Below, one piece after another: positions 1 to 47,601 of a stretch of 47,601 nt of DNA. The stretch lies in the IMG/VR virus record IMGVR_UViG_3300025326_000063; one strand, 5' to 3'. A program made the position numbers and the translations under genes. Numbering within the stretch: position 1 is the stretch's first letter; every line of letters begins with the position of its first letter. Under the pieces are notes generated by a model. That model was not told the origin of the DNA. It did no database searches and saw nothing but the letters and a program-made list of their open reading frames with translations. Source of the DNA: a virus.

Positions 1-6701: not shown

Positions 6702-6736
6702 AGGAGAATAAGGAGAATAAGGAGAATGAGGCGAAT
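6701..6736 (+). repeat. 9-bp tandem repeat AAGGAGAAT x3 (+1 degenerate): three tandem Shine-Dalgarno sequences
   Basis: AAGGAGAAT at 6701, 6710 and 6719, then GAGGCGAAT at 6728. ATGs at 6726 and 6735. Confidence 0.9.
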
Positions 6737-7160
6737 GACAAAAAAACGGGCTTGGGTCTGGTGCTCCAAATATATTCGTTTGAGGGATGCGGTGGAGTTT
6801 CATTGTCGGCATCCTGCCTTTGCCTTTGGTTACGTCGCTTGTTGTACCTGCGGAACGATAATAACGTGGAATAAGAATTGTGACGCCGGACATTTTATCT
6901 CACGGGGAATAGGCGGGTCGAGCGGGGTTTATTTCGATGAGCGGAACATCCACGCACAATGCAAAGGTTGTAACGCTTGGCGGCAGGGCAATCCTTTGGC
7001 TTACCGAAAATTCATGCTGGGAAAATATGGCGAAGAAACGATAAATGAGTTATGGCTGCGTCATCGGTGTAATAAGAACGACGCACGAGCAATCGCAGGT
7101 TATGAATTATATTACAAGAGTGAGTATAATAAATTGGAGGAGGAGTATCTGAAATTATGA
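6726..7160 (+). CDS. ninG: NinG/Rap-like recombination endonuclease
   Basis: KRAWVWCSKYIRLRDA...CCTCG...DAGHFISRG...VYFDERNIHAQCKGCN matches the lambda NinG family pattern. The start may be 6735. Confidence 0.7.
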   Translation: MRRMTKKRAWVWCSKYIRLRDAVEFHCRHPAFAFGYVACCTCGTIITWNKNCDAGHFISRGIGGSSGVYFDERNIHAQCKGCNAWRQGNPLAYRKFMLGKYGEETINELWLRHRCNKNDARAIAGYELYYKSEYNKLEEEYLKL

Positions 7161-7405
7161 GGCAAATTAAAGGTATTAGTCACATACATGGAAAAGTTGA
7201 GACTGAGCAGAGAGGCAATGATATTTTATTGTGGGGTCTTTATATGGGTATTTACGGTGAGAAGGAGAAGGAATTGTTGTGGATGAATCCAAGTGACGCC
7301 ATAATGAATGGTTGCAAAGCGGCTTTGGCGGCCGGGCCGGTTGACTTGCGCGTGGACGGGCCGCCTGAGTTAGAACACGAACAGTACTTCTACAGGAAAA
7401 TATGA
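7157..7405 (+). CDS. Hypothetical protein
   Basis: 82-aa ORF. ATGA overlap with the ninG stop. Confidence 0.5.
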   Translation: MRQIKGISHIHGKVETEQRGNDILLWGLYMGIYGEKEKELLWMNPSDAIMNGCKAALAAGPVDLRVDGPPELEHEQYFYRKI

Positions 7406-7420
7406 CATATGACATATGAC
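7400..7420 (+). repeat. Heptamer tandem repeat ATATGAC x3 at a stop/start junction
   Basis: ATATGAC at 7400, 7407 and 7414. Contains the TGA stop (7403-7405) and ATGs at 7402, 7409 and 7416 in three different frames. Confidence 0.9.
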
Positions 7421-7624
7421 ATGAAACTTGACTGGCTGGAAATCTGGCGCGAGTTCGACGAATGGTTTGATAATCCGCGAGCCATATGCCAGGATGAATG
7501 GCTCGCTCAAAAACGGGCCATACAACGTATTGTAAATAAAGAAGTGAAGCAAGCGTATCGTAATGCCGAACGGAAAGGAAGGCGAAATGGAAAAGTGGAT
7601 TGCGCTAATGGAATTGATTGTTAG
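7409..7624 (+). CDS. Hypothetical protein
   Basis: 71-aa ORF starting inside the heptamer repeat. Confidence 0.45.
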   Translation: MTYDMKLDWLEIWREFDEWFDNPRAICQDEWLAQKRAIQRIVNKEVKQAYRNAERKGRRNGKVDCANGIDC

Positions 7625-7745
7625 CACGTGGCCGTTGATCAAAATGTTATTGGACGCCATTACGGATCCGGCAGCGAAGAAGGCCGCCGAGGTTAAAGTA
7701 TCGGCGGCGTGGAGTGCAATGTTGACCGATGCAATGAAGGCATAG
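7587..7745 (+). CDS. Small hydrophobic protein (possible membrane protein)
   Basis: ATG 7587 follows GGAAAGGAAGG. MEKWIALMELIVSTWPLIKMLL gives a hydrophobic N-terminus. Confidence 0.4.
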   Translation: MEKWIALMELIVSTWPLIKMLLDAITDPAAKKAAEVKVSAAWSAMLTDAMKA

Positions 7746-7896
7746 GAAAGAAAGGCAAGTTTAAGTCTGGGGTTGCTTTAATTCTGCAACTGCCTGTTTG
7801 CCCTCAAAGACTTTCCAGTTCTTTGAACGCTCCTCGATAGAACCGTTGTCGTCGAATTGCTCTGGCGATGCTTTCCGCCCCCGATGAGAGAGGCGC

Positions 7897-7920
7897 ATAA
7901 AAAAGGGCCATCCCTGGCCC
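7897..7920 (-). terminator. Rho-independent terminator of the leftward operon
   Basis: The reverse strand reads GGGCCA-GGGA-TGGCCC followed by TTTTTTAT. Lies 22 nt downstream of the stop of gene 7942-8139. Confidence 0.6.
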
Positions 7921-7941
7921 CAGGCAGACAATCCCTTACTT

Positions 7942-8139
7942 TCAGGAAGTTGGCTCAATAGTCCACGCCGGCGATTGGTGCGGTTCATGGGCGGCGGTAG
8001 CCGTATTATCCTTGAGGCATACCGCCCTTTTAACGCCGGTGGCGGCGCGAACCCACGTCAAAGCCTCGGGATATGTGTTGAATACATGGCATTGCAACTG
8101 CTTGCCGCCACAATATGTTGTGGCTATAACTTTCCTCAT
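7942..8139 (-). CDS. Hypothetical protein
   Basis: ATG at 8139 is preceded by AGGAG plus 8 nt. 65 aa. Confidence 0.45.
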   Translation of the reverse strand: MRKVIATTYCGGKQLQCHVFNTYPEALTWVRAATGVKRAVCLKDNTATAAHEPHQSPAWTIEPTS

Positions 8140-8159
8140 TTTCAATACTCCTACTACCC

Positions 8160-8351
8160 TTAAAACCCAGCCCTATCGAGAAGATGTACTAACTCAGTGC
8201 GTTGCTCGGGTGTTATATTATTCCGGGTGTCGAACCACTGGAGCACAATATCAAATGACGTGAAGTCATACGAACATATTGGGCAAAGCCCGGTATCGGC
8301 AAGTGTCTCAGGCTCGAATATGCAGCCACATTTCGGACATTGTATAATCAT
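8160..8351 (-). CDS. Zinc-ribbon hypothetical protein
   Basis: MIIQCPKCGCIF...CPICSYDF. AGGAG lies upstream. Confidence 0.55.
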   Translation of the reverse strand: MIIQCPKCGCIFEPETLADTGLCPICSYDFTSFDIVLQWFDTRNNITPEQRTELVHLLDRAGF

Positions 8352-8496
8352 AGATTTTTACTCCTACAGGCCAGGGCTGCAAGCCCCGGCGGTTAGTCAT
8401 AATATCCGGCCTGCCGTTACTGCTGTCCGAGACGGGCTTAATCACCGTCGTTACGCAGCATAGGGCGGCAAGCCGGGCGGGGCGGCTTTGACAGGC

Positions 8497-8700
8497 CTAT
8501 TCACAGATGAGATCAAGAACATTTATACCATTTTTGCGGTCATCAGGCGTTATATCACAATCACTTAGGTCGCCCCGCACGTCGCTTAGGTCGCCCCACA
8601 CGCCGCCCCACACGCCGCTTAGGTCGCCCCACACGCCGGGCGGTGGTCCGTTGATGTGGCTCTCTCGATGTCGGCAGTTTTGTCCGCTATTCGCGCTCAT
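8497..8700 (-). CDS. Small repeat protein (GVWGDLS heptad repeats)
   Basis: Start overlaps the stop of the upstream ATPase (ATGA). The central part is encoded by 21-bp tandem repeats. Confidence 0.45.
   Translation of the reverse strand: MSANSGQNCRHRESHINGPPPGVWGDLSGVWGGVWGDLSDVRGDLSDCDITPDDRKNGINVLDLICE
8564..8638. repeat. 21-bp in-frame tandem repeat (3 full copies + one 12-bp partial)
   Basis: CTTAGGTCGCCCC(G/A)CACG(T/C)CG at 8564, 8585 and 8618. Partial copy CCCCACACGCCG at 8606. Confidence 0.9.
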
Positions 8701-9350
8701 AGTTTATCTCCTAAAGTCATCGTTCCTGTTTCTACCGCCTGCAACATAGCTCTACAGTTGTTCTTACAGTCCTGAGCAAGCCGATAATATGCCTGATCCG
8801 GTTTGCCGTCCAGGTTCTCAAGCCCAGCGATCCGTTTAACGTGGGCGGCGAATATCTTGGCGAGGCCCTGAGTCGTTAAGGCAATTTCGATGCACCTGCT
8901 TGTCAAAGGCGCGGCGTCGGTTTTGTCCTCGAACATCACAAGCTGATTTTCCCGTGTGGTTGTAAAGATGAAAACGCAATGTTTGGGTATGCGTTCCAAG
9001 ATTCCGAGTAGCCGTCTCATAGCGGCCCGGCGAAGCCCGTGCGCCTCTTCGATAATAAAGCATCGGCCCCCCTTCCCGCCGCCATATAGTTGCATTGTAC
9101 GCTCCAGGCTGTCGAGCTCCGTCGTCGTTAGTGCGTCCGCACTATCATACTGCTGAATGAACCAGTCGTCCGCACCTATTCTGGCGATAATCCGGGCAAG
9201 CGAACTTTTACCTGTACCCGACGCCCCACTAATGAACCAGGCTCGGCCTCCCCAGCCGGTTTTCAGCACCTTTTCTATTGCTTTCACGGCCTTGCCCTGG
9301 CCAAGCACGTCTTCAAACCGAACCGGTCTGTACTTTTCATACAGTTGCAT
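8697..9350 (-). CDS. DnaX/RFC-like clamp-loader AAA+ ATPase (N-terminal module only)
   Basis: KYRPVRFEDVLGQ. GASGTGKS is Walker A. FIIEEAHGL is Walker B. FIFTTT also present. 217 aa. Confidence 0.7.
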   Translation of the reverse strand: MQLYEKYRPVRFEDVLGQGKAVKAIEKVLKTGWGGRAWFISGASGTGKSSLARIIARIGADDWFIQQYDSADALTTTELDSLERTMQLYGGGKGGRCFIIEEAHGLRRAAMRRLLGILERIPKHCVFIFTTTRENQLVMFEDKTDAAPLTSRCIEIALTTQGLAKIFAAHVKRIAGLENLDGKPDQAYYRLAQDCKNNCRAMLQAVETGTMTLGDKL

Positions 9351-9519
9351 TAGATAGTCTCCTCAAACAGTTTTCAACGGCTTGCCAATTATCTGTTAAG
9401 TAGGCATTGAAAGCAACCACATCCAAGTCGTTCCATTCATCGTCGGCTAGTTTGTCGATAACTACGTCATACTGTTTTGCCAACACGAACAGCTTTTGAA
9501 TTTTCTGTTTGCCTGTCAT
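9337..9519 (-). CDS. Hypothetical protein
   Basis: 60-aa ORF with GAGAGGA upstream. Overlaps the ATPase start by 14 nt. Confidence 0.45.
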   Translation of the reverse strand: MTGKQKIQKLFVLAKQYDVVIDKLADDEWNDLDVVAFNAYLTDNWQAVENCLRRLSNATV

Positions 9520-9522
9520 AAT

Positions 9523-9708
9523 TCATCCTCTCGGATGCGCCCTAAACTCGACGCAGTTGTTTTGGTTGTCTTTGTTTCGTTGTAGAATTCCCGCCGCGAC
9601 GCCTTGTGCCAATTCGCTATTGGATTGTAGTAGCTTTTCTTGGTCAAAGCTCTCCGGGTTGTTATACCCGGCCGCAAAACCTTTTCGATATGCGAAGTTC
9701 TGTGTCAT
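9523..9708 (-). CDS. Hypothetical protein
   Basis: 61-aa ORF preceded by a copy of the hairpin-TTTTAGG element. Confidence 0.45.
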   Translation of the reverse strand: MTQNFAYRKGFAAGYNNPESFDQEKLLQSNSELAQGVAAGILQRNKDNQNNCVEFRAHPRG

Positions 9709-9755
9709 AAATCATCCCTAAAATGGGCGTCCCTGCCCGGTTTGCGATCCGTCTA
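9709..9755 (-). promoter_or_regulatory. Intercistronic repeat element, copy 2 (GC hairpin + ATTTTAGG + start)
   Basis: The reverse strand reads TAGACGGATCGCAAACCGGGCAGGGACGCCCATTTTAGGGATGATTTATG. About 80% identical to copy 1. Confidence 0.6.
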
Positions 9756-9812
9756 TTTGCTCTAACAGCACACGCCCTCGGCCCGCTCCGCACAAGCTCC
9801 GGGCAAGGGCTA

Positions 9813-9974
9813 TCATTTCGGCGGCTGTAGCAAGGCCCATAGAGCCGGATTAGAGTCGGCTGTTATCTGTGAGACCTTAACAGGCTCTACTACAGTCATA
9901 CACTTGTCGCAGGCTTCCCCCGAATCGTTGCAGAACGTACAAGGAAAGTGCGGAACATTGTCTAAAGTATTCAT
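9813..9974 (-). CDS. Cys-rich hypothetical protein, 53 aa (below the ORF-track cutoff)
   Basis: ATG 9974 is preceded by AGGAG. Translates to MNTLDNVPHFPCTFCNDSGEACDKCMTVVEPVKVSQITADSNPALWALLQPPK. Confidence 0.45.
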   Translation of the reverse strand: MNTLDNVPHFPCTFCNDSGEACDKCMTVVEPVKVSQITADSNPALWALLQPPK

Positions 9975-10025
9975 CTTGCGTACTCCTAAAATGGCCCATT
10001 CCTGGGCCGGTTGACGATCCGTCTA
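9975..10025 (-). promoter_or_regulatory. Intercistronic repeat element, copy 1
   Basis: The reverse strand reads TAGACGGATCGTCAACCGGCCCAGGAATGGGCCATTTTAGGAGTACGCAAGATG. Stem GGCCCA/TGGGCC, then a U-run fused to the SD. Confidence 0.6.
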
Positions 10026-10223
10026 AGTTTCGTAGCTCCAATGACCGTTTTGCTCCATGTAGATTTTTGCCGTAGTCCAGCCTGCTCTGCCCAACTCGCG
10101 CGCTTTGATATGATCGCCCAAAACCACGAGCAATTTGTCAAGCGTACTCCGTGTTTCTTTTACTGCCGGGCGCAGGCCCTTCTGTACACGGCGGCTTTTC
10201 CGTGCCGGATTTAATACCTTCAT
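10023..10223 (-). CDS. Hypothetical basic protein (first gene of the leftward operon)
   Basis: 66-aa ORF preceded by element copy 3. Confidence 0.5.
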   Translation of the reverse strand: MKVLNPARKSRRVQKGLRPAVKETRSTLDKLLVVLGDHIKARELGRAGWTTAKIYMEQNGHWSYET

Positions 10224-10272
10224 CTTACATACTCCTAAAATTGCGGCCCCGGGCCCGGCGACGAACCTGAGA
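10224..10272 (-). promoter_or_regulatory. Intercistronic/leader repeat element, copy 3
   Basis: The reverse strand reads TCTCAGGTTCGTCGCCGGGCCCGGGGCCGCAATTTTAGGAGTATGTAAGATG. Confidence 0.55.
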
Positions 10273-10341
10273 GGGGAATGTGCCGAACCGCGAGGCCGCT
10301 AAGTGTGTTTCATTTGAAATTCTCAGGTTCATCATAATATT

Positions 10342-10370
10342 ATCATAAACTAACCACGCGGCATAGTCAA
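10342..10370 (-). promoter_or_regulatory. Strong sigma70-like leftward promoter
   Basis: The reverse strand reads TTGACT (10370-10365), 17-nt spacer, TATGAT (10347-10342). Confidence 0.55.
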
Positions 10371-10490
10371 GGAAAAAACAAACAAAGAAACAAGATAACT
10401 TAACAGAGAATGGGTAAGCCGTTGTATTATAAAGACTTATGGCGGGCGAAGAATCTATTTGGGCAGAGTGAAATCTTTTTTTATTTCTAC

Positions 10491-10519
10491 TTGACTCGGC
10501 GGTTTGATGTGCGTAAAGT
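10491..10519 (+). promoter_or_regulatory. Sigma70-like rightward promoter
   Basis: TTGACT (10491-10496), 17-nt spacer, TAAAGT (10514-10519). Preceded by a T-rich tract. Confidence 0.45.
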
Positions 10520-10739
10520 GGTGGATGACAGGCAGGCTCGTGCCTGTTCTTGACAGTCTTTACGGGCCTTGCCTGCCTTATAATAGGTGATTGCGGCCGT
10601 TAAGCCGACGAGGCAGCAGCAGGGAACCATGGGTAGGGCAAAGATATATACTCGCAGGAATGAGCGAAAACGGCACAAAGAGAATAACCCTTCCAGACTA
10701 TTATCCTTGCATTGAAATATTAAGTTAGGCAACACGAAC

Positions 10740-10778
10740 GCGGAGCAAACAAATAGCGGAGCCAAATAAGCGCGGAGA
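10740..10778 (+). repeat. Three phased direct repeats GCGGAG(C/A)
   Basis: Copies start at 10740, 10756 and 10772, an exact 16-bp spacing. Confidence 0.8.
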
Positions 10779-10782
10779 CTAA

Positions 10783-10974
10783 ATGGTTAGAACAACGACT
10801 AATGCACCTGTAGATATTGGAGACTACCCCGAAAGTAGTAAACCTAACAGGTTAGTTATAGAAAGTGTAAAGCAAGGCAAAACAAGCCATAAGGAGCCAC
10901 AAGCGCATAAAAAAAGCAGAGGGAGTAAGACCAGCCATTACACTGAAGGGACTACAAGGCTGAGGGAGCTATAG
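10783..10974 (+). CDS. Doubtful hypothetical ORF
   Basis: ATG with GGAG 6 nt upstream, but the product is hydrophilic and low-complexity, and it lies in a repeat-rich leader. Confidence 0.25.
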   Translation: MVRTTTNAPVDIGDYPESSKPNRLVIESVKQGKTSHKEPQAHKKSRGSKTSHYTEGTTRLREL

Positions 10975-11181
10975 AGATGAGGGGGCTATGCCCTCCATTC
11001 ATACCAGCGAAGACATGCCTCCTGCCCATTTTAAGTTAGTACAGGCAGCCTTAAAAGGCAGGGTACGGCAGGGTGTAGGTGGAGTGCAGAGGGTGGGTAG
11101 GGGCAATAGGAGTTACCCTTAACCCATGTTCGGATTTTTGCACAAATTTTACATAAGAATTTACGGTATAAGGGGTTAGGT

Positions 11182-11622
11182 ATGTACAAGGACAAGGGAA
11201 GGCAGGTGGCAGCAAGTAAGGAACGGATGCGGCGTTATCGGGAGCGGAGGGGTGTAACGCTGGAAGGCGTAACAAAACAGGGTGTAACAGTATCGATGGA
11301 TGTTACACCTAAGGACTGTAGATGTCGTCATTGTCGGAACAACGAGGCCTCGGGTGGTACGATGGTATTGAACCACGGGTCGTACAAGCGTGCGGACCAG
11401 CTTGGCGTGGGGGAGTTTAATCGGGTGAGTTTGCCTGGTGATGGGGACTTTTCAGTAGAAGGTCGTCGGTATGATAGTCGGTCGACGAATGTGAGCAATC
11501 ACAGCAAGGCGGGGGTGGCGTTGTTAAGGCACTTGCAGACACATAGCATTTCTGAGCTTGAGGGTGAGGGCTACTGGGTACCAACCTGGAAGCACAAAGA
11601 GGAATTAGCAGGGTCTGTCTGA
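11182..11622 (+). CDS. Hypothetical protein upstream of terminase (RYRERR + GVT repeats)
   Basis: 146 aa. KERMRRYRERRGVTLEGVTKQGVTVSMDVT. GGTTAGGT lies upstream. Confidence 0.55.
   Translation: MYKDKGRQVAASKERMRRYRERRGVTLEGVTKQGVTVSMDVTPKDCRCRHCRNNEASGGTMVLNHGSYKRADQLGVGEFNRVSLPGDGDFSVEGRRYDSRSTNVSNHSKAGVALLRHLQTHSISELEGEGYWVPTWKHKEELAGSV
11251..11309 (+). repeat. GGYGTAAC x3 direct (15-bp phasing) + 1 inverted copy; candidate terminase recognition (pac-like) site
   Basis: GGTGTAAC 11251, GGCGTAAC 11266, GGTGTAAC 11281, and inverted GTTACACC at 11302-11309. Confidence 0.4.
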
Positions 11623-11643
11623 GGCGAAGTACGGAGCACAAAG

Positions 11644-12282
11644 GTGAATTTTCCCAAGATATTGCAGGTAGATGGCAAGTTAAACAATCGGCGGGCTCAT
11701 CGAAGTTCGGCGTTATATGACAGGGTTCATTTTCCTGGTGTAGCGGCGAAGTTAACTGCTTGCGGGTTCACTCGGAGCGAGTTGGGTTACGTTTTAGGTG
11801 TTAGTGAGACTACGGTAGCAAACTGGTTGCGTGAACATCCTGAGTTTGCTGCGGCGATAGCGGATGCTCAGGAGAGCACGGTGAAGTTTTTAGTAGCTCA
11901 GGCGATGCGCAGCGCGGTGGGTTACGAGTACGTGGAGAGCAGGCGTAGTTTTAGGATTATTGAGGGTAAGCGGGTTCAGGTAGGGGAGGAGAGTTGGACG
12001 CGGGTTCGTGAGCCTTCTGAGGCTCTTTTGATGTTCTTAATGATAAATATGAGTAAGGGTCAGTTTAAGAACACGCGGTTTATTGAGACTAAGAGTACGA
12101 GTGTAAGCGCGAATTTAGATGTTCGGGGCGAGTTAGAGGCTGAGGAGATACGGAAGTTGGCGGGCAAGTTGAGTATTATAGCGGATGATAGGGAGAGAGT
12201 TGGAAGCACTATCCAAAATCGAGACTCCGGCGGAGTTCTGGTCGAAGATACCGAGGGAGCAGAGCGCGAACCTGCTATTTAG
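11644..12282 (+). CDS. terS: Terminase small subunit
   Basis: HTH segment TRSELGYVLGVSETTVANWLREHPEFAAAI. Lies immediately upstream of and overlapping TerL. GTG start. Confidence 0.7.
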   Translation: MNFPKILQVDGKLNNRRAHRSSALYDRVHFPGVAAKLTACGFTRSELGYVLGVSETTVANWLREHPEFAAAIADAQESTVKFLVAQAMRSAVGYEYVESRRSFRIIEGKRVQVGEESWTRVREPSEALLMFLMINMSKGQFKNTRFIETKSTSVSANLDVRGELEAEEIRKLAGKLSIIADDRERVGSTIQNRDSGGVLVEDTEGAEREPAI

Positions 12283-14179
12283 GGCCGATTTGCACAGGGT
12301 TTTAGGCTCTGATACGGGTGCAAGGCGGGCGTTTCTGGAGATGTGCTATGCGCACCCGCAGATTGCTTTCGACACTTTATTTTGGGGTTACGATCCGCGT
12401 AAGCCGCCTTTCGAGCGGAATAGTCCGTTCATTTTAAGGCCTGCGCAGATAGGGGCGGTGGATGCCTTGAGGGGTGCTATAGCCGGTGGGCGGGACTTAC
12501 TATTCGAGAAGAGCAGGGACGAGGGCGCTACTGAGCTTATTATCAAGTTTTACACCCTGTACTTTTTAATAGCGGGCGAGAGCGGTTTTCTGGTGGGTTC
12601 GCGGAAGGAGGAGTTAGTTGATAAGGCCACTGAGATTAGGGGTTCTAAGGTACTCGGCGACCATAAGTGCTTATTTTACAAGATATTATACACGATAGCG
12701 ACGCTGCCTTTATGGCTGCGGCCCAGGATAGAGAAGCAGCATTTACACGTAGTTAATTTAGGCAATGGCAGTGTGATAGACGGCGAGAGCACGAACGAGA
12801 GTTTCGGGGCCGGGGACAGGAGACTGTCGGTAATGATAGACGAGTTTGGGCGCATAGACCCTAAGATAGCTCAGAGTATTCGGGAGACTTTAAGCGATAC
12901 TACCAACTGCGTGATATACAACAGCACGCACTTTTACGGGCGGGGCCACCCGTTTGCCAGGTTGTGCACGGGCGGGAAGGTGAAGGTAGTTAAGCTGCCC
13001 TGGCACGTTAATCCGGTGAAGAACGCGGGTCTATACTTTAGTCCCGACCTGAACAAGGTGGCAATTAAGGACGTTGACTATTACAAGAGCCGGTTTCCAC
13101 TGATTGCCTTTAATTCTGAGGTTAGCCGCTATTCGGATTTGGAGAATTCGATGTTCTTGCGGTATCCAGAGGCCGAGTTCGGAATGGTTGCGGACGGGAA
13201 GGGCAATCTTCGCAGTCCCTGGTACGATAGGGAGGTGGCCCGCCGGGACAGAAGGGACGTGGCCCAGAATATCGATTGCAGTCCCGTAGGGGCGGGCGAT
13301 ATGTTCTTCGACCCGGAGGTTATCTCACTTCAGCGTCAGCAATTCGCCCGGAAGTCCGACTATTTAGGGGACGTTGTTTATGAGACTCACAAGCGGTACG
13401 GACTGTCCGATATTCGGTTCCTGCCCGACGGCGGGCGGAGGAGACTGTCCTGGTGGGGCGAGTTGCCCGACCTTCGTCCTGTTCAGAGATATAACTACGT
13501 CGTATCTTGCGACGTTGCGATGGGAACGGGGGCGTCGAATTCGGTTGCTAAGGTCTATAGCGTTAACGAGTCGCAATTAGTAGGCATATTCGTTAGTCCG
13601 TTTATTGCTCCTGAAGAGTTTGCCGAATACGTAGTGGCCTTGTGCCATTGGGTAGGCGGTTCTTCCGGGCGCCCGTACCTGATTTGGGAGGGTACGGGCC
13701 CAGGCCAGGCTTTCGAGAGCCGAATCGTGCAGTTGGACTATACGTTTATCTACCATGAGCGGGACGAGCGGGCCGAAGTGCGCAAGAAGAAGACTCGGCG
13801 CGGCTGGTTTAGTAACCGCGAGATTAAGTATGACCTGCTTTTAGGTCTCAGGGCTGCGCTCGGCAACGGCCTGAAAAAGAACCTTCGCCCCGCTCTTATC
13901 GTACCCGACGAGGAAACGCTCAGGGAATACGAAGACTACGTTTTCTTCGAGAATGGGGACATCAACAGCACAATGACCATGGACGATACGAGTGGCGCGA
14001 GGCTGGCGCACGGCGACAGGGTCATTCCAGACGGCTTGTACGTATTGGCTCTGACTTACCAGCCCAAGGCGCTGGTTTTAGAGGCCGAGCAGAACGTTGC
14101 GAGTCTCGCCTGGCGGTGGCGGCAGGCGGAAAAAGTTAAGGAAACTGCGGACGAGCCCTGGCTGCTGGCAGAGAAATAG
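12185..14179 (+). CDS. terL: Terminase large subunit
   Basis: KSRDEGATE is a Walker A variant (KSRQxGxS/T type). VMIDEFG is Walker B. YVVSCDVAMGTGASNS and HGDRV are RNase-H-like nuclease acidic residues. 664 aa. The start is uncertain (98-nt overlap with terS). Confidence 0.85.
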   Translation: MIGRELEALSKIETPAEFWSKIPREQSANLLFRADLHRVLGSDTGARRAFLEMCYAHPQIAFDTLFWGYDPRKPPFERNSPFILRPAQIGAVDALRGAIAGGRDLLFEKSRDEGATELIIKFYTLYFLIAGESGFLVGSRKEELVDKATEIRGSKVLGDHKCLFYKILYTIATLPLWLRPRIEKQHLHVVNLGNGSVIDGESTNESFGAGDRRLSVMIDEFGRIDPKIAQSIRETLSDTTNCVIYNSTHFYGRGHPFARLCTGGKVKVVKLPWHVNPVKNAGLYFSPDLNKVAIKDVDYYKSRFPLIAFNSEVSRYSDLENSMFLRYPEAEFGMVADGKGNLRSPWYDREVARRDRRDVAQNIDCSPVGAGDMFFDPEVISLQRQQFARKSDYLGDVVYETHKRYGLSDIRFLPDGGRRRLSWWGELPDLRPVQRYNYVVSCDVAMGTGASNSVAKVYSVNESQLVGIFVSPFIAPEEFAEYVVALCHWVGGSSGRPYLIWEGTGPGQAFESRIVQLDYTFIYHERDERAEVRKKKTRRGWFSNREIKYDLLLGLRAALGNGLKKNLRPALIVPDEETLREYEDYVFFENGDINSTMTMDDTSGARLAHGDRVIPDGLYVLALTYQPKALVLEAEQNVASLAWRWRQAEKVKETADEPWLLAEK

Positions 14180-14181
14180 GG

Positions 14182-14251
14182 AGTCTTGAGTCTTGAGTCT
14201 TGGGTCTTGAGTCTTGGGTCTTGAGTCTTGGGTCTTGGGTCTTGGGTCTTG
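14182..14251. repeat. Heptanucleotide microsatellite (R)GTCTTG x10 filling the terL-portal intergenic gap
   Basis: Ten contiguous 7-bp units, AGTCTTG/GGTCTTG, in order A,A,A,G,A,G,A,G,G,G. Starts 3 nt after the terL stop and ends 2 nt before the portal ATG. Confidence 0.95.
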
Positions 14252-14253
14252 AT

Positions 14254-16023
14254 ATGGTTAAGAATAGAATAGACGAGCCGGATAAGAAAAGGCCGTTTCC
14301 CGCGCGGCTTCAGGCGGCTGTTTCGGCCTGGCAGAGTTATACCAGGGATATGCGCGACTGCCGCAAGCGCATGCTCGTCCACTATGCGAACGACTGGTAT
14401 CAGGGCGGGCGCAAAGACGCCCGGACGCCCCAGCCGCTTAACTTGATAGACAGGGCCGTTCAGATAATTGCGCCCTTCTTAGTCTCTAAGAACCCCCGCG
14501 CCATGATAATGCCGAGGATGGGTCTTAACAATCCCAACGTAGCGTCCTTTTCGAGGACGCTCGAATTGGCTCTTGCGCACCTGTTCGACGAGATAAAGTT
14601 CGCCGAGAATACGCTGCGGCCGATGGTAATACAGAGTTTGTTCGGGATGGGCATTGTTAAGACGGGTATAATGCATTCGCATCAGGTGGAAATCCTGGGG
14701 CATCTGCACGACGTTGGCCAGCCTTATTCTGATATTATCGACTTCGACGATTACATCGGCGACGTAGCCGCCCGGAACAGGCAGGAGATGCGGCTTGAGG
14801 GCCACAAGTACAGGCTTCCTTTATGGTACATTAGGGATTCCGGCTTATATAAGAACTTCGACCGGCTCAAGCCCGATTTGCGGCTGTACGGCGACGATAC
14901 CCGGCCCGAAACGATCGCTAAGGACGAGACGGCGCTGATGGAGTTTCGGGAATTGTACCCGTCCGTCGAGATGATGGATATTTGGATACCCATGGAGGAC
15001 GTGGTAATTACTATTCCGCCGGACGGGCAGGGCGATAAGATTATGAGAACCGTCGATTGGGACGGGCCGGAGGGCGGACCGTTTGACGTGTTGGGCTATA
15101 GATACTTTCCCGATAGTATTATTCCAATTCCGCCCGTTTATACCTGGCTGGACCTTAATAAGATTATCAATCAGATAATATGCAAGATGAGAGACCAGTG
15201 CATGCGGGAGAAGACCATCGGAGTCTATCAGACTGGGGCCGACGAGGACGCTAAGAGGCTCAAGGACGCCGGGCACGGCGACATGGTAGGGGTCGCTACT
15301 CCTGAGAGCGTGAAGGAATTTACGTTTGGCGGGTTCAACGAGCAGTCGTTTCCGTTCGTGGGGTTCTTACTGTCCGAATTCGCCAAGACCGGCCCGAATA
15401 TGGATATTACCGGCGGCAAGTCCGTTATGGCTAAGACGCTCGGCCAGGAGCAGATGCTCCAGGCTAACGCGGCCCGCGAAATAGACGATATGGTTCACCA
15501 GATGTACGAAACGACCAAGAGCATTATTAAGAAACTTGCGTGGTTCTTGTGGACTGATCCGCTTATCGTGCTGCCGTTGATAAAGCGGGTTATGGGCGTC
15601 GATTTGCAGGTCGAGTATTCGGAGTCGGCTAAAGAAGGCGACTTCTTCGATTATACCTTCGATATTGAACCGTACTCAATGATGAGAATGAACCCGGACG
15701 TGAAGTATCAGAAACTGTCTCAGTTTGTCACGGGCTACATCCTGCCCACCGCTCAAATAGCGGCCCAGCAGGGCACTGTTTTGAACGTGCCTGAACTTGC
15801 GAAAGAGTTTGCAAGGTATCTGAACGTTACCAATATGGGCGACTGGTATCAGAGCGTTATGCCCGCGATGCAGCAGCCGGGAATGAATCCATACCAACCA
15901 GGTGGGGGCAGTCCCAAAGTCGGTATGACCGACCAGCGTATGCCGGAAAATCAGGGCAGTAACATGAACAATATGCTTCAGCAGCAGAACAGGGTGCAGG
16001 GCAAGACTACGGCGGAATTATGA
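14254..16023 (+). CDS. Portal protein
   Basis: 589 aa, directly downstream of terL. ATG 14254 (MVKNRIDEPD); the ORF-track start at 14200 lies in the microsatellite. Confidence 0.7.
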   Translation: MVKNRIDEPDKKRPFPARLQAAVSAWQSYTRDMRDCRKRMLVHYANDWYQGGRKDARTPQPLNLIDRAVQIIAPFLVSKNPRAMIMPRMGLNNPNVASFSRTLELALAHLFDEIKFAENTLRPMVIQSLFGMGIVKTGIMHSHQVEILGHLHDVGQPYSDIIDFDDYIGDVAARNRQEMRLEGHKYRLPLWYIRDSGLYKNFDRLKPDLRLYGDDTRPETIAKDETALMEFRELYPSVEMMDIWIPMEDVVITIPPDGQGDKIMRTVDWDGPEGGPFDVLGYRYFPDSIIPIPPVYTWLDLNKIINQIICKMRDQCMREKTIGVYQTGADEDAKRLKDAGHGDMVGVATPESVKEFTFGGFNEQSFPFVGFLLSEFAKTGPNMDITGGKSVMAKTLGQEQMLQANAAREIDDMVHQMYETTKSIIKKLAWFLWTDPLIVLPLIKRVMGVDLQVEYSESAKEGDFFDYTFDIEPYSMMRMNPDVKYQKLSQFVTGYILPTAQIAAQQGTVLNVPELAKEFARYLNVTNMGDWYQSVMPAMQQPGMNPYQPGGGSPKVGMTDQRMPENQGSNMNNMLQQQNRVQGKTTAEL

Positions 16024-16346
16024 GAAGGCCAAAACTGGAAACTTTCATCGGATTCGTGCGAAAGTATCATAACGCGAGGCACATAGGCTTGAAGATGTTG
16101 TATCGGGACTTTCCGCCCGAAACGGACGAAGATAAGGACAAGTTGAAACGCGCTTGGGACGTAATTGCAAAGGAGATTAACAATGCCCCTAACGGCGAAG
16201 GGCGAGAAGGTGAAAGCCAAAATGGTGGAACATTACGGCAAGGAGAAGGGGGAGAAAGTGTTCTACGCCAGCCAGAACGCGAAGAAAATAACGGGGACGC
16301 ACTTGACCCGCAAGAAAAAGAAGAAGTTGTATCGACGAAAGGCTAA
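16020..16346 (+). CDS. Hypothetical protein (ATGA-coupled to portal); low-complexity C-terminal half
   Basis: MRRPKLETFIGFVRKYHNARHIGLKMLYRDFPPETDEDKDKLKRAWDVIAKEINNA..., then a G/E-rich tail overlapping ORF 16183 in another frame. Confidence 0.5.
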   Translation: MRRPKLETFIGFVRKYHNARHIGLKMLYRDFPPETDEDKDKLKRAWDVIAKEINNAPNGEGREGESQNGGTLRQGEGGESVLRQPEREENNGDALDPQEKEEVVSTKG

Positions 16347-16350
16347 ATAA
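16183..16350 (+). CDS. Small conserved-looking basic protein, 55 aa
   Basis: ATG 16183 follows AGGAG. MPLTAKGEKVKAKMVEHYGKEKGEKVFYASQNAKKITG resembles a small head-module protein family seen in podoviruses (from memory). Confidence 0.45.
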   Translation: MPLTAKGEKVKAKMVEHYGKEKGEKVFYASQNAKKITGTHLTRKKKKKLYRRKAK

Positions 16351-16386
16351 CTCGGTTTGTGGCTGAGTCCTGACAGGAGTATCAAT

Positions 16387-16563
16387 ATGAAAATCGCAAA
16401 GGGTACAATGGACGATGTAACTATGAGTACCTTGCCGGGCGGCAGGTTTAGGCCAGGCCCGCCCCGCAGGAGAATAAGACCCGGCCTGCGAAGACGCAGA
16501 ATTAACCCGAAACCGAGAATTCTGCCGATGGGCGGGCGGAATCTAAAAGAGGGAATCAAATAA
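16387..16563 (+). CDS. Arg/Pro-rich, protamine-like small protein
   Basis: ATG 16387 follows AGGAG. GGRFRPGPPRRRIRPGLRRRRINPKPRILPMGGRN. Confidence 0.5.
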   Translation: MKIAKGTMDDVTMSTLPGGRFRPGPPRRRIRPGLRRRRINPKPRILPMGGRNLKEGIK

Positions 16564-16940
16564 TGGCTGCCGAACTCGTTACTAAAATCTACGCCGAAGT
16601 TACCGGGCTGGGCAATGATAACCTCTTGTTTGGCCGGGCCGCCGCGTCGGATGTGCCTACCCAGGCGGGCGGGCCGCTCCAGCAGGTGGTTACTTCTACT
16701 GCGCAGCTCGACGTTATATCGGTCATTACCGGCCAGTTGATTATGCTGGGTATTAAGGCCCTGTCGAGCGGTCTGTATATCAATCCGACCGCCAGTACGC
16801 CTATGACTACCGCCTGCTGTTTCATACCGCAAGGCCAGATGAACTATTTTACCTATAAAACTACCACCTCCGTCCGGCCCTGGGTAGAGGCCCAGACGGC
16901 CCGCGCGGTCGCTGAGTACGTCTTTGCTGCGGTGTCGTAA
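16563..16940 (+). CDS. Hypothetical virion-module protein
   Basis: 125-aa ORF with TAATG coupling. Confidence 0.55.
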   Translation: MAAELVTKIYAEVTGLGNDNLLFGRAAASDVPTQAGGPLQQVVTSTAQLDVISVITGQLIMLGIKALSSGLYINPTASTPMTTACCFIPQGQMNYFTYKTTTSVRPWVEAQTARAVAEYVFAAVS

Positions 16941-16942
16941 TT

Positions 16943-17278
16943 ATGCCAATGTATAGCTATTTATGTTCAGGTTGCGGCGAGAGTTTCGACGATGTTTCGC
17001 CTCAGAAGCAGAGGCATTTGAAGCGCAAATGCCCGCACTGCGGCGGATGGGGCAAAAGGGACGTAAAGTCCGAGCTTGCCAAGTCCGGCAGGTTCAACGC
17101 AATGATGAAGGACAATCCGAGGAAGTCATGCGCGCTGGGTATAAATCCGGCGCAGATAGACGATTTTCATAGGACGTGGCCCTGGATGCGATTTGACGAA
17201 CAGGGGAATTGCCTAATACAAAACAGACAGGAAAAATTGCGCGTTATGAAAGCCAGAGGGTATGACGAAATTGAGTAA
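16943..17278 (+). CDS. FmdB-like zinc-ribbon protein
   Basis: MPMYSYLCSGCGESF...KCPHCGG. Confidence 0.6.
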   Translation: MPMYSYLCSGCGESFDDVSPQKQRHLKRKCPHCGGWGKRDVKSELAKSGRFNAMMKDNPRKSCALGINPAQIDDFHRTWPWMRFDEQGNCLIQNRQEKLRVMKARGYDEIE

Positions 17279-17726
17279 GGACATTAGTTGGCTCTACGAA
17301 ACCAAGCGATGTAGTTGTTGCGAACAGGAAAAGCCGTTAGATTGCTTTGCGCGACAGAGTAACGCCCCAACGGGGCTAAAATACGTTTGCCGAGAGTGCG
17401 ACAACAAAAAGGGGCGTGATTATTACCGGGAGACTAAGGTAATATGGAAAGAAAAGTACAAAAAGAAACACCGCAAATCAATGCTGAAACATCACTATGG
17501 GATAACACCCGAACAGTATAACGCAATGTATGAAAGGCAGGGTGGTTGTTGCGCTATTTGCGGAAGGCATCAAAGTAAGTTTGCGAGAAGATTAACAGTT
17601 GACCACTGCCACGGAACTGGAAAGATTAGGGCGTTACTTTGTGGGAATTGCAATAATGGTTTGGGTTGTTATAAAGATGATCCTGAGCTTTTAATTAAAG
17701 CATACCAGTATTTACAAAAGTATTGA
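17262..17726 (+). CDS. Recombination endonuclease VII-family homing endonuclease with an N-terminal zinc-ribbon module
   Basis: LTVDHCHGTGKIRALLCGNCNNGLGCYKDD is the Endo VII signature. N-terminus is CSCC...PLDCF...GLKYVCRECD. Confidence 0.85.
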   Translation: MTKLSKDISWLYETKRCSCCEQEKPLDCFARQSNAPTGLKYVCRECDNKKGRDYYRETKVIWKEKYKKKHRKSMLKHHYGITPEQYNAMYERQGGCCAICGRHQSKFARRLTVDHCHGTGKIRALLCGNCNNGLGCYKDDPELLIKAYQYLQKY

Positions 17727-17732
17727 GTAAGG
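17262..17732 (+). mobile_element. Endonuclease VII cassette bracketed by an 11-bp direct repeat
   Basis: ATTGAGTAAGG at 17270-17280 and 17722-17732. Removing one copy plus 452 bp restores stop-SD-start between the flanking genes. Confidence 0.65.
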
Positions 17733-17741
17733 GAGAGCAAA

Positions 17742-18752
17742 ATGGCTGAAGTATTAGATGATGTAATGTCCGCAAGTCTTGAGAGTAAGTACAACGAGAT
17801 TATGGGCGAGCCGCGCGCGGACGTTAAAGATGAAGCCTACGCCGAGGAGAAGAAGGGCGACGAATACTTGGAAAAACTGGCGGAGAAAGAGAAGGACGAG
17901 GGACGAGGGGACGAAGGGCGAGGGGACGAAGGGACGAAAGACGAAAAAGAAGAAACTGCCGAGGAAAAAGGCCAAAAAGAGTTGTCCGAGCCTGCGGGCG
18001 TTGAGGACGAAACCGAGCCTGTTCCCGACAATCTTGTTAGGGCCGGTCGAGCCTACGGTCTCACGGACGAGACGATAATCGACTTATCGGAGAATCATCC
18101 GGACGCTTTAGAGGTGATGGCAAGGTCTTACGAGTGGCTTCAGGCGGGCAGTTTAATCGGCCCTGTGCCTGAAAAAGCCCCTCCCAAGCAGCCTGAAATA
18201 CCCAAGTTGATGGATCGTATCTCCGTTGACGTGAGCGAACTCGATACTGACGCGGGGAAAACCATTAAAGGAATGGAATCGACCGTGAATAAGCTCGTGG
18301 ACGCTAATAATGAATTGAAGAGAGAGCTTTTCGCCGTTCGGGGTGGCTTGCAAACTACGCAGGCAGCCGAGCAGGCGCGGAGAGTATCGTATATTGATAG
18401 TCTATTCGATAAGGTAGCCGAATTTCCCGAATTGGGCAGGACGGCTGCACTATCGACGAACCAGAAGGCCCTTAGGGGCGACGTTTACGATATGGCCGTT
18501 CGCTGGCAGAGGCGAGCCGGCGGGTCGTTTGAGGATAGTCTTGCGAAGGCTGCAAATAGCTTTCGCGGACTGTACGGCAGGGGCGCGGCCCCTGAAAGGA
18601 AGGAACGGGACGTAGTGGACAAGTTGAATCGTCGAAAGACGAAGTTCACCGCCCGGCCCACCGGCCAGAAAACGACTCAGAAATTCGCTAACTCCGACGA
18701 AAAGGCAATGTCCGCTATGGACGAAACGGGCAAAAAGCTCGACCTCTGGTAA
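17742..18752 (+). CDS. Scaffolding protein (putative)
   Basis: 336 aa, acidic and coiled-coil, directly upstream of the major capsid gene. Contains 15-bp repeats at 17895-17954 (DEGRG DEGRG DEGTK DEKEE). Confidence 0.6.
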   Translation: MAEVLDDVMSASLESKYNEIMGEPRADVKDEAYAEEKKGDEYLEKLAEKEKDEGRGDEGRGDEGTKDEKEETAEEKGQKELSEPAGVEDETEPVPDNLVRAGRAYGLTDETIIDLSENHPDALEVMARSYEWLQAGSLIGPVPEKAPPKQPEIPKLMDRISVDVSELDTDAGKTIKGMESTVNKLVDANNELKRELFAVRGGLQTTQAAEQARRVSYIDSLFDKVAEFPELGRTAALSTNQKALRGDVYDMAVRWQRRAGGSFEDSLAKAANSFRGLYGRGAAPERKERDVVDKLNRRKTKFTARPTGQKTTQKFANSDEKAMSAMDETGKKLDLW

Positions 18753-18815
18753 AAACGACGGACGACGAAGTTCGTCCATCGTATTGCTTTTCCATAAGAA
18801 AGGAGGGAGTTTCTT

Positions 18816-19940
18816 ATGGCATCAGGTGGTATTACTATAGACCAGGCTGTTGACCTGGGCGTAGCTACTATGAACGCTTTCGATCAGGACGCCGTTCAGA
18901 TAGCTCTTAAACACCCCACCTATGAGGTAATCAATCGCTGGTTCGCCGGCGATAAGAAAATCCTCTCAGGCGGGAAGAAAGCGACGTGGGACCTGACGGT
19001 GAAAGACACCGGCAACGCGGGCCACGTCAATATGTTCGAGACTGATACCCCCAACGTTGCAAACGTCAACGTTGAGGGCGAGGTCAACTGGTGTCACGCC
19101 AAGAACTCGTTTACCTATTCGGTGGACGAACTGGCGATGAACCTTAACGATAAGACGCGAATCTTCAACTTGTTCAAGAACCGCAGGCAGAATTGCGCAC
19201 GCGAGTTCGCGGACTTGCTCGAAGAGGCTGCTTGGAAGACTCCGGCGTCCTCAACGGATACGAAAGCGCCTTTCGGAATACCCGGCTGGCTCGTTCAGGC
19301 CGATACCTCGGTTGTTACCGGCGAATTTCAGGGCTATGTGGGTGACTATTCCGTTGCCGTTCTGAGTACGGAATCGGCGATGGCTACGGTCGGCGGGCTG
19401 GCTTGTACGAGTGCGACTAACGCGCGTTGGGCTAATTGGTACGCAAATCACAGCGACCAGTTGAACGATAGTCTGCTCGATAAGCTCGGCGAGGCGTTCA
19501 GAAAGACCAAGTTTATGACGCCCAAGATTGCGGGCCAGGCGATAGACCCGGAGAGCGGGTTCTCCAACTTCCGGCTCTATACCAATAACGAGGTTTTGAA
19601 GAATATCGAAGCCTACGCTCGCAAGAGTGACGACCGGCTTGGTGGCGACTTGGGCAAGTACGCGGGCAATACCGTCTATAAAGGCATCCCGTTTATCTAC
19701 GTTGATAGTCTGGACGACGTCTCCATTTACGTTCGCGGCAAGAACCCCATCTACGGAGTGAACCATAATCACTTCTACCCGATGGTGCTCTCCGGCAAGA
19801 ACTTCATCTGGGGCAAGCCTATTAACGACGTGAACCAGCACCTTGTCCTTACGGTTTATCTCGACTTGACTTACGCCTACGTCTGCGACAACCGCAGAAC
19901 GGGCGGCTTTATGCTTTCAAATTGGGAAAATGCGTATTGA
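18816..19940 (+). CDS. Major capsid protein (putative)
   Basis: 374 aa, strong SD (AAAGGAGGGAG), follows the scaffold gene and is followed by hairpins. The call rests on position and size. Confidence 0.7.
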   Translation: MASGGITIDQAVDLGVATMNAFDQDAVQIALKHPTYEVINRWFAGDKKILSGGKKATWDLTVKDTGNAGHVNMFETDTPNVANVNVEGEVNWCHAKNSFTYSVDELAMNLNDKTRIFNLFKNRRQNCAREFADLLEEAAWKTPASSTDTKAPFGIPGWLVQADTSVVTGEFQGYVGDYSVAVLSTESAMATVGGLACTSATNARWANWYANHSDQLNDSLLDKLGEAFRKTKFMTPKIAGQAIDPESGFSNFRLYTNNEVLKNIEAYARKSDDRLGGDLGKYAGNTVYKGIPFIYVDSLDDVSIYVRGKNPIYGVNHNHFYPMVLSGKNFIWGKPINDVNQHLVLTVYLDLTYAYVCDNRRTGGFMLSNWENAY

Positions 19941-20053
19941 TTTTGTCTGTTTTTACTAACGTTCGTTCCCGGAGTGCCCGGATGGGCGACGCCGGGGTAA
20001 AAGCCGAGTGAGGAGTAACGTAACTTGCTCGGCTTCTACGAAAGGAGTTTTTT

Positions 20054-20950
20054 ATGTCTCAGGGTATTGTTGGTGGGGGCGGAGTCCTCACAAAAACCAG
20101 AAGGGTTTTCTATCGCACCGGTACGGCCAACGCGGGCTACGCGGTCAACTACAACTTCGACGCCGTTGATATAACGGCTGAAAGTGAAAGTTTGTCCGGC
20201 GCTACCGCTACCGACTGGTGCGACGCTCGGCGCGTTCAAGTCGAAGACCCGTCGTTTGAAAATAACCTGCACTTTGCAGGCGCTATCGACAAGGTTTCCG
20301 ACGGGGTAGTCGGCCCGAACTGGATTTTAATACACGAGCCGGGCAGTATTTGCCAGATTCACGCGGCAATTACCGTTGACCATCGGGACGCCAGTGTAGC
20401 CAGTGCTAATGCGGGTACTATGCTGACCTTTGGTGTCTGCACGAACTCGGTTGGCGCGGCTCATACTACTGCTCCGTACATTAACGGTCAGTGGCAGAAG
20501 TACGGGCTTCCGGGCGAGGGTTCGGCTATGGTGCTTGAGGCGGCTACTACCGCTTCGGCTCTGATTATGGCCGAGCTAATGACCGGCCTGCCCTCCGGCG
20601 GACGCCAGTACATACCGATGTTGGCGACTGCGATTGCAGGCGTTACTATTACCTATCACGGGGTAACGTTCATATCGTCCGAGGCGGGATCGTCAGTGGT
20701 TGGCAGCGCCGTTATCGGCGCGGGCACGTTTATCGGCCAGCGCAAGATTATCGAAGTTGACGGTGCGCTTACGGGCGTTGGCTGGAAGGTAAGTTTTGCC
20801 AATGGGTTCACTCCGAACCTGTCGGCCGAATACCTGGCTAGTCCACCGCTTGTTGCCGCTACCGCCGTTACGCTCATTTCGGGCAGTTTCCTCGATATGA
20901 ATTGGAATGGCACTAAGTGGCTTGTTCTGTCCGACCAGAAACTTACGTAA
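20054..20950 (+). CDS. Gly/Ala/Thr/Ser-rich virion protein (capsid decoration or head fibre candidate)
   Basis: 298 aa, beta-rich composition, AAAGGAG upstream, followed by a terminator. Confidence 0.5.
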   Translation: MSQGIVGGGGVLTKTRRVFYRTGTANAGYAVNYNFDAVDITAESESLSGATATDWCDARRVQVEDPSFENNLHFAGAIDKVSDGVVGPNWILIHEPGSICQIHAAITVDHRDASVASANAGTMLTFGVCTNSVGAAHTTAPYINGQWQKYGLPGEGSAMVLEAATTASALIMAELMTGLPSGGRQYIPMLATAIAGVTITYHGVTFISSEAGSSVVGSAVIGAGTFIGQRKIIEVDGALTGVGWKVSFANGFTPNLSAEYLASPPLVAATAVTLISGSFLDMNWNGTKWLVLSDQKLT

Positions 20951-20964
20951 ATGATGGCGGGTTA

Positions 20965-20998
20965 GGGGGGCTGGGGCGACTCAGTCCCCCAATTTTTT
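20965..20998 (+). terminator. Rho-independent terminator after the capsid genes
   Basis: GGGGGGCTG-GGGCGACT-CAGTCCCCC (9-bp stem with one G.U pair) followed by AATTTTTT. Confidence 0.6.
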
Positions 20999-21012
20999 CC
21001 AGGGGGAACAAA

Positions 21013-21564
21013 ATGAAGCTCAACATTCACAGTTGGGACAGAAGGGACTTTATCGGCATTATTCTAAGGTGCACGAAAGCCGAACGGGGCGCCGAGATAG
21101 GGGTCTTTACGGGCGAAATATCCGAACTACTACTCAGGGGTATGCCCGGCCTGAAGATGCGCCTTATCGACCCGTACAGGCAATTTCCCAAAGAGGTCTA
21201 TGACGATATAGCCAACGACGACCAGGACGTTCAAGATGCCCGTTACGAGTACGTCTGCAAATTGTTCGCAAAAAATAAAAATGTCGAGATTTTGCGCTTG
21301 ACGAGCGAGGAGGCCGCCCCGAAAATACCCGATGAAAGTCTGGACTTCGCCTATATCGACGCGAACCATTCTTATCAGTTTGTGAAAAGGGACATTGAAC
21401 TATGGTGGCCTAAGGTGAAGCAGCACGGCATATTAGCGGGGCACGACTATCTTATTCCCGCCGTAGCCAACGCGGTAGTCAACTCAAATCTCTCCGAGGA
21501 AATCCACTGGCTTATGACGGCGGATATTTGGATGGTCGGAAAGGGTAAAGATGTTTTTACGTGA
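21013..21564 (+). CDS. Class I SAM-dependent methyltransferase (Methyltransf_24 / TylF-like)
   Basis: EIGVFTGE is motif I. DFAYIDANHSY and ILAGHDY follow. ATG 21013 after AGGGGGA. Confidence 0.7.
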   Translation: MKLNIHSWDRRDFIGIILRCTKAERGAEIGVFTGEISELLLRGMPGLKMRLIDPYRQFPKEVYDDIANDDQDVQDARYEYVCKLFAKNKNVEILRLTSEEAAPKIPDESLDFAYIDANHSYQFVKRDIELWWPKVKQHGILAGHDYLIPAVANAVVNSNLSEEIHWLMTADIWMVGKGKDVFT

Positions 21565-21574
21565 AAGGGGAATA

Positions 21575-21754
21575 ATGATGATAGATGATGAAAAATGGCC
21601 GCCGGGTAAAATCATAATAAGTGGGGGTAAGGTGTTTGACCGGTGTGCAAACTGTGGCAAAATCGTTCAGGTGAACAAGGGGATATTCGGTTCTTTTCAT
21701 CTTTGCGTTCCACAAGAAGAACGAGAAAATAATCGAAAGGGGAATAAATGCTAA
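21575..21754 (+). CDS. Small zinc-ribbon hypothetical protein
   Basis: CANCGK...HLC. The start is either 21551 or 21575. Confidence 0.4.
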   Translation: MMIDDEKWPPGKIIISGGKVFDRCANCGKIVQVNKGIFGSFHLCVPQEERENNRKGNKC

Positions 21755-21935
21755 TCAGGCGGTATCAGGAAGAGCATCCGGAGAAAAATGCCGAATGGCG
21801 GAAGCGGTATCGAGAAAAGCATTGAGAAGAGATACGAAAGAGAAGCTGGGCGCGATATGCACTTTGGCGAAAAGATAATTCTAAAAAGCCGAAACAGCGG
21901 GGTAATTACTAATTATTTGAAAGGGGAACTTGATA

Positions 21936-23315
21936 ATGCTACAAAAAATCTCTATTTTAACCAATTTACCCTCGCGCGATAAATCGACGGATGAGTATCT
22001 TGGTGAGGAGTTGCGCGATTTAGGCTATGAGGTGAACGTAACCGACTTCCTGCCCAAGAACCGGGAGCATATTCTGATTTACAAGCCGGATCTGGTCGTT
22101 TTGCCGGAGCCGCGATGCGAATATACCGTCGATTTTATCGAGACGATTCGTGCTTGGGGCATTAAGGTTGTCGTCAAGCGCTGCGAGGGCGGCACGGCGC
22201 GCGAAGCCTGGGACTTAATGGAGGAATCCGAACGAAAGACGGTAATGGGCACGTGGCCTTACTACTGCGACCTTGAAATAGTCTGGTCTAAAGACTTCGC
22301 GAATCTTGTCGCCGAGCACGGGCACACCCCGAAAGAGAAACTGTTCGTGGCGGGCGCACTGCCGTTTGACCCGTACTTTTACAATAAGTATCCTCAGCCG
22401 TCGCCGAATAGAAAGATACTGCTCTTTGCGCCCGGCTGGGGGCACGCGGACCGCAGCAGGAACTATAACGTACCCGAAGCCGACCCAGGCAGTCCCATCC
22501 ACTCAGATGCTTTCGACCGGCACAACGAGGGGCGGACTAAATGGATTAAGATGATCCGCGAGGTCGGTAAGGTCTTGGAAAAAGAAGGTTGGGCAACTTT
22601 TATTCGTCCTAAGGTGGGTGAGATTCCGAGGGCCTATCAGGACGCGGTGGGCAAGTATTGCCGCCTTGCCCCGCCTAGTATTACTGAGAATGCCTTGTGG
22701 AATACGGACGTACTAATTCACGCGGGCAGTACAATGGCTATCGAGGCTCATCTGTGCGGAATACCGGCGTTCAGCTATTGCGGCGAGATAAACCAGGTCA
22801 AGGGCTATCAATTCCCTAAGGTCTCGCCTGAGTTGGAGACTATCGACGAGATAATCGACGCGGTGAGAACCGTCCAACTCTACCGTTCCAATGCAAATGA
22901 TAAGGCGATTAGAAAGTTGGAGCAGGATTTCTATGGCACAATAGACGGCCACGCCTGTAAAAGGGCGGCTAAGGCAATTTCGATGATACCGTTGGGCAAA
23001 TTGAAAGTGCCCTTCGCCTGGCCGCCGCCTAAACTGGATGGTGCCTACTATATCCCAAACGTCTGGCGGTTCATTATGCAATGGCAGTGCGAATGCTGCA
23101 AGAACACGAGCTTTTCGCCTCCGGGCGCAATTGAAAGTGGCAGCGGCGTTATCTCAGTAGCGTCGTCGGCGACAATGGAGGCTGGCAACGCGGAGATGAT
23201 AAAGTGCCCCTGGTGCGGCATTGCATTAGCGAGGCGCTATCCCGACGAGTACATAATCAAAAAAGGCCCGCCGGTAATACCGGATAGGTTGCTTCTTGTA
23301 CAGGGTGGAGTATGA
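21936..23315 (+). CDS. GT-B-fold-like glycosyl/phospho-sugar transferase (TagF/capsule-synthesis-like) with a C-terminal zinc ribbon
   Basis: KILLFAPGWGH resembles the ILYAPTWR motif of the Glyphos_transf family. DVLIHAGSTMAIEAHLCGIPAF is a GT-B C-domain-like segment. C-terminus has CECC...CPWC. Confidence 0.45.
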   Translation: MLQKISILTNLPSRDKSTDEYLGEELRDLGYEVNVTDFLPKNREHILIYKPDLVVLPEPRCEYTVDFIETIRAWGIKVVVKRCEGGTAREAWDLMEESERKTVMGTWPYYCDLEIVWSKDFANLVAEHGHTPKEKLFVAGALPFDPYFYNKYPQPSPNRKILLFAPGWGHADRSRNYNVPEADPGSPIHSDAFDRHNEGRTKWIKMIREVGKVLEKEGWATFIRPKVGEIPRAYQDAVGKYCRLAPPSITENALWNTDVLIHAGSTMAIEAHLCGIPAFSYCGEINQVKGYQFPKVSPELETIDEIIDAVRTVQLYRSNANDKAIRKLEQDFYGTIDGHACKRAAKAISMIPLGKLKVPFAWPPPKLDGAYYIPNVWRFIMQWQCECCKNTSFSPPGAIESGSGVISVASSATMEAGNAEMIKCPWCGIALARRYPDEYIIKKGPPVIPDRLLLVQGGV

Positions 23316-23318
23316 CGA

Positions 23319-24464
23319 ATGGAGCCGGAAGATATACGATGGTGTAGTAAATGCTGGACGCCGAGCACCCGCCCGCGCATAACCTTTAACGAGAAGGGCG
23401 TATGTAACGCCTGCGCATGGTCTGAGGAGAAGAAGGCAATCAACTGGCTTGAGCGGGAGAATTACTTTGCAACGCTCTGCGATAAGTACCGGCGAAAGGG
23501 CGAGCCGGACTGTATAGTGCCCTGGTCGGGCGGTAAGGACAGCATTTACGTAGCCTATAAGATGCGGGACGAGTTCGGGATGACCCCGCTCTTAGTAACC
23601 GTTCTGCCTCACCTTGAAACGGAGATCGGAGAATGGAACAGGAAGAATACTTGTCCAGGTTTCGAGAAGATGGAAATAAACCTTAAAGAGGACAAGTACA
23701 GGTCTCTGGCGAAGAAATACTTTATCGAACAGGGCCGTCCTAAGCATCCCTGGGAGACTGCCGTATCCGCCGTGGTAATCAATCAGGCTTGGAAGATGAA
23801 GATTCCATTCATTATTTACGGTGAAGAGGGCGAGCAGGAATACGGCGGTTCGAGTGGAGAAAAAGACAGGTGGAAACATCCAGTCGATAAAAAGTACCTA
23901 ACGGAATTCTACTGGCAGCACAAGCTCGACTGGGAAATCCCGCCGGACAACGAGTTAGAGAAGATATTCTTTACTCAATACAGTCGGTTCGAGAATTGGA
24001 GTCCGACGAAGCACGCTGATTTTGCAATAGCGAAGGGAATGAGAACGAAACCCGTGCGCAGCGTGGGTACGTTTAGTTGTTGGTCGCAAATTTCAGACTG
24101 GCTACAGGGGTTGCATACTTATTTAATGCTGCTCAAATTTGGTTTTGGGCGGTGTACTTCCGATATTTCGATAGCCATCCGCGAAGGATGGAAATCGCGG
24201 AGTGAAGGTTTGGAATTGATTGAGGCATACGATGGGGAATTCGATAACGAACATCTTAATAATTTTCTCGAGTATTTCGAGATGGATAAGAGAGAATTCG
24301 ATGAGACGTTGGCGAAGTACGCCGGTGGAGAGTTATTGGAGCGGGCGGGAGCGTTCGGTTCGGATACGGGGCACATCTGGTATTTGCAGGCTTGGGTCGC
24401 CAAGCTGCGCCGCAGGGACACTAAGAACGAATTAACCAGCCCGGAAAGGTTTGACGTGAGGTGA
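23319..24464 (+). CDS. N-acetyl-sugar amidotransferase (WbpG/PseA family, PP-loop ATPase)
   Basis: CSKCWTPSTRPRITFNEKGVCNAC zinc finger. CIVPWSGGKDSIYVA is the SGGxDS PP-loop. GMTPLLVT follows. Confidence 0.8.
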   Translation: MEPEDIRWCSKCWTPSTRPRITFNEKGVCNACAWSEEKKAINWLERENYFATLCDKYRRKGEPDCIVPWSGGKDSIYVAYKMRDEFGMTPLLVTVLPHLETEIGEWNRKNTCPGFEKMEINLKEDKYRSLAKKYFIEQGRPKHPWETAVSAVVINQAWKMKIPFIIYGEEGEQEYGGSSGEKDRWKHPVDKKYLTEFYWQHKLDWEIPPDNELEKIFFTQYSRFENWSPTKHADFAIAKGMRTKPVRSVGTFSCWSQISDWLQGLHTYLMLLKFGFGRCTSDISIAIREGWKSRSEGLELIEAYDGEFDNEHLNNFLEYFEMDKREFDETLAKYAGGELLERAGAFGSDTGHIWYLQAWVAKLRRRDTKNELTSPERFDVR

Positions 24465-24467
24465 AAA

Positions 24468-25127
24468 ATGAAAATGATGACGACGGCGGCAGTTGTGGAA
24501 CGGCTCAAAAAAACAAAAAACGTTGCTCGAATTGACGTCCGGTTTTTGCGCCTGCATAAATTGTATCGTCCCGTTACGTTCGGGTTGGCTTTAAGGGGAT
24601 TTCCGGAGTTGCAACTCCCTCATTACGCGGTGCACCAATGGGACTATGACATGGCCCGTTTCAACGTTTTTGAGCTAGGAATAAGGTCGTACACCAGACG
24701 TCTTAGGGATTGCCCTCATTGTGGAACGCTTTATTATGATACGGCGGCAAAAGACTATGACGTTCGGTTTGCGAATAACGTGAAAACGTGGCCTAATGAA
24801 ATACGCGAGATGTTAGAGTTGTCCATAAGTAATAAAACTCAGGTATCTAAGTACGGCGGAACTAATGGCCCATCGTGGACCATTAGATTGTGCCTTAAAA
24901 CAATTATACCAGAGATTGTTCAGGAAACGCTTTTGACGCTTGAACGGAAGAAGTATCCGTTTGTTGCCGTAGTTCAAGAAGCAGATTGGGCGGAAGCTAG
25001 AGTGGAGTTACGCGGTGATCCGTTATTGGTGGCCATGGATACGGAAGGCAATTTTTGGCTTTTGGCTGCTTTCCACTTATCGAATGGAGAACATTACGTT
25101 GCCTCAGAATTTACCGGAAAGGTTTGA
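24468..25127 (+). CDS. Hypothetical protein inside the glycan island
   Basis: 219-aa ORF, tightly packed between the amidotransferase and the radical-SAM gene. No motif recognised. Confidence 0.55.
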   Translation: MKMMTTAAVVERLKKTKNVARIDVRFLRLHKLYRPVTFGLALRGFPELQLPHYAVHQWDYDMARFNVFELGIRSYTRRLRDCPHCGTLYYDTAAKDYDVRFANNVKTWPNEIREMLELSISNKTQVSKYGGTNGPSWTIRLCLKTIIPEIVQETLLTLERKKYPFVAVVQEADWAEARVELRGDPLLVAMDTEGNFWLLAAFHLSNGEHYVASEFTGKV

Positions 25128-25133
25128 TGTAAG

Positions 25134-26045
25134 ATGAGAATGCCCATCGAAGCGTCGTGTATTCAAATCATTGTGAATAACGTCTGCGAGCACGATTGTT
25201 GCCACTGCTCACAGCTTATCGGCCATCAGGGTAATCATTACCAAATGACGCTGGACTATTGTGAGCAAGCGCTTGTTTCCTTGCAAGGCCATCCAGGGAG
25301 CGTCGGCTTCTTCGGGGGCAATTCGTTACTGCATCCGCAATTTCCCGAATTGTGCGAATTGCTGCGCAAGTATCGGCCAGTAAAGGCCCGCAGGGAACTA
25401 TGGTGCAGTGGAGCGAACTACGACAAATACAAAGAGATAATTGATGAGACTTTCTATCCTGAATTGGTGGCCTACAATGATCACAAAGACGGCCAGGACT
25501 GCTGGCATCAGCCGGTGTTGATAGCGCCTAATGAGGTTTTTGAAGATAAGGAATTGATGTGGCGGGTGATAGACAATTGCTGGGTGAACCTTAGATGGTC
25601 TGCCGCCGTTACTCCGCTTGGCGCCTTTTTCTGCGAGATAGCCTCGGCGATAGCGTGGCTGCTGAAAGAGAGTATTGGCATACCCGTTAAGCCGGGCTGG
25701 TGGCGGGAAGAGGAAAGTGATTGGTACTTTCAGCGAGGAACTATTTGCCCCTTATGCTCCGCCTGCCTGCCTATGCCGATGGTGGCCAACGATAAACAGG
25801 ACTACGACGATATATCGGCGGGTAACTTGGATAGGATTATCGGTGTTTCGCCGAGATGTATTAAGGGTAAGTACAAGATTTTCAATACGGACAATCTTAG
25901 GGACTATTACAAGGGCCACACCTTCGAGCCGGAGACCGAATTCGAGAAGCGGGGCTGGTTCAAAGACTTTCCATTTTGGAAACCGAACAGATATAGAAAT
26001 GTGGTGCGCCATTCGCCCGATGATAAAGACAATTCCAAAGACTAA
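25134..26045 (+). CDS. Radical-SAM-like protein
   Basis: NNVCEHDCCHC matches CX3CX2C. FFGGNSLLHP resembles GGEPLLHP. Confidence 0.55.
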   Translation: MRMPIEASCIQIIVNNVCEHDCCHCSQLIGHQGNHYQMTLDYCEQALVSLQGHPGSVGFFGGNSLLHPQFPELCELLRKYRPVKARRELWCSGANYDKYKEIIDETFYPELVAYNDHKDGQDCWHQPVLIAPNEVFEDKELMWRVIDNCWVNLRWSAAVTPLGAFFCEIASAIAWLLKESIGIPVKPGWWREEESDWYFQRGTICPLCSACLPMPMVANDKQDYDDISAGNLDRIIGVSPRCIKGKYKIFNTDNLRDYYKGHTFEPETEFEKRGWFKDFPFWKPNRYRNVVRHSPDDKDNSKD

Positions 26046-26202
26046 GATATGTAAGGGATGTTACAGAAATTTACCTTTACAAAAGTTTTCTAAGCAAAAG
26101 AGTGGAAAGTATGGGTATCACTCTCGGTGTAAGGAATGTATAAGTGAAGAAAACTGCATATATAAACAGAGACCAGAGGTAAGAGAAAGAATAGAGAGGT
26201 AG
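26020..26202 (+). CDS. Stand-alone zinc-ribbon module homologous to the N-termini of the Endo VII/HNH genes (homing-endonuclease remnant?)
   Basis: MIKTIPKTKICKGCYRNLPLQKFSKQKSGKYGYHSRCKECISEEN. This is the last 60 codons of track ORF 25675-26202. Confidence 0.5.
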   Translation: MIKTIPKTKICKGCYRNLPLQKFSKQKSGKYGYHSRCKECISEENCIYKQRPEVRERIER

Positions 26203-26208
26203 TGAAGC

Positions 26209-26394
26209 ATGCGCCGCAAACCGAAACAAAGTGATTCTCGTTTAGCCGCTTACGACGCCGAATTTCGGGCGGCGACGAATATGGCTCTCGATTACTGGTC
26301 GTTCATGGCCGCCCCCGAACAGGTGGATGAGCGACGAAAAGCGATGGAAACAAGAGAGTTGGCGAGGTTAAAAAACTGCTTTGAGACCACATAG
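26209..26394 (+). CDS. Small hypothetical protein, paralog A
   Basis: Ends ...AMETRELARLKNCFETT, sharing a 59-bp identical 3' end with the next ORF. Confidence 0.4.
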   Translation: MRRKPKQSDSRLAAYDAEFRAATNMALDYWSFMAAPEQVDERRKAMETRELARLKNCFETT

Positions 26395-26629
26395 AAAATG
26401 GCCGGACAATGACGTGTAAAGAAACTGCGAAACAATGCTTGGCGGACGCCACATGGCCGCCCCCGAACAGGTTGCCGATGCAAATTTATTACAGGGGCGT
26501 TCCTATCGAGGAATTTGATAAAGAAGACCTTATTAAAATTGTTGCCTTATGCCTGGAGCAATTAAAGTGCATGGAAACAAGAGAGTTGGCGAGGTTAAAA
26601 AACTGCTTTGAGACCACATAGAAAATGGC
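26344..26629 (+). repeat. Pair of 59-bp perfect direct repeats (26344-26402 and 26571-26629), plus a 20-bp repeat
   Basis: ATGGAAACAAGAGAGTTGGCGAGGTTAAAAAACTGCTTTGAGACCACATAGAAAATGGC occurs twice, 227 bp apart. ATGGCCGCCCCCGAACAGGT also occurs twice (about 26304 and 26454). Confidence 0.9.
26409..26621 (+). CDS. Small hypothetical protein, paralog B
   Basis: Ends ...CMETRELARLKNCFETT. Confidence 0.4.
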   Translation: MTCKETAKQCLADATWPPPNRLPMQIYYRGVPIEEFDKEDLIKIVALCLEQLKCMETRELARLKNCFETT

Positions 26630-27507
26630 ATCTTGTAATTCTTGACCGACTAATCACTGCGTTCCTCTTTTGTTGGTACAGTGTTGCGGACAAGGTGCGC
26701 CTGCGCCTTGCCCGCAGGCATTATGAATATCAATACTACCCGGAGAACGCACCGAAACATTTTAAGGCGACTCCGCTTGTCTCTATTATAATGCCCACGA
26801 TAGGACGGAACGCGACTGAGGCGATAGATTCCGTTCTTGCGCAGACTCATAAGAATTGGGAATTGATAATTGTGGGCGACGGCGCGCCACCGTATCCGGC
26901 GTCTAATATCGGCGACGGTAGGATTAAATGGTATTGGATCGAAAAGGTTCGTCACTACCCCGACCATCCGTTTTATCAATGGCTTTCCGGGCCGTGTAGG
27001 GCGATAAACTACGGGCTATCCAGGTTGCGGGGGGATTGGATAGCCCGAATTGACGACGACGATGTCTGGCATCCGAGACATCTTGAATGGGCGCTGGAAG
27101 CGGCGACTAAATATGATTATGAGTTCGTATCGTTTCCCATTGACTTAAATGGCCGACAGCCAATACCGGACGTTCATTGCGGGCAAGCCGTTGGCGCAGT
27201 TCAGTCGTGGCTGTATCGCGGTTATCTGAGATACTTTGAGACGAATCTTCATTGCTGGCGCAAAAGGCGGAACGCGGTGAACGATATAGACCTTTCGGAG
27301 CGAATGGCGCGGGCCGGTGTGAAAATAACGTTTATTTGCGGGTCTGACACGGAGTCGCACGCGATTATTAAGCCGAGACTGGGCCTAACGGAAGTAGGAA
27401 TTAAGGGATGGTTGCAAGAGGGAGAGCAAAATGCGCGGGGGCAAGAGTTTTCTGGCGGTGATACCGGCCAGGGGCGGCAGCAAGGGAATCCCGAACAAGA
27501 ACGTTAA
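26608..27507 (+). CDS. Family-2 glycosyltransferase with a hydrophobic N-terminal segment
   Basis: VSIIMPTIGRN..AIDSVLAQTHKNWELIIVGDG. ARIDDDDVWHPRHLE is the DxD motif. The start is uncertain (TTG 26608 or GTG 26695). Confidence 0.8.
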   Translation: MRPHRKWHLVILDRLITAFLFCWYSVADKVRLRLARRHYEYQYYPENAPKHFKATPLVSIIMPTIGRNATEAIDSVLAQTHKNWELIIVGDGAPPYPASNIGDGRIKWYWIEKVRHYPDHPFYQWLSGPCRAINYGLSRLRGDWIARIDDDDVWHPRHLEWALEAATKYDYEFVSFPIDLNGRQPIPDVHCGQAVGAVQSWLYRGYLRYFETNLHCWRKRRNAVNDIDLSERMARAGVKITFICGSDTESHAIIKPRLGLTEVGIKGWLQEGEQNARGQEFSGGDTGQGRQQGNPEQER

Positions 27508-28204
27508 GGACTTTTGCGGCAAGCCGCTAATTCAGTGGTCTATCGAGGCCGCAAAAGATAGCGGCGTATTCGACCGGATAATAGTCAACAGTGATTCCGA
27601 TAAGATACTGGCCGTGGCCGCTAAGTGCGGCGCGGACGTTCAGCCGCGACCTGCTGAATTGGCTTCGGACACGTCGCTGGTGGCGGACGTTATGGTGAAT
27701 TCACTGCTTAGGCTCGGCGAAAAGTATGATTACGTTCAGTTGATTCAGGCTACGAGTCCTGGGCTAAGACCCGCACAGATACAGGGTGCGGCGAGAATGA
27801 TTCAGGGCCAGCCGCCGTTTGAGAATTGGAAAGATAGAAACGCCGATATGGTTGTCGGGGTTCACAAGTATAAAGACCCGACGATAGTAGTCAAGGAGCT
27901 GCCGAATGATTTATGTTTGAAGGGTTGGTATCCTAAGCAGTTTAAGGACAAGAACAGGCAGGACTTACCGCCCGCGTACCGGATAAACGGGTACATCTAC
28001 CTTGCCAAGTGGGATGTCTGGGTGAACCGCAAAGACTATTGGAAAACGAACGTTTACGCCTATATCTGTGATGAGCACGATGATATTGACATTGATACCA
28101 AATGGGATTGGGACGTTGCCGAGGCCCGATTCCGGGCGGCGGGCAAACATAGACTTTCGAGGTGGGAAATATGCAAAAGATTGCTAAAGAGGCTGGCAAG
28201 TTAA
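27431..28204 (+). CDS. neuA: CMP-nonulosonic acid synthetase (acylneuraminate cytidylyltransferase; NeuA/LegF/PseF family)
   Basis: LAVIPARGGSKGIPNKN...GKPLIQWSIEAA...LIQATSPGLR. Confidence 0.85.
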   Translation: MRGGKSFLAVIPARGGSKGIPNKNVKDFCGKPLIQWSIEAAKDSGVFDRIIVNSDSDKILAVAAKCGADVQPRPAELASDTSLVADVMVNSLLRLGEKYDYVQLIQATSPGLRPAQIQGAARMIQGQPPFENWKDRNADMVVGVHKYKDPTIVVKELPNDLCLKGWYPKQFKDKNRQDLPPAYRINGYIYLAKWDVWVNRKDYWKTNVYAYICDEHDDIDIDTKWDWDVAEARFRAAGKHRLSRWEICKRLLKRLAS

Positions 28205-29145
28205 GCAGTTTTGCCGGCATTTATCGCAAGTGCAATTCCGGCACAATGGCGGACAAGCTGGCGAATCCAATAGACTTCCCTCGCCTGATAGATATTGAAT
28301 TGACTAATCAGTGTAATCTTCATTGTGCTATGTGCCCGACTGGGCAGGGCATAGTCAAGAGGCCGAAAGGATTGATGTCCGCCAATTTGTTTGGGTTGAT
28401 TCTCAAGGAGGCTGCCAAGTACGGTGCGGCTTTGCGGTTTGTTCGGTGGGGGGAGCCATTCATACATCCGCAGTGCCTGGCCTTCTGTAAACTGGCGCGG
28501 CAAGTGAACGTGCCCGTCTGGATAAATACCAACGGGACGCTAATCGACGACGAGGCCATTGACCGGATAATCCACTTGAGATACGGCCCATCGACTATCA
28601 AGTTTTCCTTTCAGGGTGTTACTGCTGAGCAGTACAAAAAGTGGCGAGGAGAGGATAATTTCGAGAAGTTGTTTGAGACTGTCGGTGAAATATACAAAAA
28701 AAGGGGAGCGTTCAGGATGCCGTTCATACAGATAGGGAGTACGATAACCGATGAAAGTACAGCAAATGAAGTGGCGGAGTTTCGGCATTTTGCTGAAAAA
28801 ATCGCCGACAAAGTTGAAATTAGCCGAACAAAGAAAATTGGATTCGACCCTTGCTCGATGGCGGAAAACTGTCCTGAAATCTTTGATAAAATGTCTATCA
28901 ACTGGGACGGGACGGTAGTTGCCTGCTGTGCGGACTATGATAACGAGATGGTGGTCGGTGATTTGGCCAAGAGCAGTCTCAAGAATATCTGGGATTTCGG
29001 CCCGGAGTTAAGGGAAATACGAGCCGATTTAGCGGCTGGCCGGTGGAATAAGTATAGGCTATGCGGAGGGAACTGTTATGATGCGGGGAATAGTAAGGCC
29101 GACGAAGGCCAGGCTAAAGGCGTTTTTCAGTCAAGCGCAAAATGA
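28171..29145 (+). CDS. Radical-SAM enzyme with a SPASM/twitch-like C-terminal Cys cluster
   Basis: ELTNQCNLHCAMCPTG matches CX3CX2C. C-terminus has CPEIF...DGTVVACCADYD...LCGGNC. Confidence 0.75.
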   Translation: MQKIAKEAGKLSSFAGIYRKCNSGTMADKLANPIDFPRLIDIELTNQCNLHCAMCPTGQGIVKRPKGLMSANLFGLILKEAAKYGAALRFVRWGEPFIHPQCLAFCKLARQVNVPVWINTNGTLIDDEAIDRIIHLRYGPSTIKFSFQGVTAEQYKKWRGEDNFEKLFETVGEIYKKRGAFRMPFIQIGSTITDESTANEVAEFRHFAEKIADKVEISRTKKIGFDPCSMAENCPEIFDKMSINWDGTVVACCADYDNEMVVGDLAKSSLKNIWDFGPELREIRADLAAGRWNKYRLCGGNCYDAGNSKADEGQAKGVFQSSAK

Positions 29146-29500
29146 ACGGTTCTTGAAGAACCCGCCGGTTTACCGGCAGGGTACGTGCGACGTGCACTAT
29201 ATCCTTTTGGGCTACGGGCATCCGGTAATTGCCTACGGGTGGATTCGCGGATGGGACGAGAATTGGCCCGATAAATGCCTGGGTCTTCTCGTCCACCCCG
29301 AATGTCGGGGACGGGGTTATGGCGAGTTGACGTGCCGGTTCTTATTGCAGGCGGGCAAGGAACGGAATCTGGCTCGCGTGCGCCTGCACGTTGACCCCAA
29401 GAACGAGTTGGCTCTGAGTTTATATAAGAAGGTAGGTTTTGCTTTCGACGGTGCAAAAAGAGCGGACGGTGAGATGATAGGATTTTACTGTTATGAGTAA
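29078..29500 (+). CDS. GNAT-family N-acetyltransferase (PseH/LegH-like role possible)
   Basis: LLVHPECRGRGYGELTCRFLL is the acetyl-CoA motif R/QxxGxG. 140 aa. Confidence 0.7.
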   Translation: MMRGIVRPTKARLKAFFSQAQNERFLKNPPVYRQGTCDVHYILLGYGHPVIAYGWIRGWDENWPDKCLGLLVHPECRGRGYGELTCRFLLQAGKERNLARVRLHVDPKNELALSLYKKVGFAFDGAKRADGEMIGFYCYE

Positions 29501-29675
29501 TAAAGAATTGATAGATAGTTTGCGAGTAGCGCTTAAAAACACGAAATTTCGTCCCCCCGTAGCGTCAGGCGCGAAAATTGAGATTGACCGCCGGAAGATT
29601 AAGAAGGGTTCTTTTCCAAACTATGAGCGCGTACATAATAGCCGAAGCGGGTCTCGAAGCGAATGGCAGCACTAG
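29493..29675 (+). CDS. Doubtful small ORF between the GNAT and NeuB-like genes
   Basis: ATG overlaps the GNAT stop. The last third overlaps the NeuB-like start. Confidence 0.25.
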   Translation: MSNKELIDSLRVALKNTKFRPPVASGAKIEIDRRKIKKGSFPNYERVHNSRSGSRSEWQH

Positions 29676-30405
29676 TGCGGCTGCGCAGTTAATTTTTGCC
29701 GCGTCTTTCTCCGGTGCGGACTGCGTGAAGTTCCAGCTTTACAGCGAGGAGACCGCGAATAAGGTCGGCGGCCGTTTGCCCGCGTGCCGGTTGGACGTGG
29801 GGCAGTTTGAATATCTCAGAAAGTACACGGCCAAGTGTAATGGTATTGAATTTCTCTTATCTGCTTTTGATATGGAGAGTCTAAAACAGTGCAAACTATT
29901 GGGTTGTAAAGCCGTGAAGATACCATCCGTCTGCAACGAGAATTGGGATATGCTGCAATATGCGGATGACCATTTTGACGTCATATACGTCTCGTCGGGC
30001 TTGGCGGGGCTTATTGGCGTTCCAGCCAAGTGCCTAACCTTGCTTTGCACCTCTGTCTATCCCTGCCCGTTTGAGCAGGTGAATTTAAGGGCGATAACGA
30101 ACTATGACGGCCTTTCCGATCATACGATAGGCTGGGAAGTGCCCATAGCGGCGGTTGCCATGGGCGCGATGATTATCGAAAAACACTTGACAATATCTCG
30201 TAGCACCGACGGCCCGGACGCCTGCTGCGCCCTTGAGCCGATGGAATTTGCCGATATGGTCTATCGTATCAGAAACGTCGAAAAGGCTATGGGCGACGGT
30301 ATTAAGAAAATCGAGCCAGGGGAGATGGGATTACTCTGGCGGAAACAACTGGGGTGCACGAGACTTGAAGATGAGGAGTATGCCGAATGGCGAAAATCAC
30401 TTTAG
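29623..30405 (+). CDS. neuB: Nonulosonic acid synthase (NeuB/LegI/PseI family), TIM-barrel domain only
   Basis: MSAYIIAEAGLEANG...GADCVKFQ...GLSDHTIGWEVPIAAVAMGAMIIEKHLT. 260 aa, with no C-terminal SAF domain. Confidence 0.8.
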   Translation: MSAYIIAEAGLEANGSTSAAAQLIFAASFSGADCVKFQLYSEETANKVGGRLPACRLDVGQFEYLRKYTAKCNGIEFLLSAFDMESLKQCKLLGCKAVKIPSVCNENWDMLQYADDHFDVIYVSSGLAGLIGVPAKCLTLLCTSVYPCPFEQVNLRAITNYDGLSDHTIGWEVPIAAVAMGAMIIEKHLTISRSTDGPDACCALEPMEFADMVYRIRNVEKAMGDGIKKIEPGEMGLLWRKQLGCTRLEDEEYAEWRKSL

Positions 30406-31364
30406 TGGCAGGTAGTCGTTCCGACTACGGACTCTTAGAGCCGCTTTTGGAATGGTTGCAAGACCATAATTGCGGCGGGGGGGATACGAACACCCTAATT
30501 CAGCTTTTCGGAGCTTCTACGGCCTCTGGGTGGCCTTCTCGATGCTTCCGGGGGGCAAGTCTAAGGGTTGTGGAATGTTTCACGGATTCCGATAGTCCTG
30601 AAGGGGTCTGCGCCTCTATGGGACTGGTTTGTATGAAACTGCCACAGATATTGAAAGAAGGCGCTTATGAAAAAGTTATCGTTCTGGGCGACCGTTATGA
30701 AATACTTAGTGTGGCTTGTTGTGCTTATACTCTTGGCATACCTATTTCTCATATCGAGGGCAGCGATACGACTTTAGGCTCGCTGGACAACGGATACCGA
30801 GCGGCCATAAGGTCTTTGGCCGCCGAGCATTACGACGTGGAGGAATACGGGTCTTTGGGTTGTGTATTCCCGCCCGACGGCAATGGCCAACACTATCCGG
30901 CTCTGGTTGTGTTGATTTATCATTCGCACAAAGGCGACTGGGAAAGCGAATTGCGGGCTATTCTTGATGCTGTTAAACCTTATCGAACAGCAGCTTTTGG
31001 GTCGAATAAAGATGCAGACGGCAGAAAAATAAATCGGATTCTTAAAGAAAATGGAATTATTCCTCTTGACAATCTACCGCGTATGCAATATATTAACATA
31101 CTCAGAGACGCGGATTTCATTATCGGCAACAGCAGCAGTGGAATCATAGAAAGTGCTTCTCTTCACATTCCCGCTATAAATGTTGGGGATAGACAAAAAG
31201 GCAGAATGAGAGCCAAAAGCGTTATCCAAGCCGACGGAAGTGTGGAGAGTATTAAGCAAGCGATAGAAAAAATCAAAGACTTGCAAGACTTTGATTTTGA
31301 GAATCCGTATTTTAGACCTAATATTGTGGAGCGCATAGGCAAAGGGATTCTGGGTTATGCCTGA
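30387..31364 (+). CDS. neuC: UDP-N-acetylhexosamine 2-epimerase, hydrolysing type (NeuC/LegG family)
   Basis: KITLVAGSRSDYGLLEPLL...VLGDRYEILSVA...PISHIEGSDTT.G..D...R. Confidence 0.75.
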   Translation: MAKITLVAGSRSDYGLLEPLLEWLQDHNCGGGDTNTLIQLFGASTASGWPSRCFRGASLRVVECFTDSDSPEGVCASMGLVCMKLPQILKEGAYEKVIVLGDRYEILSVACCAYTLGIPISHIEGSDTTLGSLDNGYRAAIRSLAAEHYDVEEYGSLGCVFPPDGNGQHYPALVVLIYHSHKGDWESELRAILDAVKPYRTAAFGSNKDADGRKINRILKENGIIPLDNLPRMQYINILRDADFIIGNSSSGIIESASLHIPAINVGDRQKGRMRAKSVIQADGSVESIKQAIEKIKDLQDFDFENPYFRPNIVERIGKGILGYA

Positions 31365-31581
31365 GACAAAGATTTGCTCCAAGTGTCATAAAAAGCAACC
31401 CATTACTTCATTTCCGAAACGGCCCAATAGGAAAGCCGGATTACACGGCCACTGTTACGAGTGCCGTAGAAAATCAACACATAATTGGTATTTGCGGAAT
31501 AAGCAGCTGTGTGGACATTGTAACGCTTGTTTGGCTTGGTATGAGAACAAAAGAGTAATCGTAGAAAATTACTTACGGTAG
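31357..31581 (+). CDS. Stand-alone zinc-ribbon module (homing-endonuclease N-terminal domain homolog)
   Basis: MPETKICSKCHKKQPITSFPKRPNRKAGLHGHCYECRRKS. Overlaps the neuC stop by 8 nt. Confidence 0.5.
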   Translation: MPETKICSKCHKKQPITSFPKRPNRKAGLHGHCYECRRKSTHNWYLRNKQLCGHCNACLAWYENKRVIVENYLR

Positions 31582-31613
31582 AGAGGATCGGAAAAGGGAT
31601 TTTGGGCCGCTGA
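31578..31613 (+). pseudogene. Recoded duplicate of the last 10 codons of the NeuC-like gene
   Basis: GTAGAGAGGATCGGAAAAGGGATTTTGGGCCGCTGA translates to VERIGKGILGR*. The neuC end at 31326-31364 is VERIGKGILGYA*. Differences are almost all synonymous. Confidence 0.55.
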
Positions 31614-31657
31614 AAAGCGGAGGGATATACGACTTCATCGTTTCCCCTTTTTCAAAG

Positions 31658-31694
31658 CGCAAGTAGTGGTGCGCACTGCTACTTGCGTCTTATT
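31658..31694 (+). terminator. Hairpin (weak terminator or processing site) at the end of the glycan island
   Basis: CGCAAGTAG (31658-31666) pairs with CTACTTGCG (31679-31687), followed by TCTTATT. Confidence 0.35.
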
Positions 31695-31711
31695 AAAACG
31701 CGGAGAGAAAA

Positions 31712-32458
31712 ATGCCAAGTTTGCAACTTTCATTTTCGGAGCTTTACAACGCCGTTTCAAAGTACGCCGGCACGTATGGCTCGTCCGGCGTATCCGGTAC
31801 GGACCTTACCGACGCTAAGGATATGGTAAACGCGGCGTACCGAAGACTTCTTCTTAGCCATAATTGGACTTTCTTAACGCCTACCCGCCAGATTTCGACG
31901 GTGTCCGGCACGTGGCAATATGAGTTGCCCGCCGACTTTGTACGGATAAAGAGCACGTTCAGGTACTCGTCCGCCGACGCCTACCCGCCCCTGCGGGAGC
32001 GAATGTATGAGCAGATAGAGGAGTTTCGCGCCGTTACCGATACTACGGGTTATCCGACTTATTTTGCTCTTGTTGCAGGCGAGCACGCGTCCGAAACGGG
32101 TCAGAAATGGATAGTTACGTTCTTTCCTACTCCTGATGCCGCTTATACCCTTTACTATTCTCCTGAGATTTGGCCCGCAAAGATGGTGAACGACAGTGAT
32201 TTGCACATCGGCGGCCCGGACGTTTCGGAGGCTTTGAAAGAATTGGCAATCGCTCAGGCCGAAGCCGAATTGGACGAGCTTGCGCCTGACCAGTCCGTTC
32301 ACGAGAAGAAGGCCAGTGGCCTGCTTATGCAGGCGGTAATGAAGGACAACGAGCGGAGGGCGCATAATTTAGGCTATAACAACGACGAGAATATGGGCGG
32401 GGTAATTGATATAACTCGCGAATACAGGTTAAATGAAGTGAATATGGTTGACTTCTAA
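31712..32458 (+). CDS. Virion structural protein (head-tail adaptor/connector candidate)
   Basis: 248-aa ORF, the first gene after the island, with GGAGAGAAAA upstream. The call rests on position only. Confidence 0.45.
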   Translation: MPSLQLSFSELYNAVSKYAGTYGSSGVSGTDLTDAKDMVNAAYRRLLLSHNWTFLTPTRQISTVSGTWQYELPADFVRIKSTFRYSSADAYPPLRERMYEQIEEFRAVTDTTGYPTYFALVAGEHASETGQKWIVTFFPTPDAAYTLYYSPEIWPAKMVNDSDLHIGGPDVSEALKELAIAQAEAELDELAPDQSVHEKKASGLLMQAVMKDNERRAHNLGYNNDENMGGVIDITREYRLNEVNMVDF

Positions 32459-32469
32459 GGAGTTTTCAA

Positions 32470-32751
32470 ATGTCGAAAGGTAATTTAGCAGAGGAAATGG
32501 GCGGAATGATTCCGGGCTACGCCGCGAGTTCCGCGTTGAAGGTCATTTATCAGACTGAGAACGGTGTTGTGCTGGGTATATGCAGTCTGACGGCCTTTAC
32601 TGCGCTGACCGTCGGCGCGGATGCGGGCACTTACGTCTTTGCGCCAAACTGTCTGATAATGTCCATTAACAGCGTAGCGGCCAATTCGGTGCGCCTGGTC
32701 TGGAATACTGGTATTGGCACTGCGCCCATTTTCACCGGCTTGGTGAGTTAA
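32470..32751 (+). CDS. Small virion-module protein
   Basis: 93 aa with AAGGAG upstream. Confidence 0.5.
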   Translation: MSKGNLAEEMGGMIPGYAASSALKVIYQTENGVVLGICSLTAFTALTVGADAGTYVFAPNCLIMSINSVAANSVRLVWNTGIGTAPIFTGLVS

Positions 32752-32761
32752 GGAGGGTACC

Positions 32762-33076
32762 GTGGCGGACGAACACAAATATTGGAATACGACCAGGGAT
32801 ACCGTTTCTAAACAGTGGGGGGTAGTGGTTATCTCCACTGACGCCGCCGCTTACGTTTCAAGCCAGCCGTGTAAGGAATGTTGGATTAAAACAAAAGCGG
32901 GCAGCAGCGTCTATGTAACCTTCGATACTACGGCTACCGCGACTAACGGATTCCCCCTAACCGCGAACAGCTCGATGAATATGGCGGAAATTGGGCCCCT
33001 GCCCATAAGTAACCTAAGCATAATTAACCTCTTTCCTGTGGCTCTTTGTACCGTGTACATTCTTTGGCGCGCATGA
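32762..33076 (+). CDS. Small virion-module protein
   Basis: 104 aa. GTG start 4-5 nt after AAGGAGGG. Confidence 0.45.
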   Translation: MADEHKYWNTTRDTVSKQWGVVVISTDAAAYVSSQPCKECWIKTKAGSSVYVTFDTTATATNGFPLTANSSMNMAEIGPLPISNLSIINLFPVALCTVYILWRA

Positions 33077-33077
33077 G

Positions 33078-33545
33078 TTAGACAGCGTTTCGATGACATT
33101 TGCGGCAAAGAGGAATGACGTTAAGAAGATTGATTTTATCATATCCGCGCCAATGATGGTAGTCCATTGCCTGTGCGTGGCAATCGAAACATCGTAAGGT
33201 TTTAGCCGGAGGTATTTTGTGAGTGGCTATAGCACGCATAACTGCATTTCGGGCGCGTCCTATTTGGGGAGTATAATTTTTGTGCCAGTAGTGGCGCGCT
33301 GTTTCCAAGCCTTTTTGGCTATGTCTGTAGCGGTGCGCCGCTTCCAAGCCTTTTTTGCTATGACTGTAGCGGCGGACGTTTTCGTAGACAATTTTTTTGC
33401 CCTGCGCAGTTTGCCTGTAGGTAGCCACCGAAGCATTAGCGCATCGTTTACACCAGCTTTTATAACCTGATGGGCGGTCTTTTTGAATATAAAATTCGGA
33501 CAATGATTTGATTGTGTGGCAATGAGTACAAGTTCGTTTTTGCAT
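33078..33545 (-). CDS. HNH homing endonuclease with an N-terminal zinc-ribbon module (the only reverse-strand gene in the late region)
   Basis: CTHCHTIKSLSEFYIQKDRPSGYKSWCKRC, then HHWRGYDKINLLNVIPLCRKCH. Contains an internal 39-bp tandem duplication (about 33303-33380) encoding SHSKKGLEAAHRY / RHSQKGLETARHY. Confidence 0.8.
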   Translation of the reverse strand: MQKRTCTHCHTIKSLSEFYIQKDRPSGYKSWCKRCANASVATYRQTAQGKKIVYENVRRYSHSKKGLEAAHRYRHSQKGLETARHYWHKNYTPQIGRARNAVMRAIATHKIPPAKTLRCFDCHAQAMDYHHWRGYDKINLLNVIPLCRKCHRNAV

Positions 33546-33595
33546 AGGATTAAATTGTCTAATAAGCGTTGCGTTTTGTCAAGGGATTTTTGCTT

Positions 33596-33823
33596 ATGAA
33601 TATCGAATTGCCTTTTCCATTTTTGGGCTTAAATACGGGCGAGGCGGTCGATAAGCAGCCGCTCTACACTTCCGGGCACTTGAACAACGTGCGCCCTTAC
33701 GACGTTATGGAGATACGCAAACGCGGCGGGCAGAGGCCCGGCCTGGATAAGAAATACTCCGAACAGATAGGGACACAGGGATTCCCCGTCGTGGCAATGA
33801 CGGAAATTACAATGATAACTTGA
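33596..33823 (+). CDS. N-terminal piece of a tail tubular-B-like protein (separate 75-aa ORF)
   Basis: MNIELPFPFLGLNTGEAVDKQPLYTSGHLNNVRPYDVMEIRKRGGQRPGL resembles the T7 gp12-type N-terminus (GGISQQPD...VNG....GLQKRPP). Stop TGA at 33821. Confidence 0.5.
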   Translation: MNIELPFPFLGLNTGEAVDKQPLYTSGHLNNVRPYDVMEIRKRGGQRPGLDKKYSEQIGTQGFPVVAMTEITMIT

Positions 33824-33824
33824 A

Positions 33825-35978
33825 ATGACAATTACTGCCATATCATATACCAGCACGGTAGCGGGAATCACGGCAACTCAGACAACCTGGGGGTCTGGGG
33901 GCTATTATGGGATGTCCTTCACACCCTTGTTCCCGGCAATGATTTCGTCTTTTGCGTTTCAGTTGCAAAGAAGCGCAAATGCCGAAGGCGATTTGCGAAT
34001 TGATTTATGGTCGGCGATAGTATCAACGGGCTTGCCGGACGCTTTATTGGACTCGTCTTTTAATTCGGCTTATGTTAGTGGACTGCCGACGAGCCAGACT
34101 TTGGCTTATCAACCTTTTGCGTTTGCTACGGGTGTGCAACTTGCGGGGAATACTAAGTATGTAGCGACTGTGATTGCTTCATCGGTAGGCGCAGGCGAAG
34201 AGTTATTAGCGGGGATAGCGGGAAATTCCACTTATGATTACGGCGGCTCTGTTTATGCCGTTACTTCAAGCGGTACTTTTCTGGCCAATAGTAATATCGA
34301 CTATTTCTTCGAGTTATGGGCTGCTACTATCGGCTCGAATACTTTTACAAACAATTATCCCGACGACCGCAAGAGAAGCGCGAAGCTCGTCGCCGCAGCG
34401 AATAGCAGTATCTATCTGGAATCGCCTGCGGGAACGATGGCTGAAATTACAGTTTCGCGGGGCGCTATTGATATAAACCTTCCTATTGACCTTATTGGCG
34501 CTTACCAGAAGGTTTTCGTAGTCAATGGCGATAATCAGAAGATAATCGACTTCGTTAATACTCGATGCTATACAACTGCGTTAGGAGCGAATCCGCCCGA
34601 TGTTGGCAATGCTTTAACCGGCGGAACGAGCGGGGCGGCGATTGTCGTTGATTACGCGACGGATATAGGCGCTACGACCTCTCGGATTTACGGAGTCCCG
34701 CAGAATACGGCGGTCTTTACGGACGGAGAGACGATAACCGGCACAGACGACGACGGCAATGCAATATCGTTTGTACTCAATTCTGCGCTGGCCGCTACGA
34801 GCGTTCCTCACTTTTATGATTGGACTGTTTACGGGGCGAGCGCGACTTTCGGGACTTTTCCCACGAAGCCGACGCTTGGCTGTTTGTACCGGGGACGGAT
34901 GGTCTTAGCGGGTACGCCTTACGACCCGCACCAGTGGTATATGAGCAGGCAGGGCAATCCCTTCGACTGGAATTACGTCTCCGCCGATTCTCAGAGTCCC
35001 ATTGCGGGCAATGACGCCGACGTGGGTAAGGTAGGCGATATTATTCTGGCTTTGATTCCCCGCAAGGACGATTTCCTTATTGTTGGTTGCGCTAATTCTA
35101 TGTGGGTTATTCGGGGCGATCCCGCCGAAGGCGGCTCGCTTGACCCGATAACTCTATCAACGGGTATTTTTGGGCCTAAGAGTTTCTGCTGGGACGCTGA
35201 GGATAATATCTATTGGTTCGGTTCGGGCGGGATATACAAACTCTCCACCGGCGGCGAGGATTGGGGCACGGTCGAAAACCTTACCGCTAAGAGTATTCCC
35301 AAACTGATAGACGACGAGACTATCGACCCTACTCAGCACAGAATTACAATGGGCTACGACCGTATTCGGCACGGAATCTTAGTCTGCATTACTAAGGTTG
35401 TGGACAACACCAATTCCGCTTACTGGCTCGACTTGCGCACGGGCGGGATATTTCCTGAGTCCTATCCGGCAAACTGCGCCCCGATTAGTATGATGTTCTA
35501 TAACGCGGACGACGATGCTTACCGGAAATTATTGTTCGGGTGTGCGGACGGGTATATTCGCTCTTTCGACGATACTGCTAAAGTCGATGACGACGGTGCG
35601 ACGGACGCGGCGATTAGCGCCTACGTTACGTTAGGCCCGATGCCTATGAACCAAGACCCTGAACTTGAAGGTAGGATGATCGGCGGGTTCGTTACCCTTG
35701 CCGGCGGCGCTTCCGGCGGGGCATTTGACGATACCGACGGCTGCCAGTTGAATTTTTATCGCGGTAACGACGCGGAGACTGTTCTTGAAGATATTAAGGA
35801 CGGGGCAACGGCTTTCAATTCAGTAGCTTTTACGGGCACGGGCCGCAAGACGAAGATAAATACTAAGGTTAGAGGCAATTACATAGCAATTAAGGCTCAG
35901 ACAATCGCGTCGAATCAGACGTGGAGTTTTGAAAAATTCGTAGCTAACGTTAAGCCCGTTAAGGGCAGAGTAGAATAA
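33825..35978 (+). CDS. Large tail structural protein (tail tubular-B / nozzle-like body with an inserted beta-sandwich domain)
   Basis: 717 aa. CLYRGRMVLAGTPYDPHQWYMSRQGNPFDWNY and MWVIRGDP..GSLDPIT are typical of podovirus tail-hub proteins, by memory of the pattern. Confidence 0.55.
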   Translation: MTITAISYTSTVAGITATQTTWGSGGYYGMSFTPLFPAMISSFAFQLQRSANAEGDLRIDLWSAIVSTGLPDALLDSSFNSAYVSGLPTSQTLAYQPFAFATGVQLAGNTKYVATVIASSVGAGEELLAGIAGNSTYDYGGSVYAVTSSGTFLANSNIDYFFELWAATIGSNTFTNNYPDDRKRSAKLVAAANSSIYLESPAGTMAEITVSRGAIDINLPIDLIGAYQKVFVVNGDNQKIIDFVNTRCYTTALGANPPDVGNALTGGTSGAAIVVDYATDIGATTSRIYGVPQNTAVFTDGETITGTDDDGNAISFVLNSALAATSVPHFYDWTVYGASATFGTFPTKPTLGCLYRGRMVLAGTPYDPHQWYMSRQGNPFDWNYVSADSQSPIAGNDADVGKVGDIILALIPRKDDFLIVGCANSMWVIRGDPAEGGSLDPITLSTGIFGPKSFCWDAEDNIYWFGSGGIYKLSTGGEDWGTVENLTAKSIPKLIDDETIDPTQHRITMGYDRIRHGILVCITKVVDNTNSAYWLDLRTGGIFPESYPANCAPISMMFYNADDDAYRKLLFGCADGYIRSFDDTAKVDDDGATDAAISAYVTLGPMPMNQDPELEGRMIGGFVTLAGGASGGAFDDTDGCQLNFYRGNDAETVLEDIKDGATAFNSVAFTGTGRKTKINTKVRGNYIAIKAQTIASNQTWSFEKFVANVKPVKGRVE

Positions 35979-35988
35979 GGAGTTTATT

Positions 35989-36798
35989 ATGACAGCCTCG
36001 TGGTTAGGTAGCGATACGAGCGTTTACTATGCAGACCTTGTAGATGCCATTACAGGCGCTCAAGAAGAAGAGCAGGGCAGATACCAGGCTGGCTTACAGC
36101 CTTACGAAGAGGCTGCTCAATACTATGAGCCTGGGGGCGAATACGCTCAGCAACAGCCGAGTTATCTTTACAGCAGCTTTATCCAGCCTTATGTAGGCGG
36201 TAGCGGCGGTGCGCTTCGGAATCTATTCTCGACTACTAAGGCGGGCCAGATAAGTATGAAGGCCGCTCAGGAGGCGGAACTTCAGCGCGGGCAAATGTAT
36301 TCCTCGGCTCAGCAGGCACTTGGCGAGGCTACTCAGAGGTATCCGATGATGCCTACGTTTGGTACAATACCAGACGCAATAGCATCCGAGTATAAGGCTA
36401 ACGAGCAGCAGATAGAATCAAGTGGGGGCGGCTACTCAAACCCTACGTCCCCCCCGTCGTCAGCGGGGGAAAATGGTGGGGGAGCGGGAACCGAAGCAGC
36501 TGGTAGCGATAGCGGTACTTCCGGCGGTGGCGGTGGTGGTAGTACTTCCGGCGGTGGTGGTAGTAGTCAAGGTGAGTCTGCCTTGTGGATGGATATTAGT
36601 GGCAATTTGTATTGGGGTAATTATGGACAAGGTTCTTTAGATATGATGACTTATGTGGGCGGTTGGGATCAGTTATCGCAATTTTCCGGCAGTAGTGCTC
36701 CGATTACTTACGTCGATCCGAATACGGGACAAACTCAGAATATTGCGATGAGTGATTTCGTAAACCTCGCGGAGCAGTGGCTTGACGAGGGCGCTTAA
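35989..36798 (+). CDS. Gly/Ser-rich virion protein
   Basis: 269 aa. Contains SGGGGGGSTSGGGGSS. AAGGAG upstream. Confidence 0.5.
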   Translation: MTASWLGSDTSVYYADLVDAITGAQEEEQGRYQAGLQPYEEAAQYYEPGGEYAQQQPSYLYSSFIQPYVGGSGGALRNLFSTTKAGQISMKAAQEAELQRGQMYSSAQQALGEATQRYPMMPTFGTIPDAIASEYKANEQQIESSGGGYSNPTSPPSSAGENGGGAGTEAAGSDSGTSGGGGGGSTSGGGGSSQGESALWMDISGNLYWGNYGQGSLDMMTYVGGWDQLSQFSGSSAPITYVDPNTGQTQNIAMSDFVNLAEQWLDEGA

Positions 36799-37175
36799 TG
36801 ACTCTCTCTAAGCTGCCAAACGAACAAGACCCGATAGCTATTAGGCAGGCCATCCAGCGCCTGAATAAGCGGCTCGGCCAGCAGGCAATACCGACCTTTG
36901 CCGGAATATCCGTTACGGGCGGCTTGGCTATTGCCAGTACCTTAACGGCGGGGGCAATCAGCGCCGGGGCGGGTTCGTTTACGTCCGTGAACGCATCCGG
37001 CGGGGTGGCGATAGTAAGCGCCCTTCACGTAGCGGCTATTTCGGCTACGGGCACAATATCGGGCGGGGCTGGCATTTTTAGTAGTATATCTTCGCCGGAC
37101 GGCTCTTTCGTGCATCTGGCGGTTACGAGTAACGCGGTTATTAACAGGATGTTAGTAGGCGGAATAACATCGTAA
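36798..37175 (+). CDS. Small fibre-like protein
   Basis: 125 aa with Ala/Gly/Ser/Ile short repeats (AGAISAGAGSF..., ATGTISGGAGIF). Confidence 0.45.
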   Translation: MTLSKLPNEQDPIAIRQAIQRLNKRLGQQAIPTFAGISVTGGLAIASTLTAGAISAGAGSFTSVNASGGVAIVSALHVAAISATGTISGGAGIFSSISSPDGSFVHLAVTSNAVINRMLVGGITS

Positions 37176-37187
37176 GGAGAGTTTTGT

Positions 37188-37604
37188 ATGGGTTCACTTA
37201 ACGATTATCTTGAAAATGCGGTTTTGAACGTAGTATTCGGCCAGGCTACATATACGTCCCCGACTATCTATATTGGATTGGCTACTGCGGCAATATCGGA
37301 AGACGACACGGGTACGACTTTGGCCGTTGCTACTATCGAGCCTTCCGGCGGGAATTATGCACGGGCGATAACGAGCGCGGCTTCTTGGGCGAGCGCGGCG
37401 GCGGGCGCGGCTACGTTATCTGTAGCAGTTACGTTTCAGTCTGCGACTGCTGCTTGGGGCACTATTACTCACTTCTTCTTGGCTGATGCGGCCAATAGCG
37501 CAGCGAATATCCTTGCCTTCGGCTCCGTTGCAACGGCTAAGACGGTGGCAAGCGACGATATAGTAACGTTCGGCGATGGGTCTATTGTGGCTACTTTGAG
37601 TTAA
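37188..37604 (+). CDS. Tail fibre-associated protein
   Basis: N-terminus DYLENAVLNVVFGQATYTSPTIYIGLAT resembles a family commonly adjacent to phage fibre genes (from memory). Confidence 0.45.
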   Translation: MGSLNDYLENAVLNVVFGQATYTSPTIYIGLATAAISEDDTGTTLAVATIEPSGGNYARAITSAASWASAAAGAATLSVAVTFQSATAAWGTITHFFLADAANSAANILAFGSVATAKTVASDDIVTFGDGSIVATLS

Positions 37605-37606
37605 TT

Positions 37607-38731
37607 ATGCCGACAATAATAGCATCTTTAACCGCCGGAGACGATGCCCCGGCATTTGTTTACAATAGCAGTTGGATAGGCGTAATGTTCCGGTCGCAAG
37701 GACATTATTCTTTAGCCTCGGCGCAATTACTTTGCACCCGCACACCGGGTTTATCCACCCTGAATTTCAACATCTACAATTGCACTTCCGCAGGGCCAAC
37801 CGGCACGGCCATTGCCGCTATTACGGTAGATGCTTCCGGTTGGGTAACCAGTCAGGCCTGGCAATCTTTTAATTTTGGAAATTCTGCCGTTTTAGATAGC
37901 GGTAGTTTGTATGGTTGTATTTGTGAAACTACGTCAACCAGCAGCGCAACTCCATTAGCTTGGCGGAATGAAACGGTAAATATAACCGAACACAAGAATA
38001 TAAGAAGCACGAATTACGGGTCTTCGTGGATCATATTAAGTGATAGTTGTTTATTATTTACCGTTTTCGGCAGTGGTGTAACTTATTATCCGACAGGCAA
38101 TATATCCGGTGTGTCTTATCTTAGCGCGTTTCCTCCGAGACTCGATGAGTATATGACGGGAGCGGTTTCTGCTGCTTCTTTCGTATCTGCTGCTGCGCCG
38201 GTAATAACTCGATATTGTAGTGGTACATTATTGGGCACTTCTTTCATTAGTGCTGATTCGCCCAGAGCTGATATGTATATTACGGGGGCAATATCCGGCA
38301 TTTCTTATGTTAGCGCTTATTCGCCAGGAGTTCAAAGATATTTTTCGGGTAACATTACCGGACAGGGGGTAATTTCATCTCTTGTTTTTGTAGTAACTCG
38401 ATACCTGACCGGCGATACCATTTATGGTGTTGGGTATTTGTCGGAAGTGGAAGCAGCTGGCGTAATTCATTATTTGACTGGAACAATTTCAGGTATTGCT
38501 TACATTTCCGTTTGGCTTAACAAGCAGGCGAACCAAATAAACATAGTAAGTAACATCTCCGCCGCTCCGCACCATACGAGGGACGGCAGCGACGGGCTGT
38601 TGGTAAAGGGCGGCGTGGAATCGCAGGGCGGGTACTTCACCGACGATGGCGTGGGCCAGACTATCACGTTCACCGCCCAGGATGGACGCACGGTAACGGT
38701 AAGTAGAGGCATAATAATTGCAATAAGCTGA
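37607..38731 (+). CDS. Tail fibre / receptor-binding protein with seven 21-aa tandem repeats
   Basis: 374 aa. The N-terminal domain is homologous to the insert in 33825-35978. The repeats are listed as a separate feature. Confidence 0.55.
   Translation: MPTIIASLTAGDDAPAFVYNSSWIGVMFRSQGHYSLASAQLLCTRTPGLSTLNFNIYNCTSAGPTGTAIAAITVDASGWVTSQAWQSFNFGNSAVLDSGSLYGCICETTSTSSATPLAWRNETVNITEHKNIRSTNYGSSWIILSDSCLLFTVFGSGVTYYPTGNISGVSYLSAFPPRLDEYMTGAVSAASFVSAAAPVITRYCSGTLLGTSFISADSPRADMYITGAISGISYVSAYSPGVQRYFSGNITGQGVISSLVFVVTRYLTGDTIYGVGYLSEVEAAGVIHYLTGTISGIAYISVWLNKQANQINIVSNISAAPHHTRDGSDGLLVKGGVESQGGYFTDDGVGQTITFTAQDGRTVTVSRGIIIAIS
38087..38533 (+). repeat. Seven in-frame ~63-bp (21-aa) repeats, Y-x-[TS]-G-x-[ILV]-S-G-x-S-[YF]-[ILV]-S-A...
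   Basis: YPTGNISGVSYLSAFPPRLDE / YMTGAVSAASFVSAAAPVITR / YCSGTLLGTSFISADSPRADM / YITGAISGISYVSAYSPGVQR / YFSGNITGQGVISSLVFVVTR / YLTGDTIYGVGYLSEVEAAGVIH / YLTGTISGIAYISVWLNKQAN. Confidence 0.85.
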
Positions 38732-38738
38732 GGCAAAA

Positions 38739-39890
38739 ATGGTCATTACAAATACACCGGCGATAAGCGACGCGGATATGCGTTACACCCCAGAGATTCC
38801 TTACGGAATTGGCACAACTACGGAAGTGCCGGAAGAGGGAACGTTTCTAACGTCTGCTCCGAAACCGGGTGAAGATATGATTATGACCCCGGAGGGTACT
38901 TACATACCGCTTCGCTCCGCCCAAAACTACGGACGGTTCAAATATGGCAAGACCGCCCAAGACCCCGTAATAACCGAACTTTACGGCAACGCGGCGCGCC
39001 AGGCGGACATTTACAAGAAGATAAAGACCAGGTTAGACGACCCGTCCAACGACCTATTGGAGGAACTTGAGCGGCAGTGGGAAGTAGAATACGAGTCAAA
39101 GCGGCAAGATTTGATTAACAAAGAAAATGGCTTATTAGACCGTGCTAAAGCCGAGGGCTGGGACGACCGGAGAACCAGTTTTCTCCGCGATTCCCTATAC
39201 GCCAAATTTGCCGAAGATGACATGAAACTCAAAGGCAAGTACGCAAATATACAGCAGCAATGGGGATTTATCGATAAAGAGGTTGCTCGCAGAGTGCGAG
39301 TAGGAGAGATTAACTCAAGACAAGCTGAGGAATTGGCCCGCAACCTAAAAATGCGGGAATTGAATTATGAATTTCCCGGAACGGTACGAAGTGAAATTGA
39401 CAGAGAGGTCGCCCTTGCCTATTCAGAACAATTGCAGAGGAGCGGGAAAACGCCACAAGATGCCGATTGGATAGCAGGTGTGCCTGCGTCCGTACATAGG
39501 CAAACCGGGCAGGGAACTAACGAGGAGAAATTGGCCAAATTTAATGAACTGCGTGGCCGGAACATACCCGCAGCCACGGCGGCGTACCAGGCAAACCTGA
39601 ATTTATCCCAGCTTGGCGTAACGGCGGGCGAATTGGCGGATGAAACTGAAGAGTGGATAAATGAGAGATTCGGCCCGCCAACAGGAGCGGGTGTGAGCGA
39701 CGTAAACGCACCTGCTACGGGAGGAGGCGGGCAGGGGGCTGCTGGCCCGGACGCCGCAACCGGCCTATTTCAAATGTTCCCCGGCCTACCGCCTCACATT
39801 CAAGCTAAGATTCGTCAGGCAATTTCAGTTGGCGTGCCTATGGAAAAGTTGATGACCTCACCCGACCTGCAACCGTATTTATTGAAGTAG
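38739..39890 (+). CDS. Virion protein (internal/ejection protein candidate)
   Basis: 383 aa, coiled-coil rich, immediately upstream of the giant ORF. Confidence 0.45.
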   Translation: MVITNTPAISDADMRYTPEIPYGIGTTTEVPEEGTFLTSAPKPGEDMIMTPEGTYIPLRSAQNYGRFKYGKTAQDPVITELYGNAARQADIYKKIKTRLDDPSNDLLEELERQWEVEYESKRQDLINKENGLLDRAKAEGWDDRRTSFLRDSLYAKFAEDDMKLKGKYANIQQQWGFIDKEVARRVRVGEINSRQAEELARNLKMRELNYEFPGTVRSEIDREVALAYSEQLQRSGKTPQDADWIAGVPASVHRQTGQGTNEEKLAKFNELRGRNIPAATAAYQANLNLSQLGVTAGELADETEEWINERFGPPTGAGVSDVNAPATGGGGQGAAGPDAATGLFQMFPGLPPHIQAKIRQAISVGVPMEKLMTSPDLQPYLLK

Positions 39891-39894
39891 GAAA

Positions 39895-42800
39895 ATGCCC
39901 GCAACACTCGATGAATTGATAGCCAAATATCAACAAGCCCCCACCGAGTCGTCGGAAGAGACGCCATTATCTCTCGATGATCTTATCAGTGAAAGAAAAG
40001 GCTTTGTCTCGGATTTGCAACCGCGCCCCAATATGCTTCAAGCGATGGCGGGAGAACGCCAGGCTATTGAGGAGCAGAAAAGGGAAGTGGCGGCGGAGCC
40101 GCTTGGAGTACCTTATGCCTACAGCCAGCCGGAGTTATTCGCTGATCCGAGCGGGTTCGACATACCGCCGCCGAAACGAAGCGGACAGACTCAATTCCTT
40201 GCCGACATCAACTGGATGGAGCATCAGGCTAATCTACCCCCTGAATTGAAGAAAAATGCCATTGACGCCCGCACCCTTCAGCGTCAGAAGGAGCGGACTG
40301 GAGAATTGGTTGACGAAATTCAGGGCCGCTATGATATGGAAGTCTATCAAGCGGAACTCGAAAAGCAGACGGGCAAATTCTGGACGAAAACGGGAAAAAG
40401 ATGGGAGCGGGGCAAGCTCCAGTTGGCGGGCGGACTTGCCCACCTTGCCGGAGACGTGTCGCGGGCGGCAAGCGGCGGGAAATACGGCAAGTCGGCGGAC
40501 GATTGGGCGAGAATGTTCTGGGACGTTCAGCAGAAGGCCCCCGAATATGCGGCCCTGGAAGAGACCCTGGTGGATAGATACTTCGGCAGTGCCGTTGAAA
40601 CCGCCCCATTTATGTTGGCGGCGATGGCCCCTGCTGCTATGACGGGCGGGGCGACCTTGCCTTCGGCGCTTGGCAGCTTTCTCGTTTCTTACGGGGTAGA
40701 AGGAAATACGGCGTATCAAACCGCCCTCGATAGAGGAGCAAGTGAACGAGAGGCCCGGATTCGCGGCGCAGTCGTTGGAATGATAAATGGCGGGATAGAA
40801 ATAGCCGGGGGCGGGGGCGGCAAGTATTTTAAGAATAGGGCAATCGCCGCCACGCTTACCAAGATGCAGAAGGCAAAGCAATTCGGCAGGCACGCCCTCA
40901 CAAACGCCCTAAAAGAAGGTCTGGCTGAGGAGTTGCCTCAAGAACTTGTGCAGATAGTTGCGGGCGGCGATGTGCCCCAAAAGGCCGATGGTTCGGTCGA
41001 TTATGATGCCGTGGCAAAGCGTCTCGCTGATTCAGCCGTTATGGGAACGATGCTGGGCGGGATTATGGACCCCTCTATCACCGGCGCGAAGTTGCTGGCG
41101 AACTATCGACGCAAGGCAGGCCCCGCAACCGATGTCGCACAGCCGCAACCAGGCACGATGAAGGACTTGGCCGGCGAGATAAACCAGGCAAACTACGAGC
41201 GGATGCAATACGACCTACTCTTGGAGCGGGCGAGCGAAGGCGAACAGGACGCCATCGACAAACTAAACGCCATCCAACAGCAAGGCGCGGCGTTGCCTAC
41301 CTATGAAGACCTGCTTGACCGAATAAGCCAGGGGGACCTCTCGGCAGCCCAGGAAATCCAAGAGGGGCGATACTCCAGGGGAGCGGCGAAAACCCAAAAG
41401 GCCGGGCCGCCGCCTATCGGCCAAACGTTGAGGCAAGAGGGCGTCCCAGGCGCAGAGGCCGCCAGAATCAGTCCGGCGACGGCTCAGGAGCGCGCCGGCA
41501 TAGCGAAAAAACGCACCAGGATTGCGCAGGAGCCTCGAACTCCCCCGGAACCGGGCCAGGGTAGGGTTACGGCCAAGATTGCGCCCCCTACACCCGTAAA
41601 GCCTACTCCTATTAAACTTGCCCCTGAACAGCAGGAAGCGATACGGCGGCATAATCAAGCCATATCAGAATGGATTAAGGGCGGCAAAAAAGGCCCAAGC
41701 CCTACAACCGTTAGCCAGGCAACAACCCCTCAGATTCCCGTAGAAAGCAAATCATTTAACAACTGGTTACAACAGCAAGGCGTGCGCAACCGAGCCGCTA
41801 TTGACGAATATCTGCGTACTCAGGACATAGATAAAGCCGTTGGCGAATATAGGGACGCCACATCAGGACTTTATGGCGGCGATAAACAATCGAGACACGC
41901 TACTGAATTGATTATCGAACACGCAAAGAGCCGCCCAGATTGGCCATTGAAAGCAACTGCCAAGCCCGCCCCGACCGTAACTACCCCCCAGGGCGAGACA
42001 GTAGCCCGACCCGCCCCGTCCCCAGGGGATAAAGCTGCGAAGAAGGTGGAACCATCCGATGAAGGAATAACATCAAAGGCGTATAAAACAGTTTCGGATG
42101 TTCTTGCAAACAAAAATATAACCGACGACACGCTAACATTCTATCCGCTCCGCAGAATCATACGAGAGGCTTACGGGATAGAAATAGGTATGCCCGATAT
42201 TCTGACTCAAGAAAATATCGACTCTGCCCTTGGAAACGAAAACGAAACCAAAAAGAAACTTGCAACGGCATTATTCCGGCATTTGGCAGAGCAAGAAGGT
42301 GTGGATGCTGAGGGTATAATAGGGCCATTATCTGCTTTAACGCAGCAAGGCAAAATTAAAGCGCTGGAAGAGACTGCACTTCTCGCCGAACAAATCCACG
42401 AAAACGTCAAGAAAAAAATAGGTGGGCAATCTCTTATACAGAAGCCCGCTCCGTCCCCAGGGGATAAAGCTGCGAAGAAGGTGTTGTATCACGTTACTCT
42501 AACTTCAAGGGTCAAAGATATTCAACAGGAAGGCATCATAGCGGGAAAACAAAAAGCAACCTACAAGGGCCAATTTGGAAAGAAATTGGTACAGCCTGGC
42601 ACGATTTATACCTTTGAAAACTATGACGATGCTGTTCGTTGGGCAGCAAAGATGGAATATGATGTGGGTGAAAATACCAGTATTGTTAGAATCAATTCGA
42701 CCGGAGTGCAATTAGAACAAGATGTCAATGCTCAAATACAAATGGGGCGTGGAAAAGCATACAAATCAAAGGCGATTTCTGCCGATAAAATCATAGATGT

Positions 42801-45699
42801 AATACCCTTGACGCCTGAAATGACGCAGGCAGTAGTTCAAACGCTTGGGGAAAAAGAGGGATTGATATATTCGCCGAAGCCCGCCCCGTTCCCAGGGGAT
42901 AAAACTGCGGGGAAGGTAGAAGTATGGCAAATCCTCAATAGTCGCGGAAATCAAGTCGGGAAAACTACCTATTCGTCGCGCGAAGCCGCGCGGAAAGCCT
43001 TAGAGAAAAAAATCACGTCATCAGCAGGCCGGACGCAATTTTCAGTAGAGCAAGTTAAGCCCGCCCCTGCGCCAGAGGGGAAGGAGATAACACCGGACGA
43101 AAAGACCGTCATAACCAATAGCGAATCGGAGCAAGACCTTAAAAACCAGGCCGATAATCCTGAATTGCCCTATAATCACAATAAGGGTATGGTCATAATC
43201 CCGCCCCAAGTTGAGGAGGTGCTGGATTCACTTACAAGAGTGAAAGACGTTGCCAAAGGACTGCCGGGCGCGGTTCGGTACGCAATATACGGCGCGGCGG
43301 ATTACGTCGAGAAACAGTACAAGATACCGGAAGGCGAGCAGCTTGCCCGAAGCATAAGGAGTATAGCCAGGAACGCCGATACCAGAGAGGCTACGCAGCT
43401 TCGCAGAATCAATAAGGACGCCGGTCTTAAAAAGCTGACTAAAGCTCAGAAGATTCTCCTCGTAAAAGAGGCACAAGGTCGGATTTCCCGCTCCAAAGTG
43501 CCCGAAAAGGTTATGCGAATCTCGGACGCCGTCCGACTTATTTACGACGAGGATATAGACGTTGCAAACAAGGCCGGTATCAAACGTAAAGTGGGCGGCA
43601 CTTACAAAACGCTTACCAGAACAAGTAGGTGGATGGGCCAAATACCCAACCAGAAGGGTAGGCACATCCTGTATTGGGCGCGCCAAAAGGGGCTGGGCCA
43701 TCCCCAGGTGGCGAAAGCGGCGGAAGATATGGTCGGAATGGGTTCGGCCAAAGACACTCAAGACGCCCTCGATAAAATGATAAAGCATCGGGAAATGTCC
43801 CACGTGAATGGAGCACTGAGGGGCGTTGACGGCAACCTCGAAAGTACAAGGGTATTACTGCCTGATTATATGGTCGAGTTCGATCCTGATATTATTCTGC
43901 CCAAGATACTTGGCACAAACGCCAAGATGATAGCCGCCGCCCAGGAGTGGGGCGTTCTTTACGAAGGCCAGCCGCCAACCTCCGGCGTACTATTCGGTAG
44001 TGAGCAGGAAATTGCGGCGGCGGAGCATCAAGGGCCGTTCAACTTTGATAGAGTCTGGCCGCTACTGGGCGCTATAAAGACTAAGTACGGCTCCGGCGAT
44101 GCAAAGTCCGTCGAAAATTGGATAAGTACGACTTTTGGCCAGTCCAACGCTATTCCAAGCGGCGTGGAAATGGCCCTCGATTACCTAAGCAACGGACTAA
44201 CGCGGCTAAAACTGAGCGGCGCAACCATCTCCGCCATACGCAACGGCTTTCAGGGATTTGGAAATACCTTTATGGTCTCGCCAAGCGACAGTCTGCGCTC
44301 CTTTTTACACGCTCTTGAAATTACAAAGGAAGGCAAGCGGATTTCAGAAATAGTCCGCCAGTCGGGCGCAATGTCGCACGCGAAAGAACTCGGCGAATTA
44401 TTGGGCGGTAAAGACTTGCCCAAAGGAATGATTCCGTTTTTGGGCGCGGAGCATTGGAGTCAGAAAACGGCGGGCATTAGCGGTATTGTCCGGTTCAAGA
44501 CCAACGTCCAGCGACTTGCCGCACTGCGCAAAGGCAGTACATTAGACAAGATACTCGTCCACTTGAAGCTATTATCCGTTAGACCGGAAGCGTACTTGAC
44601 GGACTTATTGAAGAATAGAACGCTCGTAAATCCCATTACAGACGAGCAGTTGAACGAGTTTGTGCGCGGCAGAGCGCCTACTCTTGACGAAGTTCAGCAG
44701 TTTGCCTATAGGCTTGTTACCGACACCCAATTCCCAATGACTCTGGCGACCAGGCCGATTCCTTACGGCAATCCGGTGTTTCGCGTAGCTACCAAGTTCA
44801 AGTATTACGCCGTGAACCAGACCCGTTTAGTCTGGCGAGAAGCGATTTTACAGGCTCTGAAGGGCACGTTGGCCCCGCTATTGCAGTTTTTAATACGCAG
44901 TGCCCTGATCGGCGAGCTATGGAATCTGCTCAGAGACCTTGTTCGGGGCGGGGATAACTCTATCACTATGCAAATGATAACCAGAGAGGAAAAGCGCAAC
45001 GCAAAAGACTTGACACTGGCGGTAGGCAACGATATTTTAGACGGTACGGGCATTGGCATTATTGGTGATTTAGGCTATGGAATAGGAACAACTATCGGTG
45101 GCGTAGTCGTAGGTACCGGACGAAACACAGCCAGTTGGCTGGCGGAGTCATTTGCGGGACATCCGGCAACGGCCACAAGGAAACTGGCTCGGCGGGAAGT
45201 GGTAATGCTCAAAGATGTTTCCGGCCTAATGAATCGGGCCGATGCCTGGTTCATAAACGGTAATAACAAGTATTTTGAGTATCAGCGCCTACGGGACAGG
45301 TCTTTTGATTTTCAAGACAAGAACAAAAAGACGCCCATGGGCGGCAAAATCAGCCAATACCTTCGCAAGGTCTTGCTAGGCCGGCCTTCGTACCCGTCCA
45401 TTCTGCCCTACGAATACGCGGCACGGCAGGTAACGGTGGGCGATATTAGCGACGCGGCAAACTACTTGGCCGAACATATTAAAGACAACCCGGAAAAGAA
45501 GCGCAGCGAATTAAGGACTTCCATTGAAAGGTCGCGTAACCAGTACGCCCCGTTTGCCGGTCTCGCCGATAAGGACGTGGATAAGTTCTTAGCCCAGTTC
45601 GATCTCAAAACGCGAAGAGCGGCCAGGGAATTGCAAAGAAAATGGCTTGCCGACTATCGAAAGGCGACGAATCTTGCGTTTGAAAGAGCGGAGAAATAG
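39895..45699 (+). CDS. Giant modular virion protein (internal/ejected polyvalent-type protein candidate)
   Basis: 1934 aa. Hydrophobic Gly-rich segments (FMLAAMAPAAMTGGATLP; GGIEIAGGGGGKYF; GIGIIGDLGYGIGTTIGGVVVG). A Pro/Ala/Lys linker region with repeated KPAPSPGDKAAKKV. It is the last large gene of the late operon. Confidence 0.6.
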   Translation: MPATLDELIAKYQQAPTESSEETPLSLDDLISERKGFVSDLQPRPNMLQAMAGERQAIEEQKREVAAEPLGVPYAYSQPELFADPSGFDIPPPKRSGQTQFLADINWMEHQANLPPELKKNAIDARTLQRQKERTGELVDEIQGRYDMEVYQAELEKQTGKFWTKTGKRWERGKLQLAGGLAHLAGDVSRAASGGKYGKSADDWARMFWDVQQKAPEYAALEETLVDRYFGSAVETAPFMLAAMAPAAMTGGATLPSALGSFLVSYGVEGNTAYQTALDRGASEREARIRGAVVGMINGGIEIAGGGGGKYFKNRAIAATLTKMQKAKQFGRHALTNALKEGLAEELPQELVQIVAGGDVPQKADGSVDYDAVAKRLADSAVMGTMLGGIMDPSITGAKLLANYRRKAGPATDVAQPQPGTMKDLAGEINQANYERMQYDLLLERASEGEQDAIDKLNAIQQQGAALPTYEDLLDRISQGDLSAAQEIQEGRYSRGAAKTQKAGPPPIGQTLRQEGVPGAEAARISPATAQERAGIAKKRTRIAQEPRTPPEPGQGRVTAKIAPPTPVKPTPIKLAPEQQEAIRRHNQAISEWIKGGKKGPSPTTVSQATTPQIPVESKSFNNWLQQQGVRNRAAIDEYLRTQDIDKAVGEYRDATSGLYGGDKQSRHATELIIEHAKSRPDWPLKATAKPAPTVTTPQGETVARPAPSPGDKAAKKVEPSDEGITSKAYKTVSDVLANKNITDDTLTFYPLRRIIREAYGIEIGMPDILTQENIDSALGNENETKKKLATALFRHLAEQEGVDAEGIIGPLSALTQQGKIKALEETALLAEQIHENVKKKIGGQSLIQKPAPSPGDKAAKKVLYHVTLTSRVKDIQQEGIIAGKQKATYKGQFGKKLVQPGTIYTFENYDDAVRWAAKMEYDVGENTSIVRINSTGVQLEQDVNAQIQMGRGKAYKSKAISADKIIDVIPLTPEMTQAVVQTLGEKEGLIYSPKPAPFPGDKTAGKVEVWQILNSRGNQVGKTTYSSREAARKALEKKITSSAGRTQFSVEQVKPAPAPEGKEITPDEKTVITNSESEQDLKNQADNPELPYNHNKGMVIIPPQVEEVLDSLTRVKDVAKGLPGAVRYAIYGAADYVEKQYKIPEGEQLARSIRSIARNADTREATQLRRINKDAGLKKLTKAQKILLVKEAQGRISRSKVPEKVMRISDAVRLIYDEDIDVANKAGIKRKVGGTYKTLTRTSRWMGQIPNQKGRHILYWARQKGLGHPQVAKAAEDMVGMGSAKDTQDALDKMIKHREMSHVNGALRGVDGNLESTRVLLPDYMVEFDPDIILPKILGTNAKMIAAAQEWGVLYEGQPPTSGVLFGSEQEIAAAEHQGPFNFDRVWPLLGAIKTKYGSGDAKSVENWISTTFGQSNAIPSGVEMALDYLSNGLTRLKLSGATISAIRNGFQGFGNTFMVSPSDSLRSFLHALEITKEGKRISEIVRQSGAMSHAKELGELLGGKDLPKGMIPFLGAEHWSQKTAGISGIVRFKTNVQRLAALRKGSTLDKILVHLKLLSVRPEAYLTDLLKNRTLVNPITDEQLNEFVRGRAPTLDEVQQFAYRLVTDTQFPMTLATRPIPYGNPVFRVATKFKYYAVNQTRLVWREAILQALKGTLAPLLQFLIRSALIGELWNLLRDLVRGGDNSITMQMITREEKRNAKDLTLAVGNDILDGTGIGIIGDLGYGIGTTIGGVVVGTGRNTASWLAESFAGHPATATRKLARREVVMLKDVSGLMNRADAWFINGNNKYFEYQRLRDRSFDFQDKNKKTPMGGKISQYLRKVLLGRPSYPSILPYEYAARQVTVGDISDAANYLAEHIKDNPEKKRSELRTSIERSRNQYAPFAGLADKDVDKFLAQFDLKTRRAARELQRKWLADYRKATNLAFERAEK
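42011..42918 (+). repeat. Three copies of a ~38-bp linker-coding repeat at an exact 435-bp period
   Basis: CCGCCCCGTCCCCAGGGGATAAAGCTGCGAAGAAGGTG at 42011. Second copy at 42446, sharing a 33-bp perfect core (42016-42048 = 42451-42483). Diverged third copy at 42881. Confidence 0.9.
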
Positions 45700-45738
45700 C
45701 GCTTGACTTAAACTTTATTAGATGGGAAAAGTTAAAGA

Positions 45739-45969
45739 ATGGAACACGAAGAACTATACGAGAAAATATGCAAGCCCGCCTTCGATGAGGTTTTAACTGA
45801 AATCCGAGACCTCAAAAAGCGGCTCTTCGTCGATAACGGCGAGAGTTCCATTCAGTCTCGTCTAAACAAACAGGATGGGGTTCTTAGGGTCTGGTGCTGG
45901 ATAGTAGGCATTATCGGTGCGGCGGCACTGACCGGCTTTGCCGATGTAATTATGTCGAGATTCTTTTGA
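45739..45969 (+). CDS. Small protein with a C-terminal transmembrane helix (holin/membrane-anchor candidate)
   Basis: 76 aa. VWCWIVGIIGAAALTGFADVIM. Confidence 0.45.
   Translation: MEHEELYEKICKPAFDEVLTEIRDLKKRLFVDNGESSIQSRLNKQDGVLRVWCWIVGIIGAAALTGFADVIMSRFF

Positions 45970-47601: not shown

Follow-up and report, generated by a model that had tools for sequence, protein, structure and literature searches.

Genome context and borders of the island

The stretch of DNA analysed here (the window, 47,601 nt) represents a complete circular phage genome of 47,474 bp (~47.5 kb) from Rifle groundwater, with a 127-bp assembler overlap at its end. The same 47.5-kb circle was recovered in more than 100 data blocks from many samples. 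Contigs of 47.6 kb turn up repeatedly with differing circular permutations, and 21-kb stretches taken from independent assemblies match the window exactly or almost exactly. Between the head genes and the head-tail adaptor gene lies an island of 10.6 kb (21013-31581), which contains about 18 ORFs, all on the + strand, separated by gaps of 3-6 nt or overlapping by 8-68 nt. The same-strand, tightly packed or overlapping ORFs named in a first-pass annotation are all present on this strand where it had placed them, and its estimate that the island takes up ~22% of the genome agrees with our value (22% of the circle). The flanking features are:

18816..19940, + strand, probable major capsid protein, outside the island (weak match to PHROG 9953 major head protein, E 2.6e-6)
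20054..20950, + strand, probable capsid decoration or head-fibre protein, encoded by the final conserved head gene 5' of the island (AF2 model and Foldseek)
20965-21000, + strand, intrinsic-terminator-like stem-loop (20965-20990) and T-run, 3' of the head genes (dG -23.4)
31655-31692, + strand, hairpin 5' of the adaptor gene (dG -20.8)
31712..32458, + strand, head-tail adaptor, outside the island (PF24175 SU10_adaptor, precomputed Pfam)

The probable major capsid protein is 54-96% identical in relatives, and its gene is invariably two genes upstream of the island. The model of the 20054..20950 product (pLDDT 80, pTM 0.78) has weak, consistent Foldseek matches to capsid decoration or cement proteins and to the phi29 head-fibre base (TM-score normalised to target 0.5-0.69; E 3e-3 to 0.1, all above 1e-3), and on this structural basis the protein is probably decoration-like. 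Island-bearing lineages have an extra loop in this protein (about residues 43-58); it is missing from one lineage only, so its correlation with the island is not phylogenetically independent. The stem-loop 3' of the head genes (11 pairs, 8 of them G-C) is the best terminator-like site within 16-34 kb. Of the two flanking structures described earlier, the post-capsid terminator is the strongest of the region, and the second hairpin is real but lacks a proper T-run.

The scanned ORFs (about 125 aa and longer) include no integrase, consistent with the first-pass annotation. The GC content, GC3 and tetranucleotide usage of the island are those of the remaining genome, and the dN/dS values of its genes (0.1-0.18, compared with 0.14 for the adaptor) indicate purifying selection.

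Predicted nonulosonic-acid synthesis and activation

Three genes are predicted to make and activate a nonulosonic acid (NulO):

27458..28204, + strand, CMP-nonulosonic-acid synthetase (CTP_transf_3, 99 bits; PseF model, 160 bits)
29623..30405, + strand, NeuB-family nonulosonic-acid synthase without the C-terminal SAF domain (PF03102, 154 bits)
30387..31364, + strand, hydrolysing NDP-sugar 2-epimerase of the NeuC/LegG type (Epimerase_2, 121 bits; NeuC_NnaA model, 199 bits)

The synthase scores higher against the NeuB_NnaB model (180 bits) than against PseI (119 bits), and its best PDB match is 6ncs, a 290-aa SAF-less NeuB (3.7e-24). The catalytic motifs are kept in the alignment (IIAEAG, KFQ, KIPS, SDH and EKH); those quoted in the first-pass annotation can be read directly in the ORF translations. 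The closest solved relative of the epimerase is a LegG-type diNAcBac hydrolysing 2-epimerase (PDB 5xvs, 1e-28), and profile search disfavoured a WecB-type assignment (0.008, against 1e-58 for the hydrolysing NeuC_NnaA model). For the CMP synthetase, PDB matches include NeuA 9ftb (3.5e-28), mouse CMAS (2e-26) and KdsB (4e-7); a KdsB identity was ruled out, given values of 1e-28 to 1e-21 for CMP-sialic-acid synthetases. The placement of this trio in non-NulO families such as KdsB or WecB had been named as evidence that would count against the initial reading, and NeuC-, NeuB- and NeuA-type matches dominate. All three proteins score below the NCBIfam equivalog cut-offs. In IMG/VR, at least 533 contigs carry a NeuB-like gene.

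The window encodes no 4,6-dehydratase and no aminotransferase, and the latter is also absent from every relative lineage. The description of the pathway as complete holds only if the product is Neu5Ac-like; to make a Leg/Pse-type 5,7-diamino sugar, the phage would have to obtain both enzymes from the host.

Putative tailoring enzymes and small ORFs

Further enzymes that could modify the sugar are interspersed with small ORFs:

21013..21564, + strand, SAM-dependent methyltransferase (Methyltransf_24, 59 bits; cut-off 26)
21551..21982, + strand, two small ORFs, 21551-21754 (67 aa, Cys-rich) and 21788-21982 (64 aa) (ORF list)
23319..24464, + strand, N-acetyl-sugar amidotransferase of the WbuX/PseA type (TIGR03573 WbuX, 270 bits; cut-off 203)
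24468..25127, + strand, 219-aa protein with no family match in profile searches
25134..26045, + strand, divergent radical-SAM-like protein
26020..26621, + strand, three mini-ORFs, 26020-26202 (Zn-finger), 26209-26394 and 26409-26621 (ORF list)
28171..29145, + strand, radical-SAM/SPASM (twitch-like) enzyme (Pfam Radical_SAM, 52 bits; SPASM, 49 bits)
29078..29500, + strand, GNAT acetyltransferase (Acetyltransf_1, 47 bits)
29493..29675, + strand, 60-aa ORF (ORF list)
31357..31581, + strand, 74-aa Zn-finger mini-ORF

The methyltransferase is kept in five relatives (L015, L017, L022, L023 and L168), and the two small ORFs that follow it are both missing in the closest relative, L015. Amidotransferases of the WbuX/PseA type turn acetamido into acetamidino groups. 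The phage enzyme matches PDB 8wex (1.4e-43) and has an SGGKDS PP-loop and an N-terminal CxxC...CxxC motif; its HisH/HisF partners are absent from the window. In L023, a gene similar in size to 24468..25127 also follows WbuX. The Radical_SAM score of the 25134..26045 product (25 bits) is below threshold, but the protein has a canonical CX3CX2C motif, in line with the earlier radical-SAM-like assignment. Homologues with 42-56% identity occur in many relatives, and the one in L022 attains the Pfam threshold. Two of the mini-ORFs that follow (26209-26394 and 26409-26621) share a 66-bp direct repeat.

The best PDB match of the radical-SAM/SPASM enzyme is BtrN (6e-7), and a homologue occurs in the relatives whose sequence spans this part of the island. 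Homologues were found at 57 loci in genome assemblies (three on MAG-binned phage contigs of the same family), with a CMP synthetase gene no more than 8 kb away at 26 of the 57 and a NeuB gene at 24, which identifies it as a putative tailoring enzyme associated with NulO clusters. In L012, L017 and L168 the GNAT is replaced by a hexapeptide acetyltransferase of the NeuD/PglB/VioB type. An EndoVII-like nuclease is encoded at 17262-17726, and the last mini-ORF of the island resembles its N-terminus.

Glycosyltransferases

Two putative glycosyltransferases (GTs) are encoded:

21936..23315, + strand, GT-B glycosyltransferase with a C-terminal zinc ribbon (CxxC...CPxC), putative CMP-NulO transferase (NF046086 BFO_1060, TIGR04396)
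26695..27507, + strand, family-2 glycosyltransferase (GT2) with an IDDDD motif (Glycos_transf_2, 63 bits)

The GT-B protein matches NF046086 BFO_1060 over almost the entire profile (E 3.9e-20, positions 3-362 of 365), with a score of 72 bits against a family cut-off of 200. The top Foldseek match of its AF2 model (pLDDT 83.5) is a TagF-like TarL (1e-9). The four zinc-ribbon cysteines are invariant in aligned phage-type homologues. Of 49 cluster representatives that are full-length and high-scoring, 39 carry the ribbon motif (the ten exceptions are forms of ~700 aa and one other), compared with 0 of 70 lower-scoring, presumably cellular-type, representatives. By these comparisons the zinc-ribbon GTs form a separate, phage-specific clade. 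The GT2 is variable between relatives.

Conservation among related phages

The first-pass annotation had described an island of this kind as not characterised. It is not unique: it is conserved across a family of groundwater and sediment phages, and in at least 15 related contigs (structural proteins 30-96% identical) it separates the decoration-like gene from the adaptor gene, with gene order kept in relatives whose shared proteins are down to about 30% identical. All members of the family are uncultivated and known from sequence alone. The GT-B gene occupies the capsid-proximal end of the island in relatives, beside the decoration-like gene. Variation includes replacement of the GNAT, gain of a PseB-like dehydratase and loss of the NeuC/LegG-type epimerase, which is missing in L012, L017 and L168. 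In L020, a more distant relative without the island, a 97-aa gene lies between those for the decoration protein and the adaptor.

The zinc-ribbon GT clade is also found at the capsid/adaptor junction of two other phage backbones with few or no synthesis genes. L018, which has an unrelated backbone, carries a 155-aa gene after an HK97-type capsid gene, followed by genes for a CMP synthetase and then the zinc-ribbon GT. Phages of the L028 family have, in this order, a P22-type portal, a 349-aa gene, a 196-aa gene, sometimes a methyltransferase, the GT and the adaptor, and they carry no NulO synthesis genes.

Predicted function of the island

Profile searches support the central proposal of the first-pass annotation, namely that an island within the structural operon serves to make, activate, tailor and transfer a NulO, in a phage in which no integrase could be detected. 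With middling confidence, we hypothesize that this phage-owned pathway glycosylates the virion. The NeuC/LegG-type enzyme would act on a nucleotide sugar to free a 2-acetamido-mannose-type hexose, possibly after the GNAT has N-acetylated a host-made 4-amino sugar. The SAF-less NeuB would join the hexose to phosphoenolpyruvate (PEP), and the cytidylyltransferase would form the CMP-sugar. WbuX could turn an N-acetyl into an acetamidino group, and both radical-SAM proteins and the methyltransferase could make further modifications. The zinc-ribbon GT-B would then use the CMP-sugar as donor to glycosylate an acceptor, on which the GT2 may already have placed a primer sugar. Expression by read-through of the post-capsid terminator would be timed with head assembly, at a level below that of the capsid genes. 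The acceptor would be a virion protein, for which the decoration-like protein encoded immediately upstream is the leading candidate, and particles would exit the cell bearing an acidic NulO coat. The data show which genes are present, where they lie, that they are conserved and that they are under selection; each proposed step is predicted from homology, and we infer both the exact sugar and the acceptor. If shown, this would be the first time that a virus is found to encode a NulO coat for its own capsid.

The position of the island is itself weak evidence for a link to the capsid, because module boundaries are frequent insertion sites for cargo genes. The link is instead suggested by the zinc ribbon, which is specific to the phage-type clade, by the occurrence of that clade directly after capsid genes in unrelated backbones, and by the lack of an integrase among the scanned ORFs. 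Against a virion target, several phage lineages lack a second glycosyltransferase for building a primer, the characterised Tannerella forsythia relatives of the GT-B act on a lipid-linked glycan rather than a protein, and a strong terminator stands 5' of the island.

A less probable, though serious, alternative is that the GT adds NulO to host LPS, capsule, S-layer or flagellin glycan during infection. This would be the lytic-cycle counterpart of seroconversion, and could prevent competing phages from superinfecting the cell or keep progeny off debris. In Acinetobacter, prophages are known to encode NulO enzymes that alter the capsule of the host (EpaA/EpaB, PMC12053666; O-acetyltransferases, PMC6586298), and the closest characterised transferases target cell-surface glycan. 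Genome assemblies of taxa including Magnetospirillum, Clostridium, Selenomonas and Lachnospiraceae contain homologues of the radical-SAM/SPASM enzyme, WbuX, NeuB and the CMP synthetase within cellular NulO clusters. Moreover, GT-only phages of the L028 type must draw on host CMP-NulO, which implies that their hosts already display such sugars. However, neither an integrase nor a prophage state was found, late and low expression would leave little time for envelope remodelling, the GT gene repeatedly lies beside a post-capsid gene in three backbones, and the ribbon is missing in cellular homologues. Comparative genomics leans towards the virion over the host surface.

Another phage or host target (tail fibres, the adaptor, an intracellular host protein or phage DNA) is unlikely. 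GT-B enzymes include DNA glucosyltransferases, and the island also adjoins the adaptor gene, but the GT gene is always capsid-proximal within the island, beside the decoration-like gene. For the DNA variant, no hydroxymethyl-pyrimidine pathway was found among the scanned genes, and we know of no NulO-modified DNA. Functionless, recently acquired cargo or an assembly chimera joining phage sequence to a bacterial NulO locus, to which the sub-equivalog scores might point, is highly improbable given the concordant independent assemblies with their differing permutations, the gene order conserved in distant relatives, the low dN/dS, the genome-like composition and the intact catalytic motifs.

Comparison with known systems

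The island encodes homologues for five steps of the bacterial Leg, sialic acid and Pse pathways (LegG/NeuC, LegI/NeuB, LegF/NeuA, PseA/WbuX, PseH or LegH): epimerase, synthase, cytidylyltransferase, amidotransferase and N-acetyltransferase. It differs from them in lacking the 4,6-dehydratase, aminotransferase and HisH/HisF, in its SAF-less NeuB and in two additional radical-SAM proteins. The GT-B family has been tied to NulO transfer in T. forsythia by knock-out and mass spectrometry (PMC5420450). The phage GT is distantly related to the Pse/Leg-derivative transferases Tanf_01245 / TFUB4_00887: it matches the profile of their family at full length over the catalytic part, and shares with them a GT-B, TagB/TagF-like fold and a gene location next to NulO synthesis genes. 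The phage clade is distinct, with its C-terminal zinc ribbon and its location in the head module; the T. forsythia acceptor is a sugar, and the phage GT scores far below the family cut-off.

The NulO-acting genes of Acinetobacter baumannii prophages (EpaA/EpaB and NulO O-acetyltransferases) are likewise phage-borne and include a CTP_transf_3 domain (PMC12053666). Those prophages are integrated, carry one or two tailoring genes and alter the host capsule, whereas the island combines synthase, activator, tailoring and transferase genes in the structural operon of a phage in which no integrase was found.

Mycobacteriophages encode glycosyltransferases that are thought, or have been shown, to decorate their own capsid. 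In contrast to the island, they use host nucleotide hexoses, with no sugar-synthesis pathway and no nonulosonic acid. Passages in PMC11256854 and PMC12582341 refer to this virion glycosylation. A precedent for NulO on a prokaryotic virus particle is the spike protein VP4 of HRPV-1, on which 5-N-formyl-legionaminic acid caps the glycan and affects infection (PMC6137143). HRPV-1 is a pleomorphic membrane virus of archaea, and its pathway and transfer are wholly host-encoded, unlike those proposed for the island.

Genome organization and setting of the island

The window begins and ends with a 127-bp direct repeat (1-127 = 47475-47601) that corresponds to an assembler k-mer overlap, and it is therefore a complete genome, a circle of 47,474 bp. 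Contigs of 47.5-47.6 kb that encode proteins identical to those of the window, in differing circular permutations, occur in many independent samples, and stretches re-fetched from several of them are 99.9-100% identical to the window across 21 kb. One matching record derives from a groundwater metagenome (project PRJNA268031), and phages of this family are abundant in groundwater at Rifle and Hainich. The glycosyltransferase of the island is identical at the protein level in 114 data blocks, 84 of which have contigs of 20-50 kb. Every gene from 11.6 kb to the window end lies on the + strand.

Genes flanking the island
From 11.6 kb, +: small and large terminase, portal-like protein, EndoVII-like nuclease and scaffold-sized protein, in this order
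18816-19940, +: probable major capsid protein
20054-20950, +: 298-aa protein, between the capsid gene and the island
31712-32458, +: head-tail adaptor (PF24175, SU10_adaptor), first gene after the island
After the adaptor, +: tail genes, including a podophage fibre domain (PF23140)

The ORFs scanned include no integrase, in agreement with the first-pass annotation, and the window has no tRNAs. PHROGs and Pfam gave no match for the large terminase (TerL), the portal, the 298-aa protein, a 219-aa ORF or the small ORFs. A promoter scan returned 27 sites against 19 ± 4 in shuffled sequence, which is not above expectation. The tail region contains a 1934-aa ORF (39895-45699) with no Pfam match. The sole minus-strand block of the genome (~8000-10000), where GC and AT skew flip, includes an AAA clamp-loader-like gene (8697-9350, minus strand) and is probably a divergent early/regulatory region.

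The island had been described as lying between an intrinsic terminator after the capsid genes and a hairpin before the tail genes. The terminator is borne out by a stem-loop followed by a T-run (20965-20990, dG -23.4), the strongest such site in 16-34 kb. The hairpin is present before the adaptor (31655-31692, +, dG -20.8) and lacks a T-run. Between them lie about 18 + strand ORFs, as tightly packed as first described, with few-base gaps or overlaps of 8-68 nt that suggest translational coupling.

A probable nonulosonic acid synthesis and transfer pathway

The first-pass annotation had read the island as a route that makes, activates, tailors and transfers a nonulosonic acid (NulO), and each element that it named was found in the window.

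Island enzymes
21013, +: methyltransferase, Methyltransf_24 (family search)
21936-23315, +: putative CMP-NulO transferase, GT-B fold
23319, +: N-acetyl-sugar amidotransferase WbuX (TIGR03573, 270 bits against a cut-off of 203; PP-loop SGGKDS; PDB 8wex, 1.4e-43)
25134, +: divergent radical-SAM-like protein (CX3CX2C motif)
26695, +: GT2 glycosyltransferase (family search)
27458, +: CMP synthetase (CTP_transf_3, 99 against 22.6 bits; PseF equivalog cut-off missed, 160 against 205.7)
28171-29145, +: radical-SAM/SPASM enzyme (Radical_SAM 52 and SPASM 49 bits, above Pfam thresholds; CNLHCAMC, CX3CX2C)
29078, +: GNAT acetyltransferase (family search)
29623, +: NeuB-type synthase (PF03102, 154 bits against a threshold of 22.1; IIAE.G, KFQ, K..S, SDH and EKH align to 6ncs and 8h2c)
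30387, +: NeuC-type epimerase (Epimerase_2, 121 against 30.6 bits; TIGR03568, 199 against 235.9, below the curated cut-off)

Comparisons with the KdsB and WecB families, which had been proposed as ways to refute a NulO pathway, came out in its favour. For the CMP-sugar synthetase, E-values are 1e-28 to 1e-20 against CMP-sialic-acid synthetases but 4e-7 or weaker against KdsB, and the epimerase matches the hydrolysing model at 1e-58 against 0.008 for WecB. The amidotransferase, suggested to be of the WbpG/PseA type, clears its family cut-off with a readable PP-loop, and the synthase keeps its catalytic and metal-binding motifs. The island is thus very probably a make-activate-tailor-transfer route for a nonulosonic acid.

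Some enzymes depart from the canonical forms. The synthase has 260 aa and no SAF match, so that the C-terminal SAF/antifreeze-like domain of NeuB, PseI and LegI is missing; its best solved relative, 6ncs (290 aa), is likewise SAF-less. It falls below the equivalog cut-offs for NeuB_NnaB (TIGR03569, 180 against 400 bits) and PseI (TIGR03586, 119 against 340). The C-terminal domain of the radical-SAM/SPASM enzyme is twitch-like, with only five conserved cysteines. Profile searches found no HisH/HisF-like ammonia-supplying partners of WbuX in the island.

The island also contains several small ORFs. Two of them (67 and 64 aa, in 21565-21935) separate the methyltransferase from the transferase and are absent from the closest relative, L015, in which these two genes almost adjoin. 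Mini-ORFs at 26209-26394 and 26409-26621 share the C-terminal peptide METRELARLKNCFETT via a 66-bp direct repeat of 97% identity (26338-26402 and 26564-26629), possibly a recombination scar. Two others (26020-26202 and 31357-31581), of which gene finders missed one, are similar to the zinc finger at the N-terminus of the EndoVII-like nuclease (17262-17726). EndoVII-like genes occupy varying spots around the island and adaptor in six related contigs (L017, L019, L171, L172, L189 and L201), and because their positions vary, they appear to be mobile and homing-endonuclease-like, and may shuffle island modules.

The predicted sugar

Homologues of the radical-SAM/SPASM enzyme (32-42% identity) were found at 57 loci in genome assemblies, three of them phage contigs of the window's family that had been binned into metagenome-assembled genomes (MAGs). 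Within 8 kb of the homologue there is a CMP synthetase at 26 of the 57 loci, NeuB at 24, NeuC at 17 and WbuX at 12. The taxa concerned (L030-L086) include Magnetospirillum, Clostridium, Lachnospiraceae, Selenomonas and Planctomycetota. The best solved relative is BtrN (6e-7), a radical-SAM dehydrogenase that acts on an aminocyclitol. Because its homologues sit among NulO genes and BtrN is its nearest solved structure, the protein is predicted from sequence to be a NulO-locus enzyme that catalyzes an uncharacterised tailoring reaction.

A homologue is also found in the first 12,000 nt of L158, a 55.6-kb IMG/VR contig catalogued as viral, inside a textbook legionaminic-type locus. This locus encodes a nucleotidyltransferase (NTP transferase), a dehydratase, a DegT aminotransferase, NeuC, NeuB, a hexapeptide acetyltransferase and WbuX with a HisF-like partner, as well as a B12-radical-SAM protein and a GT2. 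Similar clusters are present in L094 and L108, and smaller NulO sets in L089, L091, L111 and L114, all of them putatively viral.

The top PDB match of the island epimerase is 5xvs (1e-28), a hydrolysing diacetylbacillosamine 2-epimerase of the legionaminic pathway. Given the radical-SAM/SPASM loci, including that of L158, together with this LegG-like epimerase and the amidotransferase, we favour a legionaminic-like acetamidino sugar, which would be built on a host-supplied 4-amino precursor. Alternatively, the product may be derived from Neu5Ac and made from UDP-GlcNAc by phage enzymes alone. The profile scores of NeuB, NeuC and the CMP synthetase lie under all equivalog cut-offs and do not separate Neu, Leg and Pse.

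A phage-associated branch of NulO transferase-like proteins

The transferase matches two profiles at sub-threshold scores, BFO_1060 (72 bits against a cut-off of 200) and TIGR04396 (69 against 125), and the first match spans positions 3-362 of the 365 in the profile. BFO_1060 is the strain 92A2 orthologue of Tanf_01245 and TFUB4_00887 of Tannerella forsythia, which are needed for the S-layer O-glycan to receive its terminal pseudaminic- or legionaminic-acid derivative (PMC5420450). That role was established by knock-out, complementation and mass spectrometry, and the authors noted a TagB-like domain (PMC5420450). Searching the PDB with the phage transferase sequence returned nothing useful. 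An AlphaFold model based on 25 homologues (pLDDT 83.5, pTM 0.82) has a GT-B, TagB/TagF-like fold, which Foldseek places closest to TarL (a TagF-like polymerase), a TagF-like capsule polymerase, MshA and 2-epimerases.

A phage profile, run exhaustively with HMMER, recovered 67 clusters at E <= 1e-30, a number that rises to 503 at <= 1e-10 and to 2941 at <= 1e-3. High scorers match this profile through a C-terminal zinc ribbon (CxxC...CPxC), which is present in 39 of 49 full-length high scorers and in none of 70 lower-scoring, presumably cellular-type proteins; P0159, a lower-scoring homologue, is a member of Pfam Glyphos_transf. Because the ribbon occurs in the high scorers and is absent from the 70 lower ones, the transferase represents a distinct phage-associated branch of the NulO-transferase-like family. 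About ten clusters of ~700-aa proteins (P0126, P0130, P0133-P0143) have the transferase domain without the ribbon, following an uncharacterised ~270-aa N-terminal region. In two cases, P0126 and P0136 (634 aa), an AAA_33 P-loop domain takes the place of this region, and the C-termini do have the ribbon motif. An HMM of the decoration-like 298-aa family found no fusion among the ~700-aa homologues.

Candidate acceptors

Unrelated phages have the zinc-ribbon transferase at a corresponding site. In L018 the HK97-type capsid gene (PF05065) is followed by a 155-aa gene, a CMP synthetase and the transferase, with a gp6-like connector further along. In the L028 family (contigs of ~46-90 kb) the order is P22-type portal, 349-aa gene, 196-aa gene, sometimes a methyltransferase, transferase and SU10-type adaptor, and there are no synthesis genes. 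PHROGs and Pfam gave no match for the neighbour genes in either case, and hhalign found no relationship between the decoration-like family and the 196-aa protein of the L028 family. L018, the L028 family and the island relatives carry differing NulO gene sets around the transferase, and thus form a graded series that runs from the transferase alone, through CMP synthetase plus transferase and a synthase without epimerase, to a near-full pathway. What is constant is a transferase adjoining a post-capsid gene.

In the window that gene encodes the 298-aa protein, whose structure was modelled with a pLDDT of 80. Its structural matches are uniform in theme, namely decoration or cement proteins (HFTV1, Borrelia BB1, Pam3 and Sf11), and also a phi29 head-fibre base and a capsid spike. 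All are weak, with every E-value above 1e-3, and its assignment as a capsid decoration protein is therefore tentative. The sequence found nothing useful in the PDB, and Foldseek against BFVD returned uncharacterised phage proteins only. In island-bearing lineages this protein has an additional loop of low model confidence (window residues ~43-58, ESESLSGATATDWCDARR) that is missing from the island-less lineage; the correlation comes from a single lineage.

On the basis of gene neighbourhood, we consider the chances about even that the sugar is added to a virion protein, with the decoration-like protein as first candidate. A host-surface glycan appears a rather unlikely acceptor by comparison, and other targets are improbable. 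We tentatively hypothesize that this widespread family of uncultivated phages makes its own, possibly novel, radical-SAM-tailored NulO, which the zinc-ribbon transferase would place on the capsid decoration protein, and that the same transferase clade may do so in other phage families with a host-made CMP-sugar.

Distribution and evolution of the island

Searches for relatives started from the adaptor, the transferase, NeuB, the radical-SAM protein and the 298-aa protein. At least 15 distinct contigs, recovered from metagenomes of groundwater, sediment and other sources, have the island at the same site between the 298-aa gene and the adaptor, and their structural proteins are 30-96% identical to those of the window. 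Most relatives that cover the whole island share a core of transferase, WbuX, CMP synthetase, radical-SAM/SPASM enzyme, N-acetyltransferase and NeuB, and with few exceptions the transferase comes first or second in the island, directly behind the 298-aa gene. NeuC is missing from L012, L017 and L168; a NeuD/PglB/VioB-type acetyltransferase replaces the GNAT in some lineages; and the GT2, methyltransferase and second radical-SAM protein also vary. A PseB-like 4,6-dehydratase occurs in L009 and L019, and no lineage of island-bearing relatives has an aminotransferase. The apparent lack of the GNAT in L001 reflects gene calling, since the DNA is 100% identical.

The more distant L020 and L021 have the capsid gene, the 298-aa homologue, a 97-aa gene and the adaptor without the island, from which it follows that the island is an insertion into an older head module. 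Relative to the closest sequenced relative, dN/dS is 0.11-0.18 for island genes, 0.14 for the adaptor and 0.07 for the capsid gene, and GC, GC3 and tetranucleotide usage of the island equal those of the rest of the genome. With such dN/dS values and a genome-like composition, the island can be neither a chimera of assembly nor cargo in decay.

When the island was compared by Megablast with 50,697 deposited phage genomes, nothing matched, and tblastn of NeuB against the same set found three distant records only, so that no cultured relative is available. In themselves, NulO genes are no rarity among uncultivated viral contigs: at least 533 IMG/VR contigs encode a NeuB relative, many together with a CMP synthetase, NeuC or WbuX. 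Host assignment failed. The genome lacks tRNAs, and related phage contigs are binned in MAGs of four unrelated phyla. L055, L058, L064 and P0008 were binned as Colwellbacteria, Pirellulales, Thermoplasmatales and Planctomycetota, with Planctomycetota represented twice; these are probably cases of mis-binning or hints of hosts.

Significance and comparison with known systems

Nonulosonic acids are the outermost recognition sugars on many bacterial and animal cell surfaces. A phage that devotes 22% of its genome to making and attaching such a sugar has a strong reason to control its own surface or that of its host. If the decoration protein is the acceptor, the phage would provide the first example of a virion whose 'sialylation' is encoded by the virus. 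With the capsid as target, virion glycosylation would widen from the hexoses of mycobacteriophages to a fully virus-encoded acidic nine-carbon sugar, attached by a new phage-specific transferase family of about 40 zinc-ribbon sequence clusters at 50% identity. One could then test whether the sugar bears on the stability and aggregation of particles, on their adsorption to minerals or cells, and on how they evade recognition in aquifers. The radical-SAM/SPASM enzyme, also encoded in many bacterial NulO loci, points to uncharacterised NulO chemistry, and the graded gene sets provide a natural experiment in pathway accretion, from a transferase only to a near-full set.

Literature searches gave no account of a structural operon in which a phage encodes a module for NulO synthesis and transfer. 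Three systems come nearest. Glycosyltransferases of mycobacteriophages are linked to capsid glycosylation. In Acinetobacter, prophage-borne NulO tailoring enzymes alter the capsule (PMC12053666), and the archaeal virus HRPV-1 bears on its spike a legionaminic-acid derivative, made by the host, that is important for infection (PMC6137143). Lysogenic conversion (seroconversion) modules are borne by integrating or temperate phages, whereas the window has no integrase among the ORFs scanned and the long contigs of this phage are all free circles of ~47.5 kb. Phage glycosylation genes and phage NulO enzymes are already known in kind, and the island adds no category to them; it stands out for how complete and conserved it is and for how well it lends itself to experiment.

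Follow-up and report, generated by a model that had tools for sequence, protein, structure and literature searches.

Two ends for one neuC gene

The locus raises the question why the end of a phage gene is found twice, spelled with different codons on either side of a small zinc-ribbon open reading frame, and which of the two ends is the original one. The window, i.e., the whole stretch of 47,601 nt that was analysed (IMG/VR virus record IMGVR_UViG_3300025326_000063), carries this gene, neuC, in the surroundings of a NeuB, cytidylyltransferase, GNAT and radical-SAM island. Its product scored 120.6 bits against Pfam Epimerase_2 (PF02350), with a gathering cut-off of 30.6. The following features were delineated at the site:

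30387..31364, plus strand: hybrid neuC, 325 aa, UDP-GlcNAc 2-epimerase family (PF02350, E 9e-35)
31107..31132, plus strand: 26-nt block identical to the relative L001, encoding DADFIIGNS, likely the left (homologous) crossover zone (codon-by-codon comparison)
about 31133..31574, plus strand: foreign tract of 442 nt, a divergent neuC 3' part and then the endonuclease remnant (codon usage versus L001, GC content, blastn gap)
31326..31364, plus strand: translated upstream copy of the neuC end, VERIGKGILGYA and stop (identity of 22/39 nt with the neuC end of L001 and of 24/39 with the downstream copy)
31357..31581, plus strand: ORF74, 74 aa, zinc ribbon (residues 1 to about 47) and Endo VII C-terminal remnant (about 50 to 74), no catalytic core
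31575..31613, plus strand: displaced ancestral neuC end, TVERIGKGILGR and stop, an untranslated stub (identity of 34/39 nt with the neuC end of L001)
31657..31688, plus strand: strong hairpin in the spacer between stub and adaptor gene (RNA fold of 31600-31712: -39.9 kcal/mol, z = -3.5)
31712..32458, plus strand: SU10-type adaptor gene, the first of an L001-like structural block 3' of the junction (PF24175, E 4e-16; 85% protein identity to L001)

The hairpin, which was not called by a simple terminator scan, may represent a terminator or an operon boundary.

Exactly as the initial annotation had read it, the 3' end of neuC is repeated in recoded form around the zinc-ribbon ORF. The upstream copy (31326-31364) reads GTG GAG CGC ATA GGC AAA GGG ATT CTG GGT TAT GCC TGA, the downstream copy (31578-31613) GTA GAG AGG ATC GGA AAA GGG ATT TTG GGC CGC TGA, corresponding to VERIGKGILGR and a stop. 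Ten residues and 23 of 30 nt are identical between the two; the seven synonymous changes counted earlier were recovered as 7 differing bases in 6 codons, all of them synonymous. For the downstream copy the sequence had been given correctly, but its homology begins one codon before 31578, at 31575, with ACG for the threonine that the relatives carry in ...T-VERIG. Both copies share the neuC frame with an offset of 252 nt (84 codons). The stub at 31575-31613 is separated from neuC by in-frame stops, as seen in the frame-0 translation upstream of it, and has no start codon.

A chance match of the two gene ends was ruled out. The probability of 10 random codons spelling the shared peptide, multiplied by all 95,202 positions, yielded an expectation of 7.7e-8, by which the peptide match is significant, and a comparison of all 10-mers of the window with one another would give such a coincidence 1.5e-3 times. 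Moreover, the shared peptide is the only repeated 10-mer peptide of the window that is not also a nucleotide repeat.

The ORF74-free relative identifies the original gene end

Comparison with a syntenic island had been named as the decisive check. It was made at the DNA level with one relative, L001 (the same contig as L004). In L001, which lacks ORF74, neuC ends with TVERIGKGILNR and a stop, after which come, with nothing in between, the homologous spacer and the adaptor gene. The codons of this end, GTA GAG AGG ATC GGG AAA GGG ATT TTG, agree with the downstream copy of the window at 34 of 39 nt versus 22 of 39 for the upstream copy. As the downstream copy is closer to the L001 end and L001 is free of ORF74, 31575-31613 was assigned as the original neuC end. 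The ancestral end proposed from the window is thus found in place in L001, where neuC runs straight into the homologue of 31575-31613, and the C-terminus VERIGKG[IV]L[GN]R was present in 5 of 5 close NeuC homologues. One of these, P0005, is identical to the NeuC of the window at every position of roughly the first 125 residues and has the ancestral type of C-terminus; both P0005 and a patch at 30870-31049 look mosaic.

By blastn, L001 2445-3169 aligned with window positions 30408-31132 on the left flank (80.6%), and L001 3354-4828 with 31575-33054 on the right flank (84.3%), the latter alignment beginning at the stub. No alignment of L001 with the window was obtained between 31132 and 31575. 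The suspected recombination junction was thereby located, as L001-like sequence resumes abruptly at 31575. Neither neuC, nor the adaptor gene, nor the region as a whole had a DNA or protein match in 50,697 GenBank phage records. Scanning IMG/VR with exact patterns returned only L001 for the ancestral spelling of the gene end and nothing for the recoded one, and scans with the adaptor protein found only the L001 (= L004) contig in IMG/VR and JGI metagenomes and none in GTDB genomes.

Extent and junctions of the foreign tract

The idea of a decayed homing-endonuclease insertion was supported by the comparison, but its extent had to be revised: foreign DNA covers not only the 12 recoded codons but ORF74 and about 77 codons of neuC, starting at around 31133. 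Codon identity with L001 is complete through 31130, and from 31133 onward nearly every codon differs, a sharp switch at 31131-31134. At identical residues the same codon as in L001 was used with a fraction of 0.71 in 30387-31139, 0.68 in the adaptor gene and 0.33 in 31140-31364 (Fisher p = 8e-6 for the contrast of the foreign tract); in the codon comparison with L001, the synonymous sites of the foreign neuC tract were saturated. The GC content of the tract is 0.414 versus 0.504 for the genome, and low GC is limited to the tract. Together, these comparisons show a backbone that is L001-like on both flanks and a tract of 442 nt (31133-31574) that is foreign by its codons and composition, standing in place of an ancestral neuC segment of 184 nt (L001 3170-3353). 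Codon by codon, its left boundary was placed inside neuC, in the 26-nt identity block, while the alignment places an abrupt right boundary at 31574/31575, 13 codons 5' of the ancestral stop. We are aware that both junctions were read from a single metagenome-assembled contig; assembly chimerism was considered, and a mis-join should not be able to create the non-homologous right junction.

At the protein level the same division is seen. NeuC residues 1-248 share 68-82% identity with the close homologues P0002-P0006 and 41% with the distant phage NeuC proteins P0007-P0010; for residues 249-313 the values are 54-57% and 51-62%, respectively. Judged from these identities and the codons, codons 1-248 of neuC are native (clade-typical), and codons from about 249 to 325 including the stop are foreign. 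The gene stays whole because the cassette brings its own, differently spelled end and stop. Among 5.8 billion proteins, the best non-self match to the foreign tract, representing the C-terminus of the donor NeuC, was 63% identical. As a point against the import from a donor, the last ten residues of the foreign part are identical to those of the recipient clade, although identity drops to only about 55% over the 65 residues before them; the donor lineage would have to share the clade-specific terminal peptide.

ORF74 as a decayed endonuclease

The ATG of ORF74 overlaps the neuC stop by 8 nt (ATGCCTGA), in a frame different from that of neuC, and its last two codons plus the TAG stop are ancestral neuC sequence. 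Two endonuclease genes of the window served for comparison:

17262..17726, plus strand: intact Endo VII-type paralogue, zinc ribbon and PF02945, the architecture reference (PF02945 E 1.9e-24; phrog_2633 E 3e-39)
33078..33545, minus strand: gene of an HNH endonuclease that shares this zinc ribbon (phrog_2340, E 5e-15)

As the initial annotation had described, ORF74 has the zinc ribbon of both genes and no nuclease centre. BLASTP against the Endo VII protein of the window matched ORF74 residues 1-51 to 11-61 (E 2e-8) and residues 51-72 to 126-148 (E 0.008); these two matches are colinear and flank a gap of 64 residues. Among the PHROGs, endonuclease VII (phrog_1035) was matched with E 2.9e-10, and no match to PF02945 was obtained at E<=10. 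Using an HMM of the Endo VII domain built from 24 family members, the tail of ORF74 reached 10.9 bits, a value attained by 1 of 5000 shuffles; reading the tail as a truncated second zinc ribbon is the weaker alternative (5.7 bits, 96 of 5000 shuffles). ORF74 has an undisrupted frame and retains all four cysteines of the ribbon. The catalytic D, H, H and R residues of the DHxH...R core are missing, and only the CxxCN segment with N56 is retained. Most likely, the ~25 C-terminal residues of an Endo VII domain are preserved in ORF74, of which ~21 are covered by the match, pointing to an internal deletion of the core and not to a protein that lacked it from the start. By virtue of its zinc ribbon, its remnant of the Endo VII C-terminus and the missing catalytic core, ORF74 is best classified as a decayed homing endonuclease.

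A search for full-length homologues of ORF74 had also been proposed. Nothing close or full-length was found by a word-based protein search, which returned no homologue at all, or by phmmer against 1.84 billion representatives, which yielded only distant relatives (30-45% identity), all via the zinc ribbon. In many of the phmmer matches inspected, the same zinc ribbon was fused to DHxH...RGxLCxxCN Endo VII or HNH domains. P0121 (153 aa) was rejected as a full-length relative; it equals ORF74 read through its TAG as Tyr and was taken as a gene-calling artefact. Since neither a donor nor a full-length homologue was found, we infer the origin and the past activity of the ancestral endonuclease.

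Origin of the hybrid gene and alternative explanations

In the explanation that we favour, with a probability of roughly 80%, a cassette consisting of an endonuclease gene and the donor's last ~77 neuC codons was copied into neuC and displaced the ancestral end. The donor would have been a divergent neuC allele in an unsampled phage, and directly 3' of it would have lain the free-standing gene of an Endo VII-type (His-Me finger) homing endonuclease. This endonuclease would have cut the 3' end of the intact neuC. The left DNA end would then have been resected by ~180 nt and have invaded the donor neuC, synthesis would have continued to the end of the donor gene and through the endonuclease gene, and the resulting DNA would have been connected, in the absence of homology, to the right end of the break. 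Such a course likely corresponds to a one-sided repair of a double-strand break, with homology used on the left and an illegitimate joining on the right, and would leave the native last 13 codons of neuC on the 3' side as an untranslated stub. Ten identical residues with scrambled third positions would reflect two neuC lineages long apart with the peptide under purifying selection, not a local duplication. Later, an in-frame internal deletion of ~60-65 codons would have removed the catalytic core of the endonuclease, and ORF74 would today encode no more than a small DNA-binding protein with a zinc ribbon, whose translation would be coupled to that of neuC.

The direction of transfer might also have been the reverse, with the upstream end and ORF74 native and the block from 31575 on imported from an L001-like phage by illegitimate recombination 13 codons before the end of the donor neuC. 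This would produce the same right junction, and mosaicism is common in the lineage, as illustrated by P0005 and the patch at 30870-31049. Nevertheless, we consider it improbable: neuC 5' of 31133 is as L001-like (79-84% nt identity, same-codon fraction 0.71) as the genes 3' of 31575 (82-90%, 0.58-0.71), leaving the 442-nt tract as the odd one out between clade-typical flanks, low GC is found only within this tract, and two separate exchanges would be needed instead of one insertion. Much less credit still is due to the idea that the neuC end was duplicated in tandem within this genome, with later divergence of the copies and insertion of unrelated DNA between them. The common frame and the distance of exactly 84 codons would suit it, but the divergence reaches 65 codons 5' of the repeat into unduplicated sequence, and the codons of the relatives persist in the untranslated stub (34/39) but not in the translated copy (22/39); with the stub untranslated, seven exclusively synonymous changes could not have built up under selection after the duplication. 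The codon pattern of the stub and the divergence 5' of the repeat led us to reject it. The chance is practically negligible that the element belongs to the self-splicing introns, the inteins or those integrase-borne elements by which a target gene regains its 3' end. Integrative elements carrying a replacement gene end, such as phage 21 and e14 in icd, do leave a similar duplicate. Here, no Rfam family including group I and II introns matched 30800-32000 at E<=1, on which grounds an intron was rejected, and neuC has its own stop before ORF74, leaving nothing to splice for an intron or intein. An integrase-borne element was rejected likewise: ORF74, the sole ORF of at least 60 codons starting within the 442-nt insert, is not in the neuC frame, and the tract holds no integrase.

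A further alternative accepts the same insertion history and concerns the present role of ORF74, which could be a domesticated, nuclease-free DNA-binding protein under selection, acting as a regulator or shielding the former target site from related endonucleases. We regard this as unlikely, though clearly less so than the alternatives above. The intact frame with its four ribbon cysteines and the 8-nt overlap with the neuC stop, as in translational coupling, speak for it, as does a second nuclease-free zinc-ribbon ORF in the window (26023-26199); a precedent is CapR, a domesticated nuclease-less relative of phage endonucleases (Netter et al., 2021, as cited in PMC10448857). On the other hand, the searches returned no homologue with this short architecture as a sign of conservation, and the C-terminus, which runs into ancestral neuC sequence and borrows its stop, looks accidental.

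Comparison with known mobile endonuclease systems

The pattern of the insertion is already known from fungal mitochondria, where mobile endonuclease ORFs (mORFs) form gene hybrids with atp6 of Allomyces macrogynus and with atp6, atp9, cox2 and nad3 of Glomus sp. (PMC3630166, with Paquin et al., 1994, cited therein for mORF gene hybrids). In Glomus, the native stub is 91-98% and the inserted copy 64-81% identical to relatives (PMC3630166). The locus described here has the same layout: a native gene body, a foreign in-phase C-terminal part, an endonuclease-derived ORF and a displaced native C-terminus, i.e., two end copies flanking the ORF, with the proximal one in phase and ending neuC. Likewise, the distal, native copy is nearer to the relatives, the protein is conserved between the copies, and L001 provides the ORF-less allele in a close relative. 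Differences are found in the genome (a bacteriophage instead of an organelle), in the enzyme type (Endo VII/His-Me plus zinc ribbon instead of LAGLIDADG or GIY-YIG), in the arrangement (ORF74 is a separate, overlapping ORF instead of an in-frame fusion) and in the stub, which comprises only 13 codons. Having lost its core, the present ORF74 would not encode an endonuclease that cleaves the cassette-less allele.

For T4 intron homing, one-sided events with illegitimate junctions were obtained experimentally (Parker, Belisle and Belfort, 1999, as cited in PMC2988022). Shared features are homology on one side, a second junction at no homology or microhomology, and the gain of an endonuclease segment at an ectopic or partly homologous site; in contrast to that engineered laboratory system with intron-encoded enzymes, the present case is natural and was deduced from sequence data. 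Free-standing homing endonucleases of T4-like and ICP1 phages, such as Seg and Mob, mediate intronless homing with co-conversion of flanking markers (PMC2988022, PMC10448857), and phage endonuclease genes were found at recombination boundaries (PMC10448857). Comparable to these are the free-standing gene between phage genes, its presence/absence polymorphism and the co-converted flank of 77 neuC codons. Classical intronless homing, however, results in a clean replacement with no duplicate of the target gene end, whereas a duplicate was left here.

The ancestor of ORF74 most likely belonged to the DHHRN or Endo VII-motif homing endonucleases, a family defined along with F-CphI of cyanophage S-PM2 (PMC6083498). 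ORF74 keeps the LCxxCN...YL C-terminal segment and the overall layout of the intact Endo VII of the window, and similarity outside the catalytic core is evident from the tail and from a zinc ribbon common to Endo VII PHROGs. Of the D, H, H, R and N residues of the His-Me finger the first four are missing, and ORF74 is therefore not an active member. A full-text search of the literature, which is no proof of absence, found no description of such a footprint in phages.

Implications and further endonuclease genes of the window

Taken alone, the finding represents the expected behaviour of such selfish elements, ordinary homing-endonuclease biology with both junctions visible. Its value lies in a natural homing-endonuclease invasion in which one can read the empty site, the two junctions and also the gene end that was displaced, caught at a late stage of the element's life cycle, with the nuclease decayed and the hybrid host gene intact. 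It indicates that such elements make hybrid phage genes without destroying them, here in a gene of a nonulosonic-acid (sialic-acid-like) sugar pathway, and in uncultured phages such a stub is a signature, simple to search for by computer, that points to ancestral target sites as well as to recombination boundaries. Only tentatively do we propose that cassettes with a spare gene end are a general, undescribed route by which free-standing homing endonucleases enter the coding ends of phage genes without being lethal to the gene; if this were true, stubs would constitute a marker, readable from the sequence itself, that shows where ancestral cleavage took place and in which direction genes have moved. 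In this reading, too, the nuclease-dead ORF74 might persist as a DNA binder that protects the site or has a regulatory role.

Two footprints of this kind were noted in the genome, one at the neuC 3' end and one at the 5' end of the gene at 5496, beside an intact HNH-AP2 gene. A second gene that is present here and absent from L001 is the HNH gene at 33078-33545, inserted cleanly between two genes and without any duplication: in L001 the stop adjoins the start of the next gene, and the window has about 520 extra nt at this site. In all, several free-standing endonuclease genes are found in the window and not in L001.

Structure of the Sugar-Pathway Island and the Two Copies of the neuC End

An exact direct repeat of 127 bp was found at both ends of the window (1-127 = 47475-47601), which therefore represents a phage genome of ~47.5 kb (about 47,474 bp), complete and circularly assembled, from a metagenome. 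No match was obtained among the GenBank phages searched. The 3' edge of a sugar-pathway island carries the two copies of the neuC end, with the adaptor gene and then tail genes downstream.

Genes of the sugar-pathway island and the gene following it
27431-28204, cytidylyltransferase
28162-29145, radical-SAM/SPASM protein
29078-29500, GNAT acetyltransferase
29578-30405, NeuB
30387-31364, NeuC, 3' edge of the island
31712-32458, SU10-type adaptor gene, next downstream of the island

Another mosaic difference inside the island was seen between neuB and neuC, where the related IMG/VR contig L001 carries a 78-codon ORF (2191-2427) that is absent from the window (compared with 30323-30408; indel of ~180 nt).

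The translated end of neuC (31326-31364) reads VERIGKGILGYA before its stop codon. A second copy (31578-31613), VERIGKGILGR and stop, follows in the same frame 252 nt farther on. The copies are identical at 23 of 30 bases, and all 7 differences, distributed over 6 codons, are synonymous; re-reading of the sequence thus returned both ends exactly as given in the initial annotation, including its 7 synonymous changes. The chance of meeting the terminal peptide at any window position was ~8e-8, and it is the sole 10-residue peptide repeated in the window that is not repeated at the DNA level too. Between the copies lies ORF74 (31357-31581), the ATG of which overlaps the neuC stop by 8 nt.

The downstream copy had been proposed to mark the ancestral neuC end, a proposal hinging on a relative in which neuC is joined directly to it. 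L001, the same contig as JGI L004 and the only relative with DNA covering the site, shows such a join. Its NeuC is 73% identical to that of the window and ends with TVERIGKGILNR and stop, encoded by GTA GAG AGG ATC GGG AAA GGG ATT TTG, the spelling of the downstream copy. Directly behind comes the homologous spacer (GCGGAGGGATA...), then the adaptor gene; ORF74 is absent. Identity to the L001 neuC end was 34/39 nt for the downstream versus 22/39 for the upstream copy, and in blastn L001 3354-4828 corresponded to window 31575-33054 (84.3%). Moreover, VERIGKG[IV]L[GN]R is the C-terminus in all five close NeuC homologues from a collection of 5.8 billion proteins. Shared spelling, empty site, start of the blastn match and homologue C-termini together identify 31575-31613 as the ancestral neuC end.

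Extent and Origin of the Foreign Tract

Compared codon by codon with its L001 homologue, neuC is near-identical through 31130, with a perfect block of 26 nt at 31107-31132 (coding DADFIIGNS); from 31133 onward almost every codon shows a synonymous-site difference. Where the amino acid is the same, the same codon is used at 71% of positions upstream and 68% in the adaptor gene versus 33% in 31140-31364 (Fisher p = 8e-6), the latter being about saturation. Over NeuC residues 1-248, identity is 68-82% to the close clade versus 41% to more distant phage NeuCs; over residues 249-313 the corresponding values are 54-57% and 51-62%, which indicates that clade affinity is lost in this part. The GC content of the tract (0.414 versus 0.504 for the genome) resembles that of other endonuclease genes of the window. 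Codon switch, saturation, lost affinity and GC content point to an inserted segment of about 442 nt (~31133-31574) in place of 184 nt of the ancestral gene. The foreign DNA thus extends far beyond the 12 recoded codons.

A local duplication was rejected, since the saturated synonymous divergence reaches 65 codons past the repeat and the relatives' spelling is kept by the untranslated copy and not by the translated one. The reverse scenario, an import of everything downstream, is less favoured than a single insertion, as both flanks of the tract are clade-typical with similar divergence. An intron was rejected because no Rfam family matched in 30800-32000 and neuC needs no splicing, and an integrase-borne element because the insert encodes no integrase.

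The last ten residues of the donor copy are the terminal peptide of the recipient clade, which the distant NeuCs lack. This shared peptide would require a donor from a lineage as yet unsampled that retains it; no donor-like sequence with the peptide was found in the databases searched, including the 5.8-billion-protein collection.

Within the native part of neuC, 30870-31049 showed lower identity to L001 (nucleotides 0.63, same codon 0.50), and the NeuC homologue P0005 also departs here from all other homologues. A variable loop or a second exchange tract of greater age may explain the patch.

ORF74 as a Probable Endonuclease Remnant

The first ~50 residues of ORF74 form a CxxC...CxxC zinc ribbon. 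As initially noted, the same N-terminal module is present in the Endo VII gene 17262-17726 (+) (BLASTP E 2e-8) and the HNH gene 33078-33545 (-) of the window. An exhaustive phmmer search of 1.84 billion representatives yielded 723 matches, all via the ribbon (30-45% identity), which often occurs in several tandem copies. Many of the matches fetched carry the ribbon fused to Endo VII (DHxH...RGxLCxxCN) or HNH domains. No full-length relative of ORF74 was among the representatives. The sole 100% match, P0121 of a public catalogue (31357-31818, 153 aa), was rejected as such a relative; it is ORF74 itself with its TAG read as Tyr into the spacer. A gene-calling artefact seems likelier than stop-codon recoding, because the standard code leaves the long ORFs of the window open.

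The tail of ORF74, its last ~25 residues (QLCGHCNACLAWYENKRVIVENYLR), corresponds to the C-terminal part of the Endo VII domain, and BLASTP gave a second, colinear match for it at residues 126-148 of the Endo VII paralogue (E 0.008). An HMM built from 24 Endo VII domains gave the tail 10.9 bits, a score that 1 of 5000 shuffles attained. Read instead as the beginning of another zinc ribbon, it scored worse (5.7 bits, attained by 96 of 5000 shuffles). If the tail is of Endo VII type, the stretch missing between the two matches amounts to ~64 residues and includes the catalytic D-H-H-R residues that define the Endo VII-type family (PMC6083498); these are absent under either reading of the tail. 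Pfam PF02945 gave no match at all to ORF74, in agreement with the earlier view that it has no nuclease domain. Ribbon, Endo VII-like tail and missing core suggest that ORF74 most likely derives from an Endo VII-type homing endonuclease gene through in-frame deletion of the catalytic core. The last two codons and the TAG stop of ORF74 belong to ancestral neuC sequence (GTA GAG, here in the frame G TAG AG), which would place the right junction no more than a few codons away from the endonuclease gene's natural 3' end.

Proposed Mechanism and Precedents

The left boundary lies inside the identity block and the right boundary is without homology, a pattern as expected of one-sided double-strand-break repair. 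A break at about codon -13 of neuC would be followed by resection of the left end, which would then invade a donor with neuC and the endonuclease gene behind it. Copying would proceed through the donor neuC end and the endonuclease gene, after which illegitimate joining would connect the product to the right end. Work on T4 has demonstrated homing of this one-sided kind, with illegitimate junctions (Parker et al., 1999, as summarised in PMC2988022). The architecture that results matches that of mobile endonuclease ORFs of fungal mitochondria, where a foreign C-terminus is placed in phase, the native one is shifted downstream, and relatives resemble the native copy more closely than the inserted one (PMC3630166). 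In phages, endonuclease genes are documented at exchange boundaries (PMC10448857); full-text literature searches returned no description of the footprint in phages. Both the type of element and its footprint have precedents in organelles, and the repair mechanism has one in T4; the neuC case is useful mainly in that empty site, both junctions and the putative decayed endonuclease are visible together.

Further Endonuclease Genes and Repeats

Relative to L001 4850-4852, the HNH gene 33078-33545 is a clean intergenic insertion of ~520 nt; in L001 the stop of a 104-aa gene adjoins the start of the next gene, and the comparison revealed no flanking duplication. With ORF74 and the HNH gene both missing from L001, the two phages appear to be at least two endonuclease insertions apart.

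Right after the radical-SAM gene 25134-26045, a short ORF (26023-26199, GC 0.34) consists of an Endo VII/HNH-type zinc ribbon alone (phrog_2340, E 4e-8) and is probably another endonuclease remnant. At 4765-5570, for which no covering relative was found, a 39-codon ORF (4766-4884) and a 263-aa gene at 5496 flank an intact HNH-AP2 endonuclease gene (4890/5010-5483). Both neighbours contain AKAAGYSD(D/E)DA in different spellings (9 of 33 bases differ, 8 of them synonymously); the arrangement is the neuC-end footprint in its 5'-end version.

Just upstream of the GT2 glycosyltransferase gene and reaching into its start, an exact direct repeat of ~60 nt (26343-26402 and 26570-26629, 227 nt apart) creates two small ORFs sharing the end METRELARLKNCFETT and stop. 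A second short repeat near this gene (26304-26324 and 26452-26472) encodes MAAPEQV. Elsewhere, the 607-aa gene opens with a short tandem repeat (14192-14252) that yields peptides repeated in several frames (e.g., LESWVLS, KTQD[SP]R).

Follow-up and report, generated by a model that had tools for sequence, protein, structure and literature searches.

A giant phage protein with a predicted ADP-ribosyltransferase-fold module between near-identical linkers, proposed as a polyvalent effector

A gene of a phage genome encodes a very large protein in which near-identical linkers lie between dissimilar segments. A sequence-only reading of this DNA proposed that the linkers delimit exchangeable cassettes or, alternatively, mark processing sites, and, tentatively, that one of the segments is an ADP-ribosyltransferase (ART) of the H-Y-E class. 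This raises the question of what kind of protein the locus encodes and how its modules came to stand between the linkers.

Genomic localization and architecture of the giant gene

Analysis of the window (the whole stretch of phage DNA under study, 47,601 nucleotides) revealed one plus-strand open reading frame (ORF) that encodes a single protein of 1934 amino acids and holds all linker copies. This giant ORF closes the late (structural) gene block of the ~47.6-kb phage. Head and tail genes are positioned upstream, and replication genes follow directly, with DnaD-like and DnaA-like genes downstream. Relatives of the giant protein are encoded at the same gene position in ~46-kb contigs with a DNA polymerase A and a D5-type primase-helicase. 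The 1934-amino-acid product comprises at least five mutually unrelated segments, one of them with a predicted ART fold. The features are as follows.

39895..45699, plus strand: giant ORF, 1934 aa (ORF list and translation)
39895..41484, plus strand: conserved N-terminal region, aa 1-530, core ~aa 100-400 (blastp, alignment)
41485..41961, plus strand: Pro-rich stretch and small orphan segment, aa 531-689, ahead of the first KPAP junction (translation)
41962..41976, plus strand: weak linker copy L0, KPAPT (repeat search, pattern match)
42007..42048, plus strand: linker L1, RPAPSPGDKAAKKV (repeat search)
42049..42441, plus strand: module M1, aa 719-849, orphan, GC3 0.386
42442..42483, plus strand: linker L2, KPAPSPGDKAAKKV (repeat search)
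42484..42876, plus strand: module M2, predicted ART-fold domain, aa 864-995, GC3 0.379 (AF2, Foldseek, profile)
42490-42492, 42607-42609 and 42721-42723, plus strand: M2 triad codons H866, Y905 and D943
42877..42918, plus strand: linker L3, KPAPFPGDKTAGKV (repeat search)
42919..43056, plus strand: mini-module M3, orphan, aa 1009-1054 (translation)
43057..43086, plus strand: linker L4, KPAPAPEGKE (blastn against relative L003)
43087..45699, plus strand: C-terminal region, ~870 aa, orphan sequence

Amino acids ~40 to 530 were the sole part of the giant protein matched by blastp (17 database proteins and 16 metagenome loci). This N terminus (~400 to 530 amino acids) is the only part that the relatives have in common; the cargo behind it differs, and Radical SAM, SAM lyase/DUF3293 or GemA-like domains were found behind the same N terminus. 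The region is all-helical and rich in glycine and alanine, its alignment (A2) contains 33 invariant columns, and its AF2 model is helical at low confidence (pLDDT 50.8). No match to the N-terminal region was obtained in Pfam, PHROG or the PDB, including a profile search against the PDB. It is presumed to be the anchoring or delivery part.

Amino acids 531 to 689 matched no family and no PDB entry, and comparison of amino acids 531 to 850 and of the C-terminal region with the PDB yielded nothing meaningful. For M1, no homologue was detected in a word-index search of 5.8 billion proteins, in Pfam, in PHROGs or in the PDB, and local phmmer returned noise only; M3 gave only sub-threshold noise against Pfam. 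The C-terminal ~870 amino acids have no detectable relatives and are absent even from the closest N-terminal relatives. Searches of 50,697 deposited phage genomes (blastn and tblastn) with the giant ORF, its N- and C-terminal parts and M2 gave no match, nor did a search of PLSDB plasmids with M2 or a related-locus search of IMG/VR with the whole giant protein. Strongly hydrophobic segments were not found in the protein.

The exact 1934-amino-acid protein is present in 80 blocks of the assembly collection, which indicates that the repeat array is stable in the population. Among the assembly records of this phage, no deletion or replacement variants were observed. The giant ORF is the final gene of the structural block, past the tail genes. 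From this position and by analogy with known systems, its product would be packaged and injected, and we propose that it is a polyvalent effector associated with the virion.

In-frame linker repeats of the giant gene

A 39-nt linker encoding (K/R)PAPSPGDKAAKKV occurs in three in-frame copies, at positions 42010-42048, 42445-42483 and 42880-42918, with start-to-start spacings of 435 and 435 bp. Identity to copy 1 is 97% for copy 2 and 87% for copy 3. The match between L1 and L2 has sharp edges and covers 38/39 nt, the single difference being synonymous. The longest exact repeat in the giant ORF is 33 nt, compared with 10 to 15 nt in 200 codon shuffles. A 30-nt degenerate linker pattern, searched with up to three mismatches, matched exactly three sites in the 47.6-kb window and none in 100 shuffles. 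The repeat search also recovered weaker AAGCCCGCCCC copies at 41962 and 43057, and the motif ARCCCGCYCC gave 5 matches versus 0.61 expected. The three copies exactly 435 bp apart, their 33-nt perfect core and the two weaker copies had all been described in the sequence-only reading, and each withstood the repeat search, the former two with shuffle controls and the latter with the motif enrichment.

At the protein level, all five occurrences of [KR]PAP among the credible ORFs of the window, head proteins included, fall in the giant ORF. Every version of the linker, whether from the window or from a relative, has P-A-P and, after it, an acidic residue and lysine in that order (PGDK, PEGK, AAEK, VAEK). 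The sequence TVTTPQGETVA behind L0 resembles QAPQGEIAA ahead of the linker in relative L004. To judge from their composition, the linkers may be disordered spacers. A search of IMG/VR with the linker DNA pattern gave two matches; the one inspected (L001) was a chance match in an AT-rich context.

The exact period of 145 codons, to which the earlier reading had drawn attention, did not hold in the family. Linker spacings in the relatives are 136 and 143 amino acids, and most relatives have no repeated linker, so that a functional meaning of the period was rejected. The equal unit length is probably a coincidence.

Composition and replacement of the modules

Comparison of M1 with M2 by blastp gave nothing at E<=10, which bears out the claim that the sequences between the linkers are unrelated. 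Both modules differ in composition from their surroundings: GC3 is 0.383 in M1 and M2 versus 0.588 in the rest of the ORF (Fisher p = 8e-10), and the step falls at the borders of M1 and M2. An M2-like module was found in 0 of the 16 metagenome relatives. The two modules appear to have been acquired recently from a source of lower GC.

Comparison of two relatives, L003 and L004, revealed 87% identity upstream and 99.06% identity over 3299 nt downstream, with unrelated modules in between. The swapped module is bounded by a 43-nt linker that is 97.7% identical in the two loci. Linker L4 of the window (43053-43084) and the linker of L003 share 30/32 nt by blastn, with unrelated 3' flanks. In both comparisons, one between relatives and one at L4 of the window, the breakpoints coincide with linker DNA. 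The proposal of cassette exchange at the linkers is supported by these sequence comparisons, namely the outlying composition of M1 and M2 and the L003/L004 replacement bounded by near-identical linker DNA.

Linker similarity could equally be maintained by gene conversion within the gene or by selection acting on the peptide.

Structural model, catalytic triad and family of M2

M2 comprises 131 amino acids between linkers, and the peptide strings quoted for it in the earlier reading are correct in the translation. Its AF2 model has a pLDDT of 86.8 and a pTM of 0.79. A Foldseek search of the PDB with this model returned almost only ART-fold proteins. Ranks 1 to 17 are Tpt1/KptA and DarT1, and all matches at probability >=0.98 belong to these two ART-fold groups; NarE, PltA, Arr, typhoid toxin, LT and CT follow at lower ranks. 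The top Tpt1/KptA match has an E value of 2.9e-4, a probability of 1.0 and a TMq of ~0.5. In BFVD, the named viral matches are DarT, RNA 2'-phosphotransferase, rifampin ART and PARP. A 43-sequence M2 profile (A1) searched against PDB sequences aligned LYHVT...I..EG of M2 to LYHGT of Tpt1/KptA (KptA E value 6e-4). M2 alone weakly matched the PHROG family "RNA 2'-phosphotransferase", and the M2 HMM also matched a domain that Pfam calls PARP in protein P0072, with H and Y aligned to FHGT/SIYVA. AF2 and Foldseek together point to the split beta-sheet NAD+-binding core of the ART fold, and by these predictions M2 is an ART-fold domain.

The triad of M2 is H866, Y905 and D943. In the M2 family, H866 is conserved in 146/148 sequences and D943 in 145/148, and position 905 is Y in 112 and F in 32. 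The acid that is invariant in the family is D943 of LEQD; E941 is conserved in only 61/148. In the model, H lies in strand 2-6 and Y in strand 41-44. With H on strand 1, Y on strand 2 and the acid on strand 5, M2 would belong to the H-Y-[EDQ] division. The same arrangement (H in strand 1, Y in strand 2, D in strand 5) has been reported for the ARTs of polyvalent proteins (PMC5512222). Of the earlier assignment, the ART fold stands, on the Foldseek matches and the alignment to Tpt1 LYHGT; the H-Y-E class is replaced by H-Y-D.

An exhaustive search identified at least 225 cluster representatives of the M2 family at E<=1e-3 (clusters counted at 50% identity). The domain occurs alone (~130-150 aa) or within proteins of up to 2737 aa, and some of the giant proteins also carry ART-PolyVal, GNAT or MuF domains. 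Genes for RelA_SpoT, T7-kinase, MT-A70 and ART-PolyVal neighbour the stand-alone M2-family genes. No Pfam, NCBIfam or PHROG model matches the family above threshold and no member is named; a cluster look-up gave no informative names. A pattern back-translated from DAVRWAAKM had only two chance matches in GTDB, of which one lies within a HisF gene and the other in a spurious reading frame.

Membership in named ART families was rejected in three cases, and the Pfam models for ART-PolyVal, PARP, DarT and Tpt1 all remained sub-threshold on M2. The ART-PolyVal model PF18760 (gathering threshold 31.2 bits), a profile that the earlier reading had named as a check, matched neither M2 at E<=1 nor any of 43 family members, and hhalign of the two families, with a shallow alignment of 4 sequences, gave no similarity (probability 0.4%), a comparison too shallow to decide the matter; by the model threshold M2 falls outside PF18760. 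As to Tpt1/KptA, PF01885 matched 1/43 members (E value 0.23), NCBIfam KptA reached 12.6 bits against a cut-off of 231, and the alignment is confined to chain residues ~93-177. The PARP catalytic domain PF00644 matched 2/43 members below threshold (best E value 0.0043), and the acid of M2 is Asp, giving H-Y-D instead of H-Y-E.

Discussion

The best explanation of the locus is probably that it encodes a polyvalent effector with an ART module, M2, in which the linkers serve as recombination joints. The helical N-terminal ~400-530 amino acids would link the giant protein to the virion or to its ejection apparatus, and throughout the family each such giant protein is encoded at the late-operon end of a ~46-48-kb phage. 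Behind the N terminus, a string of small, independently folding cargo modules would be carried on flexible [KR]PAPxPG[DE]K linkers. M2 is predicted to bind NAD+ and to transfer ADP-ribose early in infection to a host macromolecule, which may be a protein or a nucleic acid; in this role it would be a counterpart of T4 Alt and of the ARTs in other polyvalent proteins. The near-identical in-phase linker DNA would provide short homology through which modules can be gained, lost or replaced with the frame intact, and M1 and M2 would have been brought in recently from a lower-GC source. A more far-reaching version is tentative and, in our judgement, rather doubtful: the [KR]PAP linkers would be dedicated in-frame recombination joints of an "effector rack" into which cargo from unrelated lower-GC phages is plugged, duplicated or removed, and M2 would represent a new minimal single-lobe ART clade nearest Tpt1/DarT that modifies host nucleic acid or counters NAD+-based defence rather than acting on RNA polymerase.

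Other explanations of the linkers were weighed. They may be sites of a phage or host protease that cuts a polyprotein, inside the capsid or once it has been ejected, into effectors among which would be a free ART of ~14 kDa; the DNA similarity would then be a by-product of site conservation. The retention of P-A-P, an acid and Lys in every linker version of the window and the relatives is consistent with this, as are the existence of free M2-family proteins of ~130-150 aa, the proposed processing of polyvalent proteins and the known processing of P1 DdrB (PMC5512222). Against it, no protease domain was found in the giant protein (no HExxH and no Pfam/PHROG match) or in the 30 other window ORFs scanned, many of which are orphans; [KR]PAP is absent from all other credible ORFs, head proteins included; and peptide conservation leaves unexplained both the 38/39-nt identity at synonymous positions and the mosaic breakpoints. 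This alternative, which the sequence-only reading had offered, gained no support, and we consider it unlikely. Protease sites could exist alongside the main explanation and need not replace it. Intragenic concerted evolution would make the linkers an ordinary spacer homogenized by conversion or unequal crossing-over with no role in import, and M1 and M2 long-standing parts of the gene, their low GC being due to constraints on amino acids or expression. Conversion is mechanically easy between repeats 435 bp apart in one gene, the protein is identical across many assemblies, and repeated linkers are absent from most relatives. Yet amino-acid content has little bearing on GC3, and the fall of GC3 from 0.59 to 0.38 coincides exactly with M1 and M2; neither module occurs in any relative, L003 and L004 display a true module replacement at linker boundaries, and one linker is common to phages with unrelated flanks. 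Concerted evolution as the whole account is quite improbable. Least credible of all, to the point of being nearly negligible, is that low-complexity Pro/Ala sequence produced the repeats by chance and that the ART likeness is a coincidence of motifs. The linkers do have a composition biased towards P, A, G and K, and no curated family model exceeds its threshold on M2, but the exact repeat of 33 nt compares with <=15 nt in shuffles, the pattern has 3 matches against 0 expected, the M2 family is large and conserved, and the confident M2 model matches ART folds almost exclusively. The Foldseek matches, the codon shuffles and the pattern count refute this reading.

A further question concerns the target of M2. 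The module may act on nucleic acid or NAD+ (modification of DNA or RNA ends, NAD+ depletion or mere binding) instead of a host protein, with a role in anti-defence or RNA repair. Its closest solved structures, Tpt1/KptA and DarT1, are nucleic-acid directed, DarT and KptA-like proteins are among its BFVD matches, and the sole sequence-level link to solved structures is KptA. M2 covers only the NAD+-binding C-lobe of Tpt1 (~93-177), however, without the N-terminal RNA-binding lobe, the TM scores are modest (0.5), the substrate is not deducible from sequence, and the H-Y-D ARTs of polyvalent proteins were grouped with protein-modifying clades (PMC5512222). We regard a nucleic-acid or NAD+ target as a genuine possibility, though on balance an unlikely one.

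In the preferred explanation, a polyvalent effector with recombining linkers, the giant protein is a new example of known "polyvalent effector" proteins and not a new kind of system. It shares with the polyvalent proteins described by Iyer, Burroughs, Anand, de Souza and Aravind in 2017 (PMC5512222; PF18760) the very large size, a phage context, the combination of unrelated modules and an H-Y-D ART, and delivery with the DNA is predicted for both. It differs in that its N terminus is not a MuF, N4 virion RNA polymerase or metallopeptidase domain and that only one of its modules has a recognisable fold; near-identical repeated linkers are not described for polyvalent proteins in PMC5512222, where the term "linker" is absent. 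Like the head-packaged, injected ART Alt of phage T4, M2 would be delivered with the genome and modify host factors at the start of infection; by contrast, Alt is a separate internal head protein of the R-S-E clade (PMC5512222), and M2 is an H-Y-D module of a giant protein.

Tpt1/KptA (PDB 8tfi and 9ld4; PF01885) is the best structural match to M2, with LYH[GV]T...I..EGL.P in common at the start of the NAD+ lobe, but M2 corresponds to the C-terminal NAD+ lobe only. The N-terminal lobe of Tpt1/KptA, which M2 lacks, carries the RNA-phosphate-binding Arg-His-Arg-Arg residues. DarT, the ssDNA thymidine ADP-ribosyltransferase of DarTG (PDB 8baq and 7omu), has an ART fold and is among the top matches of M2 in the PDB and BFVD. 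Its first strand is presumably of the hYHhT type, similar to that of M2. Unlike M2, which sits inside a giant protein and has no sequence-model match to DarT, it forms a toxin-antitoxin pair; no DarG-like Macro partner adjoins the giant gene. Polymorphic toxins (Rhs/CDI and MuF-toxins) have a constant N-terminal delivery part and variable effectors, with a single C-terminal tip being swapped, and mosaic phage genes recombine at short conserved boundary sequences. The giant protein resembles such systems in its constant N terminus, its variable modules and the coincidence of border sequences with recombination breakpoints; it differs from the toxin cassettes in that several cargo modules are strung in series between repeated internal linkers. 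The surroundings of the giant gene showed no orphan cassette array.

That giant, presumably injected phage proteins carry ART domains is an established prediction, so the general idea is not novel. What is new, as a target for annotation, is the M2 family, whose compact ART has an intact H-Y-D triad and could be expressed and assayed. The locus and the L003/L004 pair offer an unusually clean view of how polyvalent proteins are assembled, with shared in-phase linker DNA at the breakpoints and a sharp step in GC3 where the modules begin and end. Provided that the giant protein is injected, this abundant uncultured phage would have in M2 a candidate enzyme for early host takeover or anti-defence.

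Genomic context of the giant gene

The window, a divergent phage genome, has a structural block whose final gene is a giant ORF:

18816-19940, major head protein
31712-32458 and 33825-35978, tail proteins
39895-45699 (+), giant ORF, 1934 aa
immediately downstream of the giant ORF, DnaD-like and DnaA-like replication genes

Searching 5.8 billion proteins revealed 17 relatives of 1080-1780 aa, and a metagenome scan revealed 16 loci; every one of them aligned solely to aa ~40-530 of the query. Behind this common N-terminus the relatives carry Radical SAM, SAM lyase/DUF3293 and GemA-like domains as cargo. On their long contigs (~46 kb), which encode DNA polymerase A, a D5-type primase-helicase and a PD-(D/E)XK nuclease, the late operon likewise ends with the giant gene. 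The N-terminal domain is highly conserved (33 invariant columns in the alignment) and predicted to be all-helical; its structure model is of low confidence (pLDDT 50.8), and profile searches against Pfam, PHROG and PDB revealed no known match. The layout of the giant ORF, with a constant N-terminus, variable unrelated modules and a place in the late operon, is that of the phage "polyvalent proteins" defined by Iyer et al. 2017 (PMC5512222). Gene position and analogy suggest that the protein would be packaged and injected.

Immediately ahead of the head genes is a 154-aa ORF with a strongly matching Endonuclease VII domain (17262-17726; PF02945, E 1.9e-24). A block of non-structural genes (20917-29145), possibly a cluster for DNA or virion modification, separates the head genes from the tail genes. 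The block contains:

20917-21564, DNA methyltransferase-like ORF
23319-24464, PAPS-reductase-like ORF
26608-27507, glycosyltransferase-like ORF
28162-29145, radical SAM ORF

A repeated linker separates unrelated modules

The linkers and modules all lie within the single giant ORF. A repeat search revealed a 39-nt direct repeat starting at 42010, 42445 and 42880 (linkers L1, L2 and L3), and the exact spacing of 435 bp claimed in the sequence-only reading was reproduced by this search and by a window-wide pattern scan. Identity to L1 was 97% for L2 and 87% for L3. The encoded peptide is (K/R)PAPSPGDKAAKKV in two copies and KPAPFPGDKTAGKV in one. L1 and L2 differ at a single, synonymous position and share the claimed perfect core of 33 nt, which is the longest exact repeat of the giant ORF; codon-shuffled versions (n = 200) reached 10-15 nt. 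Allowing up to 3 mismatches, a degenerate 30-mer matched only the three linker sites in the window and nothing in 100 shuffles. The weaker AAGCCCGCCCC copies reported at 41962 and 43057 (L4) proved genuine, and [KR]PAP occurs five times in the giant ORF and not at all in the other credible ORFs of the window. The segments between the linkers had been called unrelated, and their comparison with each other detected no similarity.

KPAP and RPAP junction motifs stand 15 codons apart at 41962-42048, with only TVTTPQGETVA between them; a similar stretch, PQGEIAA, precedes the first linker of the related contig L004. This double junction could be where the carrier region natively ends, or a cassette slot that has been emptied. 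Module M3, between L3 and L4 (42919-43056; 46 aa, EVWQILNSRGNQVGKTTYSSREAARKALEKKI...), is shorter than most domains and presumably resembles a single YegP/DUF1508-type beta-beta-alpha unit; no match of this type was found in Pfam. Every strong linker copy contains a short palindrome, CCCCAGGGG (42020-42030, 42455-42465 and 42890-42900). A pattern search found no inverted linker copy elsewhere in the window, so an invertase-type switch is unlikely.

Module M2 has an ADP-ribosyltransferase fold

M2, the module between L2 and L3 (aa 864-995), gave no significant match in the curated libraries Pfam, PHROG and NCBIfam; a weak PHROG match was "RNA 2'-phosphotransferase" (E 0.034). Exhaustive HMMER searching of 1.84 billion cluster representatives revealed 225 relatives at E<=1e-3, some stand-alone (~130-150 aa), others modules in proteins of up to 2737 aa. 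The AlphaFold2 model, built from 43 sequences, was confident (pLDDT 86.8, pTM 0.79). Its top Foldseek match in the PDB was Tpt1/KptA (E 2.9e-4, probability 1.0, TMq ~0.5), followed by DarT1, NarE, PltA, Arr, typhoid toxin, LT and cholera toxin, all of the ADP-ribosyltransferase (ART) fold. Named matches in a viral structure library were DarT, RNA 2'-phosphotransferase, rifampin ART and PARP. These results support the ART-like assignment of the sequence-only reading, as well as its likening of the first motif to the Tpt1 LYHGT: the family profile matched KptA chains (E 6e-4), with LYHVT..I..EGL.P aligned to LYHGT. The M2 HMM also matched a second domain of database protein P0072 (FHGT...SIYVA), an above-threshold PARP in Pfam.

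Among 148 aligned domains, H866 (146/148), G880 (148/148) and D943 (145/148) were conserved, A913 and W916 were also near-invariant, and the Y905 column held Y in 112 and F in 32. The conservation of H866, Y905 and D943, together with the alignments, indicates an H-Y-D triad. The proposed H-Y-E class was thus borne out for H and Y but not for the acid, which is D943; E941 is poorly conserved (61/148). An H-Y-D configuration has been reported for polyvalent-protein ARTs (Iyer et al., PMC5512222). The locus combines an ART fold, an H-Y-D triad and a polyvalent architecture.

By model-based criteria M2 was not assigned to ART-PolyVal, Tpt1 or PARP. Membership in Pfam ART-PolyVal, for which a profile match had been sought, was rejected because the family model gave none, and a Tpt1 enzyme was rejected because M2 is equivalent to the NAD+ lobe only. 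Among the H-Y-[ED] ARTs, M2 is best regarded as a family not described before. Members of this family share giant proteins with ART-PolyVal, GNAT and MuF domains, and stand-alone copies neighbour RelA_SpoT, T7-kinase-like and MT-A70 genes; this company fits a host-directed effector. M2 would transfer ADP-ribose to a host macromolecule, and its structural closeness to Tpt1 and DarT makes a nucleic-acid target possible.

In other giant proteins of the M2 family (P0146, P0111, P0110, P0072 and P0109), the M2-like domains have another repeated junction motif on each side, either W(D/E)ExKHPRxxxGSxxGGEFxxKG or (D/N)PxEPRxKxGxW. Judged from these motifs, repeated junction peptides around an M2-type ART may be more widespread, with sequences that differ between lineages.

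Probable recombination at the linkers

Three lines of evidence speak for recombination at the linkers rather than mere low-complexity sequence, in agreement with the cassette exchange proposed earlier. The identity of L1 and L2 (38/39 nt) covers synonymous sites as well and stops sharply at either edge. GC3 is 0.386 in M1 (between L1 and L2) and 0.379 in M2, compared with 0.625 in the N-terminal and 0.585 in the C-terminal part (pooled, 0.383 vs 0.588; Fisher p = 8e-10); both modules are compositional islands, in the lowest few percent of the phage's 132-codon windows. Finally, relatives capture the process itself. Between the contigs L003 (protein P0001) and L004 (P0017), identity is 87% across the last stretch of the N-terminal region and 99.06% along 3299 downstream nt, and the modules between these matching parts are unrelated. 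The swapped segment is bordered by a 43-nt linker (PPAPAAEKAVKQAP; 97.7% identity), with a second copy at its other end in L004. L4 (43053-43084) is identical to an L003 linker at 30/32 nt, although the two phages have unrelated coding sequence on its 3' side. With all linkers in phase, recombination joining any pair of them would delete, duplicate or replace a module with the frame intact. Neither M1 nor M2 was found in any relative (word-index protein search for M1, metagenome loci).

The linkers could also be protease or processing sites, which is compatible with recombination. PAP, then an acidic residue, then Lys is kept in every linker variant, and processing of polyvalent proteins has been proposed (PMC5512222); however, searches of the giant protein and 30 other ORFs of the window detected no peptidase, and the linker motif is unused elsewhere in the proteome. 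Two points stand against an active shuffling site: most relatives lack repeated linkers, and the array is stable, given that the assembly collection records the identical 1934-aa protein in 80 blocks, mostly on 20-50-kb contigs. The window is probably an entire contig from an uncultured phage that recurs in assemblies. The exact 145-codon period did not hold up as meaningful. The linkers of relatives P0017 and P0001 lie 136 and 143 aa apart, respectively, and the simplest account of the period is that two modules of domain size happen to be equally long.

The related contigs are mosaics (L003 2476-3110 vs L004 514-968; L009 1958-2213). Contig L009 is 98.6% identical to L003 overall but matches L004 at 100% over its final 256 nt, a stretch in which L003 and L004 share only 87%; this indicates a further breakpoint within the N-terminal region. 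Tail-region ORFs at 37607-38731 and 30387-31364 have unusually low GC3 (0.43 and 0.44 overall), which falls to 0.30 in 132-codon windows around 37800-38170; they may have been recently exchanged like M1 and M2, for example as receptor-binding parts.

Relation to known systems

The locus is nearest in proposed function to T4 Alt and ART-bearing polyvalent proteins, M2 is nearest in structure to the Tpt1/KptA NAD+ lobe and DarT, and the evolutionary mechanics are nearest to cassette systems with conserved junctions, e.g., polymorphic toxins. Its new parts are an ART family and an N-terminal carrier domain, both so far without annotation. Specialists would not find an ART in a protein of this type surprising; the M2 family merits definition and assay. 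The locus is a clean example of linker-bounded module exchange, and its linker and GC3 pattern usefully illustrates how polyvalent proteins are built.
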